A DNA stretch of 64,000 nucleotides from Nemertoderma westbladi (lineage: Eukaryota; Animalia; Xenacoelomorpha): NCBI GenBank assembly GCA_032718475.1, contig JAUCBJ010001884.1:1-64000 (forward strand). The letters run 5' to 3'. Positions 1 to 64,000 of this stretch are shown piece by piece; positions within the stretch are counted from its first letter, which is position 1; every line of letters begins with the position of its first letter. The position numbers were made by a program, and so were the translations under genes. The notes beneath the pieces were generated by a model. The model had not been told where the DNA came from and did no database searches. It worked only from the letters and a program-made list of their open reading frames with translations.

Positions 1-660
1 GTGACAAGAAACTCCCTACAAATCGCAATTGGCTGGAATTTGAACCAGAGATAGTTTGACCTCTCCGACCACTTACTGGGTGAGTCAGAATTTTTATTTT
101 TACTTTGATTCCGCCTTTGATTGCACCAGTCGCACCGTAGTTATTCTGCAACCTTCAACCTTACTGTAGAGTTTTAGTTTATAACTTTTACAAAAACCTT
201 TGACTTTTAATGAGAAATAGCCGAGATATAAGAATCTAATAATCATAATATCTAATATTGCATGTTTTAGCTGGAGATCATTTATCATTTATTGGAATAC
301 TTTAAAATAAGGGTAAAAAAAGGTTTTTTTTTCACGACTACTGGCGCTTTCGCTAAACATTTACACTAAAAATGACATACAGGTTGTAGCTGAACTTGAC
401 ATCTGATAACATCGGCACTTTTTTTTAAGATACACCCCAACGAGGTAAGATAATTTATTTTATTAATTAATTATTAGTAGAAACAATCAAAAATATGAAT
501 ATTATTATAATATTATCATTATATTATTATAAGTACGAATTATAGCGTTTAGTGTGGTTTGTTTATAATTAATAATTTAAAAGTTGTAATAATATAAAAC
601 TTCATAACCTCGGCAGTTTACAAGAGCTGGTGGAAGTAAAACGGAAAACAATAAGAAGTC

Positions 661-1370
661 AGAGAGGGAGTCTGGAGTTCGGGTTTTAGTGAGGGAGACT
701 GGAGTTCGGGTTTTGGAGTTAGTGAGGGAGACTGGAGTTCGGGTTTTAGTGAGGGAGACTGGAGTTCGGGTTTTAGTGAGGGAGACTGGAGTTCGGGTTT
801 TAGTGAGGGAGACTGGAGTTCGAGTTTTGGAGTTAGTGAGGGAGACTGGAGTTCGGGTTTTAGTGAGGGAGACTGGAGTTCGGGTTTTGGAGTTAGTGAG
901 GGAGACTGGAGTTCGGGTTTTAGTGAGGGAGACTGGAGTTCGGGTTTTAGTGAGGGAGACTGGAGTTCGGGTTTTAGTGAGGGAGACTGGAGTTCGGGTT
1001 TTAGTGAGGGAGACTGGAGTTCGGGTTTTAGTGAGGGAGACTGGAGTTCGGGTTTTAGTCAGGGAGACTGGAGTTTGGGTTTTAGTGAGGGAGACTGGAG
1101 TTCGGGTTTTAGTGAGGGAGACTGGAGTTCGGGTTTTAGTGAGGGAGACTGGAGTTCGGGTTTAGTGAGGGAGACTGGAGTTCGGGTTTTAGTCAGGGAG
1201 ACTGGAGTTTGGGTTTTAGTGAGGGAGACTGGAGTTCGTTTTAGTGAGGGAGACTGGAGTTCGGGTTTTGGAGTTAGTGAGGGAGACTGGAGTTCGGGTT
1301 TTAGTGAGGGAGACTGGAGTTCGGGTTTTTCCGAGCAGTTAGTGAGGGAGACTGAAGTTCGGGTTTTTCC
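661..1370. repeat. 27-bp minisatellite (TAGTGAGGGAGACTGGAGTTCGGGTTT)n with occasional 33-bp variants
   Basis: Tandem units are read directly; the RETGVRVLV ORFs are translations of the repeat. Confidence 0.95.
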
Positions 1371-1744
1371 CTAGAGGAGTGTTTGGATGCGCAGTAATTT
1401 GAAGAACTTTTAATAATCAGAATTTTAAAAACTGTAAATTCAAGTAGGCTTGAGTGTTTTGTATATCTGTCTGTTTGCTTGAACTTATAATTGGTACACT
1501 CATTCGATAATAGGGGCTAGAAATTAACTTACAAATTAAGATTTTAGAGGAATAGAAATTAGCTTAATTTCTTTATTTTCAAGATCCTTCAAATTAAAGT
1601 GGCCTGCACATCACATTGTAATGTATTACATGATATGTTACAGATTAGATTAAATTAATTTATTGACATTGACATAATAAAGATCATCCACGTGCGACTG
1701 GTAAACGCCAATAAGTTGGACGCAATAAAAAATGATCCCTCTCC

Positions 1745-1860
1745 AAGGGAAATTCTACGCAAATAACAGCTGATTGCTCTCAAAAATAAAATTACAGTAT
1801 TGTATTAGTTTACTGTTTTGGTTAAAAGAAGGTGCCACTGTAACCTGCTCCTTTCCATAA
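1745..1860. repeat. Short dispersed repeat (probable non-autonomous TE terminus); related copies near 14854-14905 (+), 24200-24262 (inverted) and 35205-35260 (inverted)
   Basis: aaggga...aaataacagctgatt..ctcaaaaat recurs near 14854; gttttggtta...ctgtaacctgctcctttcc is the reverse complement of ggaaa(g/a)gagcaggttacag...taaccaaaac near 24204 and 35209. Confidence 0.6.
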
Positions 1861-3719
1861 ATTGAGAGTTTAACATTGAGGCGGATATTAATTCGCCAAG
1901 ATGGGATTTGCGTCTTGTTCCCCCCCCCCCCCCCCCCCCCCCCTCCCCCCGTCTCAAACATATAGAATAAAACACAGACAAGCGGTAAACATAAAGGAAA
2001 ACTCAGACAACGTGTAAAAACATAAAGGAAAACTCAGACAAGGTGTAAACATAATGCTAACATTAACAAACAACAGCAGTAGGACTGATATTACGGATAA
2101 CCAATAATGATTTAAGCCATACATAGATAATCAGTATCGGTTCGGTGTGATGAGCAATGATTGTAAAAGGAGCAAACCAGTCAATTTATAAGGCAGAGGA
2201 GATACCAGTCAGTATATAGTCAATTAAGTATAAATATAATACTTACTGTAATTTGTAAAAAACGCAATCAACAAGTAAAGTAAAATAAATTAATACAAAT
2301 AAGTAATGTTCTTCGATAAGAGAAAAGTATCTAAGAAGCGTTTTTGTCACTAATTTTAATTGACAGAAATTCTATTATTCTGTCCAATGTGTTGAGTTTT
2401 GCACACGACCGGTCCAACGAGTTGACAGGTTTTTAGGACGAACGAGGCGAATTCTAGAATTCCATCAAGTGAAATTACAGTATGTAGTGATACAAGGAGT
2501 TCTTTCCGACAAGTTTTTTGAACAGAGACACTAATTTATCTCAAAATTTTAACGATTTCCTGGAATTGATTGATGCGTAATTTTAACTGCAGTAGGCCCA
2601 TTGCAGTACCAGTAATGGGAAATAGTTGTAATATATAATTGTCAATACGATGCGATTGTATTATTATGAATTATCATTTACTTGGTATATACAAATTGTC
2701 ATATGATATATTATTTTTTCGAATTATTATATAATTCAAGTAGTGTATGCACGTTCGTGGGGCCTTCGCGCAGCACGAGGCTCAGTTATGAGATACAGAT
2801 TAATATTGAGCGATTCTACAGTATCACAAACTCTAAGAAATTTAACCAAACACCAGTAAATCAAAGAGAGGGAATAAGCCCCCCCCCCCCTCTTAACCTC
2901 CCTCTTAATCTGCACCACCCCAACCCAAAGGCGCACACAGGATTGATGAAAGGCAGAGGTAGGCTACTGTATTAAAATAAAATTTGTGTTTTAAAAGTTA
3001 TATTTATTTTTAATATAACACAAAATACAACTGGAAGCGATTCACAAATATACAAGCAGCACAAATTTCTAGCAAAAATAATTAAAGATCGCATATTATT
3101 TAATTTACTTCAACCAACAAAAAAATCAATAAACTCATGTTACAGTATTGGTAACATGTTAAACTCATAAAGTAATATATTAAATTTTAAGCGTGGAGGC
3201 GACCCAATTTGTAAGAAATATAAAACTTACCTTATGCCGATAGTATTGATACTGAGATATTAATTTATCATGTCAACACCTCAACGAAATTATTTAGCTA
3301 ATTATTCTGAAGAATCATGATTAAGTACTCGGCCAATCATTTTGTAAGCTAAACACAATAACCAAGCTGGCTTATTAGTCTGGCTCATTACAATGCTGCC
3401 TTTGAGTAGAGGTGGGGTGTGGTTGGACTGGTTCCCCTTCCAAGCTAGGCTAGGCATGCCAAGGAAGGAGGGAGCTATAGCTGGAGACGGGGCATTTTAA
3501 TAACTTAATTACGTTTAGATCAATTAAAAACACATTTCTTAAAGCAATTATCTTGAACTAATTAAAATCTATAATGGAATGGGGTATGGGGAATACAGTT
3601 GTATAATTTTTAAGTATAATTATTTAAGTCTTATACTAGAAATAATTAATATCCTTTAAGAGGCAGGTTGAAAACTCTAATCAACTTATTTAACTAATTA
3701 ACTGCTATTATCTTAGCTT

Positions 3720-3995
3720 CTCGAAGGCCACTCAGAAATTCAACTTGTAAATTTCTAAACTTTTGCCAGACTACATGTGTACCAATTTTGGATAGATTTC
3801 ATTACTATTTGGCTGCGTTATTAACGTTTAAAATTGAACATAACAGAACAACAGAACGACAGACATACCGATTGAGTTAGTGGTACCCGTATGCTAAGCT
3901 CGCTTTCTTTCGTGGCTCGCCCCACAACAGACACACCGATTGAGTTAGTGGTACCCGTATGCTAAGCTCGCTTACTTTCGTGGCTCGCCCCACAT
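3720..3995 (+). mobile_element. Possible HINE/DINE-1 (Helentron-associated)-like remnant with a tandemly duplicated ~68-bp end
   Basis: acagac-type microrepeat followed by two near-identical copies of ccgattgagttagtggtacccgtatgctaagctcgct..tttcgtggctcgccccaca. The duplication is seen directly; the family assignment is inference. Confidence 0.4.
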
Positions 3996-4139
3996 ATCCT
4001 TTTCAGCAGATTCCACATGAATGAAATGCGGTATTCAGCGCATCTTACTACATAAATCCACATCTGTCAATCATATCGTATCATATCAGATCAAATTTAA
4101 TTGAAATATTAAGGATTCGAATCTATGAAAATTTGCTGC

Positions 4140-4203
4140 TGCAACCAGGTCTCGAACTCTGTAAGTAATAGTACAGCACCTGTGCTCTCACCACTGAGCT
4201 AAA
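4140..4203 (-). mobile_element. Degenerate tRNA-derived SINE head
   Basis: Minus strand reads TAGCTCAGTGGTGAGAGCAC (A box) ... GAGTTCGAGACC (B box); no complete cloverleaf. Confidence 0.45.
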
Positions 4204-4588
4204 ATGATGTACTTTCTGGTACTAAAATAGTGATTGAAAGACTTTCTGCCATTACTTTAGTGGTAGAAAATAATCAAGTGCGCAAGGGCACTACTTTCTT
4301 ACTTTTCTGTTTTCTACAAAACTCTTGTCAACCTTTCTATCTGTCAAATTTTCTGGCAACCAACACATGGAAAGCGTAGCCGTGGACGACCGGCTATATC
4401 ATATATTATACCAACTTGAAAGGGGTACTGGACTTAAGAGAGCTGAAAAGAGCTACTTTTTACACAATTGTGTAATTTTTTTTACTTTATACTTTATTTT
4501 TTTTACTTATACAAAAACTAAATACCCATATCTACTCATTCATCTGCAGGTTGGTTATACCCATTCGAGTTTCGCATCTCCGGTATTG

Positions 4589-6859
4589 ATGGCGAGTGGT
4601 GCCAGCGTGTCAGCCCATACCCCAACCTGCGCACTCGCGGCTACTACAAACACCGACACACAATGCAATGAGGATGATTCGACCTCCATCGCTTCTCAAC
4701 CCACCGTTATAGTCTCCCGATATGGATGGGGGCGCCTTACTCCCAACTTCCTACAATTCGCCAACGATACGCGCTGGGCCCTCGTCATCCTGTCTATGAT
4801 AGCCCTCGCCACAAACATGGTTGTCAACACCCCCAGCATGTTCTCCACCTTGGAACGGCGGTTCCACTTCACTGCGGCGCAGACTGGCGCTCTTGTCGCC
4901 ACCTACGATATATCGGTTACCTTGGCAATCCTCCCGGAGACTTACTATGGCGGACGGAAGAGTAAGCCTCTCGTCGTTGGGATCGGCACTCTTCTGGGCG
5001 CTGTGGGCTGCACGATGTATTATCTGCCGCATTTTGTTTCTGGTTACTACATTCCACCTAGTCAGAAGGAGATGCAATGGACACAGAGCCCCGATGCCTC
5101 CAAGCTAATCATTGGCATTGCTAATGATTCCTTACTCCCGCCAATTGCAGCTGCTAACATTATACCACCCCCGATCTCAACCGCAGATATCGACTCGATT
5201 CAAGAAGAGAGTTTGTCAAGATATTTTTCTGTATTTGTCATCGCTACGGCACTCATTGGCATTGGAAATGCCCCACAGTATCCGCTGCACACGACCTATT
5301 TCTTCGAGAATTTGTCTTCCAGATTCGCCCCAATCTACCTCGGTATCTACTTCGCGATCACATTTATAGGCCCGGCTCTTGGCTTCACCTTGAGTGGAAT
5401 CTTTCTTAAGCTGCCTGTAGACTTGAGGGATATGGGTCTGGACGATTCTGATCCTCGATTCATTGGGGCTTGGTGGTTGAATCACACTGTGGTTGCCGCT
5501 ATCCTTTTCCTCTCATTCATTCCGGTTCTTGGGCTGCCAAACCGACTGCGTGGACGGCATTCCTTGTTGGAAGAAGGTGAGCTGGTAGAAGACGAAGAAA
5601 CGAATGAGTCATTGGACCAAAAACCGACAGAATCCAAGGCTAAAAAGTCCCTGAGGATAATTGCCCGGGAGCTCTCCGGGGATGGCCCCCCTCCCAAGGA
5701 GCCGAGTCTCTCGGAGTTGCCGCGGTTGTTGATGCTGAATCTTTGCAACCCGGTTCTCGTCCTCATCACGGTCGCCCGAACTATCGAGGTTTGGGGGATC
5801 AACTCGGTGCTTCCATTCATGGTCAAATACCTCGAACACCAATTCAACTTGACCCCAAGTACTTGTAGCTTTATAATCGGCGGGGTTATGTTCCCGTTAG
5901 CGTGCACCGGTCTGCTTGTGGGCGGCTGGATCGTGAAGTCCTTCAAACTCAATGTGCAACAGATGTTCCGCATGGTGATTATACTCAATGTGGTGTGCAT
6001 GCCGTTGCACGCGTCCTTCCTGGTTACTTGTCGACAGCAGTCTTTCCCCGGGGTCACCTCCCCCTATCCCGCCGACATTCCCACCGCATTCTCAGAGGGA
6101 GACAACGCCACACTCCAACTCCCTGGTGAGATCGACCTGGTTAGAGGCTGCAACCGGCATCTGCACTGCAAGTTGGACGAATTCGACCCGGCTTGCGGCC
6201 TTGGCCACAACCTCTATTCGCCGTGCATGGCGGGCTGCATCTCGGGTCGGCAGGAGTGCTACTGTCTGCAGGACACATCGGACTCTCGTAACATATCCTC
6301 CCTGACTGTGGAACCAGGATTCTGCCAACAGGGCTGCAACAAGGTATATATATACTTCCCCATGCTCGCTATCCTAGTGTTTCTAGGTGTTATGAACGGG
6401 GTCCCGTACATGATGCTCTTTCTCAACGTGGTCCATCCCTCCCACAAACCAATGGGTATCGCTCTCGTTAGCACATTTATTCGCCTTCTCTCCAACATCC
6501 CGGCCCCTTTACTCTTCGGTAAACTAATCGACTCGACCTGCTCCCTGTGGTCCCCCAACGACTCGGTCCGCGGTTCCTCCTACTGTATCTGGTACGACAC
6601 GTGGACTTTGAGTCTCTCGTTTTTCTGTATCACTCTGATCCCCGCTGTTTCCGCATTCTTCCTCCAGTTGGTCGCTTACCGACTCTACGCCAAATACGAG
6701 ACGGTGGAGCGACCCAGACGGAAGCGCCGTAGGTCGTCGTCCCGTTGCAGTGACGGGAGCAGACCGCCGCCCGAATCAACCGAAACCAAGAGATTGTCAA
6801 ACATTCTGGAAGTTACCGATGATATTCAACGTTCAGAAACACGGGAGACCTTCGCCTAG
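4589..6859 (+). CDS. SLCO: Organic anion transporting polypeptide (OATP/SLCO family), 756 aa, coding region in one exon
   Basis: STLERRFHF..TGALVATYDI and YYGGR N-terminal motifs; OATP signature DPRFIGAWW; Kazal-like loop CNRHLHC..FDPACG..YSPCMAGC; multiple TM segments. The ATG at 4589 lies just after a likely splice acceptor (catctgcAG, 4548-4549), so 4325-4549 of the listed ORF is probably intron. Confidence 0.93.
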   Translation: MASGASVSAHTPTCALAATTNTDTQCNEDDSTSIASQPTVIVSRYGWGRLTPNFLQFANDTRWALVILSMIALATNMVVNTPSMFSTLERRFHFTAAQTGALVATYDISVTLAILPETYYGGRKSKPLVVGIGTLLGAVGCTMYYLPHFVSGYYIPPSQKEMQWTQSPDASKLIIGIANDSLLPPIAAANIIPPPISTADIDSIQEESLSRYFSVFVIATALIGIGNAPQYPLHTTYFFENLSSRFAPIYLGIYFAITFIGPALGFTLSGIFLKLPVDLRDMGLDDSDPRFIGAWWLNHTVVAAILFLSFIPVLGLPNRLRGRHSLLEEGELVEDEETNESLDQKPTESKAKKSLRIIARELSGDGPPPKEPSLSELPRLLMLNLCNPVLVLITVARTIEVWGINSVLPFMVKYLEHQFNLTPSTCSFIIGGVMFPLACTGLLVGGWIVKSFKLNVQQMFRMVIILNVVCMPLHASFLVTCRQQSFPGVTSPYPADIPTAFSEGDNATLQLPGEIDLVRGCNRHLHCKLDEFDPACGLGHNLYSPCMAGCISGRQECYCLQDTSDSRNISSLTVEPGFCQQGCNKVYIYFPMLAILVFLGVMNGVPYMMLFLNVVHPSHKPMGIALVSTFIRLLSNIPAPLLFGKLIDSTCSLWSPNDSVRGSSYCIWYDTWTLSLSFFCITLIPAVSAFFLQLVAYRLYAKYETVERPRRKRRRSSSRCSDGSRPPPESTETKRLSNILEVTDDIQRSETRETFA

Positions 6860-7734
6860 CCTTACGTCTTTATTATTTAGCAAATTTTAATTTTTTTTGT
6901 GCCATAATATTTATATATCTGGTTTTGGTTTTGTATATCGTTTTTTTATATACAACATTTCCATATAATAATGGTGGCCTTTCTTATGTTCGAGTAAATT
7001 GGTTGTTACTTAGTTAAATAGATTAGTTATAATGGCTGAATAAGTAAATAATAATTTCGTCTACGTACAGTCAGTAATAATAATTATGTGTATATATAGT
7101 TTGTAAATCGATAAATTTATTATGGAATATATTTTTCGTATATGTTGCCATATATTATATCATTAGCAGATACTCACACAAATTTATTCATTATATATTT
7201 TTTTTAAACACAGACCACTCCTCTTGCGCACAGTAGTTGAACTTTGCAGTAATTTTATATCATTCAGTAAAAGGTATTTTATTAATTTTTACCCGAAGAA
7301 GAATATCCCCAATATTTGGGACTGTACAACACAGTATCAGTGCTATTATGGTATTTAGTTAGTTTAGCATTGAGGAAATAAAGAATAAAGATGATTTATA
7401 AATAGTTTTATTTTCGAGTAAGACTGTCTAGTTCTAGATTCTAAAATATTTTCTTTTAAGGTAAATTTATTTATTTTGCGAACAGCGGGTTAATCTACCT
7501 GAGTGGTCGATGGTCTTGTCCCGCAAGAGTGTCCACCTGTCCGTCAGACAGACACTGGGCAGACGGACTTTATTGTTTTTAACATTAATGATGCGCTCCC
7601 ATTAATTCAATAAAAGTTTAGTCCTCCAAGTAAACTTGCCAGAAGTTTAGAAGTGCCAGAAGTACGGCAGCATGGTTTGGCAGAGCTAATGTCTATTCTA
7701 CTAATAAAATCATTGTTTTTGGTGCAATGGGTGT

Positions 7735-10700
7735 TATTACTTGAGAACATTGAACCCGAAGTTGTTTTCCGGTTGTTTTTCTCGAGAACATTGAACCCAA
7801 CTTTGTTTTCCAGTTGTTTTTCTCGAACACTGAACCCAACACTGTTTTCCGGTTGTTTTTCTCAAGAACATTGAACCCAACACTGTTTTTCTGTTGTTTA
7901 TTACTTGGGAACATTGAACCCAACGTTGTTTTTCTCAAGAACATTGAACCCGAAGTTGTTTTTCTTGAGAACATTGAACCCGAAGTTGTTTTCCGGTTGT
8001 TTTTCTCGAGAACATTGAACCCAACTTTGTTTTCCAGTTGTTTTTCTCGAACACTGAACCCAACACTGTTTTCCGGTTGTTTTTCTCGAGAACATTGAAC
8101 CCGAAGTTGTTTTCCGGTTGTTTTTCTCGAGAACATTGAACCCAACTTTGTTTTCCAGTTGTTTTTCTCGAACACTGAACCCAACACTGTTTTCCGGTTG
8201 TTTTTCTCAAGAACATTGAACCCAACACTGTTTTTCTGTTGTTTATTACTTGGGAACATTGAACCCAACGTTGTTTTTCTCAAGAACATTGAACCCGAAG
8301 TTGTTTTTCTTGAGAACATTGAACCCGAAGTTGTTTTCCGGTTGTTTTTCTCGAGAACATTGAACCCAACTTTGTTTTCCAGTTGTTTTTCTCGAACACT
8401 GAACCCAACACTGTTTTCCGGTTGTTTTTCTCGAGAACATTGAACCCGAAGTTGTTTTCCGGTTGTTTTTCTCGAGAACATTGAACCCAACTTTGTTTTC
8501 CAGTTGTTTTTCTCGAGAACATTGAACCCAACACTGTTTTTCTGTTGTTTATTACTTGGGAACATTGAACCCAACGTTGTTTTTCTCAAGAACATTGAAC
8601 CCGAAGTTGTTTTTCTTGAGAACATTGAACCCGAAGTTGTTTTCCGGTTGTTTTTCTCGAGAACATTGAACCCAACTTTGTTTTCCAGTTGTTATTCTCG
8701 AACACTGAACTCAACGCTGTTTTCCTGTTGTAATTAATTACTCAAGAAAATTGAACCCAACACTGTTTTTATGTTGTTTATTACTTGAGAAAATTGAACC
8801 AAAAGATGTTTTTCTTGAGAACATTGAACCCGAAGTTGTTTTCCGGTTGTTTTTCTCGAGAACATTGAACCCGAAGTTGTTTTCCGGTTGTTTTTCTCGA
8901 GAACATTGAACCCAACTTTGTTTTCCAGTTGTTTTTCTCGAACACTGAACCCAACACTGTTTTCCGGTTGTTTTTCTCGAGAACATTGAACCCGAAGTTG
9001 TTTTCCGGTTGTTTTTCTCGAGAACATTGAACCCAACTTTGTTTTCCAGTTGTTTTTCTCGAACACTGAACCCAACGCTGTTTTCCTGTTGTAATTAATT
9101 ACTCAAGAAAATTGAACCCAACACTGTTTTTATGTTGTTTATTACTTGAGAAAATTGAACCCAAAGATGTTTTTCTTGAGAACATTGAACCCGAAGTTGT
9201 TTTCCGGTTGTTTTTCTCGAGAACATTGAACCCGAAGTTGTTTTCCGGTTGTTTTTCTCGAGAACATTGAACCCGAAGTTGTTTTCCGGTTGTTTTTCTC
9301 GAGAACATTGAACCCGAAGTTGTTTTCCGGTTGTTTTTCTCGAGAACATTGAACCCGAAGTTGTTTTCCGGTTGTTTTTCTCGAGAACATTGAACCCAAC
9401 TTTGTTTTCCAGTTGGTTTTCTCGAACACTGAACCCAACGCTGTTTTCCTGTTGTAATTAATTACTCAAGAAAATTGAACCCAACACTATTTTTATGTTG
9501 TTTATTACTTGAGAAAATTGAACCCAAAGATGTTTTTCTTGAGAACATTGAACCCGAAGTTGTTTTCCGGTTGTTTTTCTCGAGAACATTGAACCCGAAG
9601 TTGTTTTCCGGTTGTTTTTCTCGAGAACATTGAACCCGAAGTTGTTTTCCGGTTGTTTTTCTCGAGAACATTGAACCCAACGTTGTTTTCCGGTTGTTTT
9701 TCTCGAGAACATTGAACCCAACTTTGTTTTCCAGTTGGTTTTCTCGAACACTGAACCCAACGCTGTTTTCCTGTTGTAATTAATTACTCAAGAAAATTGA
9801 ACCCAACACTGTTTTTATGTTGTTTATTACTTGAGAAAATTGAACCCAAAGATGTTTTTCTTGAGAACATTGAACCCGAAGTTGTTTTCCGGTTGTTTTT
9901 CTCGAGAACATTGAACCCAACTTTGTTTTCCAGTTGGTTTTCTCGAACACTGAACCCAACGCTGTTTTCCTGTTGTAATTAATTACTCAAGAAAATTGAA
10001 CCCAACACTGTTTTTATGTTGTTTATTACTTGAGAAAATTGAACCCAAAGATGTTTTTCTTGAGAACATTGAACCCGAAGTTGTTTTCCGGTTGTTTTTC
10101 TCGAGAACATTGAACCCGAAGTTGTTTTCCGGTTGTTTTTCTCGAGAACATTGAACCCGAAGTTGTTTTCCGGTTGTTTTTCTCGAGAACATTGAACCCA
10201 ACGTTGTTTTCCGGTTGTTTTTCTCGAGAACATTGAACCCGAAGTTGTTTTCCGGTTGTTTTTCTCGAGAACATTGAACCCAACTTTGTTTTCCAGTTGT
10301 TTTTCTCGAACACTGAACCCAACGCTGTTTTCCTGTTGTAATTAATTACTCAAGAAAATTGAACCCAACACTGTTTTTATGTTGTTTATTACTTGAGAAA
10401 ATTGAACACAAAGATGTTTTTCTTGAGAACATTGAACCCGAAGTTGTTTTCCGGTTGTTTTTCTCGAGAACATTGAACCCGAAGTTGTTTTCCGGTTGTT
10501 TTTCTCGAGAACATTGAACCCAACTTTGTTTTCCGGTTGTTTTTCTCGAGAACATTGAACCCAACTTTGTTTTCCGGTTGTTTTTCTCGAGAACATTGAA
10601 CCCAACTTTGTTTTCCAGTTGTTTTTCTCGAACACTGAACCCAACGCTGTTTTCCTGTTGTAATTAATTACTCAAGAAAATTGAACCCAACACTGTTTTT

Positions 10701-13700
10701 ATGTTGTTTATTACTTGAGAAAATTGAACCCAAAGATGTTTTTCTTGAGAACATTGAACCCGAAGTTGTTTTCCGGTTGTTTTTCTCGAGAACATTGAAC
10801 CCAACTTTGTTTTCCAGTTGTTTTTCTCGAACACTGAACCCAACGCTGTTTTCCTGTTGTAATTAATTACTCAAGAAAATTGAACCCAACACTGTTTTTA
10901 TGTTGTTTATTACTTGAGAAAATTGAACCCAAAGATGTTTTTCTTGAGAACATTGAACCCGAAGTTGTTTTCCGGTTGTTTTTCTCGAGAACATTGAACC
11001 CAACGTTGTTTTCCGGTTGTTTTTCTCGAGAACATTGAACCCGAAGTTGTTTTCCGGTTGTTTTTCTCGAGAACATTGAACCCAACTTTGTTTTCCAGTT
11101 GTTTTTCTCGAACACTGAACCCAACGCTGTTTTCCTGTTGTAATTAATTACTCAAGAAAATTGAACCCAACACTGTTTTTATGTTGTTTATTACTTGAGA
11201 AAATTGAACCCAAAGATGTTTTTCTCGAGAACATTGAACCCGAAGTTGTTTTCCGGTTGTTTTTCTCGAGAACATTGAACCCGAAGTTGTTTTCCGGTTG
11301 TTTTTCTCGAGAACATTGAACCCAACTTTGTTTTCCAGTTGTTTTTCTCGAACACTGAACCCAACACTGTTTTTATGTTGTTTATTACATGAGAACATTG
11401 AACCCAAAGTTGTTTTCCTGTTGTTTTTCTCGAGAACATTGAACCCAACTTTGTTTTCCAGTTGTTTTTCTCGAACACTGAACCCAACGCTGTTTTTATG
11501 TTGTTTATTACATGAGAACATTGAACCCAAAGTTGTTTTCCTGTTGTTTTTCTCGAGAACATTGAACCCAACTTTGTTTTCCAGTTGTTTTTCTCGAACA
11601 CTGAACCCAACGCTGTTTTCCTGTTGTAATTACTCGAGAACATTGAACCCAACGCTGTTTTCCAGTTGTTTTTCTCGAACACTGAACCCAACGCTGTTTT
11701 CCTGTTGTAATTAATTACTCAAGAAAATTGAACCCAACACTGTTTTTATGTTGTTTATTACTTGAGAAAATTGAACCCAAAGATGTTTTTCTCGAGAACA
11801 TTGAACCCGAAGTTGTTTTCCGGTTGTTTTTCTCGAGAACATTGAACCCGAAGTTGTTTTCCGGTTGTTTTTCTCGAGAACATTGAACCCAACTTTGTTT
11901 TCCAGTTGTTTTTCTCGAACACTGAACCCAACGCTGTTTTCCTGTTGTAATTACTCGAGAACATTGAACCCAACGCTGTTTTCCTGTTGCAATTAATTAC
12001 TCAAGAAAATTGAACCCAACACTGTTTTTATGTTGTTTATTACTTGAGAAAATTGAACCCAAAGATGTTTTTCTCGAGAACATTGAACCCGAAGTTGTTT
12101 TCCGGTTGTTTTTCTCGAGAACATTGAACCCAACTTTGTTTTTCTCGAGAACATTGAACCCAACTTTGTTTTCCAGTTGTTTTTCTCGAACACTGAACCC
12201 AACTTTGTTTTCCAGTTGTTTTTCTCGAACACTGAACCCAACACTGTTTTCCGGTTGTTTTTCTTGAGAACATTGAACCCGAAGTTGTTTTCCGGTTGTT
12301 TTTCTCGAGAACATTGAACCCAACTTTGTTTTCCAGTTGTTTTTCTCGAACACTGAACCCAACTTTGTTTTCCAGTTGTTTTTCTCGAACACTGAACCCA
12401 ACACTGTTTTCCGGTTGTTTTTCTCGAGAACATTGAACCCGAAGTTGTTTTCCGGTTGTTTTTCTCGAGAACATTGAACCCAACTTTGTTTTCCAGTTGT
12501 TTTTCTCGAACACTGAACCCAACGCTGTTTTCCTGTTGTAATTAATTACTCAAGAAAATTGAACCCAACACTGTTTTTATGTTGTTTATTACTTGAGAAA
12601 ATTGAACCCAAAGATGTTTTTCTCGAGAACATTGAACCCGAAGTTGTTTTCCGGTTGTTTTTCTCGAGAACATTGAACCCGAAGTTGTTTTCCGGTTGTT
12701 TTTCTCAAGAACATTGAACCCAACTTTGTTTTCCAGTTGTTTTTCTCGAACACTGAACCCAACACTGTTTTCCGGTTGTTTTTCTCGAGAACATTGAACC
12801 CGAAGTTGTTTTCCGGTTGTTTTTCTCGAGAACATTGAACCCAACTTTGTTTTCCAGTTGTTTTTCTCGAACACTGAACCCAACGCTGTTTTCCTGTTGT
12901 AATTAATTACTCAAGAAAATTGAACCCAACACTGTTTTTATGTTGTTTATTACTTGAGAAAATTGAACCCAAAGATGTTTTTCTTGAGAACATTGAACCC
13001 GAAGTTGTTTTCCGGTTGTTTTTCTCGAGAACATTGAACCCGAAGTTGTTTTCCGGTTGTTTTTCTCGAGAACATTGAACCCAACTTTGTTTTCCAGTTG
13101 TTTTTCTCGAACACTGAACCCAACACTGTTTTCCGGTTGTTTTTCTCGAGAACATTGAACCCAACACTGTTTTCCGGTTGTTTGTCTCGAGAACATTGAA
13201 CCCGAAGTTGTTTTCCGGTTGTTTTTCTCGAGAACATTGAACCCAACTTTGTTTTCCAGTTGTTTTTCTCGAACACTGAACCCAACACTGTTTTCCGGTT
13301 GTTTGTCTCGAGAACATTGAACCCGAAGTTGTTTTCCGGTTGTTTTTCTCGAGAACATTGAACCCAACTTTGTTTTCCAGTTGTTTTTCTCGAGAACACT
13401 GAACCCAACGCTGTTTTCCTGTTGTAATTAATTACTCAAGAAAATTGAACCCAACACTGTTTTTATGTTGTTTATTACTTGAGAAAATTGAACCCAAAGA
13501 TGTTTTTCTTGAGAACATTGAACCCGAAGTTGTTTTCCGGTTGTTTTTCTCGAGAACATTGAACCCAACTTTGTTTTCCAGTTGTTTTTCTCGAACACTG
13601 AACCCAACACTGTTTTCCGGTTGTTTGTCTCGAGAACATTGAACCCGAAGTTGTTTTCCGGTTGTTTTTCTCGAGAACATTGAACCCAACTTTGTTTTCC

Positions 13701-14062
13701 AGTTGTTTTTCTCGAACACTGAACCCAACACTGTTTTCCGGTTGTTTGTCTCGAGAACATTGAACCCGAAGTTGTTTTCCGGTTGTTTTTCTCGAGAACA
13801 TTGAACCCAACTTTGTTTTCCAGTTGTTTTTCTCGAACACTGAACCCAACGCTGTTTTCCTGTTGTAATTAATTACTCAAGAACATTGAACCCAACGTTG
13901 TTTTTCTCAAGAACATTGAACCCAACACTGTTTTTCTGTTGTTTATTACATGAGAACATTGAACCCAAAGATGTTTTTCTCAAGAACATTGAACCCAACG
14001 CTGTTTTCCTGTTGTAATTACTCAAGAACATTGAACCCAACGTTGTTTTTCTCAAGAACATT
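7735..14062. repeat. 6.3-kb satellite of ~41-bp monomers (GAGAACATTGAACCCGAAGTTGTTTTCCGGTTGTTTTTCTC) plus 39- and 27-bp variants, organised in higher-order repeats
   Basis: Read directly; the ORF track repeats at 345-bp offsets (7814/8159/8504) and 884-bp offsets (9095/9979, 9458/10342, 9797/10681). Confidence 0.97.
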
Positions 14063-14907
14063 TCCACTTTTCCATTTTCCCAACGTTATTTTCATGTTGT
14101 TATTGCCTTCGAATATTTTGCCATAATTTTAAGTGCTTTATATTTTCTAGTTTTCCTTACTCAGGGGAATTTCCTATTTAATTAGAAAAATAACTAATTT
14201 AATTCTTAAGTTGTTACATTTTTGTCCGAATATACAAAAACAGGAGAAATATGAGTTTGTAGGAGCTTTTCTTCCATATGGAAAACAGCAAGGACATGAT
14301 ACAATACGAAATCGGATTTTCGTATTTCGTATTGCATTTTTTTTTCATTTATGGAGGTATTTTCTTACACTCGAGGCCTTTACTACAATTACTACAACAA
14401 TCTAGAACAGTTTGGTTTTATGTGTAACTACGCTTGACTATTATTGCATGAGATTATAACATAACGTGTACCATTTGTTGCCATATTGTTTCGTCAGTAG
14501 TTTCGTTTGATATTTTCTGAATATATTTGTTTCGATATTTTTTTTATGTAGCTTAACTTTAGCTATAATGTTATGTTATTCTATAGCGTTAAGATTGTTA
14601 TACTACATTAGTCCATGAATTAGTATATATTGATATTTGATATGGTGCCGTTTACATTTGTACTGTTTATTGTTTTCATTATACGTAATAGAGGTAGGCT
14701 ACTCCTACTGTAGAGGGTGTCATATAGTCAATTGGGGTGAGGGTGGAGTGACAAATCCCTTTATTCTACAAAGATGCCTTTTTTACCAACGCATTCATCA
14801 CCGACGTTTGGGGAATAAAGATTGGATTTTATTTCTACAAAATCAAAGTGGCAAAGGGAATCGATCCAAATAACAGCTGATTAAACTCAAAAATGAAACT
14901 GTATAGC

Positions 14908-15137
14908 ATATGTTCCATTGATTCCATATGTTCCATTGATTCCATATGTTCCATTGATTCCATATGTTCCATTGATTCCATATGTTCCATTGATTCCATA
15001 TGTTCCATTGATTCCATATGTTCTATTGATTCCATATGTTCCATTGATTCCATATGTTCCATTGATTCCATATGTTCCATTGATTCCATATGTTCCATTG
15101 ATTCCATATGTTCCATTGATTCCATATGTTCCATTGA
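14908..15137. repeat. 18-bp tandem repeat (CATATGTTCCATTGATTC)n, about 13 copies
   Basis: Read directly; explains the MEHMES ORFs. Confidence 0.95.
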
Positions 15138-17120
15138 TAATTTAACATTTAACATATAAATGTGATTTGCGCCAAGTCCATGACTGCAATAAATTATTGA
15201 ATGCGTGATGTCGACGCTGTGATACTATCGGTGTAATAATGGTTTATTGCGAGCAACAGGGGGTGGAAAAAGAAATAGGGCCAAGGTGAAAAAGTAATAA
15301 TGGGAAGGTTTAAGGTAATAAAGAGAAATTAATAAAAGGCAATTTTATGGAATATAATTATGCACTTCAAGAAAAAAAACATCTCGGGGTCATAGGGAAA
15401 AAATATTTCTTGTTTTATACGATACGAAATTTCTTTTGTATAAATTTTTAGTAAATTTAAAACTGTCAAATATTGTATGAAGGCCCACATAACTTCTAAC
15501 CCATGCTCGCGTAAAAATTAAAGAAATTATGCAGCACCTATTCTAAATCTTTGAGGAAAAATATTTTTTGTATATTTATGGTAAAAAATAATGTAGGCCT
15601 ATTATTTTATAAACGACTGTACTGATGAGTTTACGGAAGAATCAAACACCATAAACTAATATAAAAACCCGTGAAAGTCACAATAACCTAATGGTTTACA
15701 TAAAAACACAAGAAAACGGTGTTTGTTCTTATTTTCACCCTAAATGTTAAATTCAGAGAATTCGTCAATAATTTGTCTCATATCACTGCTGTGCATTATG
15801 GCATTGCCTTAATAATATTACTATGTATAATTATTATCTAGTATAGGCCTACTGTTGCACCAATTATTGTATGTAACTTCAATTTTGTGCTTGTAATGGT
15901 AGCAAGTTATATTGTTTATATTTGGAAATATAACATAATGAATAGGCAGTCTACAATGTATTTATTTATTTATTATAAAATTGTATTACGTTTGATTTTT
16001 TAGAATTTTATCAGGTCACGAAATGAAAAATAGTCTTACAGATCTCAGCCCCATCAGGATTCTGAGAGTAGTGGCCGTGACCCATTATCATTATTCTGTA
16101 CAATACATGTACATCTAGGATGCTCCCCCCCCCCCCCCCCCCCCCCCAAACCCGCATTTCTACGCTCGACATACTCAAAGCGCTTTTATTATTATTACCC
16201 CAGCAAAGCCAGGTTCCCATTATACCACTGGGTTGGCGTCTGAAGGCCTAATGTCTAAAGTGTCTTGCACAACAGTGCAAAATTTATACAGCCTTAGTCG
16301 GATTCGTTGTTTCTGACATTGAACCTTAACCTTGTTGGTTGGTTGGATTTTCCTCCCATGTGGGCTGATTGCCCGGTGCCATTGGCGGCATTGTTGGCGT
16401 CAACCTGCTGATTGATATGCTCCTGTCGGAATCAGAGTAGGCCTTCTGCCTCAAGAGGGTCCGAGTTGTAGCCTTAACAGCTACACATTCGGCCGCCTTA
16501 CCGTTGTGTTTTAGAGTAGGAACTCAGTCTGTGCCTCAATGAGGGCACCTCGGTATAAAGGTAGGCCTACTGTTTCCGCAGCTACTGTACTACCTAAACT
16601 GCCTGTAAAGGCAGTATAGCCCTCTTAGTGAGTGACCTGTATTTCTTAAGGAACAGAGTTCCAGATTACAGTCGGCCTAATGTATCTTGAACTTAGACTA
16701 CCGGTCGAATTTACACAATTACTGTATAAGCAAATGCAATGCAACGGCAGCCATCGCGCTGCTACGTCATTGGAGGTCTTTGGCCTTGATTCTGATTTAA
16801 GGAACATTGAAACAATTTCTAATATAACAATAATTTAAAAATATTCCAAAGGATGTTTTTCTGAACTAGTTGTTGGTGTAATAATAGGCCCTGCCCTACA
16901 AGAACAAAACTAAGTCTGGGACACTACCACAACACCGCCTTGTAAATCCAATCGCTGTCCATCCACAAAGTCAAGCAAGCTCCATCCACCGCCCTGTCAA
17001 TCACATCGCGGCTTGGCCATTAACAAAAGCCAGTTCTCGGCGGGAATCTGAGTTCAAAGGCATGCCGCAGAAGAGCGATGTAAACTGTTACCTTGAAATA
17101 ATTTCAATGTCATTTCAATA

Positions 17121-17506
17121 GGGGCCGTCCGAGTATGACGTCAGCACTTTAGGGGGGGGGGGGGGGGGGGGGGGGGGTTGGGAAAATCTGATGACGTGCT
17201 GATGAGGGGAGGGGAGGGGGTCAGCCAAAATCTGACGTCAGCATGTTCATTTATAGGTGCTAGAAGAGATATAGCAGAAGAGTAAATAGCTTAAATATTT
17301 TAATTGTTCGAAGTCCCCGAAGGCCCGTAGCACGACCTTCTGTTTCAGTTACCAGTCACCATGTTTCAGTGATTAGGACGCGAAATTTTTTTTATTCTGA
17401 TTTAGGGGAGGGGGGGAGTCTACGCCTATCTAATGACATCTGATTTAGGGGAGGGAGGGGGTCAACATTTTGGGGAAAAGTGCAGACGTCATACTTGGAC
17501 GGCCCC
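17121..17506. mobile_element. 386-bp MITE with ~29-bp terminal inverted repeats (PIF/Harbinger-like ends)
   Basis: Left end GGGGCCGTCCGAGTATGACGTCAGCACTT; right end reverse-complements to GGGGCCGTCCAAGTATGACGTCTGCACTT. The TSD is not clean. Confidence 0.8.
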
Positions 17507-17614
17507 TGAGACAGAAAGTCTGGAATTTCGGTCTATCGATTTCAAGGTCATTTCAATATGCCATCAATGTCATTTCAATGTCAATGCTACTTTCAATGAT
17601 ATTCTATGGGCACA

Positions 17615-17702
17615 TTTCGATCAAACTTTGATCAATGTTTGATCAAAATTTGATCAATGTTTGATCAAAGTTTGATCAATGTTTGATCAATGTTTGATCA
17701 AA
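17615..17702. repeat. 11-bp tandem repeat (TTTGATCAATG)n
   Basis: Read directly. Confidence 0.85.
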
Positions 17703-18241
17703 GGAATGCCTTTTGAGAGCAGGACTGTATCATATAAAACCATTTTTCCAGGTCTGTTAAATATTAATACAGTAATATAAAACCACGTTTCTCAAGTCGA
17801 GTAAAAATCATATAAAACCATAAATCATATATTATTATTATTATCCTATATATTACTGCATACAGTTACCCTATCTGCTGAAGGAGATTATGAAATCAAG
17901 ACCGGTATACCGGTACCCCATTGCCATAGAGCTCAGCCAGGCCATGGCCCAGCCAAATAACTGAACATGCACATGCAGACATGGCAGCATGGTGCCAGTA
18001 CACAGTGGTAGGCACATTTGTCTAACCGGTTCCTAACCAGTCTGCAAATGGCAAAGTGACAACAGAAAATCGGTTTTGTATGATTTTTAATCAACTGATA
18101 AAAGTGGTGTTATATGATTTTTCCACGTCTAAGAAAAGTGGTTTTAAATGATTTTATGACTAAGAAAATTGGTTTTATTTGGCCTGATTCAGCCACCGTA
18201 ATTAGGCCTACATTAATGTTGATTAGTATGACTACATAACA

Positions 18242-19363
18242 ATGGCTGCGTCTAAATCCAAACCAACAGGAGACATAATATTGTACGACCTCCAACACTT
18301 CGGTGATGGGAGCAAGTTACTGTATGCCAGTTCCGATGGCATTTTTCTCTGTGATACAAAGAACCTTGGTATAATCGGGCATTACAAAGACGAAAACAGG
18401 AGGGGAATAAACCGTACCGCGATTTCGTGCGACTCCAATAGAATTGTGGGAACTGTGGTTAGTCGGGAAGGTGGAGTTAATGTTTGGGATGTCGAGAGCC
18501 GAGAACTCTTGTTCCATATCCCGCATAATGAACTCAGAATAAACTGGTCGGATACCGGAGATACACGCCGTTACTCCATCACTTTCTCCCCATCAGATCC
18601 AGACGTGTTCTCGACTGCCTGCTGGGATGGAACAGTATCAGTAATTACAATAACATCTACTGGTAACTCATCAGGTAATTCATTTACTCATAAAACTTGG
18701 GCCGCCCATAGAGACTATAAATGTGACTATCACTGGGTATGGTGCATTACATTTAATACGGTAGGTACCGAGTTAGTTAGCTGTGCTGATAATGGAACCG
18801 CTAAGTGGTGGGACCTTAAAGGGAACCTCATAACCGGTCTTATAAAAGGGGAGAATGAAATCTATTCGGTAGCGTTTAATACAGATGGTACAAAACTTGT
18901 AATAGTAGGTGCCGAGTTCACTAAATGTATTTCCTTTATAACAGGTGAGGAATTATGGAAAAATAGTGAAGGAGGGTCGGAGGTTAAATGTGAACCTCAT
19001 GGTGGGAGGGTTGCTGTGCTAGACTGGTTATCGGGTCCATCTCTTATAAGGATATTAGATGGAGAGGATGGGAGTGTACTAAAGGAATGTGTGGGTCCCC
19101 CAGAAGAGGAAGGCAACTGGTTCCAGTCTATTAACTTTCACCCAGAAGGAAGCTATTTAATGGTTGGCTATTCTATGGGAACTATTATTAAATTTTATAT
19201 AAACCAAAACGAGAGCATTGAACATTTCAGTGTGCGAGAAGTTAATGAGAAAATAAAAGGAGCAAAAAAATGGGAGGAAATAGGGGAATACATTGGGAAG
19301 GTGGGCCCGTTAAGTGAAGAGATACAGACGATAGTTAAGGGAATTATTGATGAAACAGTTTAA
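18242..19363 (+). CDS. WD40-repeat beta-propeller protein, 373 aa, single exon
   Basis: WD40 blades GVNVWDVE, FSTACWDGTV, VWCITFNTVGTELVSCADNGTAKWWD, IYSVAFNTDG and SINFHPEGSYLMVG. Confidence 0.85.
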   Translation: MAASKSKPTGDIILYDLQHFGDGSKLLYASSDGIFLCDTKNLGIIGHYKDENRRGINRTAISCDSNRIVGTVVSREGGVNVWDVESRELLFHIPHNELRINWSDTGDTRRYSITFSPSDPDVFSTACWDGTVSVITITSTGNSSGNSFTHKTWAAHRDYKCDYHWVWCITFNTVGTELVSCADNGTAKWWDLKGNLITGLIKGENEIYSVAFNTDGTKLVIVGAEFTKCISFITGEELWKNSEGGSEVKCEPHGGRVAVLDWLSGPSLIRILDGEDGSVLKECVGPPEEEGNWFQSINFHPEGSYLMVGYSMGTIIKFYINQNESIEHFSVREVNEKIKGAKKWEEIGEYIGKVGPLSEEIQTIVKGIIDETV

Positions 19364-19380
19364 CACACTTACTATACTAT

Positions 19381-19495
19381 ACTATACCGGTACTGTAATG
19401 AATATACCGGTCTGTATTGAATATACCGGACTGTAATGAATATACCGGTCTGTATTGAATATACCGGTACTGTAATTGAATATACCGGTACTGGA
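19381..19495. repeat. ~19-21-bp tandem repeat (GAATATACCGGTACTGTAAT-like) in the WD40 3' region
   Basis: Read directly. Confidence 0.8.
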
Positions 19496-19721
19496 TTGTA
19501 GTTTTTGAATCATTGAATTTATTGTATTAAATTACGTCGTTTTTAATGATTAATTTATTAAATAGATGAAAATATTGTTTATTAAATAATTAACTTTGGT
19601 GTGGAAAGATAATATTCATCAGTTATAGTTCAGTACATTATAAATTAATAATAAATTGTTGTTGCTAATTTACATGTTTATAAATTGAAATAGAACCAAG
19701 ACTTACCATTTGGTGGACAAT

Positions 19722-20390
19722 ACTACTACAACTAGGATCGGCATGCTGCATTGCAGCTGCATTTTTAAGAATGCTGTGCCGGCTTGTCGACAAAATTGCG
19801 CCGCCACAACTCCCTATCACCCATGACATTTGCTAGATCATCCGCATCTTCAAGGCCAGTGTCCTTTGAGATGCGACTCAAGAAAGTCATGGGCTGCCCA
19901 CCACGCTTATTTTCTCCATATAAGAATACAAGATTATGCACTGGCTGGTCCTCACGGCGAAAACAATGTCCTGCAAAGCGGAGGCGATTTTGTTCTAGTG
20001 TCAAGCTTGGGGGAACCAATGAGACACCTCCAATGTTATATAGTGTCTGATTGGAGATGTGTGCATTGTACTTGACACAATGAACCCGGCGTAGAATTCT
20101 TGTGAATGTGCCATCCAGAGATTTGGTGTCCTCAGCAGTTAGAGCCCAGCATGGACTTAAATAGAGGAGTACTGGAACTACTGCTGCTCGAAATAATCGG
20201 ACCTTAAGTTTCCGATTAATTCTCGGTGACTTCCAAATCCTGGAAAGCCTATTCAAGGCTGCCCATGCCTTTCCCTTACGTATTCGAAGGTCCTCACCTG
20301 ACTTCCGGATCCATGATCCCGGGTAACAGAAGTCGTCCACATGCTCAAGCATACCATCCTTTGAGCTTATGCTCATCTTGGTGGACAATA
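19722..20390 (-). mobile_element. 5'-truncated RTE-like non-LTR retrotransposon: C-terminus of ORF2, short 3'UTR and (TAG)n tail
   Basis: VDDFCY.GSWI..RKGKAWAALNRL..IWKS..KVRLFRA.V..VLLY..W.LT..LDGTFTRILR..RLRFAGHCFR are typical post-RT motifs; the minus strand ends in gatcctagttgtagtagta. Confidence 0.85.
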
Positions 20391-21539
20391 GATAGGTTTT
20401 ACCTGTGCACTGTGCAAGTTTACTACACTTTTTGAGAAAACTAAATTATTTTGTGATATCTGTGTTGTGTGGGATAAGTATGGAACACCAATAGCGCCAT
20501 AATGTTACTAACAACTAGTTGGTAGCTACTGTTTTGTTATTGGTCAGTTGATATTAGCCAATAAGAAAAAAGCAACTACCATCTATTTAGCCAATAGGAA
20601 AAAGTACATACCATGTAGGCCGAGATGGTAGCTACTATTCCCTTATTGGCTAATTACAGTAGGTGGTTAGATTTAGACGGAATTTTTCATAATTTAATTT
20701 TATAATTAAATAACGCCGTTCTATTTAGTATTTTTCATTCGAGAGGCATAATAAGATAATCATTAGCCAATAGGAAATTTTTTTTCTATTTGCTATGTTA
20801 GCGCTTTTAGTAAATTATGTTCATTCAATCTCAATTTTGTGTAATTTCGAGCTTATAATAATTGGAGCTGAGAATTCATGCATTTATGACTTATAAACTG
20901 CTAGTTTAAAAGTTGTACAGTATATAAGTTGTAAATTATATGCAAACATAATACGGCTTTAAAAGTGATAGAATACTGCCCTAAGACAGTATTATTTTTC
21001 AATTATTTCTTCAAATTCGGAATCTTCAGGAAATTTTACCCTAGAAATGATGAAAAATACCATGCTTTCCGCAAATTTCATATTTACCCATTATGTCACA
21101 TGTAGCGTGGAATTGCCCTGCAGTTTAATTTAAAGAATTAGCAAAATAGCAAAGATTCAGTAAGATACCTTGCCACACACAATGATTGGATAAAAATAAA
21201 ATCAGCTGAAGAGAGTAAGCATGTATTGACTTAATGCAATGTAGTGTTATTACTATTTGTTCTGAAATGGCTCCTTCCATCTACCAATAGCCGTGTAGAT
21301 GATTCACATTGGTAGCCAATAGGAACCGGGATTGAAATCTTTTGTTATCATCTCTCACTTGAGTGTGGTTAATGGGTCAGCAGTGTGGTTAATTACTGTA
21401 TAATATAATATTGCTCAATTAACATATTTTTTTACAATTATTATTAAGAAACTAAAATATTAATTCATTAACAGCATATTTGATTTGTCAGTTATTATTA
21501 AGTAAATAAATTATGTGGAATCAGTGTAAATTGGTACAC

Positions 21540-22050
21540 ACTGACAGACCCACCGACAGTCTGACCAACCGACCGACCAACAGATTGACCGACAGACTGA
21601 CCAATCGACCGACAGACTGAGCGACTGACTGACCAACCGACTGACCCACTGACAGACTGACCAACCGACAGACATACTGACCAACCGACCGAGAGACTGA
21701 CCGACAGACTGACCAACCGACCGACAGACTGACCGACAGACTAACCAACTGACTTACCGATCCATCAACTGACCGACCGACCGACAGACTGAATGACAGA
21801 CTGACCAACCAGACCAACAGACTGACCGGCAGACTGAATGACAATTTGACCAACCGACCGACAGACTCACACACAGACTGACCAACTGACCTACCAACCA
21901 ACAAACAAACTGACCGACAGATTGAATGACAGACAGACCAACCGACTGACAGACTGACCGACAGACTAACCAACTGACCTGCCGACCAATCAACCGACCG
22001 ACAGACTGAACGACCGACTGACCAACTAACCCACCGACAGACTGACCCAC
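21540..22050. repeat. Degenerate tetranucleotide microsatellite (CAGA/CTGA/CCGA/CCAA)n
   Basis: Read directly; explains the SVGRSV ORFs. Confidence 0.9.
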
Positions 22051-23214
22051 CTATATACTGTATAACTTATTACTAATTGAAATAAACTGATTTCGTTATG
22101 GATATAATAGACTGAAATTTTGCCCCATTAATTGATTTATATAAACTAAGACTATTTTTATTCGGAATTAAATGGTGTTTAAACACAATTAATTTTTTGG
22201 TTAATTTTATTACTTCAATAAAGTATTTGAACTTACAAATTATGTATTTCCTGTGTCTTGTCCGTGTCTGGTATCCGTAATTCTTCCTTCACCGTTTTCC
22301 AGTATTTCATAGATGGGTTGGCTGATTTTATGATAAAGAGTAAAATTTTGCAGAGTAATTAATCACGTCCATTCTGTTGAACTTTGTACAGTATGAGGTT
22401 GACATAATTTTGACTCTTCTCGCTGAAACTCTTCCACGAATAATGATGGATTGAAATAATTCTTCCACATATTTGCTACTGCAAATGTTGCTTATGATAT
22501 AAATATCATTCTCCACCGCCAATTGTCATCCTACAGTAAACTGTGCCCACATATCCCAGAGCACAACAGAACCCTTGCCCTTGGATTATATTTACAAGCC
22601 CTGCCCAGCTGACTGATCAATGCCCGTTCAGAAAATATACTGTACTTTATTTGATTTTTTTATTATAATTTTAGCTTTTGCCAACAATTCCATCGACTGT
22701 AAATCCTATAGACGTATTTTGTATTTAATTTTATTTATTAATGTTTGTGTGTAATTAAATTTTATCAATTATAAAGTCATGTAAGACTATCACCGAATAA
22801 CATCAGAGATCACAGATAGGCCTAAGTTAAAAGGTAAATAGAATTAAGTAATATCAGCGTTGGTGGGTGTTTTAAAGATGATTGTAGTTAGTAAAACATA
22901 AAATTATTAAAAGCATTTGTGCATTTGTTTACGTGATGAAATCGTAATTGACAAGTAAATAAACGACATACTGCACAACATATTAAATAAAACAATAAAT
23001 AACATTTAGTTTCGTAAGTTAAATTTCATTAGGAGTATTTTTTAATACTCATTACAGTCATCAGTAGCGAATCAACAAATTGTCAGCTCCATTATCAAGC
23101 CCATTTGCCACAAAGGTACAAATAATCGAGACACATCAATGAATTCGTACTTCGGTTGAGCGTTTAGATAATTGTCATTCCAATATATTTGTCAAGCCTA
23201 AAAAAAAATAATAC

Positions 23215-23945
23215 TGTTGTGATTAGACACTTGCGTTCTGTATATATTGTGGTAATTAGACATTAGTGAAGTCTTGTGGTAATTAGACACTCAGTATTAA
23301 CAACTACCGTACTGTATATTGTGGTAATTAGACACTTGCGTTCTGTATATTGTGGTAAATAGATGCCAATGTAAAATAATATTGTGGTAATTAGATGCAG
23401 TGTAGTCTTGTGGTAAATAGACACTTGCGTTCTTTATATTGTGGTAATTAGATGCCAATGTAAAATAATATTGTGGTAATTAGATGCAGTGTAGTCTTGT
23501 GGTAAATAGACACTTGAGTTCTGTATATTGTGGTAATTAGATGCCAATGTAAAATAATATTGTGGTAATTAGATGCAGTGTAGTCTTGTGGTAAATAGAC
23601 ACTTGAGTTCTGTATATTGTGGTAATTAGATGCCATTGTAAAATAATATTGTGGTAATTAGATGCAGTGTAGTCTTGTGGTAAATAGACACTTGCTTTCT
23701 ATATATTGTGGTAATTAGATGCCAATGTAAAATAAAAAATAATATTGTGGTAATTAGATGCAGTGTAGTCTTGTGGTAAATAGACACTTGAGCTCTGTAT
23801 ATTGTGGTAATTAGATACCAATGTAAAATAATATTGTGGTAATTAGATGCCTCTATCTAATTGTTGGGGTAGATTGCGGTAGATTGTGGTAGGTTGGGGT
23901 AGATTGTGGTAGGTTGGGGTAGGTTGGGGTAATTAGTAGGACCCC
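23215..23945. repeat. ~90-bp tandem repeat of three ~30-bp subunits sharing TTGTGGTAA(T/A)TAGA, followed by 10-bp GGTAGGTTGG repeats ending in GGGGTAATTAGTAGGACC (possible DNA-transposon end)
   Basis: Repeats are read directly; the terminus is inferred because no partner TIR was found. Confidence 0.8.
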
Positions 23946-24299
23946 AATAACATAGGGTATTTCATACTTATAGTCTTATTTTTGCAAAATGAAAATACCA
24001 CAGGTACGGATATGAACTATAACTGGCCTAATTGTAAGAAGAGTTTCACTTTTCAGTTTTCAATTTTCACTTTTTTCAAAATATTACATTTTGTTCATTT
24101 GAAGATTCCTTTAACTGTTTAATGACCTACTGCCACCGGTTTACCGGTAAGCCTACCCACCCAGACTGCCAGACAGCATACAAAATCAGATTTCTTAATT
24201 AATGGAAAGGAGCAGGTTACAGTTAGACAGTAGCAGGCTTTTCTAACCAAAACAATAAACGATAACCAAAGAACACATGTTACAGTCGTATTTTTGAAG

Positions 24300-24342
24300 T
24301 AAAACGCCTGTCCTTATCTGATCTGATCTGACGGCATCTGAT
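24300..24342. repeat. Short dispersed repeat with an inverted copy at ~60964-61004
   Basis: aaaacgcctgtccttatctgatctgatctgacggcatctg versus the reverse complement aaaacgtctgtccttatctgatctgatctgacggtatctg. Confidence 0.7.
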
Positions 24343-25002
24343 CCTATAACCAATCAGGAGAAAGAGATATAGGTAAATAGGCAATAGGGCTGATCAGGTT
24401 GCCATGTTACGTATCAGTATCATCATATGACAGAGCAGTAGGCAGGTAGGCCTTCAGGCATACCGGTATGCAGCCAATGCAGCAAAGGCATACAGGCAAA
24501 GGCATACATAATGCGATATACAGTAGGCCTACGATGAAGGATGGCGGGTATGAAATGAGATGTCTTACATTTTATATGGCTTATGTACAATGTTAATAAA
24601 AAACTTCAACTTCAACTTCAAAGTTCTGTGATTGCGCCAGCAAACATGGATAGTTTCAGATGTAAACAACTTTCGCAGATGTAGTCGGTGTTGAAACATT
24701 AATCATTTTATTAAAAACAATACAGCCTTTCTGCCTTTGCTGCAATATTTTAGTAATCTTTCTTGTTAATAGTTTATTAATAGGCCTAGTTAAAGTTAAT
24801 TATTTTATTTATAATATTATTACATTTAAAATATTTATTGTTTGTTTGTTACGCTATAAAGGGAAGGCAGGAAGGGGTACAGTACCAGAGTACTGCAGAA
24901 CTGTACCTCTGTACAGTACTGTTACTGCCGAATATGGCGAAACACTTTAACATTCCCCATATTGCCCTGATTGCCAGCTGATACAGTGGAGTTTATTATA
25001 CC

Positions 25003-25068
25003 CTACTACTACTACTACTAGGATCGGCATGCTGCATTGCAGCTGCATTTTTAAGAATGCTGTGCCGG
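25003..25068 (-). mobile_element. Extreme 3' stub (~65 bp) of the same RTE-like LINE, with (TAG)n tail
   Basis: Matches 19732-19782 (ctaggatcggcatgctgcattgcagctgcatttttaagaatgctgtgccgg). Confidence 0.85.
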
Positions 25069-28000
25069 TGTTCGCGCTTTCAGACCTTTGGCAGTTTAAC
25101 CCGCCAAATTAGGATGTCTTCTAGATAATAATTCGCTTTTAGCCTATGACAAGTATTTGATTCACTACACTAGTCGAAACCAATCTGTGCGCGATCATTC
25201 ACCCGCTGGATATACCCGGGAGATTGGGTTCGACGGCTTAATCGTATTGCTATGTAGGCCTAATGTATTATTCGACTGAAAGTATTATATAATCTCTGAC
25301 AATATTATTCACCTTCGGGAAATATTAACAGTTCCTTTAGGACGTGGCGCTCTACCTATATAAACAGAGTTATGACTTAAACTACTCACAACGATATGGC
25401 TTAGTTATAATTCACATATATGGCGCATTCTTTAGGAAATGCTTCGTTATCAGTCTCACTCATACACAATGCTGCACAATACTGCACACTGATCTGCCGA
25501 TCTTCACTGATTTTAGTCACATATAAAAGGAACACGGACAGAATCATGTAGGGTCTATCAAATAACATTAGATTCACCTCAAACCACTTTAACATAAGTC
25601 ACAATCGTTATATGTAACCTTTCTCTCTTACCTTCGGTATATCAAGAATATTGGGTTTTCGGGTTATTTATCGTTATTCCAAATATAATAATTCATCAAC
25701 CATATTATGAAGAACTGACAGTAAATAGCAGTATAACAATATAAAAGTATGCACAGGTTGTTTGATTAGGTATGGTATGTTATGTTTAGTTATGTTATGT
25801 TGAGTTGAGATAACGGATATATGTCCTTATAATTAAGCCTACTAGTGTAAGACTAAAAACTGAAAACACGGAGGTGCCAAAAGCCGGTTCTTAGGCTCTG
25901 GGCAAAAAAATAACACTGAAGTACTGAGCCTCTGTATACACCTCCAACACAGAGACAACAAACGCTCTGATTGGTTAACCGAACAACGAGAGAACAAAGA
26001 AACAAAGAAACGTCGACGTGGCAATATCAGCTGCTAGCCGTCGTCATGGTAGCGACACTGTTTTCAAGAGTATCCAGCTATTGCGTCACGAGATTGTGGA
26101 TTATGTCCTCTAAAGTACAAATACAGTACAAATACATAAGAAATGACTTTTATGTCCTCTAAAACACCAGTACAGTAAGGACACGGCCTTTTTATGCCTG
26201 GTAAACCAACTACAGAGTACTTTACGGGAAAATAACCGGCTAATTACGCAAAAGCTTTTACACCGCTCCCAGAAAATGGGATTTAAGTCTATAAAATATA
26301 ACAAATCACAGTTTCTAAAATATAAAGATACTCTAAACAGTTAGTCTTTCTTACGCAGACGGCGTTTACGCAGTTTTTTGAGGCTAGCAAGAGTCTTTTT
26401 CTCTTTGGGGGGAGCCACTTTACTAGGAGGGCCATAACTCCTGGGTGAAGGGTGCAATATGATTGCATCAGAAGGTGTAGGATTATGGTCGAGGTATCTG
26501 CCGTTTCGATATGCTTCTCCTCGAGCTGATTTTCCTCCGCTCGTAGCTGGATACGTTCATCCAAAAACTCTCGCATAGAATAGGATCGTCCAAGTTCGAT
26601 AACTTCTTAGAGATTCTGGATTTCCCAATCGAATTGAGATAAGGCCAATTCGTTTATCGATTGGACTTACTGTTATAACTTACGTTTATCTGAACAAACG
26701 CAGGTTTCTTTTTTGATCTTTATAGAATAGCGTTTAACTCGTTTCGTACAACGCTCTCCTTCACCTTGATGAGGGGTTGTATCGCGTTAAACGGGGACGA
26801 CCATACGGTTGGATAGTGATATTAGGTGTCCGCGTCACAATCCGGCTAGGTAAGATGGGCGGCTAGCTAGAAATCACTGTCGGAGTGTTACCGATTAATT
26901 GTTAGGGTAGCACTAGATCTTTGAACAGTGAATACAGTCCGCGAGGATCCGCGACACCACCAGGATCGCAGGTCTGAGGTCCAACTAAGGAATGAGGAGG
27001 TTTGACCGAGTATTCCGGGACTCTGATCGTAGGTTTACTCCAGGATCGTTCGAGCCGAGTGAGCATAGGTGATACGTCAAACAAGTTTCGCTCGAAACTC
27101 CAGTAAATATAACGAGTACAACTGTGTTTAACACAACGTTTCCGTGGATGTTTATGTCTTTCCGTTTATTGGCTGGGTCTAGGGCATTTATCGTAATAAT
27201 ACCAAAGACGCACGTCTGGTAGGGTAAACGCGGGTGATATTTATTTGTTGTTACAATGCTTCTATCAAGAATTCCAAATATACGTTGGAGTTACCGCGTC
27301 CATTTGTTTCTTTAGTGTCTTTTCTTTCGAGTCGATTTCGAATAGAATTTTCGCATTCGAATTTCAGTTTATGGTTCCGACTCCGCTGGGCAGGATATAT
27401 AGTCGACATAGTCCGTATTGTGTAAATCGATAGGATGACCAGTAGTTAAGAAGCCCATATACGTACCATTACGCTGCGTATATCGAGCAGCGAATTTTCT
27501 ATAATCCAACTCACGCGTGAGTTGCTCTTGGGACATTGGCGGTTCGATATAACGACCATCGTCCTCTGCAGCAGTTGGACTAACGTCGCCGCGTATTAAG
27601 TTATCAACAAACGCCTGTAAAAGTAGAGTATATCACTCCCCGATACCAAGACCATCTTCTATCCACTCCGTCATATCTGCTATATATGAGTTTATCCATA
27701 TTATAAGGAGTTTATATTTAGGCTAGCGAGCGTCGCTGCCTACCCCAATCAGCCCCCGGACAGTGCGAGATCCTCAGCACCGATATGTCGTCGCCGCTGT
27801 ACTTTCGCCAACGACGTAGCCGCACAATGACAACGACAACCGGCACAAGTCACTCGACTGTCCGTCCCAAAGGCTTAGATACACCTCAGGTTCTTACTGG
27901 AGAGTTAGGGTTACTTTCACAATTGCGACTCGCTACTGTAAACACACCTTAGTAGTAACATTCGCCTATAAACTCACAAATACCACACACACAACTTGTC

Positions 28001-28360
28001 ACAAATTACACACACTCGGGTCACTTGTCCGTTTGTCAATGCCTTCCAGAATGTCACTGTATTACTATGTATCCTTGGATACTAGCAGTGCGCTATTTAT
28101 TCCCTATGCTATTCAATGGGACAAGCTTTCTATTGTTCTTTTAACTCAATTCTAATTCTAGCGTGGTTGTTGCTATGGTGACATTATGCAAAGCTAGCGG
28201 TAGAATTAGGGTAATTCCAATGCATACAGATCTGGGATGTTATTTAATAGTAATTCTTTAATGGTCAATGTCCTGTTTTATACATGACTTTATGAATTTT
28301 ATCGGCTATTGACTATGTTTGGGAGACTTTCGCACACTCATACGCATAATAAGATAAATC
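25069..28360 (-). mobile_element. Putative long 3' LTR / non-coding tail of the minus-strand BEL/Pao element
   Basis: A PPT-like AAGGGAGCGGAGA on the minus strand (~28359-28371) resembles the GGAGCGG PPT of the other BEL element; TAAATA box near 28095; the minus strand ends ...CGAACA at ~25069. No partner LTR in the window, so the limits are unconfirmed. Confidence 0.35.
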
Positions 28361-28622
28361 TCCGCTCCCTTGATCTATTAATTAATGGAATTTTGGGAAT
28401 GTTATAAATTGCGTAAAAATGGCAATTTATTAAATTCATTAAAAGGCATGAATTTAAATTTATTCCCTGAAATTTTATTATTTGATAATTAAATTGACAT
28501 ATTTTGATTCTAGAACATGTCTGGGGACACAAGATCCTTAATTCTATGAAAATTGTCTTTTTAAGAATATCGGTAAATGCTACGATATCTTAATTGACTA
28601 GAATTGTTGAAGGATCTGAATT

Positions 28623-31600
28623 TTACAGATTTTGATTTATTAGATTTGCAAATATTAAATAATTAATATTTGAGATGGGCACCGATTTATTCCAGAACTC
28701 GTCTCCCTCACTAGTATCATCTTCCCATTCACTCACCTGGCGGACGCGATCTTGAAGCAGTCTTTCTCTGAGCGTTCTTCGGGAAGGTCCAGTAAGGTAC
28801 CAACCTACTCTAGTTCTTACCGCATAGGTCTGAAGTGGTTGCGGTTGAGCAGGTCGTTTCTCCAATGTCTCCAGCGCCTCATGCGCGTTTTGACCGATTA
28901 ATATTTGTACTCCAGGATAATCGGTGTCGAATCTAGGGATGTTAAGTTGTTGGACATGATCATCTTCGTCCCAATTATAAGGTTCCACTTGGGTGGTAGC
29001 GAAGTTCTTTATTGCCACCATTTTTACTGACCTTATACTGTATTCTCCTAGTTTATCCTGTGGAGTGGACAACTCACCTATATAATAGTCGGCAGCTACA
29101 GTAGAATTCCAAACCTGCATGATCCCTGACATGTTTAGCTTGGTTCGGAACTTGGGTTGTCCAGCAAAGATGACTTCGGCTAGTTCTTTATCGATGAATG
29201 TTCCTGTGCTACCGGAGTCCAGGAGGGCGTTCACTATATAGCTCTTCTGAGGTCCGTGGACCCGTAACTGGACTACAGGAAATTCTCGGATTCCTATATT
29301 GGAAGTTGGCGTTTTCCAAGATGGTTGTTGATCAGAAGTTGTTAAGGTAAGGTCGCTGTCTGTGTCTTTCTCATGCACGAGTGCTCGATACACTGCGGTG
29401 GTGTTTATTAGGTAACAGGATTCGTTTTGGTCGGAGAACTCGTCCGTATAGAATCCTTCCATCTCAGATTGATCAGTGTCGTTCACATCACTGAATTGGA
29501 CATGTAGTTCGGACTCACTTACCTGACTCGGGCTGTTTCGTTCGAATTCCGTGTGCAACAAGATATGATGTTTTGCGCCGCAATTTGCACACCTTGCGTC
29601 GGAGTAACAGGTTCGCCGTTGGTGTCCTCGTCTGAGGCAATTATAACACAACCGCTTATCCCACATGACTTCACGTCTATCCTTTAGTGATTTCCTCAGG
29701 AATTTATCACACGCATTTAAACGGTGGGGCCCGTCGCACAGCACACATTTCGGCTTGATGTTACTTACTTTAACCTGTGCTATGTGGTGCACACTTGTTC
29801 TTTCCTCGGGCTTTCTCACCTGAATTCTTTTAGGAGACGTAGGAGGGGTTTTTTGTACCTGTTCTCTCCTGTCATTGGTTCGAGACTTGAATTTACTTAC
29901 CTGGTCTTTAGGCGTTTTATTGACATAAGATCTTTCAGTGTCTTTCCCGCTATCCTCTCCTTGAGAAGTCTGGCTTTCGCCGTCGTCTGTATAACACACT
30001 GGTGTTACCCTTCTCCTAGAAACGGGTTTCTCACTTACCTGGTTTTCCAGTGTCTTCTCTCTGGACTGTCTTAGGAGCTGTAATTTCACTTCGCCATCCA
30101 AGAATGTCACGAGATCAGCCATGGTAGGGTCTCGTCGTTGTTGTTCCATCATATATAACACTTTCTTATCCCAGCGTGTACCTACTCCACCCTTCGGTAA
30201 AGTAGAAGCCACTGCTCTAATAACCATAGCACTCTGATACTCATGAGACTTACCTAGCCAATCTAATTGTCTGCAGATCTCCTGAATCTCATCGGAAAAC
30301 TCTATAATCCCGCTGCTCATAAACTTTCGGGGCGCTACTAACTTTGCATACAAATACCCAGCTATGTTATTCCTATTACCATACCCGATGTTTAGTGTGT
30401 CCCAAACTTGTCTTAATCCATCTGGATGTCCAATAAACTTTAACGCCATTGACTTGGGAGGTCCTTCCAAGCACTCGATGAGAAATCTAAGTTTCTCTCC
30501 GTTGGATAGTACAGAGTTCTGTATGTTATCTTTGTAATATTCATTAAAAGGTAACCATTTCATCTCATCTCCATTGAACTTGACGATCTCTCCCACCTTT
30601 ACCGCTTGCCGGGCTTCGGTTCTAGCCATTTGACGCGTAAAACTTTCTTGGGCCATCGTGTTATTTAATATCGAGTTATCGGTATATAAATTTCTCGGAT
30701 TATGATCAGTTCTATAGGGAATGTCATTATCAACAGGTCTATGATTACTCTTAATAGGGTTCATTATAGGAGTTTCTACTTCACTAGCAGTATATATGCG
30801 TGTAGGCTCCACACCTTGCGCAGGAGATACTTCAGACCTAACGGGTTGACACATTGTTACAGGGGGTGGTGGTATACACTTTTGTAAGTTTACTAATTTA
30901 TCGCGCTCTAGCGCGATACTTTGCTGCACTTCTTGCAACTCTAGTCTACTTTCCCTTACTGTGCCCTTGAATTGCTGAACAGTCTCCTGCATCTGCCCGA
31001 GCAGGAGATCCATCCCCCGCCGTCTCTCGTCCACCCATTCGACCGCCGAAGCGGGAGTCGCCAACGTTGTAGCGGGCGGACGAGGGACAACGGGCGACAA
31101 ATTATGAATATTTCGCTCGGGGTCCAGGACTTGAACTGTCTCCTGGGCAGTTCTACGGGGCACAGGTAGCTTAGTGCTATGCAGAGGGAATTTAGAGGTA
31201 GCTTCAGGGAGCACAGGTGTGTCTATCACCGAAGGGGTGATTTCAATAACAGGCCTAATTATTTCAGGCTCATCTACTATAGTAGGGAGTCTTTCTATTT
31301 TAATTATTTGGTCTGTGGGCTCTGTACTACCTAAGTTGGTGTTATTTAGTTGCCTTCTAACAGCTGGAGGCAAATCAGGCAATTTCTGACGGTGGAATGT
31401 TCTTTTACGTCTGCTTAGACGAGATCTATTTCCTTTGCCTTCTCTATCGGTGGTATCGCCTTCCTCAGATGATGTATATCCCTGTCTTTTGGGAGTAGAT
31501 CGATTCATCATCTGCATATTACTAGCTGTTAACTGTTTATTTATGCAGTCTTGATTCTCCTGAATGTTTTCCAATTCTAATTGGGTGGTTTCTTCAGCCG

Positions 31601-32822
31601 CTCTCCGTTCTGCTTCTGCCACTGCCTCCGCCGCTTTTCTTTCCGCTTCGGCCGCTGCCTTTGCTGCTGCTACTGCTGCTTTTGCCTCTGCCGCTGCCAC
31701 TGCCGCTGCCGCTTTTGTTTCTGCTTCTGCAGCTGCCACTGCTGCTGCTACTGCCGCTGCCTTTCGGTCTTCTATACGTTTTTTCTTTACTTGTTCTTCT
31801 TGGACTCGTGTCAGGCGGAGTTGTTCATCAAATTTAGCCTGATTCGCAGCCCTCATTTCCACATCGATGGCATCCAACACAAGCTTGGTTCCTTCACTAT
31901 TAGGGCTAAGTCCCTCTAACCTTCTCCTCAACTCGTCATCACCTAAAAAACGTTGATAGTCTGACAGATAGATGTCAATGGCATCCCTCTTATGCGGCTT
32001 CTCTGCCGTCGCTTCACTTTCCACTTGGGAAAAAGTAGCGTCTGTTGATTCTCCATGGGTTGAGCGCTCCTCCAGCTGAGCTTTCCACTGAGCTGTTCCT
32101 TGAACCTGGAGACTCACCCGTTGAAACCAAGTCTTTACGGCAACTTGCAACGACGTGTCTTGCCTTCGTTTAGAAGCCTCCTCAAAGGCCGATAATATTA
32201 GCCTGATTCGTAGAATTCTTTCTCTAACTTGATAAAGCAGCAATCCCTGCTCTTGAGGTCCTTGAGGTTGTTGAAACAGTTGTTCTTTTAATCGCTCTAT
32301 AGAGCTGAAGAATCCCTGTGCGTATCCGGCTGCGGACCTCTTCCACACAGCTGGATCGATGGTTTCCTTGGCTACTCCCATCCGGTGTATGTCTTCCCAG
32401 GCAGCTTATGATAAATCAAACGGGTGTTCTTCCACAGCGATCAATAACCTAGTGAGTACGGCTGCAGGAAGGATGAGAAGGGGATCCGAATAAACCGCAT
32501 CCATCATCTTTGCTCCGCGTTCTGGCGTCAGTTCTACAGTATCCTCACTACTGGGGCTGTTGGGCCGTTGAGAAGTAAGTTCTTGGCTCGCGGGTTGTTG
32601 CTGTTCCGCTGCTTCTTGGTCCCGCTTGACCTGAGCTCGAGTGCCTATGATAGACCTACGATGTTGAACCAGCCTAGGTTCTTTTATTACTACTGGAGGG
32701 ATGACCTTCCTCACAGTGGGAGGTGAACTGAACTTACGACTAGACGGTTCTACGCCTCTATCTGAGTCGCAGATAGTTACATCTAATAAACTGTCTGACA
32801 GGTTCTGCTTAGTATCAGACAT
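28623..32822 (-). pseudogene. BEL/Pao retrotransposon gag-protease ORF with one in-frame TAA at 32406-32408; RT/RNaseH/integrase absent
   Basis: The two listed ORFs are in the same frame. Gag core FNGDEMKWLPF..KLRFLIECLEG; three Cys/His knuckles CVLCDGPHRLNAC, CYNCLRRGHQRRTC, CANCGAKHHILLH; protease ALLDSGS..ILIG..RTRVGWYLTG. Confidence 0.88.
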
Positions 32823-34015
32823 GTTTATGTGTACAGTTGAATGTCTACTGCTGTATTACAGTCTGAGCAAGTCTAGTAACTCAGTATTAACTGATAGCCT
32901 AGTAATTAATTACCGGTACTGCTACTCAGTGTAGCGTGATATATATAATATATTAGAATACCGGTATGCTTATAGTATATATAACTATTATAAGTTTTAT
33001 TACAGACTAGGTTTATCACGGAATACCGGTATAATTTTAGCACAAATATATATAAATATATAATAGGCCTATCAGGAATACCGGTATACAGCTTACAGTT
33101 TGTAGTATATATAATTCTGGAATAGAATTAATTACAAGTACCGGTATAATTTCAGCCTAGATTTATAGAAATAAAGATAATAGGCCTATCGTAAATACCG
33201 GTATATCAATTATTTTAAATAATTAAATTACTGAATTTTAGGGTTACTTTGTTACTTTACTTACTTTATTACCGTTATTTGAGCAGTAATCCAACTGATA
33301 TTGAGACCTAATGGTTGTATGGTAGGCCTACGATTTATAAATCGTTAGATTTGATTTATAATATATATATACCCGTTTTAATGGGTTTTGTCAATGTTTG
33401 AAATAAATGTTATTATTTCTGGGGAGTCACTACACATAAGCAGTGCGCTCTCAGTGAAGTGTTACTTATAGGACACTAAAACAAATAATGCTAATTTACC
33501 TAAGTTACTTAATACTACAAATTACGTACAATTCGGGTGAGATTACAATCTCTAAATAAACACAAAAATTTACAAAAACACAAATACGAAATTTTAGGGT
33601 AATTTTACAAGAAGTCTACAAACCAGCCTAACAAAGGGTTAGAAATCTGGTTATTACAACGGACAGGGTACTACGGTATTTGAAAATAATAAGTAGTAGT
33701 AAATACACTGCGTTGTCCAGATAGGAAAATACCACCGCCTGACGACCTATAGCCGTATCGATATAGGTACTACGTTATGTATCACGGAGTGTCCCTACCT
33801 AGAAGTTAATAGAGCTAATCGAACGTGCCTATCAACCACTTTACAACACAAATATAATGCCTACACTAATTACTTTCGGAAAGCACTGTACACTAAACCC
33901 TAAATTAGGTACGAGTACTTGTACAACATATAATCAGTAGTTAAATATACTTGAACAGTTAAAAGAACCACGGCATCTGCTGGAGTGACCGGTGCACAAA
34001 ATCACCAGTCTTTAC

Positions 34016-35115
34016 CTACGCCAAGCATTGCTGAGAACTTTCAAAGTTAACTGTCAAAATTTTGGTCTTTCTGGAGTTAATAAAAAGACCAGCACTAGAA
34101 GCAGCATGTTCTAATGAGCTGAGGAGCCGTTGGGCTCCCTCTAGTGATTCTGAGAGTACTCCTAAGTCATCAGCAAAGTCTAGATCAGTTAGGTACTTGG
34201 CAGGATTTCCTCGACTTCTGGAGCCAGTAGGTGGAGTTATCATCACCCCATCATCATTATGATGATCTAAGGACATGCGTAGAACATAGTCAACCACAAT
34301 AATGAACAAGAATGGTGCAAGTGTGTCTCCTTGGAGGACGCCCCATAACACTTCAAATGGTTCTGTGTCACCGTCAACAGTAGACACAAATGTTGTCGAA
34401 CCATCGTATACTGATCTGATTGCTGCAATAATTTCATCAGGAATCCCATATAATGAAAGTATGCTGAACATACGTGAGCGAGAGACTGAATCAAAGGCCT
34501 TGAAGAAGTCAACAAAGATAACAGCCAGATGCCTGTCTTTCTTTTTTGATAACTCTTCAATTATCCTTCTAACTGACTAAGTGCCAAAATGGGCTCCATG
34601 GTCCCACAACCTTTACGGAACCCATTCTGATTTCCATGGAGCAGTCTCTCAATGGGATCCCTGATGCGATTTAATAGAATCCTATTGTATAGCTTTGCAG
34701 CAATCGAGATCAATGAGATTCCCCGAAAAGAACCATAGAGTGTTAGGTTGCCCTTCTTGGGAACTGGCACCAACTTATTTGTTTTCATTTCTTGTGGGAC
34801 TCTTGTTGTTCGGTACATGTCTACTATGACAGTATGATGGGATAGATGAGCTTTAAACACTCAGGTATTTTAAAGACCTCAGGGGGAACACCATCTACTC
34901 CACTGGCACGATTGGTCTTAATGCTCTTTGCAGCAGCCTTCAGGCCTTCACTTCTGCAAAGGAGATATCGCCAATGGGAATATCTGGGAGTACAGACTCA
35001 GACACTTTTACTTCTATAAAGTTATCAGGCAATACCCTGTCATTATTGAGGAGCTTTTCAAAGTGGGCTTTCCAACCATTGAGGCGATCGGCTGGTGATT
35101 CAGCCTTAACCTTGG
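34016..35115 (-). mobile_element. Internal RT fragment of an RTE-like LINE, frameshifted
   Basis: PVPKKGNL..FRGISLISIAAKLYNRILLNRI, NQNGFR, FVDF.KAFDS, GVLQGDTLAPFLF and DLDFADD motifs. Confidence 0.9.
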
Positions 35116-35743
35116 TACTTAAATGCTTATTATACCCAAACGATGAAGGAAGATGGTAAGGTAGGTGGGAAGGTGGGAATCAAACGATGTTTTTACCTTC
35201 CAATTGAAGGAAAAGAGCAGGTTACAGCGGCGGCAATTTCTAACCAAAACAATAAACGATGTTGTTGAAAATTTTCACCCACCGCCGAAAAATACAAGTT
35301 TCAGAATTCTTATGCAATTTTTACATATTCCATTGAATTCAGAACCCTCACAAATCCGTATAACGCAAGAAACCCAATACTGCCATATATTTCCGAAAAA
35401 TACAAGTTTGAGATGTATATACTATATATAGTTGTTAGAAAAATATTCATTCCGTCAAATTCAGAGCCCCTTTAAACCTCTAAAATGTAAGATAGAACTA
35501 TGAGTTGTCACAATCAATTGAACTATTGAATGAATTTTCAAAATTTCTTGCTGGCACCAAATTTTGCACACGGCACCGAAAAATACAACGTTGATGATAT
35601 GCCTGGTGATGAATTATTTCACTATAAGATAGCATTTGTAGTTTAACTTTAACGTAAAAACTTTCGAAAATCCGACGCATTTTGATTAAGTTACAGTAAT
35701 GTAATATGCCTATTCATATTTGTATACATAAAACCCCTAGTTA

Positions 35744-35822
35744 CTCTCGTGGCGTAGTGGTCAGATGGTTAAGGCGTTGGTTACATTACAGATAGGTTAC
35801 GAGTTCGAATCCCGGTCGGGAA
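35744..35822 (+). other. tRNA-like Pol III promoter module (SINE head) inside the LTR U3; second copy at ~57956-58034
   Basis: A box GTGGCGTAGTGGT[cagatggt]TAAGGCG and B box GAGTTCGAATCCC; not a complete tRNA. Confidence 0.65.
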
Positions 35823-35864
35823 ATTTGTATTTTGGGGCCATTTATTTTCATTTGGTACAGATTG

Positions 35865-36010
35865 GTAAGCCAATGAGGTGCGTACAACGTATCGAACGAT
35901 GAGTTGGGCCAATCATAGGGCATGGAATATCTTATTGCTCCAATGTGAGGCCATCGAATACTCTCGAAGGTTCTAGTGGATTCTATGTCCCAGATTTAGT
36001 ATATAAAGGG
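35865..36010 (+). promoter_or_regulatory. LTR Pol II promoter: three CCAAT boxes and a TATATAAA box
   Basis: CCAAT near 35870, 35909 and 35940; TATATAAA at 36000-36007. Confidence 0.6.
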
Positions 36011-38476
36011 CTGGTTTGCCTTCGGTTATCACACACATTTGTACTTCACTACTTCTTACTTACTCTTGTAAACTTGCTGCACTAGTTGCACTAATCATTT
36101 CGTTATACTTTGTTGGTTTCTTGTTGAAACTATTGTAATTCTGTTTGATAAATCTTTTGCTAAACTGTAAATACACTGCAAACTTCTGAACATGTTTTCT
36201 TTTGGTCCAACCTTGGGACAGCCAAACATCGGGAAGATGGCAGCCTAGACCGTTAGGCCGTCAGCAACGCAGGGGAAAGATGTCCACAACACGCTAGCGC
36301 CCACATTGGATTTGACCGCGCACCCCCTTCGCCCTTCGAAATACTCCACTTGCCATGCAGCGCCCGCTTTATGAGGAAGGTAAGACTTTGTTCGACGCCC
36401 TTGCCCGCCGTAAGACCTATAGATCAGGGTAAGCGTGACGCCGTCCTGGACGCCGCAAAATTTAGGATCAAATAATTATATTTAGGCAGAAACCCCCTTT
36501 GTCAGTCCTGCGAACCCCTGGGTTAACCTGTATTTCTCACAGGTGCGAACTATTGCCATTCGTCAGTACGCGAGTACATAGGTACGGACAGCATATGTTC
36601 CATAATTTAGTGATTCGTAGTATTGACTGTTTGGTACCGGTTCGCTTTGTAGAACATACATTAGTACCCCACCCCCCCTGCCTGAAGTTAGTTATTTGAT
36701 CAGGCAAGGAGTATTTCTGCTACCGGCACACCGCTTGGCCTAGGGAGGTTTTATTAATATCCTACCGCGCCTTGCCACGTACTGATAGGTATTGCTGCTA
36801 ACTACCGCGGCAACAAAGTTCTAAAATCAAATTTGTATACCAGATCAGCTAACGTCGGTAGCGATTAACCCCTATTTCTTATCTTACAACCAGAATCTGG
36901 TATTAGTGCCGATCACGGGTGTAGTTACTAACACCGTGGTTGCCCATTGAGTTGTGGATAGGAAGGAGAGAGCTTTGACGTCATTTGTAAGTATAAAGTT
37001 CTACAAACGCGACTAGCTTATTTTAGTAGCTAGCGCATGGTATCATTTCGGTCAGAAAATCACTAAAACCTAGTGAAAAGGTATACACCAAAATTGTTTT
37101 ATTTGTAACACACCCACACACACACGCCCTAAAACATATTTACCCTTAGAGTTCTACTAGTTATAGTGTACTATATATTACTTTAGGCAGAATTTATCTG
37201 TATTTGTAAATTAGGATCTGATATTTAGTTACGGCAATAGGGAGTATTTCATTTTCGTTATTAAACTGTTGTTTTCTGCTCAGCAGTATTGTTACATTAG
37301 GCACGACCCTCTTTCGACTGATTTAGGACTGAATCAGTGTTGTTACGCTAGGTCTGTTAACCCACTAGCTCGTATATAAACCATATAAATCACACCGCGG
37401 CAAGTTACGGTATTTAGGACTGTCAGCGATAGTTAGGATTCGCTGCACGGGGATTGTTTTCCCGTGAGTTTGGTCTGTTACTGTAACTGTACATCTGCCT
37501 CACCGGTTAGAGGACAGGTATCCTTTTGTCTAGTTCGTAGGCATTAGACCCGCTCACGTACATAGAATAGACACTAGGCTCTGTTCCTCGCCAGTAGTAG
37601 TTTGTGTATTGTATCTGTTTGTTTAGATATCCTGGACTCGGATTTGTTGTCAGATACTGTACGAGCCCGTATACATTACTAGATCTTACGGTAAGATACA
37701 TCGTTACTAGGATCCGGTAAGCGGTATACTACTGGACCTTACAGTGAGAAATATTTTCTCTTACGAAAGTAGGAAATATATATCCAACCGTGAGGTTTCT
37801 CACATACTGTTAGCTATTGAAAGTAGGAGATATTTAAAAAATTAAGGTTAGTAAATTTAGTAATTTGAAGAACGTCCCCTGCTTCAGTAGGCTTTTAGGG
37901 TAGCTAGTACTTTCGTATTTAATATTTGACTAGCTAATAGTTAGTTTGTAGCATTTTGTTTTACGCCGTGTGTGTGCGGTGTTACTTTTCGGTACTTGAA
38001 AAGGTACATAGGGTTTAAAGACCAAGTTGTATCGGTACCTAGGAAGAATTTCGTAGCGTAGAAGTAAAACTCTCACCTTCGACTTTTCAGGACTCAAGGA
38101 CTCATTTCTGGACCGCTTCGAGGATTAGACCGCTTTTCGCAAAGTTTGGGAGACAATAAATTCGTCCACGCCGCCGAAAAACGGAACAACCCACGTCCGG
38201 TTTGTATTTGGGAATTTGCACGACTGGAAGATCAAAGGAATGTAAGTTTTACGACTCGTGTCGTTCAAACTTAAGAAAGCACAGTAGTACTCAAAATTTG
38301 TGGGTTTCACTGTCTAATTAGTAGTGTTGTTGGTACTTATTTTCCCGTTAGACATTGCTGTTTTGCCTATTATTTGTACTTGTTGATCTACATTTTGGTA
38401 ACGTATACCGTTATCTCATTTATTCGTACAAATTTAGCCGGTAGGCTAGATTATTACATATTTCATTATATACTTT

Positions 38477-39200
38477 GATTTTATTTGTACCGGTTAGGGT
38501 ATATATATGGTATATATATATATATATATATATACTAAGGTAAGTTTGACATTTCGACATTTTGACATTTCGACATTTTGATACTTTGACATTTTATTAC
38601 CCGTACTTGACATATATAATAAGACATTTTACGCGTTTTACGCGAGTTGACCGCCCCGATGTCGAGATACGAGTTCTACACCTTACAGGTAAGGATAGAA
38701 AGTCGGGTACAACTTTACAAAGGTAAGAATAATCGATAAGTGCGAGGGAAAGCCTCATCCAGTTTAAATCAGTAGTAGGATTGGCTCAACAAGAGCAACT
38801 CGACCAACTGATGGGTGAGTCTGTTTCCGACACGTTGTTACATCCCGAAGAACTATATCGCCTGGACGGAAGGTTAGAAACGCTCACCGATTTTCTTCAT
38901 AGATGTGGCGTACCAATCGAGGAACCGGATGTTGAACCGCAAGGGACGACGGAAGTTCTAGTTATGGAAGGCTTGCGAGCCTACCCTGTTCCACCACTGG
39001 ACCGATCATTCGTCAGCGTACGGAGCGATGCCGGCGACGTTAGTAGAATGACATCGGTGATAACTCGACAACAACAAGAGGTTGCACGCCAACAACAAGT
39101 CGCCGAGGAAGAAGCGCAACAACAGATGGCACAAGTTGCTATTGAGGGAGAGAAACAACGCCGAGAAGATGAGGCGAAAATCGCGAAACTTCAGGCCCAA
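38477..39200 (+). pseudogene. Diverged, internally deleted duplicate of the element's 5'UTR and gag N-terminus
   Basis: ORF 38781-39242 aligns with 39955-40380 (AQQEQ.DQL.GESVSD..RLETLT.FL.RCGVPI); the leader ttatttgtaccggttagggtatata occurs three times. Confidence 0.85.
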
Positions 39201-39424
39201 TCTTTGTTAGTTTTATTTGTACCGGTTAGGGTATATATATGATATATATATATATCAAGGTAAGTTTGATATTTCGACATTTTGACATTTCGACATTCTG
39301 ACTTTGTTGATTTATTTGTACCGGTTAGGGTATATATATACTATATATACCAGGGTAAGTTTGACACTTCAACATTCAGACACTTTGACATTTTATTACC
39401 CGTACTTGACGTATATAATAAGAC

Positions 39425-42400
39425 ATGAGTGACACACCCCATTCGACAAGATACCCACCTACCGACTATGACTCGTGCGACCCGGACAGATCGACAGTAG
39501 ACGAACCGAGAAGGAGAACCCGAGATTCCACCGATGTCACACCGCTTGCGTCGCCGGTACCCCGAACGGAAATACCGGAAGCCGCAATGCGTAGCGACGG
39601 CAGAATCGAAGATTTCCTTACCGTCCTGCAGACTAAATCGCGGGAACCGGACATGGTAAGTTCGACTGGAAGCCAGGAGAACGTTATTAGGAGTATAGGA
39701 GGACACATGGCCCAGATTACTCGGAACCTCAGAGAAGGTTTTCGCGTTTTACGCGAGTTAACCGCCCCGATGTCGAGATACGAGTTCTACACATTACAGG
39801 TAAGGATAGAAAGTAGGGTACATGCCTCCGTAGAAAAACTTAAAGGTTTAGACGAACTTGCAGAGTTGCGTGGCGATAACTTTACTCAGGTAAAGATAAT
39901 AGACAAGTTGGTAAGTGCGAGAGAAAGCCTTATCCAGTTTAAGTCGGTGATAAGATTGGCTCAACAGGAGCAGTTCGACCAACTTCTAGGTGAGTCAGTT
40001 TCGGACGCATTGTTACAACCCGAAGAGGAAGAAGAACTCTACTGCCTGGATGGGAGGTTGGAAACGCTCACCAATTTTCTTCGTAGATGCGGCGTACCGA
40101 TCGACGAACCGGAAGTCGAACCGCGAGGGACGACGGAAGTTCTTACTACGGAAGGCTCGTGAGCCTACCAAATTCCACCAATGGATAGATCGTTCGTTAG
40201 CATGCGGAGTGACATTGGCGATGTTAGTAGGACAGCGTCTGTAATTACTCGACAACAACAGGAGGTTGCACGCCGACAACAAGTCGCCGAGGAAGAAGCG
40301 CAACACCAGATGGCACAGATTGCTATTGAGGGAGAGAAACAACGTAGAGAAGATGAAACGAGAATTGCGCAACTCAAGGCACAAGCCGAAGTCGAAGCCT
40401 CAGAATTGAGAAGATTAGAGGAGGACTTAGCACGACAGAAAGAAGCATCTGACGCGCGTGCTCAGTTGGAGGCACGGCAAATAAAATCACGTTTAGCTAT
40501 ACAGGAAGCGGAGTTAGCGGCACAACAACAAGTAGCGGATCGACGCGAAAGGGAGATGCAACTACAGTTCGAACTGAATCGTAGATCGCGCGAGGCAGCG
40601 AACGCGCAAGCGGACCTTGAACTCGACGCGAGAGATAGATCTATAAGATCGCGAGCTGGACACGACTTGTCTGCCCTGGATCGCATGGAAGCTCGATATC
40701 GCGGAATTCAGAAGCGAATCGAGGAAGGAAGTGTGGGAGCGATAGATCGAGGAGAGGAGTTCGTCGAGGATTACTGTAGACGTTTTCCCCAAGTTATTCC
40801 TATGCTCAAACCCACGACTCCGATAAAACTGGTCTTTGTTACGAAACCTAAGGAAATAATATATGTGCTTTCGACGCAAGGCAACAGGTTTGTTGTGACG
40901 GAAATACCGCAACCTAGGGCGACTTCATCGCCAATTTTAGCAGGTAACATAACTAGTCCACCTACAGTAAGTCATAGTCTACTTGTAGGAAGAGAGGAAC
41001 CTGCGTTTATGACCATTAAACAGGTGAGTAAACCATTACAAGTTAAACCTGTGACGTGCTGTGCGAACCCAGTTATTTATAGATCGACTACGAAACCCGA
41101 CTATTTTACTCAACCCTTGACACAATGTTCGACGCAACCTACGACTTCATGGAAGGCTTGCGAGCCTATCGAACTACGGAGGAGGATGGATATGGGTAGT
41201 ACCCACGGGATCGAACAACGTATAAAGAGACCTATGACTTCGTGGAAGGCTTGCGAGCCTACCGAACAACGGAGAGCCGTAGATCCCAGACCACAACGGA
41301 CGAGACCAAGAATAATACGCCGGACGCGAAACCGCCAGCCACCTTATCCGGACGACAACGACTCATCTAGTGACTCGGAGTCGACGGAACGGGAAATATT
41401 CCGTACTGGAGCGGCGGATGATTACAAACGAGAGGAACGATCGACGAACACCTATATCGATAATCCTCCACGAGAAACACCCCAACAGAAACCCACGTTG
41501 AAACCAGCGGAAACGATCAGCGCCAAACAGTTCACCGAGATGACAGACCGAATAGCTCAACTCGAAGAACGACTCGAAGCGCAACCGTCGGATCGATCAC
41601 GAACCAGCGTGGAGTTGGAACAACCTAGACAACATCGACCACCAAGGAGAGAACAGGAGACTAGACAGACTCCGACCCATCGAGAAGAAGATCCCGTTAA
41701 TAATTCCTACCGACGAACAACGCGCGGAAGGGAGCGACTGGACGACGCCGCCGAACAGGGACGCGGACAGTTGGATTTGGTTAGCGAGATTGCGAAATTC
41801 GCGGCTAGACACGGATTACCGGCACAGCAACCGCCGAAGTTCTCTGGCAACGCGAAACACTGGCGCACACTGGTAGACTATGTAGAGTCCCAGATCGCTA
41901 AGTGTGCTTTCACCTCGACGGAGAAGTTTAATTACTTGCTCTTAGTCCTGTCTGGTGAGCTGAAACGATTAGCGGAAACCTTTATTGGTGTTCCCGATGC
42001 CTTTGAGTTGGCGTACGACCGTTTATATTCGATTTACGGAGGTAACGTCGCCATGGCTAAATCCATTATCGAAGACCTCTGTAGAGGAGGCAGCATTTCG
42101 AAACCGATCGACCTTCTACGACTCGCGGACGAAATCAAAAACGCTATAGGGACTTTACGGTCCATTGGACAACTCGAATACGCTAACGCACCGACGGTTC
42201 TCATCAGGATAATCGGTCGACTTCATCATCGACTCCGACGAGAATGGCGACGCATCGAGTACCAGCGTGAAGAGGCCGGCGGGCTTTTAAAACTCACCGA
42301 CATCTACCAACTGATTTCACGGGAGGCTGTGATCGAGACTCGATCGAACTATACCGATCACCATATCGCGGCGGAAGGGATAGCTATTTCTGCGCCGAAT

Positions 42401-45400
42401 CGGACCAAACCATCTCCGACGAACGCGAAAGCCATTACCTACGCCACCCCTACTGAGACTTCTAAAGTTCTGACGCCTATCGGCACCACGCAGCCACGAC
42501 AACAGTTGCCAGCGGACTTTGTGGGATGCTCATACTGCGAGCGGAATGGCAGAAACCATAGCGGACATAAACTTTGTGGATGTCGTGCTTTTAAGGAGTT
42601 AGGGATTGAAGAAAGAAGACTCCAGATTCGATCATTAGATTCCTGCTGGAGATGTATGAAGCCAGGATACGTCCGGAAGGATTGCCCGAGCGACACATGT
42701 CCTCAGTGTGGACGTAACCATGACGCGTTGCTCCACACAACCAGTCATACTCCAACCAAACGCTTTCGACGAGAGCATCCAGATAAAGCGGCTAGATGCG
42801 ACGCGCTTTATAAGGAGCGTGCGCCGCGCGAGATCCGTACCTTTTGTGCAGATTGTATGGATCAGTCAGGATCATCGGACGAGGAGGAAGACGACACTTT
42901 CTACGTGCATGCAGGTGAGGAACAGCCATCGATAACGCTCCTCACACAGAACCAATTGAAAGGGTTTAGCGTGATTCCTATAAAGATTACCGGAACCCGA
43001 GGGAGCAAGCATATATACGCTATCTTAGACTCTGCGTCATCGCATAGTTATGTCGACGAACAAGTAGCCGACGTGGTTACGGACATGAGTCAAGGTAAGA
43101 CTGCTCAGTATACTGTAAGCAGCATGCATGGTAAGAGAGCGATCCCTGTGACGAGAGTAAAACTAACCTTAGACACTCTTCTTTCCAAAGCGGAACACAG
43201 CAAGGAGGAGCGCTCATTACTTCCGGTAAGAAATTTGACCTTTGCAGCTACGAAGGACTTTGGTAACTTGCTCGGCCCTGTGCCAGAGCAATCACCGGAA
43301 GATCGTAAGTATTTCCGACACCTTGGAATACCGGAATGTCCTGTTAATTATCGTTCCATTGCGATGTTAATTGGGACAGACCAGTTTAACTTACATCAGG
43401 TATGGGAGACACGCCCATCTGTTATTACAGCGGGCAACCCCTACGCATGTAGAACTCCCATAGGTTGGTATACTAGAGCACCAATACGTTCACTAGAGGT
43501 AAGTGACCAGGAGGACGACGTTTTGAGTACGTGTAGTTTATTGACTAACACGATAGATAATTCTCCTTCACACTCCTGTGGTCCAATTGTACGGACGGCA
43601 CTACGACAGACTTGCGTCGCTAACGCAGACGCCACCGATACTGACGTAACTGATCTGGACACGACCACACGGACCTCTGACTTACAACTACTTGCAGCAA
43701 ACCAGGTTGTATTGTCTACTGAAGACCAAAGGGTTGTTGCCGTGGATGACTCGATGAACGAGGATTTTGGAAGGCTTGCGAGCCTACCGAAAAATCCGAA
43801 GGTCATTGACCCCACCCACCAAGCTTCGACACCGGTCGTTGATCTTGGAAGGCTTGCGAGCCTACCGACAGATCAAGAGGTTGTCAAACTGCCACAAGAC
43901 GATTCGACGCCGACTAGTGACGCCGGAAGGCTTGTGAGCCTACCAGACACATTGACACTAGCCACCACAGCGGACGAAGACGTGGACGAGGACCATGGCG
44001 CAGTGCAAGCAGCGCTTGACCGACTGCTGACTGAACGGACCATTCAATGGTTGGAACAGGATTCAGCAGAACCCGGTAGTTACGAGACCGCTATGTCAGA
44101 ACAGGAAAAACGGTCATTAAATATTATGAGAGATACCATTCGCCAGACCGCGAATGGCCACTATGAGGTTGGTATGTTGTGGCGCAATGGACAACCTAAA
44201 CTCGTTAACAATTACCCGCTTGCTTTGAGGCGACTCAAATCAATAAGGCAGCGATTGTTGCGAGACGAGACGGCCCATATGCAATACAATGCACAACTTC
44301 AGACGTATCTCCAAAAGGGATACACCATTAGGATGTTAAATCCCGAGGTAACCTTAGACCAGACATATTACCTGCCACATCATTTTGTTCGACACCCGGA
44401 CAAACCTGGCAAGGTGCGTGTAGTCAACGACTGTGCCGCGCTTTACCAAGGGATATCTATGAACAGGGAATTGATGGACGGGCCGAATATGAACAATTAC
44501 CTCATGGGAGTCCTAATGCGTTTTAGACAACGCAAAGTGGCTTTCACCTGTGACGTAGAGGCCATGTTTCACCAGGTTAAGGCTTTGGAGCGGGACAGGG
44601 ACAGCTTGAGGTTTCTTTGGTATCTGGACGGAAACTTACAACTTCCGCCAGAAACTTACCAAATGCAGGTAAGAGTATTCGGAGCCAGGGACAGCCCCAA
44701 CTGCACCATGTATGCATTAAAGCAGATCGCATTGGACAGACGAGACCAATTTGATCCAGAAGTAGTTCGGACCGTGGAACGAGATTTCTACGTGGATGAC
44801 GGCCTCAAGAGTTCTGACACCTTGGAGCGCGCTACAACCGTAGCACACCAACTCCAAGATTGTCTCGCTGAGGGCGGATTTCACCTGACGAAGTTCGCTT
44901 CCAACGAACCCGAACTGGTGAACTCATTTGACCCGATGGATCGCAGTGGAGGTGATTTAGACTTAGACCTAGAACCTCTGCCGACGACCAAAGTATTAGG
45001 ACTTAGTTGGGACCCTAACACCGACAATTTTAGGGTACGTGTAAGGTCCAACGACCAGACTAGACCTCTCACTAAGAGGACTTGCTTATCGACCATGAGT
45101 CGATTGTATGACCCATTGTGTTTCATTAGTCCAGTGATCCTACATGCTAGGATCATACTCCGCAGCATTTGGCAAGCCGGACTGGAATGGGACGATCCCA
45201 TCCCAGAAAAGTTAGCTGAGCGATGGAGGGACTGGGAAGCCCAACTGACGTTCCTACAAGACTATACCATACCGAGGGTATACTTTCCTTTGCAAACCAC
45301 CTTTCCTGCTGATTTAGAGCTTCACAGCTTTAGTGACGCTAGCAAGGATGGATTGGGGGTTACTTTATACCTTAGACGACAAGTGACATCGGACAGCTAC

Positions 45401-48211
45401 GATGTGTCTCTCGTTACTTCAAAGGCTAGAACAATGCCATTGAAGTATATGACTGTACCTCGTGGAGAGCTGCAAGCCGGGACGATATCCACCGATATTG
45501 TCAGTCTAGTTCAACGCGAGCTGGAGGCTAACTTGAAGGTCACATATTGGACGGATGCGACGTTGGTACTTTGGTACATAAACAATGAAGCGTTTGAATT
45601 CAAGACTTTTGTAGCCAACAGACGGGCTGAAATACTAGACCGGTCGCTCAAACAAGATTGGCGTCACTGTCCAGGGAAGCTGAACCCAGCTGACATCGTG
45701 TCGCGGGGGATGCAACCGCTTGACTTTTGTAAACCGGACAATAAATCCTTTTGGTTTAGAGGACCCGATTTCCTACAGCGACCATCAGACGAATGGCCAC
45801 CGTTATTCGACTAGACAACCAACACCATACCAGAGGGTGCCGAGATAAAAATCGACAAGGTTGTCAAGTCCAAAGCGAAAGCCAACGCCAAGGTCAAGAG
45901 GAAACAAGGACGGACGAAATCTGATGACCTGGACGCCAGACCTGACATTACGCCAGACGTCTCACCAGACATTCGACCAGACGCTTGTACGAATCCTTCG
46001 CCGGATGTTCCGCGGGAGATTTCACCAGACGTTTCGCCGGATTGTTCACCAGATTACTCGCCAGACTATTCACCAGAAGTGACACCAGATTGTTCTCCGG
46101 ATTATTCGCCAGATTGTTTTATGGAACTCTCGACAGAATGTCTACCGGACGTCTCACCAGACTTTCCACCAGACATCTCGACAGACTGTCCACCAGACTT
46201 TGGACCAGACTTTCTGACAGAAGTTACGCCAGACAGACTTTGGGACCGACGACAGGACATTTCGCCAGACGTTCCGCGCTATGTCTCACCAGACGCCTCA
46301 CCAGACTGTTCACCGGACGCTTCACCAGACTGTCTACTAGACACTCCACTAAAAGACCCATTGGAGCGGACTTTTAGAGACTTACCGAATTTGACTTCTT
46401 TGGACGACAAAGGTGTGGCCACAGCGATCACACTCCGCTCAAAGAAAGTACTTGACTTACCACCTACAGGTAAACGTGTGACTAAGGTTAGGAAGCTTAC
46501 AGGCTCACAGGAACACACTGATACTGTAGAGTTGAAACCGTTACTGTCAGTCGACACATTAGGTGCGGACGGTAAAGGTAAGACCGTAAAGGTTGACGTA
46601 CTTGGGGACTCAGACAAACCTACCGGAAGGCCCGTGGGCCTACCAAGTCCAGACAAGTATCCACACTACGACTACACCTTACCTGATGACATCACTAACA
46701 CTTACATTGACCGGATAGTGAACCTAACTAGATCATGGACTGACGCATGCCGCAAGTTAGCATGGCTCAAACGTTTGAGACAATATGCCAGAGGCGAACG
46801 CGACTTTCCTAGAAGACTTACCTTAAAGGAAGTTGGCCACTGTGAAGTTGATATCATTCGACATTATCAATTGCGATATTTCGCACGAGAGTTCACAGCG
46901 ATCAACCAAGGTAAACAGATTAAGTCTTCACCGATTTTGAGTTGGAGTCCGATTATTTACCAGGGCTTACTTTGTCACAAGTCCAGACTCCAAAACATCG
47001 ACTTTGCACTTGACTTCAGGTATCCTATCATCATACCGCAACACCATGAATTACAGCGCGCTATGATACTGGACGCACATGTACAACTCAAACACGTGGG
47101 TAGACACCACTGTCTATCACACTTACGCTCGAGGTTTGTACTGATTAGACCTAGTAAGGCACTGAGTTCGGTAACACGGAACTGTATGATTTGTAAGAAG
47201 GTGCACGCGAGGATAGGACACCAGGAAATGAGTGAACTAGCATTAGCTAGACTACAGGCGTTTAGACCCCCTTTCACTGAGACAGGGATAGACTGTTTTG
47301 GACCCATAATCGTGAAACGCGGAAGGGTACAGGTAAAACGTTGGGGATTGATCTTCACTTGCATGGCCAGCAGAGCTGTCCATATTGAGCGTGTGACAGA
47401 TTTAACCACCAATGCCTTTATCCTAGCCTTACGGCGATTTATCGCTAGACGTGGATTGGTCAAATCCATTTACTGCGACCAAGGGACAAACTTTGTGGGT
47501 GCACGGAACGAGATAACCAGAGCTTTGAGAAAGTTGGACCAAAACCAGATTTCCGAGGAACTACATCCTCACCGTATTGTTTGGAATTTCAACACTCCAG
47601 ACAGTCCGTGGAGAGGCGGCGTTTGGGAAAGGCTGATTGGCTCAATAAAGACAGCTATGGCTAAAGTGATACCGACGCAACACATAATGACAGACGACCA
47701 ACTGACAACGTTACTAATAGAAATCGAAGCGATCTTAAACACTAGACCGATCGCTTTGATCCCAGACAATAACGACGCACAGTTTGCCTTGACACCAGCG
47801 CACCTGCTTATGCAGGCGCCGACGACATTGTTGCCCATTTCGGTACCCGTTGATAGTGACAGATACGGCAACAAGGCTTGGAAAATCACTCAACTACTTG
47901 CAAATAAATTCTGGGAAATATGGCAGAAATATTATTTGCCCTCTATTTCGACCAGAACCTCTTGGTATCTAAATACCCGATGTTTGAGACGTGGTGACCA
48001 TGTTTTATTGGCTGAAGCTAATCTGAAAAGACGGTTTTGGCTGACTGGAGTCATTTTGACCACACACCCTACATCTGGTGTAGTGAGGACAGTTACTGTA
48101 AGGACCATCGACGGGCGTACCGTAGATAGGCCTGTACAACGTCTCGTACTCCTTGAGGAAACTAGAAACGAGACAGGAGACTACAAATCTCCACCCAATA
48201 TTAGTAAATAG
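39425..48211 (+). pseudogene. BEL/Pao gag-pol polyprotein (2929 codons) with two premature stops (TGA 40160-40162, TAG 45812-45814) and no frameshift
   Basis: ORFs 39425, 40181 and 46079 share one frame. Gag PKFSGNAKHW; knuckles CSYC..H.LCGC, CWRC and CPQCGRNHDALLH; protease AILDSAS; RT YYLPHH, KVRVVNDC, DVEAMFHQV, FYVDD; RNaseH FSDAS..PRGEL..YWTD..NPAD; integrase GIDCFGP, CDQGTNFVG, GGVWERLI. Confidence 0.95.
45940..46350 (+). repeat. Degenerate 12-bp coding repeat (..CCAGAC..) encoding (S/T/P)PD(x) tetrapeptides between RNase H and integrase
   Basis: TPDCSPDYSPDC..SPDASPDCSPDASPD in frame with pol. Confidence 0.85.
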
Positions 48212-50202
48212 ATGTGGGACCTTTGATGGCCGCCACATAGCTTTACCGTATTTTAGCAATTTAGTATTTTGTATTACTGTATGTGCATTTGTAATCCTCT
48301 TCACTGTAGATAGAGACAGCGGTGGAATTCCATTGTCTTTATATGTGAACATGGAGGGTAGTACCCTTATGTATCACATAGGAGCGGGATTGTGTGTACA
48401 GTAGGAATGGAATTCCACTTGGAACCCACAAGTGAGACAATTTTTCAAAAATTATTAGACAAATCCATTTATTTGGATTTAAATTTAAGAAAAACGATTC
48501 TCCAGTGAATGCAAATTCTAGAATACAGCTAGATAAAAATTAAAATTGGGGAGGACAAGAGCGGATGGAAGGCTTGCGAGCCTACCGATAAATTTTTTTG
48601 GAAAAAGAAAACTGGCCTTGTTCTACGTAGTCGTGTCTACTATTATTTAGACCAATTAATTCTCGACTGCACTATTTTCTTTTGGGAACGTAGTGGGGAA
48701 ATTAAAAGGTGAGTATTTTAGACTCGCGGCTAGTTTACCCGGAATTCGTTTTTTATCGGCACAATATTTTTGGATTAGGAGCCAGTGCGAAATCACACGA
48801 ACCCGAAGTCATTAGGCAAATGGGTTGGGGTTTAGAGCAGAGTTGAGCCAAAAGCCGACAAACTCTAAGTCACCTCACATCTAACCTCTATTTTGTGCTT
48901 CATCTAGTAGAATCGTAACGATATGTAACCATATATATTCGTATACGATGGCGGAGAAGATGTATAAGGAGTTACGTCAAGGGTTTACGCAAGAACAAGA
49001 GCACCAGGCGCCATTTAATCGTTATGGAGCTAAAAACTTTAGTGTGTTTGGAGTGGAGAGTATGGCTAGGAGTACAGCCAAGCTCGCTAAATCCAAGGCG
49101 GACCCGAATGTTACGCGACAGCGGTTGGACGCATATAACAAAAGAATGGAGGAATTACACGCGGAGTTCAATGCGTTATATTCCTACGATGCGTTATGCG
49201 ACGCTAGCGACATTTGCGAGGATCCAGACACTAAGATACGCCGATTGTATCATACGCTGCAATACTTGACGGTAAATGAACCCTTACCTGCAGCTAGAGA
49301 CGAATTCGAAGGAATGCATCTTTATAGACGCGCTCGAGGAGCGGATCCAGAGACCAAGGACGCGTTCTCCATATACAAACTGTTTTATAAATGTGGAGCG
49401 TGTATGCGTGAGCAAGACAACGCGATTCCTATGCGGTTGAACTCGGAGAACCCCGAGCCGATATTAGCGCGATGTTCACACCACCAAAGTCTATGTTACT
49501 AAGAAGGCGGATACCCTTTGACAAATCCGTATCATTCGTTTAAAATGAGTGGACCGAACGCGGGTGAAATTGTTATTTACGAACCCAAATTAGTCGAACC
49601 AGACGTCTACAGAATGGTAGTGGACGAGTCTAATAAGTCGACACAAGAGAAACGGGAAGCTTTGAGCCTCTACAGGGCGTACAAGGCGTACGAGAAAGGC
49701 GAGATCGAGGAGTTCGGTGGAAGGCTCGCGAGCCTACCATTCTATTGGATATCCCACGATCAAACCGAACCCAAGGAGATGACACCCGAGCTCTTCGATA
49801 GTATCACCTTTGCTCAGCGTTTGTCGCAGAGACTACAGATACCTCATGTCGAGATGACGCGAGAACCTCAGCCCCATTCTACTGGAGCGATAGTACCGGT
49901 TGCGAGACCTGGTATGTCAGGCTGTCCGGTACATAGCCAGACATCTGTAGCCTGTAGGCTGAGGTAAAAGTGGATGCTGGAGCGACACAACCGGTCAGTA
50001 TAATATAATATAAGCAGAATGCAAGCAAGATATGTAGGCCCGTGCCATAGACAGTAAGGGGGAATAATGAAATAGGCCTATACTGTATATATCCATACCA
50101 ACTCCCCCTTTAGGCGATTTTGTCAGATCAAAATTGTTTACAGTGAACCCCATACACCATATTATAGTTTAAAAATAATAAATGACTATTCTAGTGTAAT
50201 AA

Positions 50203-53200
50203 TTAATTTTTATAGTCTCCAAATCGAACGGTAGGTTTTGTTACACGAGTGCTGCGGCGTATTACGCTCTTACTTTCAGTTTCCAACTCCGGTGTTGGAA
50301 CTGTTTTCTGTTGGGTTGGGTTCGGTGGTGTTTCGAGTTCAATGACCTCGTGGTAGCGACGGAGAAAACGTCTGTTTCGCCACCATGTACGACCTGAAGG
50401 TAGTTTAACGTGGTAGTCTCGTCGTTTTCCGGCCCCAACTATAATACCGACACGATCCCAACGTTTAGATCTGGAGTCTTGGAGGCGAACTTTTGTGCCT
50501 ATTAGGAATGGTTTGAGGTTCCGCGCCGTTGAATTGTAGTGTTTGACGGCTTTCTCGCGAATAAATTCGTGTCGTGCGTCAGCTGTCTCGGCTGACTGCT
50601 GCCACTTCGGGTCAAATGAAGTGTGATGGGCTGGTACACGCGATCGCAGGTTGCGCCCAAAAACGATCTGGCTTGGTGAGCGACCATCCGCGTGTGGTGT
50701 GTTCCGTACCTCGAGTAAACCTTCGAGGAATTCCTCAGAATTTATGTCTGAGGTTGTCGTTTTTGCCAATAGACCTTTAATGAGTTTTACGTGGCATTCC
50801 GCATGCCCGTTACTGGACGGAAAATGCGGCGTACTAGGCGCCCATTCGACCCCCCAACGTTGCAGGAATTTCCTAAAGTTGGATGCGGCGAATTGAGGTC
50901 CTCCATCGCTTCGAAGTTTGGTTGGAACGCCTAAGTCGACGAAACATTTCCGTAACACGCTGACGATTTGTTGTGATGTTGTTTATTCCCGGCCAGTAGA
51001 CTGCGGACCGCGCTCTTTGTTTCGTCCGCGTCATACCCTGGTGGGCAGCGTGTAGGCGTTCTAGAATTTCGGCTCGTTTCGCACTAGGTATAACCAGGCG
51101 TGGACCATATAATACCAGGCCGTTATCTACGGAGAGTTCGTTATGTATGGATTTAAATTGCTGGACGAATCCGGAGGTGTGGTTTTCAGTTGTGAATCCG
51201 CTTAGGATTTCAGTAACTAATTGCTGATAGGCCTTATCGTTTAAGGCTACCTTCCGGATTTCCTCGATAACGGGGTCTGTTGTAGGTGGTTCTAGAACGT
51301 TTTTAGGATCTAAGTCCCGAGTATTAGTTAATGCTATCCGTATAGCTGCTATGGTTCTTGTGACATCGTCATCTTCCTTTAATAATTCATCAGTGGTATC
51401 GGGGTCATCCACTGGAGCTCGGCTGAGACAGTCTGCAATTTTATTGTCTTTACCTTTTTGCCACACTAATTCAAATTGATATTTCGATTGCAGCTGAGCT
51501 TTAATTCGCTGGAGTTTTGTATTATCGACTTGATCCAGGGTTTGTTTATTGAAGATTGAAAGTAAAGGCCGATGGTCAGTCATAACTTTAAAACTTTCTA
51601 ATCCAGCTAAATATAGGTGGCATTTACTCATTGCATATTTTATAGCAATGGCTTCCAATTCTATTGTGGCATACCGGGTTTCGGCGTCCGATATAAATCG
51701 GCTTCCACAGGCAATGAGCTTCCATTTATTATTATTATTTTGCAGTAAATCGAAGCCAAATCCGTGCAATCGACTGGCGTCTACTTCTAACCGTGTTTCA
51801 GCGTGCGGATCGAAGGGTACCAGGATTGGAGGTTTTAGAAGTGCGTATTTAACAGCCTCGAATGCATTATCATGCATTATTTCCCATGTAAAATGGTTGC
51901 GAGTTCGTAGTAACTCGCGCAACGGAGTCGCTGCAGCGCTGACTTCCGAGGAAAAGCAACCGAGTTGGTTAACGAGTCCCATAAAACTTCTGAGTTCACT
52001 TATGTTAGTTGGTTTGGGAAACTCGGAGATTGCCTTTACTTTGTTGGGGTCTGCCTCGATGCCGTTGTGTGAAACGATATATCCTGCGAACTTTACTCGT
52101 TCTTGAGCGAAGTTGAACTTTTCAGGATGGAGGGTGATGCCAAAATCCCGACAGCGTTGTAGAACCGAACGAACGCGTTCAACGTGAGTGTCAAACTCGA
52201 CATCCTCGATGAGTAGGTCGTCTACGATTTTATTTATGTTGGCCATACCCTCAAAAGCCATGTCTCCCCTATAATTATATGAGTCCCCGGTGGATATGAA
52301 GCCCATCGGGGCCCGGCAGTACCGGAACCGGCCCCACGGCGTTAAGAAGGTAGTGAGGTCTCGCGATTCTTCCGCCAACTCGACTTGCCAATAACCAGAC
52401 TTAGCGTCAATTTTTGTGAAATAACGCGCGTCTGGTGTGCGGTCTGAGACAACGTCGAAAGGAGTTTTGGCATTGTGTATAGTTCGTTTCACCTGATTAT
52501 TTAATTTGGTAAGGTCAACCGTGATACGAATTTCATCCGGTCGACCGGGTTTGGGGCAAACAACCATGGGATGACACCAATCTGTGGCCCGGTCACCCAC
52601 CCGTTCAATGATGCCTTTGTCCAACATGTCGTTGAGTTCGGCGTGGGCTTTATCTCTGTAGGCGTAGGGTATAGAGCGGGTGGCGTAGATGCACAAAGGT
52701 TTTGCACCTTCCTTGACTTCTATAGTCATAGGGGGACCCAGCATCGGTTTAAGTTGGCCTTTGATGGCAAAGACGTCACTAAACTCTTCCAGAAGTTTTT
52801 GTTTTATTTTGTCTACGAGTTCAGCATCTATGTTAATAGGTGCAACCACTTTATTTTCCTTCACTAAATGGAGTGGTGTGGGGAATTCGTCGTGGACGAT
52901 GTTGAAGGCTTTACAAGCTGTAAAGGAAAGATAAATATCTTTAATTCCGTCACAAATATAAACCCATTCGTTGTAACGCATGTTTTCAATCTGTAGAGTT
53001 AGTTTTAAACGTCCTATACATTTTATTGGATTGCTGTTTATTGCTTCCAGTGGCTCGTCTAATTCTCTAAGTTTATTTATAGATATACCGAGGCGATTTA
53101 GAATACCGATTCCGCCAGCGGTGACGTCTGCGCCGGTGTCTGCAATGCAAGCGCTTGTTGTTAGCAGTTTCCCCGTACCGGTATGCACGAATTGTACGGA

Positions 53201-54514
53201 GATGCGAGGTTTACCGGCCTCCCGGGCTAGTTCGCGTGGTTCGACGCCAATTTTCGCGAGGGAAATCGCACCGGAAGTTGTCTTCTTTGGTTGGCGACAT
53301 AGATGGGTGAAGTGGCCGATACGTTCGCATTTTTTGCATTCGCGGCCGATGGCTTTACACGGTTTATCTTTCTCGTGAGGCCAAACTCCACCACATTTCC
53401 AGCAGCGATTATTGTCTCGTATTTGTGGATGGGGTTTGAATTGTCGACCTTTACTGGAGCTCCGTTGGCTATCTGACTTACTAAAATTACGCCCTCGGTT
53501 CTGAGGTTTAACTGCGTTAACTTTGTATGTCAGTCGTTGATCTTCCCGAACAGCCAGCTCCCGATTACGGCAAAAATCGACAGTTTCATCGCGGGATAGG
53601 GCAGGCCTTTTACCCAAAAGTTCCTGACGTACCTCCTCATCCCGTATACCGCAAACTATTAAAGTGGAGATCCAGTCCTCCTTTGTCATAACTTCGATGT
53701 TTGCGTCATCCACCAGTTCGCACAACTGAATGTAGTAATCGTCGAACGACTGTTTTTCTTCCTGTTTAGTCCGTACCAGTTTGTAACGGTCTACAGTTAT
53801 ATTCTGTTGTGCGCGGAGGTGTTCCCGTATTTTTACGAGGATTTCGTCCGTTGACAGTCGGGTATCTTGAGGAATTTTGACAGCATAATGCATCCGGTTT
53901 AGGAAATCAGGGCTGCAGTATGAAAAGAACGTTGCCACCTGATCTTCCATAGGTTTGCTGTCGAGTTTTGTCACCCGGGCATAATTGCGCCATGTTGTCT
54001 CCCACCGTTTAAATGTTTTGTAGGAAACGTCATCCTCGATAATGTTTGGCGGGTGTACAGTGAGTTTGGTTGCCTCGCGGTCTTGGGGACGTCTGGAGCT
54101 TCCGTGCGTTGCCGATCCCGGGCCCGCAGCTGCTATTACGTCGCGCTCTTCCCGCAATCCCTCAAGTAAACGCTGTTGGTTTTGATCGACGAGGTAGAGG
54201 AGTTGTCTGTGCTCTTCCGCCCGTTCTCGTCGTTCAACCCGCTGTTCTTCCATTCGTTTAGCATCCTGGTCGACAAAGTGCGCGAGGAGTTTAGCTAAAT
54301 CGGAACCTCCGACTTCTCCGGTTTGTTCAGGTTCTGATTCTGCTCCTTCTACGAACTTTAGCAACCGTTTTCTAAGAACCGTTGTTGCCGTTCTGTCGCT
54401 GTACTTAATTCCGGCATTTGCGAGGTGTGCTTTAATAGTTGCCCGGTCAAGGTGTTCTATCGAAGCTGGATCAATTTCCCACGTTTCATCCTGGGTTGGG
54501 AGTTCGTCCATCAC
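50203..54514 (-). pseudogene. Gypsy gag-pol with an internal deletion and frameshift in integrase near 50980
   Basis: Knuckles CWKCGG..H..C and CKKCERIGHF.HLC; protease IADTGAD; RT IDAKSGYWQ and IVDD; RNaseH VDAS..YATIELE..TDHRPL; integrase jumps from VYWPGIN to the region before SDGGPQF..SNGHAE. Confidence 0.92.
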
Positions 54515-54681
54515 GCAAATTAAATATGTTTTTTTAATATATGAAATTTCAAATTATTACCGGTAATTATTAAGCAAGCATAGTCAGAACGTGCAGAAGT
54601 GCAGTCGATCGATGATCGATCGGTGATATTGCAGTGCAGTTTATTGCGTAAGTTCAAGCGCAGCGCGGTACTGGTACTGCG

Positions 54682-54698
54682 CCTATCTCACTGCGCCA
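54682..54698 (-). promoter_or_regulatory. Gypsy primer-binding site, tRNA-Ser-like (TGGCGCAGTGAGATAGG)
   Basis: Abuts the 5' LTR; complementary to the ..CUCRCUGCGCCA 3' end typical of tRNA-Ser(UGA). Confidence 0.7.
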
Positions 54699-55329
54699 TG
54701 GTATGTCCGGCTGTCCGGTACATAGCCAGACATCTGTAGCCTGTAGGCTGAGGTAAAAGTGGATGCTGGAGCGACACAACCGGTCAGTATAATATAATAT
54801 AAGCAGAATGCAAGCAAGATATGTAGGCCCGTGCCATAGACAGTAAGGGGGAATAATGAAATAGGCCTATACTGTATATATCCATACCAAGACCAACTAG
54901 TTTTCCTATTAGTATACCGACCCGGAAGGAGACAACTTACGAGATCCCTATAGTTGAACACCCGGAGATCATTTCGAACCTGGACTTCCTCCCATCGGTT
55001 ACCTTTGGTGATGTGTTAGAGTCAGCCGAGTTGCGTAAAGTAATAGTTCAAAAAATCGTACGCAACGTGCCTCCACATATTACGGACTTTAAGGAAGTGG
55101 ATCGCGCGGGGACGGATATCGCACCTTGTATCTTGCGAGGATATCTGACGAGAACGATTCGATTATGGATCGGAGTTGGAACGTTTGAGACCGACACCGA
55201 TATCACGACCAATTGGACCGGTAAACCTATTAGTTTCGATGATGAAAAGTCGATTGGGAGAATTTGGAACCCTACCGACGATTTACTCGACGATTGGGAC
55301 GTGACTAGCCGATCTCTAAAGGAGAATGG

Positions 55330-55950
55330 TTATATGTTTTACGATGATGAAGGAGGAAGCCATCAGCAAAGCCTCACTTCGAAGACTATACAGATTAGAG
55401 CACCAGATGGCGTGTTACATGTCTTCAGCCGACAGAGGAGTGATAGAAAGATGCCTATGCCGGAAGGAACGACGCAAAGACACGCGATGATAAAACGGAT
55501 AGTTAAATCCATGGACCTGGCTTGTAGCATAGAAGCTAGGATATTACCAAAGGCCGTGCGAGACGTTGTGTTGGACAAGAGCATCGTCAAGATCGGATCC
55601 GGTGTACGGGATGACCTTATTAGCGACTTTGCAGGGATGCCCACGGAAGAGGACCGATTGCCTACGCCATACGTGGATACTAGACCATTGTTGCTTTGGG
55701 CTATCGAGCAAGGATATTTTAGGGAGTATAACACGCTAAAAACTGGGACGGGTTATATCTCATATCTAATGTTCAGTTGGGATTACAAGGAGAGTAAGAG
55801 GAGCAAATACACGGATGTATACGGAGAGGGAGATACCCCCGGCGTAAACGAGTTCGAGTCACAGTTGAAGTGGCGAGGTTGCGTGTATTGGGCGATTACT
55901 TCACCTCCGCGAATAATCTTGCAATACTATTTAGCGATAGAATCTTCGGT
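55330..55950 (+). CDS. DnaQ/DEDDy 3'-5' exonuclease domain (WRN-exo/EXD2/MUT-7-like) within BEL ORF2
   Basis: ExoI YMFYDDEG followed by TIQIRAPDGVLHVF; ExoII LPKAVRDVVLDKSIVKIGSGVRDDL; YVDTRPL; GTGYISYLMF; ExoIII-like ILQYYLAIE. Confidence 0.72.
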
Positions 55951-57818
55951 TAACGTTTGTTTCATCGCGGATGTAGTATCCAGAACCCTAAAGCGACACC
56001 CGTTATGTCTCGGCGAAGGACATACCTTTTACGATGGAGGAAGGACGCATACTGATGTATTCCGACGATTTCTCCAACCCTTTTATAACACCGATGCGCA
56101 CTGCGAAGTTTTCACGTGAGCGGGACTTAGCGTTTTCAGGGACGTCTATCTCACTCACGCGGGAAGTCTAGTCGACAGACCGTCGATGTTAACGTTAGTA
56201 CCCTACGACGGGGAACGCCACGCGGAATTCGAACGCCCGGAAGGATCCTGGAAGGCTCGCGAGCCTACCGCCCATCACGACAATGTGGATCCGACCGAGT
56301 TGGCGCTAATAGACGAACCGTTGCGGCAACTCATAGAGATAGAGGAGAACCTTCCGAGGAAGACGCGAACTGAGATACGCGAGTTGGAGAAAAGCGATGC
56401 CATGGTTTGTGTACAACCTACGGAGACGAACATACCGACTGACCCGGATGATGAGAATTATCACGTGGACGGTAGCGCTCGCCGGTAGACGGTGCACCCC
56501 GACAACAAGAATACTTGGAACTTTCAAACTGTGGTGAACAAGATTACCGCCGGAGAATTCGATAAACTGCGAGTTGAACAGCGGAATCGAGGAGCCTGGC
56601 ATTCGATAGCTTGGGCATACCGGAGCGCATTTTATCACAAACGCGTAACCTCGTGTATTCTGGACGAGACCGACGTTTTGCGTGAGACTGGCTTCAAGGC
56701 CACGTCGTTAGCAGAGAAGACGCGTCACCCACAGGATGATCAGCAATTTCGTATACTCAAAGCCCAGAAGGCCGGACAAGAGATAAAGAAGATAGTAAAT
56801 GTCGCCGAGAGGACGACATCGAAGTCGCAAATCCGGATGACTCGGGGCACGGTTTCCCTCGCTAGAGAACCACGCGGAGGGACGGGATACGCTTTGCCGG
56901 AACCCATTAGGATTCAAACGACGTCAGAGAGCGAGGTGTCAGCGGACGGAACAGTCCCACCCTTTCGACTTCCTCATAGCGTTGTGGAGACTCGATCCGA
57001 TGTTAAGCCGACAGTTGGAATCGGACGAGGATTTAGAGGATTGAGCGCACGACGGATGTGCGAAACTCCCGTCGTCCCCTTTCCTAGCGTTTTGGAACCA
57101 CCGACAACTCGACGCCGAAGTCCGAGCCCAGTTCGACCTCGACCACCACCCAATCGCAATAGAGGACGTGGACGAGCCCGCTCAGCAAAGGAATAGGAAA
57201 GCGAGAAGAAGGAAGGCTTGCGAGCCTATATTTATATTCGGATATTATATTTCGACACTATATTTGGGTATTTATATCGGACATTATATTTGAATGTTGG
57301 GTTTGGAAGAACAAGATATGGAAAGGAAGGCTTGCGAGCCTACCGTTAGCAATTAGTGCTCAGGAGAAGATATCCAGACCAGCAGGACGAACTTTCATAT
57401 CGTCAAAGGGACACTTTAAGACTTATTTGGAAGTTATTAGCGCTTTATGTTTATTTTATATTTGAACTGATTTAATTTGGTGGAAGTTTATTATGTATAT
57501 TTACAATATATAAAGATTTATTGAAAGAAGTTACAATTATTTGTTCGATTTGTTTTGATTTATTTGTTCTGATTTGTTTAATTTGTTTATCTTGATAACC
57601 GAAAGCATTTTGTATTTTAGGCACTAAAGTTAATTGGTAAATTTGTATTTGTATGTACGATCGATTGTATTTACGCCGTATCTGCAATATTAAGTATGCA
57701 ATAATTAGATAGTGATTATTTTATATTTTAGGTCCCACCAGTAGATTTAGAAGTAGTTTGTAAATATTTTGTATTTCGATTGGTGAAAACAGTCTTACTT
57801 ACTGTTTTCATGGAGCGG

Positions 57819-60465
57819 TGATGAATTATTTCACTATAAGATAGCATTTGTAGTTTAACTTTAACGTAAAAACTTTCGAAAATCCGACGCATTTTGATTA
57901 AGTTACAGTAATGTAATATGCCTATTCATATTTGTATACATAAAACCCCTAGTTACTCTCGTGGCGTAGTGGTCAGATGGTTAAGGCGTTGGTTACATTA
58001 CAGATAGGTTACGAGTTCGAATCCCGGTCGGGAAATTTGTATTTTGGGGCCATTTATTTTCATTTGGTACAGATTGGTAAGCCAATGAGGTGCGTACAAC
58101 GTATCGAACGATGAGTTGGGCCAATCATAGGGCATGAAATATCTTATTGCTCCAATGTGAGGCCATCGAATACTCTCGAAGGTTCTAGTGGATTCTATGT
58201 CCCAGATTTAGTATATAAAGGGCTGGTTTGCCTTCGGTTATCACACACATTTGTACTTCACTACTTCTTACTTACTCTTGTAAACTTGCTGCACTAGTTG
58301 CACTAATCATTTCGTTATACTTTGTTGGTTTCTTGTTGAAACTATTGTAATTCTGTTTGATAAATCTTTTGCTAAACTGTAAATACACTGCAAACTCCTG
58401 AACATGTTTTCTTTTGGTCCAACCTTGGGACAGCCAAACATCGGGAAGATGGCAGCCTAGACCGTTAGGCCGTCAGCAACGCAGGGGAAAGATGTCCACA
58501 ACACGCTAGCGCCCACATTGGATTTGACCGCGCACCCCCTTCGCCCTTCGTAATACTCCACTTGCCATGCAGCGCCCGCTTTATGAGGAAGGTAAGACTT
58601 TGTTCGACGCCCTTGCCCGCCGTAAGACCTATAGATCAGGGTAAGCGTGACGCCGTCCTGGACGCCGCAAAATTTAGGATCAAATAATTATATTTAGGCA
58701 GAAACCCCCTTTGTCAGTCCTGCATTTACTACTGTTCAATATTTAAATAATCCAATGGAAACAAAGATACTTGAATCATGAGACGTGAATTTTAAGTTTA
58801 CTTTTTATTCATCCTCTGTGTTTGTATGTGAAAGAGCCGAATATTATTTATTACCAGTGCTGTATGTAGAGATATGAGTTTCCGATTCTGTTATTACATT
58901 TGTCTGATAATCAGATACCTGACATATACCGATACTTGCCTAACAACTCAACCCTACCGGACCTGAAATGAAAAATCATTGTTATCAGGACTGCTACGCG
59001 TGGCACCTACGCGTAGCACCTACGCGTGGTTTCAAAATACCTACGCGTAGTTCCAAAATAACTACGCGTAGTTTTAAAACACCTACGCGTTGTTGTTAAA
59101 AAGGCAGTAAGTCTGGCCCTACCGGTAAATGACAGGAATGGAAGTTACAAACTACGCGTAGCTACGCGTAGCTACGCGTAGGCCTACGCGTAGCTACGCG
59201 TAGGCCTACGCGTAGGTCGAAAAGATTTACCCCGAACTATTGCCATTCGTCAGTACGCGAGTACATAGGTACGGACAGCATATGTTCCATAATTTAGTGA
59301 TTCGTAGTACTGACTGTTTGGTACCGGTTCGCTTTGTAGAACATACATTAGTACCCCCCCCCCCCCTGCCTGAAGTTAGTTATTTGATCAGGCAAGGAGT
59401 ATTTCTGCTACCGGCACACCGCTTGGCCTAGCACCTAGGGAGGTTTTATTAATATCCTACCGCGCCTTGCCACGTACTGATAGGTATTGCTGCTAACTAC
59501 CGCGGCAACAAAGTTCTAGAATCAAATTTGTATACCAGATCAGCTAACGTACGGTAGCGATTAACCCCTATTTCTTATCTTACAACCAGAATCTGGTATT
59601 AGTGCCGATCACGGGTGTAGTTACTAACACCGTGGTTACCCATTGAGTTGTGGATAGGAAGGAGAGAGCTTTGACGTCATTTGTAAGTATAAAGTTCTAC
59701 AAACGCGACCAGCTTATTTTAGTAGCTAGCGCATGGCTGCATGGTATCATTTCGGTCAGAAAATCACTAAAACCTAGTGAAAAGATATACACCAAAATTG
59801 TTTTATTTGTAACACACCCACACACACACGCCCTACAGCCCTAAAACATATTTACCCTTAGAGTTCTACTAGTTATAGCGTACTATATATTACTTTAGGC
59901 AGAATTTATCTGTATTTGTAAATTAGGATCTGATATTTAGTTACGGCAATAGGGAGTATTTCATTTTCGTTATTAAACTGTTGTTTTCTGCTCAGCAGTA
60001 TTGTTACATTAGGCACGACCCTCTTTCGACTGATTTAGGACTGAATCAGTGTTGTTACGCTAGGTCTGTTAACCCACTAGCTCGTATATAAACCATATAA
60101 ATCACACCGCGGCAAGTTACGGTATTTAGGACTGTCAGCGATAGTTAGGATTCGCTGCGCGGGGATTGTTTTCCCGTGAGTTTGGTCTGTTACTGTAACT
60201 GTACATCTGCCTCACCGGTTAGAGGACAGCTGTATCCTTTTGTCTAGTTCGTAGGCATTAGACCCGCTCACGTACATAGAATAGACACTAGGCTCTGTTC
60301 CTCGCCAGTAGTAGTTTGTGTATTGTATCTGTTTGTTTAGATATCCTGGACTGGGATTTGTTGTCAGATACTGTACGAGCCCGTATACATTACTAGATCT
60401 TACGGTAAGATACATCGTTACTAGGATCCGGTAAGCGGTATACTACTGGACAGCTGGACCTTACA
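57819..60465 (+). repeat. 3' LTR of the BEL/Pao element (2647 bp including an insert at 58724-59232)
   Basis: Matches the 5' LTR; preceded by a short purine tract GGAGCGG and the hairpin TGAAAACAGT-N7-ACTGTTTTCA. Confidence 0.93.
58993..59216. repeat. Cluster of palindromic CTACGCGTAG repeats inside the LTR insert
   Basis: Read directly, about 12 copies. Confidence 0.85.
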
Positions 60466-60779
60466 CCTGGTGCAATTCATATATATTCCAACGAGACTAG
60501 AACGCCTAAAACCCCTATTGCGGAAAAAAAAGGCTTCAAATAATCAATTTACAAAATTGAAATATTTCAAAATTTGGGGCTGGCACCAAAATTTGGCACC
60601 CGCCGCTAAAAACAAGATTAAAATTTCTAGCTTAGGCCTATTTTATATGAATTCCTTTTAGTTATTTTCAGTTAGTCTTTTAGTTAGTAGCGTTAGTTTC
60701 AGAGAGGGGGGGGGTGGGGGGTAGAGTTATATTGACTGACATGGGCAGAATCCCCAGCTGCCCAGTACTCATTTAGCTA

Positions 60780-60935
60780 CCATTTAAGGATGCAAGGCAG
60801 AGATGCCTCGCTAAACCCTTCAAAGCATTCGTGATGAAACGAAAACTACCTTGGCCCCCATGCCGGGGTTGAACCCACAACCTCCAGACCTCCGTGAAAT
60901 GTGAATTCAATATAACAACTACACCAAGGTGGGCT
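60780..60935 (-). mobile_element. Degenerate tRNA-derived SINE
   Basis: Minus strand has TGGTGTAGTTG (A-box-like) ... GGGTTCAACCCC (B box). Confidence 0.4.
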
Positions 60936-61899
60936 CTGAACCAAGGTGGACGTGGAACAAGTGTCAGATACCGTCAGATCAGATCAGATAAGGACAGACG
61001 TTTTAGCCATCCTACTTATTTTTCCAACCCTATCCTGCTATACCCCTGCCTGCCTGCTATAGGATATAAATTATTTTTGTCTTTTTGGGTATGTTTTTTG
61101 GGTAATATTGTGTTTTTTTGTGTTTTTTGGGTACCGGTACATTTTTGTGTTTTTTTGTATTTTTTTTGTGTTTTTTTTTGTGTATTTTTGGGTAATTTTG
61201 TGTTTTTTTGGGTAATACGTAGGACCGGATTGTATAGTCTTATTACAGTTAGGTACCGGTACAATGGGCAAATCTGGCAACCTCAACACTTGCCACATCT
61301 GGCAATATTTATTGCCACATCTGGCAACTTTTAGTTTTTCGAATTTTCTCACGCCCACGGCAGACAGCCAGAAGAAAAATCGCATTTTGGTACGGTAAAT
61401 AGGTAAGTGAAAAGAACCCGAAATTAAAATATAATTGACCGTACGGCAGTACGGTAGGCCCCTATAAGAAAAAAATCTTCGTCTGAATTTCTCTTACATT
61501 CTTAGCTGTTCAGCTGTTAGCAATAGGCCGAACCCGAAATGTAGGCCTACCTAAAATAATTATTGCCATTTTTGGCAACCATTAGACTGTTAGAATTTCA
61601 GAATTAAGTAAAATAATGGTTGCCATTTTTGGCAACCATTATTCTGTTATTATTGGGCTTGGGCAGCACTGTCAGTTACTCTGTCATTGTAAATTACTTA
61701 AAAATTGCTAACTGCTTGCTGTACGTATCCATTCTACTGTTAGTGAAGAAGTAAAGGATTGCGATAATGATTGATATGCAGGCATATCAGCCTCATTTTC
61801 AATTAGACAGCACTGTGACCGGGCCCAGCCAGGATTGAGATAATGTCAGAATGTGCGTGCACTCAGCTAATGTTATTTACAGATTTACTAACCTACAGA

Positions 61900-62104
61900 C
61901 GTCTCATTGGTTCCCCCAAGCTTGACACTAGAACAAAGTCGCCTCCGCTTTGCAGGACATTGCTTTCGCCGTTGCAAATCTAGATCTAGCAAATGACATG
62001 GGTGATAGGGAGCTGTGGCGGCGAAATTTTGTCGACAAGCCGGCACAGCATTCTCTTAAAAATGCACCTGCAATGCAGCATGTCGATCCTAATAGTAGTA
62101 GTAG
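61900..62104 (+). mobile_element. Internally deleted 3' fragment of the same RTE-like LINE with (TAG)n tail, just upstream of WASHC2
   Basis: Matches the reverse complement of ~19955-20025 joined to ~19735-19838. Confidence 0.85.
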
Positions 62105-62232
62105 CCTACTGGTAATACAGTAATAAATACCGAGTACAGGAGTACCTTAATCTACAATCTCATAATACAGTAATAATATATATATATTATATTGGCCTAA
62201 AGTGTATGATCTTGATCTATGATAGTTTAGAA

Positions 62233-64000
62233 ATGGAAGAACAATCAAATACAAACTCACCTACCGCAGGTCATCAAGACCAGAGAAAATCATGGGAACG
62301 GGTTTGGTCTACAGATGACATTCGCAGCGGTGCAGGAAACTGGTCGCTAGCATCGGATGCAGGTTTGCTGCTGAAGCTACAGAACTGGTCGAGCACATTG
62401 GTAAGCGCTACTCACACCACCGAGGGTCACGTAGAAGACCTCAACCACTCCCTCAAGGGTGTAGACTGCCAACTCAGGAACATCTTTAATAACTTCAACA
62501 TGTTGGAGAACCAGCAATACGTAGAGAACCGAATCGATCCGTCGCATCTCGCTGCTGAAACGGAGGAACAGCCATCGGCACCGGCAGAACGCACTAAAGC
62601 AGAACGCGAACTGGAACTGGTTTCCGCTGTGAAGGCTGCAGTTGAGTTGGGACTCTCGGTTATGGAGAATGCGTTCCAACGACTCGACGTTAACATCGCT
62701 GCTGACGACTCTGAGGATGAAGAAGGATTTACCAGCGATCCCATCCTCGAACCCAAGGATCTATATGCTCACCGTCCACTGCCATTCATCATCGGAACCA
62801 ACGAGTTCATGCAGGATGACTCGTGTGGGTTGGCCGACCAGTCTGATGAAGATGAAGGTTCCGAAGAGATTGTAGAAGGCCTCGTTGAGAAAGTGGAGGA
62901 AACCGATGAAGATTCGTCAAGTAGCGTCGAGTCCAGCGACGTTAGTGACTCCGGGAAGCCGCCTGTTGCTATTAGTAGATCGCTGCAACCGATGACGTCA
63001 TCAAGCGATGACGAGGTGTCACTTCCGGGTGTACCATCGGGTCCAGCTCCCCCTGTAGACTACTCAACAGCCTCATCAGTAGAAGATGATTCTTTATTCA
63101 CGTCCAAATCAGGATTATTCGCCTCTGGGGCGACTCGATTCAGCGACGAAGAGGACGACATCTTCACAGAGAAACCCACTAGTAAACCTCGACTTCCTCC
63201 CGGTGCGGTATCGGTGTTCGCACCGCCGGGAGTTGTTGCTAGGAAACCAAGTGGTCCGGAAACCCCAGAGGTCAAACCAACGGAAGTAAAACAACCTGAA
63301 GCGAAACCAAGGAAAAGCAACGTGTTTGAGGATTCGGATTCAGACGATTTATTCTCCTTCGCAAAGAAATCAGAGGAACCCAAACGGAAGACCAACACGT
63401 TTCTGTCGATCGAGTCAGATTCCTCGCCTCCACCTCCCCGTGCCGTAGTCCCGTCCAGCCCAGCAGCCGCCCCGCCCACCCGCCCCGCTACTCTCAGTCT
63501 CTTCGACGACAACGCGGATGACGACACTGACGACGACCTGTTTGGAGACATCGACCCGGTCCGTCATGACCCCGTGGACAAACAGAGGACCGGCACTGGG
63601 GTGTTCCGCAACGAGGGGCTCCTCTTCAGTTCCGCCGGACAGATGGATGATGTCCCGGATTACGATCTGTTCACTCCGACTACACCCACCTCTACAGTCG
63701 GTTCATCTGGTGGCATACCCATTGCGAAGGCGGATAAACCCATCTCTGAGTCCGAGAAAACCGTCTCGGAAATGGAAACAACGGATAAGAAAATGGGGAA
63801 GACAGCAGCGGATTCAGAAATTCTCAGCCCCGAAAAACCGTTAGTGACTCCCAAGAAAGAAGTTGCGGTTAAAAAACCGTTTGGTGGTGTTTCTATGTTC
63901 GGTGGAGTCAAACCATTCGGTTCGGATTCCGACAGCGATGATCTGTTCTCTACACCAAAATCGAAACCCGTGCAAAAAGTGAAGGAAAGCAACCGGGAGA
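62233..64000 (+). CDS. WASHC2: WASH complex subunit 2 (FAM21), 5' part; open to the window end with no intron seen
   Basis: My translation gives WERVWSTDDIR..NWSLASDAGLL.KLQ..FNNFNMLENQQYVENRI, then EPKDLYAHRPLPFIIGTNEFMQDD, acidic LFa repeats (SLFDDNADDDTDDDLFG) and KKPFGGVSMFGG. It is missing from the ORF track, presumably because there is no stop in the window. Confidence 0.93.
   Translation, partial: MEEQSNTNSPTAGHQDQRKSWERVWSTDDIRSGAGNWSLASDAGLLLKLQNWSSTLVSATHTTEGHVEDLNHSLKGVDCQLRNIFNNFNMLENQQYVENRIDPSHLAAETEEQPSAPAERTKAERELELVSAVKAAVELGLSVMENAFQRLDVNIAADDSEDEEGFTSDPILEPKDLYAHRPLPFIIGTNEFMQDDSCGLADQSDEDEGSEEIVEGLVEKVEETDEDSSSSVESSDVSDSGKPPVAISRSLQPMTSSSDDEVSLPGVPSGPAPPVDYSTASSVEDDSLFTSKSGLFASGATRFSDEEDDIFTEKPTSKPRLPPGAVSVFAPPGVVARKPSGPETPEVKPTEVKQPEAKPRKSNVFEDSDSDDLFSFAKKSEEPKRKTNTFLSIESDSSPPPPRAVVPSSPAAAPPTRPATLSLFDDNADDDTDDDLFGDIDPVRHDPVDKQRTGTGVFRNEGLLFSSAGQMDDVPDYDLFTPTTPTSTVGSSGGIPIAKADKPISESEKTVSEMETTDKKMGKTAADSEILSPEKPLVTPKKEVAVKKPFGGVSMFGGVKPFGSDSDSDDLFSTPKSKPVQKVKESNRE

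Follow-up and report, generated by a model that had tools for sequence, protein, structure and literature searches.

A 20-nt self-complementary hairpin repeated through a BEL/Pao retrotransposon of Nemertoderma westbladi: a candidate multivalent RNA dimerisation and packaging signal

A 20-nt hairpin motif occurs 13 times within one BEL/Pao retrotransposon in the 64-kb stretch of DNA analysed here (the window), and is tentatively interpreted as a multivalent signal for dimerisation, compaction and packaging of the element RNA, with a probability of roughly 0.45. A signal acting at the RNA level had been proposed for this motif and is supported as the likeliest kind, as are nucleotide-level constraint, strand specificity and restriction to the element in the window.

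The host element is a multi-copy element of approximately 20 kb with an internal sequence of approximately 15 kb. It possesses LTRs of the TG...CA form, a 5-bp target-site duplication (TSD) and a single gag-pol with Pao-type domains in which the integrase is last, as in BEL/Pao elements. The polyprotein yielded 1,270 matches at E<=1e-50, with a top identity of 40-44%. The 3' LTR is 97-99.7% identical to the 5' LTR and carries an additional block of approximately 0.5 kb. In-frame stops, at 40160-40162 and at 45812-45814, disrupt gag-pol in the copy analysed here. The area of the gag duplicate at 38628..39200 is skipped in the contigs of other family copies (joints 38472-39307 and 38616-39464), and the empty site of the nested Gypsy element is likewise present in other family copies. 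The features are as follows.

35607..37743, + strand: BEL/Pao 5' LTR, TG...CA, with the TSD CCTGG in front (35602-35606); motif-free
38628..39200, + strand: incomplete second copy of the 5' part of gag, 80-95% identity to 39739-40384
38966..38985, + strand: motif copy 1, inside the duplicated gag segment; paralogous to copy 2
39425..48211, + strand: gag-pol, with DUF1759, Peptidase_A17, integrase zinc finger and DUF5641
40150..40169, + strand: motif copy 2, gag N-terminal region
41151..41263, + strand: motif copies 3 and 4 (starts 41151, 41244), gag, 93-nt tandem unit
43769..43944, + strand: motif copies 5-7 (starts 43769, 43847, 43925), protease-RT interval, 78-nt tandem units
46625..46644, + strand: motif copy 8, RNase H-integrase linker; compensatory C-G pair
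48567..48586, + strand: motif copy 9, non-coding, gap between pol and ORF2
48881..48907, + strand: candidate splice acceptor upstream of ORF2 (branch-point, pyrimidine tract, AG), predicted from sequence
48948..57196, + strand: ORF2, approximately 1,090 codons, interrupted by the Gypsy insertion; in-frame stops at 49500, 56117 and 56486
49719..49738, + strand: motif copy 10, 5' part of ORF2; CGCG loop
49910..54890, - strand: nested Gypsy element, 192-nt LTRs, TSD AGACC; motif-free
56250..56269, + strand: motif copy 11, ORF2, 3' of the exonuclease-like domain; CGCG loop
57211..57344, + strand: motif copies 12 and 13 (starts 57211, 57325), 3' untranslated region, 114 nt apart
57819..60465, + strand: 3' LTR of the BEL/Pao element, followed by CCTGG (60466-60470); motif-free

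All 13 starts given in the original prediction were exact. Searches at <=3-5 mismatches yielded 13 matches on the + strand, and those on the - strand were the same 13 sites read backwards, in agreement with the claim of a sense-only motif; approximately 0.008 matches per 64 kb are expected by chance under a uniform model. The statement that the LTRs, the nested Gypsy and the sequence outside the element are free of the motif held throughout the 64-kb window. An unfiltered covariance-model scan of the window yielded no 14th copy, the 13 copies scoring 31-37.5 bits and the next independent match 11.2 bits (E=2). Ten of the 13 copies lie within reading frames and, as had been claimed, all three frames are used (phase 0, n=5; phase 1, n=3; phase 2, n=2) in addition to non-coding sequence (n=3); the copies fall outside conserved protein domains. 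The count of 13 requires correction to approximately eight independent sites, because the groups 38966/40150, 41151/41244, 43769/43847/43925 and 57211/57325 represent duplicated or tandem units, those of the last pair being only weakly alike. The number of tandem units differs between family copies at 43769..43944 and at 57211..57344. The copies are located 1.2-14.6 kb into the internal region, with none in the first 1.2 kb past the LTR, and the eight clusters are fairly evenly spaced over approximately 13 kb at intervals of roughly 1-2.8 kb (CV 0.43, p=0.015). Orientation is sense in 13/13 copies and in 8/8 independent clusters (p=0.008).

Conservation at the nucleotide level, also claimed originally, was borne out by variation among family copies and by comparison of duplicated units. 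Between 43725 and 43975, where 3/13 motif copies could be assessed family-wide from unphased contigs, 2/60 motif positions varied at >=2% among family copies vs 29/191 flanking positions (p=0.013). For third codon positions the corresponding figures were 0/18 and 10/46 (p=0.05). Read depth over the motif is inflated, so that variant shares may be diluted. Inside duplicated units, identity was 94/100 (94%) in the motif core vs 169/290 (58%) in the flanks. Fourteen of the 20 motif positions are invariant among the 13 copies, including the unpaired A·A.

The loops comprise UGCG (n=8), CGCG (n=2), CGUG (n=2) and UGUG (n=1), and the loop-closing pair is U-A in 12/13 copies. The stable cUNCGg tetraloop combines a UNCG loop with a C-G closing pair, and depends on that pair. 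The earlier placement of the loops in the stable UNCG/YNMG class was not supported, because the closing pair is U-A in all but one copy: C-G closure is absent from all eight UGCG copies, and the sole C-G-closed copy carries a CGUG loop, so that none of the 13 has the cUNCGg form. The compensatory change reported at 46625 is real (U-A to C-G). Among the 13 copies, covariation was limited to 1/7 pairs and was not significant, being reached in 77/500 shuffles. Every loop variant is of the form YGYG, in which pairing is retained via G·U, and the 13 copies are free of G-to-A changes. Methyl-CpG decay is a doubtful origin of the loop variants, given the absence of CpG depletion from the element (observed/expected 0.98-1.37). 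Extended stems were rejected as a general feature, since 0/13 copies exceeded shuffled flanks at p<0.05; longer lower stems are carried only by the copies at 43769 and 43847. The lower stems of these two copies (5 and 6) show double changes at four pairs in unphased data, which were not taken as support because two of them make the tandem unit resemble its neighbour and cross-mapping may explain them. Comparison with Rfam yielded four weak matches (E 0.16-4.9), each far under the gathering score.

The loop is self-complementary once G·U pairs are counted, a feature missed by the original prediction, and the copies are therefore predicted to pair with one another. The predicted homodimer is a 14-bp duplex with A·A mismatches on both sides, at -30.7 kcal/mol for UGCG and -34.9 kcal/mol for CGCG vs -15.2 kcal/mol for two hairpins; random-loop hairpins also gain by duplexing (median -20.2 vs -15.2). 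The UGCG site read on the - strand gave a predicted duplex of only -22.9 kcal/mol. Among the 256 possible loops, of which 36 are self-complementary by chance, the two most frequent intact loops come 16th and 4th in duplex stability. Co-folding of neighbouring copies under equilibrium conditions, ignoring co-transcriptional trapping of hairpins, returned a copy-to-copy pairing probability of 1.0 for the pairs 93 nt and 114 nt apart. The motif copies may also all share one ancestor copy. A self-complementary apical hairpin able to form an extended duplex was thus found in silico, and the predicted layout corresponds to a retroviral dimer-initiation hairpin and not to the cUNCGg tetraloop.

Under the dimerisation reading, each copy would fold as a short hairpin whose YGCG loop could pair with the loop of another copy by G-C and G·U pairs, and this contact would then grow into the 14-bp duplex bounded by A·A mismatches. 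Gag or nucleocapsid may chaperone the switch from hairpin to duplex. The RNA would be stapled at many points, both internally and to its partner genome, and an oversized RNA might thereby be condensed and selected for packaging. A larger number of sites would give an element copy an advantage in cis, which would account for the motif having been duplicated repeatedly. Because ORF2 and the 3' untranslated region hold four of the motif copies, a putative spliced ORF2 mRNA would carry them and genomic RNA would be poorly discriminated.

The near-invariance of the motif, A·A mismatch included, together with covariation in 1/7 pairs, points to a protein that reads the sequence additionally to, or instead of, base-pairing; copies obliged to pair mutually would likewise need to remain alike. 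A possible, if somewhat unlikely, explanation is that ORF2 or a host factor binds each hairpin to export, localise or shield element RNAs in the manner of Egalitarian or Rev-type systems. This is compatible with dimerisation, the selected function being protein contact and not RNA-RNA pairing, and it would accommodate a motif present in the ORF2 exon as well as in the intron predicted upstream of it; the self-complementary loop is left unexplained. ORF2 displays an ordered set of DEDD-exonuclease-like motifs at approximately 55337-55942, an order found in 3/20,000 shuffles and 0/120 polyproteins using a post hoc pattern that was widened after its first version missed both positive controls. 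It also has an arginine-rich C-terminal tail (R at 10 of the final 40 residues), and Atlas points weakly to PF01612 (score 0.78). Searches of Pfam, NCBIfam, PHROGs, PDB and the protein collections returned no significant match to ORF2, and a profile of 27 bacterial exonuclease domains did not pick it up. Structure models were poor (pLDDT 32 and 51) with no Foldseek match at E<=0.001, and the second is circular because its alignment consists of bacterial exonucleases. P0122 was rejected as a homologue (E=4e-4), the match being 40 residues in a repeat protein. From these motifs, a DEDD-type exonuclease is only a lead for ORF2.

The RNA-binding modules of Egalitarian include an exonuclease-homology domain, and the protein recognises paired stem-loops, two being required and one example lying in the I factor; the signals described there form long, kinked stems whose sequence is poorly conserved (PMC13186709), vs the short invariant 20-mer found here. 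The long kinked stem with 3' bulges is not a property of the motif, such lower stems occurring only at 43769 and 43847. Bdelloid LTR elements carry DEDDy ORFs, and ORF3 of Juno and Vesta is, like ORF2, an accessory ORF after pol; its likely DEDD-type exonuclease domain would be a further likeness to ORF2 (PMC5408684). No hairpin partner is named for it in the main text of that report, where 'hairpin' and 'stem-loop' occur 0 times, and ORF2 differs in its approximately 1,090 codons, its BEL context and the lack of a detected homologue.

The motif could alternatively be a quasi-palindromic dsDNA site for a dimer encoded by the element or the host, for example in VANC-like anti-silencing, which is considered quite unlikely. 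Its high invariance and sharp 20-nt edges would fit a DNA-binding protein, and an additional element-encoded protein together with a family-specific motif amassed by tandem repeats, here differing in unit number between family copies, is the pattern described for VANC and VANDAL (PMC5735166). VANDAL, however, is a DNA transposon, and its motifs as described are non-coding dsDNA sites of 8-9 nt (PMC5735166), whereas the motif here is a structured sense-strand 20-mer with 10/13 copies in reading frames and LTRs that are motif-free. Accumulation by tandem repeats is therefore shared, and the short non-coding DNA motif is not. Furthermore, 8/8 clusters have one orientation despite a near-symmetric site, the motif changes, read on the sense strand, are compatible with G·U pairing, both half-sites are hit by the double change at 46625 although the stem is preserved, and the element lacks CpG depletion.

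Nine of the 13 copies lie within duplicated or tandem units, as would be seen if template switching had carried an RT-stalling hairpin into tolerant linkers and conversion had homogenised the copies, without any function. Template switching would preserve orientation, and the flanks are slightly closer in sequence to the motif than randomly chosen sites (p=0.008, post hoc). This by-product reading is already disfavoured and judged improbable: the motif is far less variable than neighbouring synonymous and linker positions, both across the family and within duplicated units, the A·A mismatch is uncorrected in 13/13 copies, and no comparable dispersed repeat occurs in the window's remaining BEL and Gypsy sequences. 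A tRNA-primer-like role for TGG plus motif was weighed and dropped.

Colonisation of the element by a REP-like or s2m-like micro-mobile element would suit a sharply delimited 20-nt unit that turns up in every frame and in unrelated surroundings, and whose reverse strand starts with GTAG followed by a hairpin, reminiscent of bacterial REPs, but is very improbable, since within the 64-kb window the motif has a single orientation, is absent from the 39-kb flank, the LTRs and the Gypsy, and shows neither a consistent target-site duplication around its copies nor any other insertion signature, and since matches elsewhere were isolated singles, in metagenomes (n=4) and prokaryote genomes (n=2, with approximately 4 expected by chance). 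Viral contigs gave 0 matches to the exact YGCG form, and no second copy was found in the six loci at <=4 mismatches. Peptides encoded by the motif were present in 0/120 BEL polyproteins, which at 40-44% identity are too distant to test the family of this element.

The dimerisation reading has its closest parallels among retroviruses, in which palindromic hairpin loops initiate dimerisation; HIV-1 SL1, ALV L3 and MuLV SL-A to SL-D share the self-complementary apical hairpin that passes from kissing loop to extended duplex, and gamma-retroviruses possess several such elements (PMC5874298). As described there, these signals are one or a few different elements in the 5' leader, unlike the single 20-mer repeated 13 times over 13 kb, mostly in coding linkers. 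Dimerisation of Ty1 (PMC5454406) and Ty3 (PMC11381356) RNA is likewise started by such hairpin loops, and the Ty1 kissing loops and Ty3 PAL6 resemble the motif as short complementary or palindromic hairpin sequences in the RNA of LTR retrotransposons, some overlapping gag. They are reported as single 5' sites of 6-7 nt, unlike the BEL motif, and long dispersed repeats do not feature in those accounts (PMC5454406, PMC11381356). The occurrence of multiple stem-loops dispersed along the sense RNA is shared with packaging signals of ssRNA viruses, where many cooperative stem-loops act along the genome and spacing is important; the viral signals vary around a short coat-protein motif (PMC6281560), whereas the BEL copies are self-complementary, near-identical over 20 nt and multiplied by duplication. 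In the literature found, the cis-acting RNA signals of BEL/Pao elements are all but uncharacterised. The dimer and packaging signals known from LTR elements are at the 5' end, and a dispersed, tandem-multiplied 20-mer departs from that arrangement.

Packaging capacity has been named as a limit on retrotransposon size (PMC6431247). If the dimerisation reading is true, a long motif repeated through coding linkers, selected and variable in number would represent another solution to size, multivalent RNA stapling. A wider reading, that one self-complementary 20-mer in all frames, as a self-amplifying RNA code private to this BEL family, cross-links an oversized genome at many points while the exonuclease-like ORF2 reads the hairpins or duplexes, would make the system an RNA-level counterpart of VANC never described in LTR retrotransposons, and is regarded as unlikely. 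Should ORF2 read the motif, this would be the first function for the exonuclease-like accessory ORFs of retrotransposons. The motif offers a testable handle on these questions in the form of a native 20-nt oligonucleotide and natural copy-number variants.

A sequence search of the window confirmed each of the 13 previously noted starts of the 20-nt self-complementary hairpin motif (copies 1 to 13: 38966, 40150, 41151, 41244, 43769, 43847, 43925, 46625, 48567, 49719, 56250, 57211 and 57325), against a chance expectation of ~0.008 matches. No further copy was found anywhere in the window, as originally observed for the LTRs, the Gypsy and the sequence outside the element, nor did any appear at 3 to 5 mismatches. 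Minus-strand matches were the identical 13 sites in reverse reading. An unfiltered covariance-model scan scored the copies at 31-37.5 bits and the rest of the window at ≤11.2 bits, and 14 of the 20 motif columns were without any change. The window's other BEL fragment, Gypsy and LTR yielded no comparable dispersed repeat.

Features of the window
4274-6859, minus strand: host gene, OATP transporter
7700-13900: long higher-order tandem array, 41-nt base unit
18227-19363, plus strand: host gene, WD40 protein
28623-32855, minus strand: another, unrelated BEL gag-protease fragment (DUF1759); contains an alanine-rich repeat and lacks the hairpin motif
35607-60465: BEL/Pao element carrying the motif, TG...CA LTRs (2.1 and 2.6 kb), target-site duplication CCTGG
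62116-64000, plus strand: host gene, long acidic low-complexity ORF without Pfam match

The gag-pol domains of the element are of BEL/Pao type, its nearest relatives sharing 40-44% identity across RT-RNase H. ORF2, the second reading frame, is split by a Gypsy insertion (duplication AGACC), and the empty site is present in contigs from other family copies. Excluding the Gypsy, the element spans ~20 kb (15 kb internal), with five in-frame stops in this copy. The family is large and variable; 18,483 contigs of one sequencing run aligned to 38400-57900, with summed depth (which is not copy number) of ~8,000-72,000 on the BEL part versus 105-153 on the Gypsy.

No TGG-type tRNA primer site lies directly 3' of the 5' LTR (37744-37753). 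These first 10 nt are complementary to 36531-36540 within the 5' LTR, which we take to be reminiscent of Tf1-type self-priming; the 3' LTR has an extra block in place of the latter site. A ~0.5 kb block unique to the 3' LTR (58724-59232), with palindromic CTACGCGTAG arrays, is possibly a small inserted element. In pol, a tandem array of 12-nt units (45932-46353, RNase H-integrase interval) encodes P-D repeats. Three related blocks just 5' of gag (38500-39400) combine a TA-tract, a splice-donor-like GGTAAG and (TTTGACAT)n, and are candidate donors for an ORF2 mRNA.

Copies 1/2, 3/4, 5/6/7 and 12/13 are members of duplicated or tandem units (mutual likeness being weak for 12/13), leaving approximately eight independent sites. 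All eight are in sense orientation (p=0.008), bearing out the original observation. With the Gypsy excised they lie 1.0-2.8 kb apart, fairly regularly (CV 0.43, p=0.015), to which domain layout could contribute. Contig joints indicate that unit number at 43769-43925 and 57211-57325 differs among family copies, being fewer or more. Ten copies fall inside reading frames (5, 3 and 2 copies in phases 0, 1 and 2) and three outside, as had been claimed.

Conservation at the nucleotide level was upheld, the motif varying less than its flanks in both duplicated units and family copies. Core identity in five pairs of duplicated units was 94/100 versus 169/290 in aligned flanks. Family-copy variation, measured at 43725-43975 and so covering 3 of 13 copies (four runs, at most three samples, cut-off ≥2%, contigs unphased, depth over the motif inflated), comprised 31 variable places, 2/60 in the motif versus 29/191 in the flanks (p=0.013; p=0.0006 with edges trimmed post hoc to 43755-43945). 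Of the two changes within the motif, one occurs solely in the window's genomic copy and the other yields a G·U pair. For third codon positions the counts were 0/18 versus 10/46 (p=0.05). The motif is real and selected; its constraint is sense-strand, family-internal and nucleotide-level, and it has spread by duplication.

The motif was found in no viral contig, matched no Rfam family and gave only isolated, chance-level matches in metagenomes and prokaryote genomes; its encoded peptides occurred in 0/120 BEL polyproteins, all distant. The literature found held no dispersed repeated hairpin in the coding region of a BEL or other LTR element (subscription papers and Repbase reports lying mostly outside the search) and no paper with the literal sequence, a null that is not proof of novelty.

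A single motif is predicted to fold at -7.6 kcal/mol. The claimed hairpin with a compensatory change held in that the fold is predicted and one of seven pairs covaries, but covariation across the 13 copies was not significant. Longer stems were confined to copies 5 and 6 and were not significant against shuffled sequence. The claimed stable UNCG tetraloop is not supported: U-A closes the loop in 12/13 copies, placing it outside the stable cUNCGg class, in which a C-G pair closes the loop.

Overlooked originally, the loop is self-complementary once G·U is counted. The predicted two-copy duplex has 14 contiguous pairs, then GG/CC past A·A mismatches, at -30.7 (UGCG) or -34.9 (CGCG). Two separate hairpins together give -15.2, and the UGCG site read on the antisense strand gets no lower than -22.9. 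Among 256 loops UGCG ranks 16th and CGCG 4th in duplex stability, and the median with a random loop is -20.2, meaning that the gain is partly generic. Predicted co-folding of neighbours gave mutual pairing probability 1.0 for the 93-nt and 114-nt copy pairs, and pairing partners shared among copies 5/6/7. All these hairpin and duplex values are equilibrium predictions.

Our tentative reading, with a probability of about 0.45, is that of a stapling signal: nucleocapsid would assist copy-to-copy stapling of the element RNA, which would dimerise and compact an oversized RNA for packaging. Packaging capacity is described as a retrotransposon size limit (PMC6431247).

That the motif is instead read by a protein, or is a general RNA tag, is rather unlikely. 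Near-invariance including the unpaired A·A suggests that a protein reads the motif too, and a general tag would better fit the copies in the predicted spliced ORF2 mRNA. A predicted splice acceptor (48881-48907) precedes ORF2, whose tail is arginine-rich; ORF2 yielded no homologue and no significant match in family and structure databases. It is a candidate exonuclease from sequence: the Atlas points weakly to PF01612 (0.78), D-x-E and a 'KIG' block align with bacterial exonuclease domains, and a post hoc motif-order test gave 3/20,000 shuffles, an identity unconfirmed by profile searches and folding. Described parallels are Egalitarian (PMC13186709) and the DEDDy ORF3 of bdelloid Juno/Vesta LTR elements (PMC5408684).

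The remaining explanations fit less well. A DNA site like that of VANC, the VANDAL anti-silencing protein (PMC5735166), is improbable, a template-switch by-product somewhat more so, and a micro-element very improbable.

A stapling signal would work like retroviral dimer-initiation hairpins (PMC5874298), Ty1 kissing loops (PMC5454406), Ty3 PAL6 (PMC11381356) and the dispersed packaging signals of ssRNA viruses (PMC6281560). In position the motif is unlike the dimer-initiation and packaging signals of retroviruses and LTR elements, which lie at the 5' end, and it would therefore represent a variant form rather than a standard member.

Follow-up and report, generated by a model that had tools for sequence, protein, structure and literature searches.

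A giant BEL/Pao element interrupted by a young Gypsy insertion

The window, a 64,000-nt stretch of Nemertoderma westbladi DNA (contig JAUCBJ010001884.1, positions 1–64,000), contains a BEL/Pao retrotransposon on its plus strand, framed by a 5-bp target-site duplication (TSD) that has no strand of its own (5' copy at 35602–35606, 3' copy at 60466–60470). The 5' LTR (35607–37743, +) is 2137 bp long with TG...CA ends, and the 3' LTR (57819–60465, +) measures 2647 bp, the excess of about 0.5 kb lying mostly at 58724–59232. Because the LTRs differ by three mismatches over their first 905 bp, the insertion is young. Between them lies gag-pol (39425–48211, +), which encodes DUF1759, zinc knuckles, a reverse transcriptase with a YVDD motif, Peptidase_A17/RNase H, integrase, and DUF5641. 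The initial annotation had named a BEL/Pao element as host, and this is borne out by Pfam, which finds DUF1759 (E 6.5e-9), Peptidase_A17 (E 2e-40), DUF5641 (E 2.8e-18), and Integrase_H2C2; these BEL-specific domains stand in PR-RT-RH-IN order, and the element has the paired TG...CA LTRs and TSD expected of a BEL/Pao member. The copy in the window is dead. Its gag-pol frame is interrupted by stops at 40160 and 45812, and a partial duplicate of the 5' part of gag (38711–39200, +) is 80% identical to 39878–40384. No TGG-type tRNA primer-binding site follows directly on the 5' LTR, and the purine-rich run ahead of the 3' LTR is no more than short. The net length is about 19.9 kb without the nested element described below, which, together with LTRs of 2137 and 2647 bp, places the element outside the usual range of the Belpaoviridae, given by the ICTV as 4.2–10 kb for the elements and 0.2–1.2 kb for their LTRs (PMC8742986).

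Downstream of integrase, a Gypsy element (49910–54889) lies on the minus strand, with Pfam matches to RVT_1, RT_RNaseH, and rve. Its two 191-bp LTRs (49910–50100 and 54699–54889) show one mismatch between them, and the two copies of its 5-bp TSD (49905–49909 and 54890–54894) lie in identical codon phase. These features agree with the earlier claim that a nested Gypsy breaks the open reading frame (ORF) discussed next, and this insertion is young. That the ORF might itself be a Gypsy gene was considered and rejected, as the Gypsy is on the opposite strand and the ORF is split by its target duplication.

A long non-env ORF follows integrase

An accessory ORF on BEL's own strand follows the integrase stop (48211) and precedes the 3' LTR. 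It appears as five stop-to-stop pieces (48885–49502, 49503–49967, 54860–56119, 56120–56488, and 56489–57196, all +), which the initial annotation had joined into one frame of about 1087 codons by removing the Gypsy and reading through three point stops. The first operation stands: from the ATG at 48948, the 5' part (48948–49904, +; 957 nt, 319 codons, with a stop at 49500) and the 3' part (54890–57196, +; 2307 nt, 768 codons, with stops at 56117 and 56486) give 1087 codons plus a terminal stop. The second stands in part, the third stop (56486) being probably no simple point stop. Chance would put about 55 stops into non-coding DNA of equal composition, and the frame has three; the remaining five frames contain 11–19 stops in the 5' part and 23–46 in the 3' part. 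An artefactual frame was rejected.

All the motifs named earlier are present in this frame (CGAC at 49392, CSHH at 49473, YDDEG at 55340, LPKAV at 55544, GVRDD at 55601, and YLAIES at 55928). Near the N terminus they form a Cys/His cluster, C149-x2-C152...C176-x-H178-H179-x3-C183, and the C-terminal tail is rich in arginine and proline (22 Arg and 18 Pro within the final 128 residues). The product has neither a signal peptide nor a transmembrane (TM) segment, its best 19-residue hydropathy reaching 0.39 over the 5' part and 1.48 over the 3' part, and a Pfam search found no envelope family. An env identity was therefore rejected, as had been proposed.

The ORF may be expressed by splicing. Splice-donor motifs (AG/GTAAGT) occur in the leader upstream of the gag ATG at 38540 and 39260 (span 38540–39267, +), as motif matches only, and are candidates for producing a subgenomic mRNA; a further donor motif match lies at 48709 (+), and exact matches are found at three more places in gag-pol. 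A putative branch point, pyrimidine tract, and acceptor (48881–48907, +) end 40 nt before the ATG at 48948. The acceptor motif at 48907 is the sole plus-strand match in 15.1 kb of BEL internal sequence, and an acceptor falls within the last 110 nt in 0.8% of 500 spacer shuffles; the pattern, which was defined after the site had been seen, also has three minus-strand matches. A two-codon upstream frame begins at 48923, between acceptor and ATG. On these motifs, splicing to the 48907 acceptor is, on balance, the way in which we would expect the ORF to be expressed.

Other copies point to a family gene

Contigs from four sequencing runs, which had been found by matching the accessory ORF itself, were mapped to 47400–57800; runs X1, X3, and X4 come from a single organism and three studies. 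Run X6, guessed to be RNA, covers small parts of this interval only. The ORF is covered throughout by contigs in X1, X3, and X4, and the empty Gypsy site (49904 joined to 54890) is spanned by contigs in X1 and X4. In all three runs, summed contig depth, which is not a copy number, is much greater over the ORF than over the nested Gypsy; in X1 it is 25,000–36,000 versus 103–187 in nested-Gypsy bins. At the first ORF stop, every contig listed reads otherwise (29/29 in X1, 24/24 in X3, and 9/9 in X4), and the same is true at the second (8/8, 9/9, and 2/2, respectively), so these two stops look private to the copy in the window. The third stop behaves differently: it is not among the 40 of 714 differences listed, and X1 contigs diverge near it, ten at 56483 and two at 56492. 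Because ten contigs break off at 56483, position 56486 is probably a junction and not a simple point change; at that point other copies have additional or divergent sequence, and the family ORF may therefore differ in length from 1087 codons.

The differences themselves point to selection on the core of the ORF. Among the 12 of 44 indels listed, one falls in the ORF and its size is 3 nt. At an X4 contig end just past the candidate ExoIII motif, 12 of 30 places differ, nine at third, three at first, and none at second codon positions; at loose contig ends in the N-terminal linker (49765 and 49816), first and second positions differ too. We conclude that the accessory ORF is a non-env family gene and no isolated capture, a conclusion that rests on the coverage in contigs of three studies, the empty Gypsy site, and the private stops; that it has been kept by selection is very probable. 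A fragment of a host gene, picked up a single time and since then in neutral decay, would fit the three stops and the insertion in the window copy, but the absence of the first two stops from every contig listed there, the avoidance of the frame by indels, the third-position bias, and the element-specific motifs inside the ORF (see below) make such a passenger highly improbable. The BEL family looks abundant and was apparently recently active. Contig depth in the integrase bins is roughly double that in the bins of the accessory ORF, a difference that could, but need not, mean that some relatives are without the ORF.

A predicted, strongly diverged DEDDy-like domain

The central part of the product contains a predicted DEDDy-like domain (55292–55999, +), with ExoI residues D471 and E473 (55343 and 55349) and ExoII residue D561 (55613); a candidate ExoIII motif, Y666/E670 (55928 and 55940, +), was placed by eye. 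The curated libraries are silent. PF01612, the Pfam family proposed as a check in the initial annotation, was not detected: its cut-off was not reached, and with filters the ORF has no Pfam hit at E values up to 10. NCBIfam and PHROGs searches returned weak unrelated rows only, and phmmer against PDB sequences, the Egalitarian chains included, found no match. Word searches of protein collections for homologues yielded none among 7993 candidates of 422–1344 aa and 331 candidates shorter than 422 aa. Scans of viral and metagenome loci found no match to the ORF, and the same was true of tblastn against phages and plasmids. These results hold for the databases searched, and a wider absence of relatives does not follow from them. 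The structural route proposed at the same time, AlphaFold followed by Foldseek, speaks neither for nor against the domain: two single-sequence AlphaFold models have a pLDDT of 33–34, at which no fold is readable either way, and with these low-confidence models as input, the searches are uninformative (nothing with E <0.001 in Foldseek, nothing with Z ≥5 in VIA).

Evidence in favor of the domain comes from profile comparison and from the ESM Atlas, whose first returns for a fragment and for the domain are PF01612 clusters (0.81 and 0.83, respectively). PF01612 carriers make up 11–38% of the members of the top clusters, and with scores <0.9 and a recognition value of 2178 against the tool's mark of 2300, these returns have the level of a lead. 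A WRN/EXD2-like profile was seeded with a protein that matches WRN at E 6e-22 and comprised 82 domains, cut to 39 at 70% identity. A local HMM match of this profile to the ORF reaches an E value of 0.97 only. Shuffled sequences equal the glocal score obtained with the 39-domain profile in 2 of 1000 cases, block-shuffled ones in 3 of 500, and permuted profiles in 2 of 300, and hhalign gives an E value of 0.001 that none of 60 shuffles reach. Overall, this evidence amounts to a p of about 0.002–0.007 under gap settings chosen by the analyst; in two of three such settings, but not in the third, the ORF scored above all 40 windows taken from real proteins. D471/E473 and D561 align in register with the profile, and the computed alignments set ExoIII at YWAIT, not at YLAIE, where Y666-x3-E670 had been placed. 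NrnC-type and RNase D profiles are not significant against the ORF (8/60 shuffles and z of about 0).

The DEDDy claim thus fares unevenly. The profile, the register of ExoI and ExoII, and the ESM lead speak for it, and the silence of the curated libraries and the unaligned ExoIII against it. The earlier statement that the order of motifs defines the family was too strong, because the ORF scores 6 bits versus 54–112 bits for bacterial PF01612 members and ExoIII does not align at YLAIE; the domain falls short of being filed as a PF01612 member. We nevertheless regard a DEDDy fold as likely and find moderate support for WRN/EXD-type ancestry; an RNA-trimming enzyme is the likely ancestor of the gene. 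That this is a real accessory gene of other origin, with motif likeness due to chance, is unlikely. Such a reading would account for the silence of every library search and for the two uninformative models (pLDDT 33–34), and the profile p of about 0.002–0.007 does rest on the analyst's own gap settings, but the family had been named before testing, and hhalign and the ESM features agree with all three permutation tests.

A dispersed predicted hairpin and a proposed role in RNA binding

A 20-nt near-palindrome, GGAAGGCY-N4-RGCCTAYM, occurs 13 times in the element between 38966 and 57344, always on the plus strand (at 38966, 40150, 41151, 41244, 43769, 43847, 43925, 46625, 48567, 49719, 56250, 57211, and 57325), against 0.01 copies expected from shuffles. 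It is found in none of the BEL LTRs, the nested Gypsy, a second BEL fragment, or the remainder of the window. The sites fall in gag, pol, the integrase frame, the spacer, the accessory ORF (two sites), and the 3' untranslated region, and they occupy all three reading phases as well as non-coding DNA. Discounting tandem and duplicated copies, the 13 sites represent about eight independent places. Through this motif, the accessory ORF is tied to the history of the BEL element. Rfam does not match it and gives two chance-level hits elsewhere, and four single matches in public contigs, which are without similarity to BEL or the ORF, were treated as chance. As RNA, the motif is predicted to form a hairpin with a 5-bp stem, a 4-nt loop, and an A.A mismatch. 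This hairpin is the minimum-energy structure in 11 of 12 contexts, most of them extended past the mismatch, and the copy at 46625 has one stem pair changed on both sides in a compensatory manner. Its stability in context is mostly within the range of shuffles (z < -2 in 2/12).

We propose that a spliced subgenomic RNA would allow translation of the third gene after integrase, and that the product, a strongly diverged exonuclease-fold protein of the DEDDy (WRN/EXD) type, would bind the element's own RNA at the repeated predicted hairpins. The Cys/His cluster and the basic tail would help in binding structured RNA, and binding would serve to carry, package, or shield the BEL genomic RNA. By analogy with Egalitarian (see below), we give a probability of roughly 0.4 to the accessory protein being mainly a structured-RNA binder with such a role. 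The shared element is the only thing that connects protein and hairpin, and the hairpins could instead be targets of Gag or of some host factor.

Two other roles have to be weighed against this. First, much as the initial annotation suggested, the protein might be catalytically active as a 3'-5' exonuclease, or might serve as a decoy of host EXD1/Nibbler, degrading or mis-trimming small RNAs or trimming the ends of element RNA or cDNA, in which case the hairpins would serve another purpose such as packaging by Gag. The in-register ExoI Asp/Glu and ExoII Asp and the candidate ExoIII Tyr and Glu are compatible with activity; bdelloid ORF3 proteins retain acidic residues (DEED), and the authors of their description propose a role in 3'-end processing or silencing (PMC5408684). 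Yet the divergence exceeds that of other PF01612 members (6 versus 54–112 bits), the insertions are long, ExoIII is unaligned, and that 2017 paper showed neither activity nor a clear effect on copy number (PMC5408684), so that we hold this role to be rather doubtful. Because three carboxylates and a candidate Tyr/Glu pair remain, residual trimming activity is possible also in a protein that mainly binds RNA. Second, the Cys/His domain might bind the motif as near-palindromic duplex DNA and keep the integrated element active. A near-palindrome that recurs throughout the element and has gained local tandem copies would suit this, the compensatory change at 46625 fits a DNA dyad as well, and VANC acting on VANDAL transposons offers a precedent (PMC5735166). 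All 13 sites, however, have one and the same orientation and are absent from the LTRs, and single strands are what the likely fold handles; such a role is improbable.

Comparison with known systems

The idea of a DEDDy third gene in the env position is already published and is less new than the initial annotation implied, because such ORF3s have been described, in the accessible part of the report, for bdelloid Juno/Vesta LTR retrotransposons and Athena/Terminon elements (PMC5408684); Terminons with a DEDDy ORF3 are also covered in the part available of PMC6431247. The newer parts are the giant BEL/Pao host, the dispersed hairpin, and the splice-acceptor motif before the ATG. Early papers on the Caenorhabditis elegans elements Cer7 and Cer13 reportedly mention an extra exonuclease-like domain. 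In the open-access main texts that our literature search covered, no exonuclease ORF was reported for a BEL/Pao element; the word "exonuclease" does not occur in the accessible text of PMC3118150 and PMC9094657, and Cer13 is not linked to an exonuclease in that of PMC11662393. One BEL/Pao survey, as far as its accessible text goes, retained elements of 2–15 kb (PMC3118150), and an element of about 19.9 kb, about twice the size limit stated for the family, could therefore be missed by such length-capped surveys.

The Juno, Vesta, TelKA, and Mag clades are placed as Gypsy-like, whereas the present host is BEL/Pao. They are the clades treated in the bdelloid report, and their ORF3s resemble the present ORF in several ways: each is a third ORF after pol that is not env, the DEDDy-type domain has its tetrad altered, a TM segment is lacking, some have a Cys/His motif, and the messages are described as typically spliced (PMC5408684). 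There are also several differences. The tetrad is DEDE in the present ORF but DEED in bdelloid ORF3; the present ORF is WRN/EXD-like with much weaker similarity, whereas bdelloid ORF3 is RNase D-like; the bdelloid elements are low-copy, whereas the present family looks abundant; and the accessible bdelloid text describes no dispersed hairpin for them (PMC5408684). The present element carries the range of exonuclease-type third genes beyond low-copy bdelloid elements, into a BEL/Pao family that looks abundant and recently active; there, tests of selection and function that stayed inconclusive in rotifers would become possible. Its dispersed hairpin is a concrete candidate ligand for non-env ORF3 proteins, whose function therefore becomes testable by a binding assay. 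With the Belpaoviridae, the element shares LTRs, a gag-pol in PR-RT-RH-IN order, and the position of the third gene, but this gene is not env-like (PMC8742986).

Compared with the accessible descriptions of the WRN-exo/EXD2/EXD1/MUT-7 family (PMC3985635, PMC6648332), the ORF matches the order of DxE, IQ strand, LP..L.D..I.K.G.G...D, and VD and has a candidate Y-x3-acid motif, but it lies below Pfam detection and Glu replaces the last Asp. It also has insertions of about 40 residues after strand 3 and about 20 before ExoIII relative to WRN and EXD proteins, and no HRDC or helicase domain was found in it. Our working model for RNA binding is Egalitarian, a protein of a similar size (about 1000 residues), whose DEDDy domain, together with basic helices, binds stem-loops in RNA, an I-factor signal included, independently of catalytic residues (10.1101/2025.08.03.668247). 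Egalitarian is a host dynein adaptor, whereas the present ORF is element-encoded and its binding is only proposed. Pressed furthest, the analogy suggests a BEL/Pao signal-and-reader pair, in which an Egalitarian-like protein would read the 13-fold hairpin for transport, packaging, or shielding from small RNAs, a specific scheme that we consider unlikely. VANC and VANDAL resemble this arrangement in that an element-encoded accessory protein is combined with short motifs throughout the same element; they differ in being a DNA transposon system of plants that acts at the DNA level on targets outside coding regions, whereas the present motifs lie in coding frames and their pairing with the protein is only proposed (PMC5735166). 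If it existed, such a signal-and-reader pair would give an animal retrotransposon an equivalent of VANC/VANDAL at the level of RNA.

A hairpin-like motif within the BEL element

A 20-nt near-palindrome with a predicted RNA hairpin occurs at 13 sites between 38966 and 57344 in the window, in all three reading phases, and these sites are restricted to the internal region of the BEL element, the young BEL/Pao retrotransposon. In sequencing-run contigs compared with the window, joints that go back occur at 57314-57349, which suggests from sequence that the copy number of motif units may vary among other members of the family. A motif scan found no site in a second, distant BEL fragment on the minus strand (28626-32855), which carries DUF1759, stops before the RT and shares 23-25% identity with the first element.

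Other features of the window

The leader of the BEL element contains three related TA-rich blocks (38472-39426), with donor-like GTAAGT motifs at 38540, 39260 and near 39353, together with a partial gag duplicate. Within the pol frame, a short Asp/Pro/Ser-rich tandem repeat (45946-46400), whose units resemble PDVS and PDCS, lies between RNase H and integrase. The 3′ LTR carries ~0.5 kb (58724-59232) absent from the 5′ LTR; the flanking LTR sequences are >99% identical.

The nested Gypsy, inserted in the accessory ORF downstream of the BEL integrase, lacks ~130 bp at 50978-50981, inside its own integrase, and the missing segment is found in contigs of three runs. A minus-strand RT fragment (34016-34576; RVT_1, E 1.8e-17) probably belongs to a non-LTR element. 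A large satellite-like array of 41-bp units with higher-order repeats spans 7730-13900. Finally, a long uninterrupted plus-strand open reading frame (62116-63999) had no match in Pfam or PDB searches; it presumably resembles FAM21/WASHC2, and would be an intron-poor host gene.
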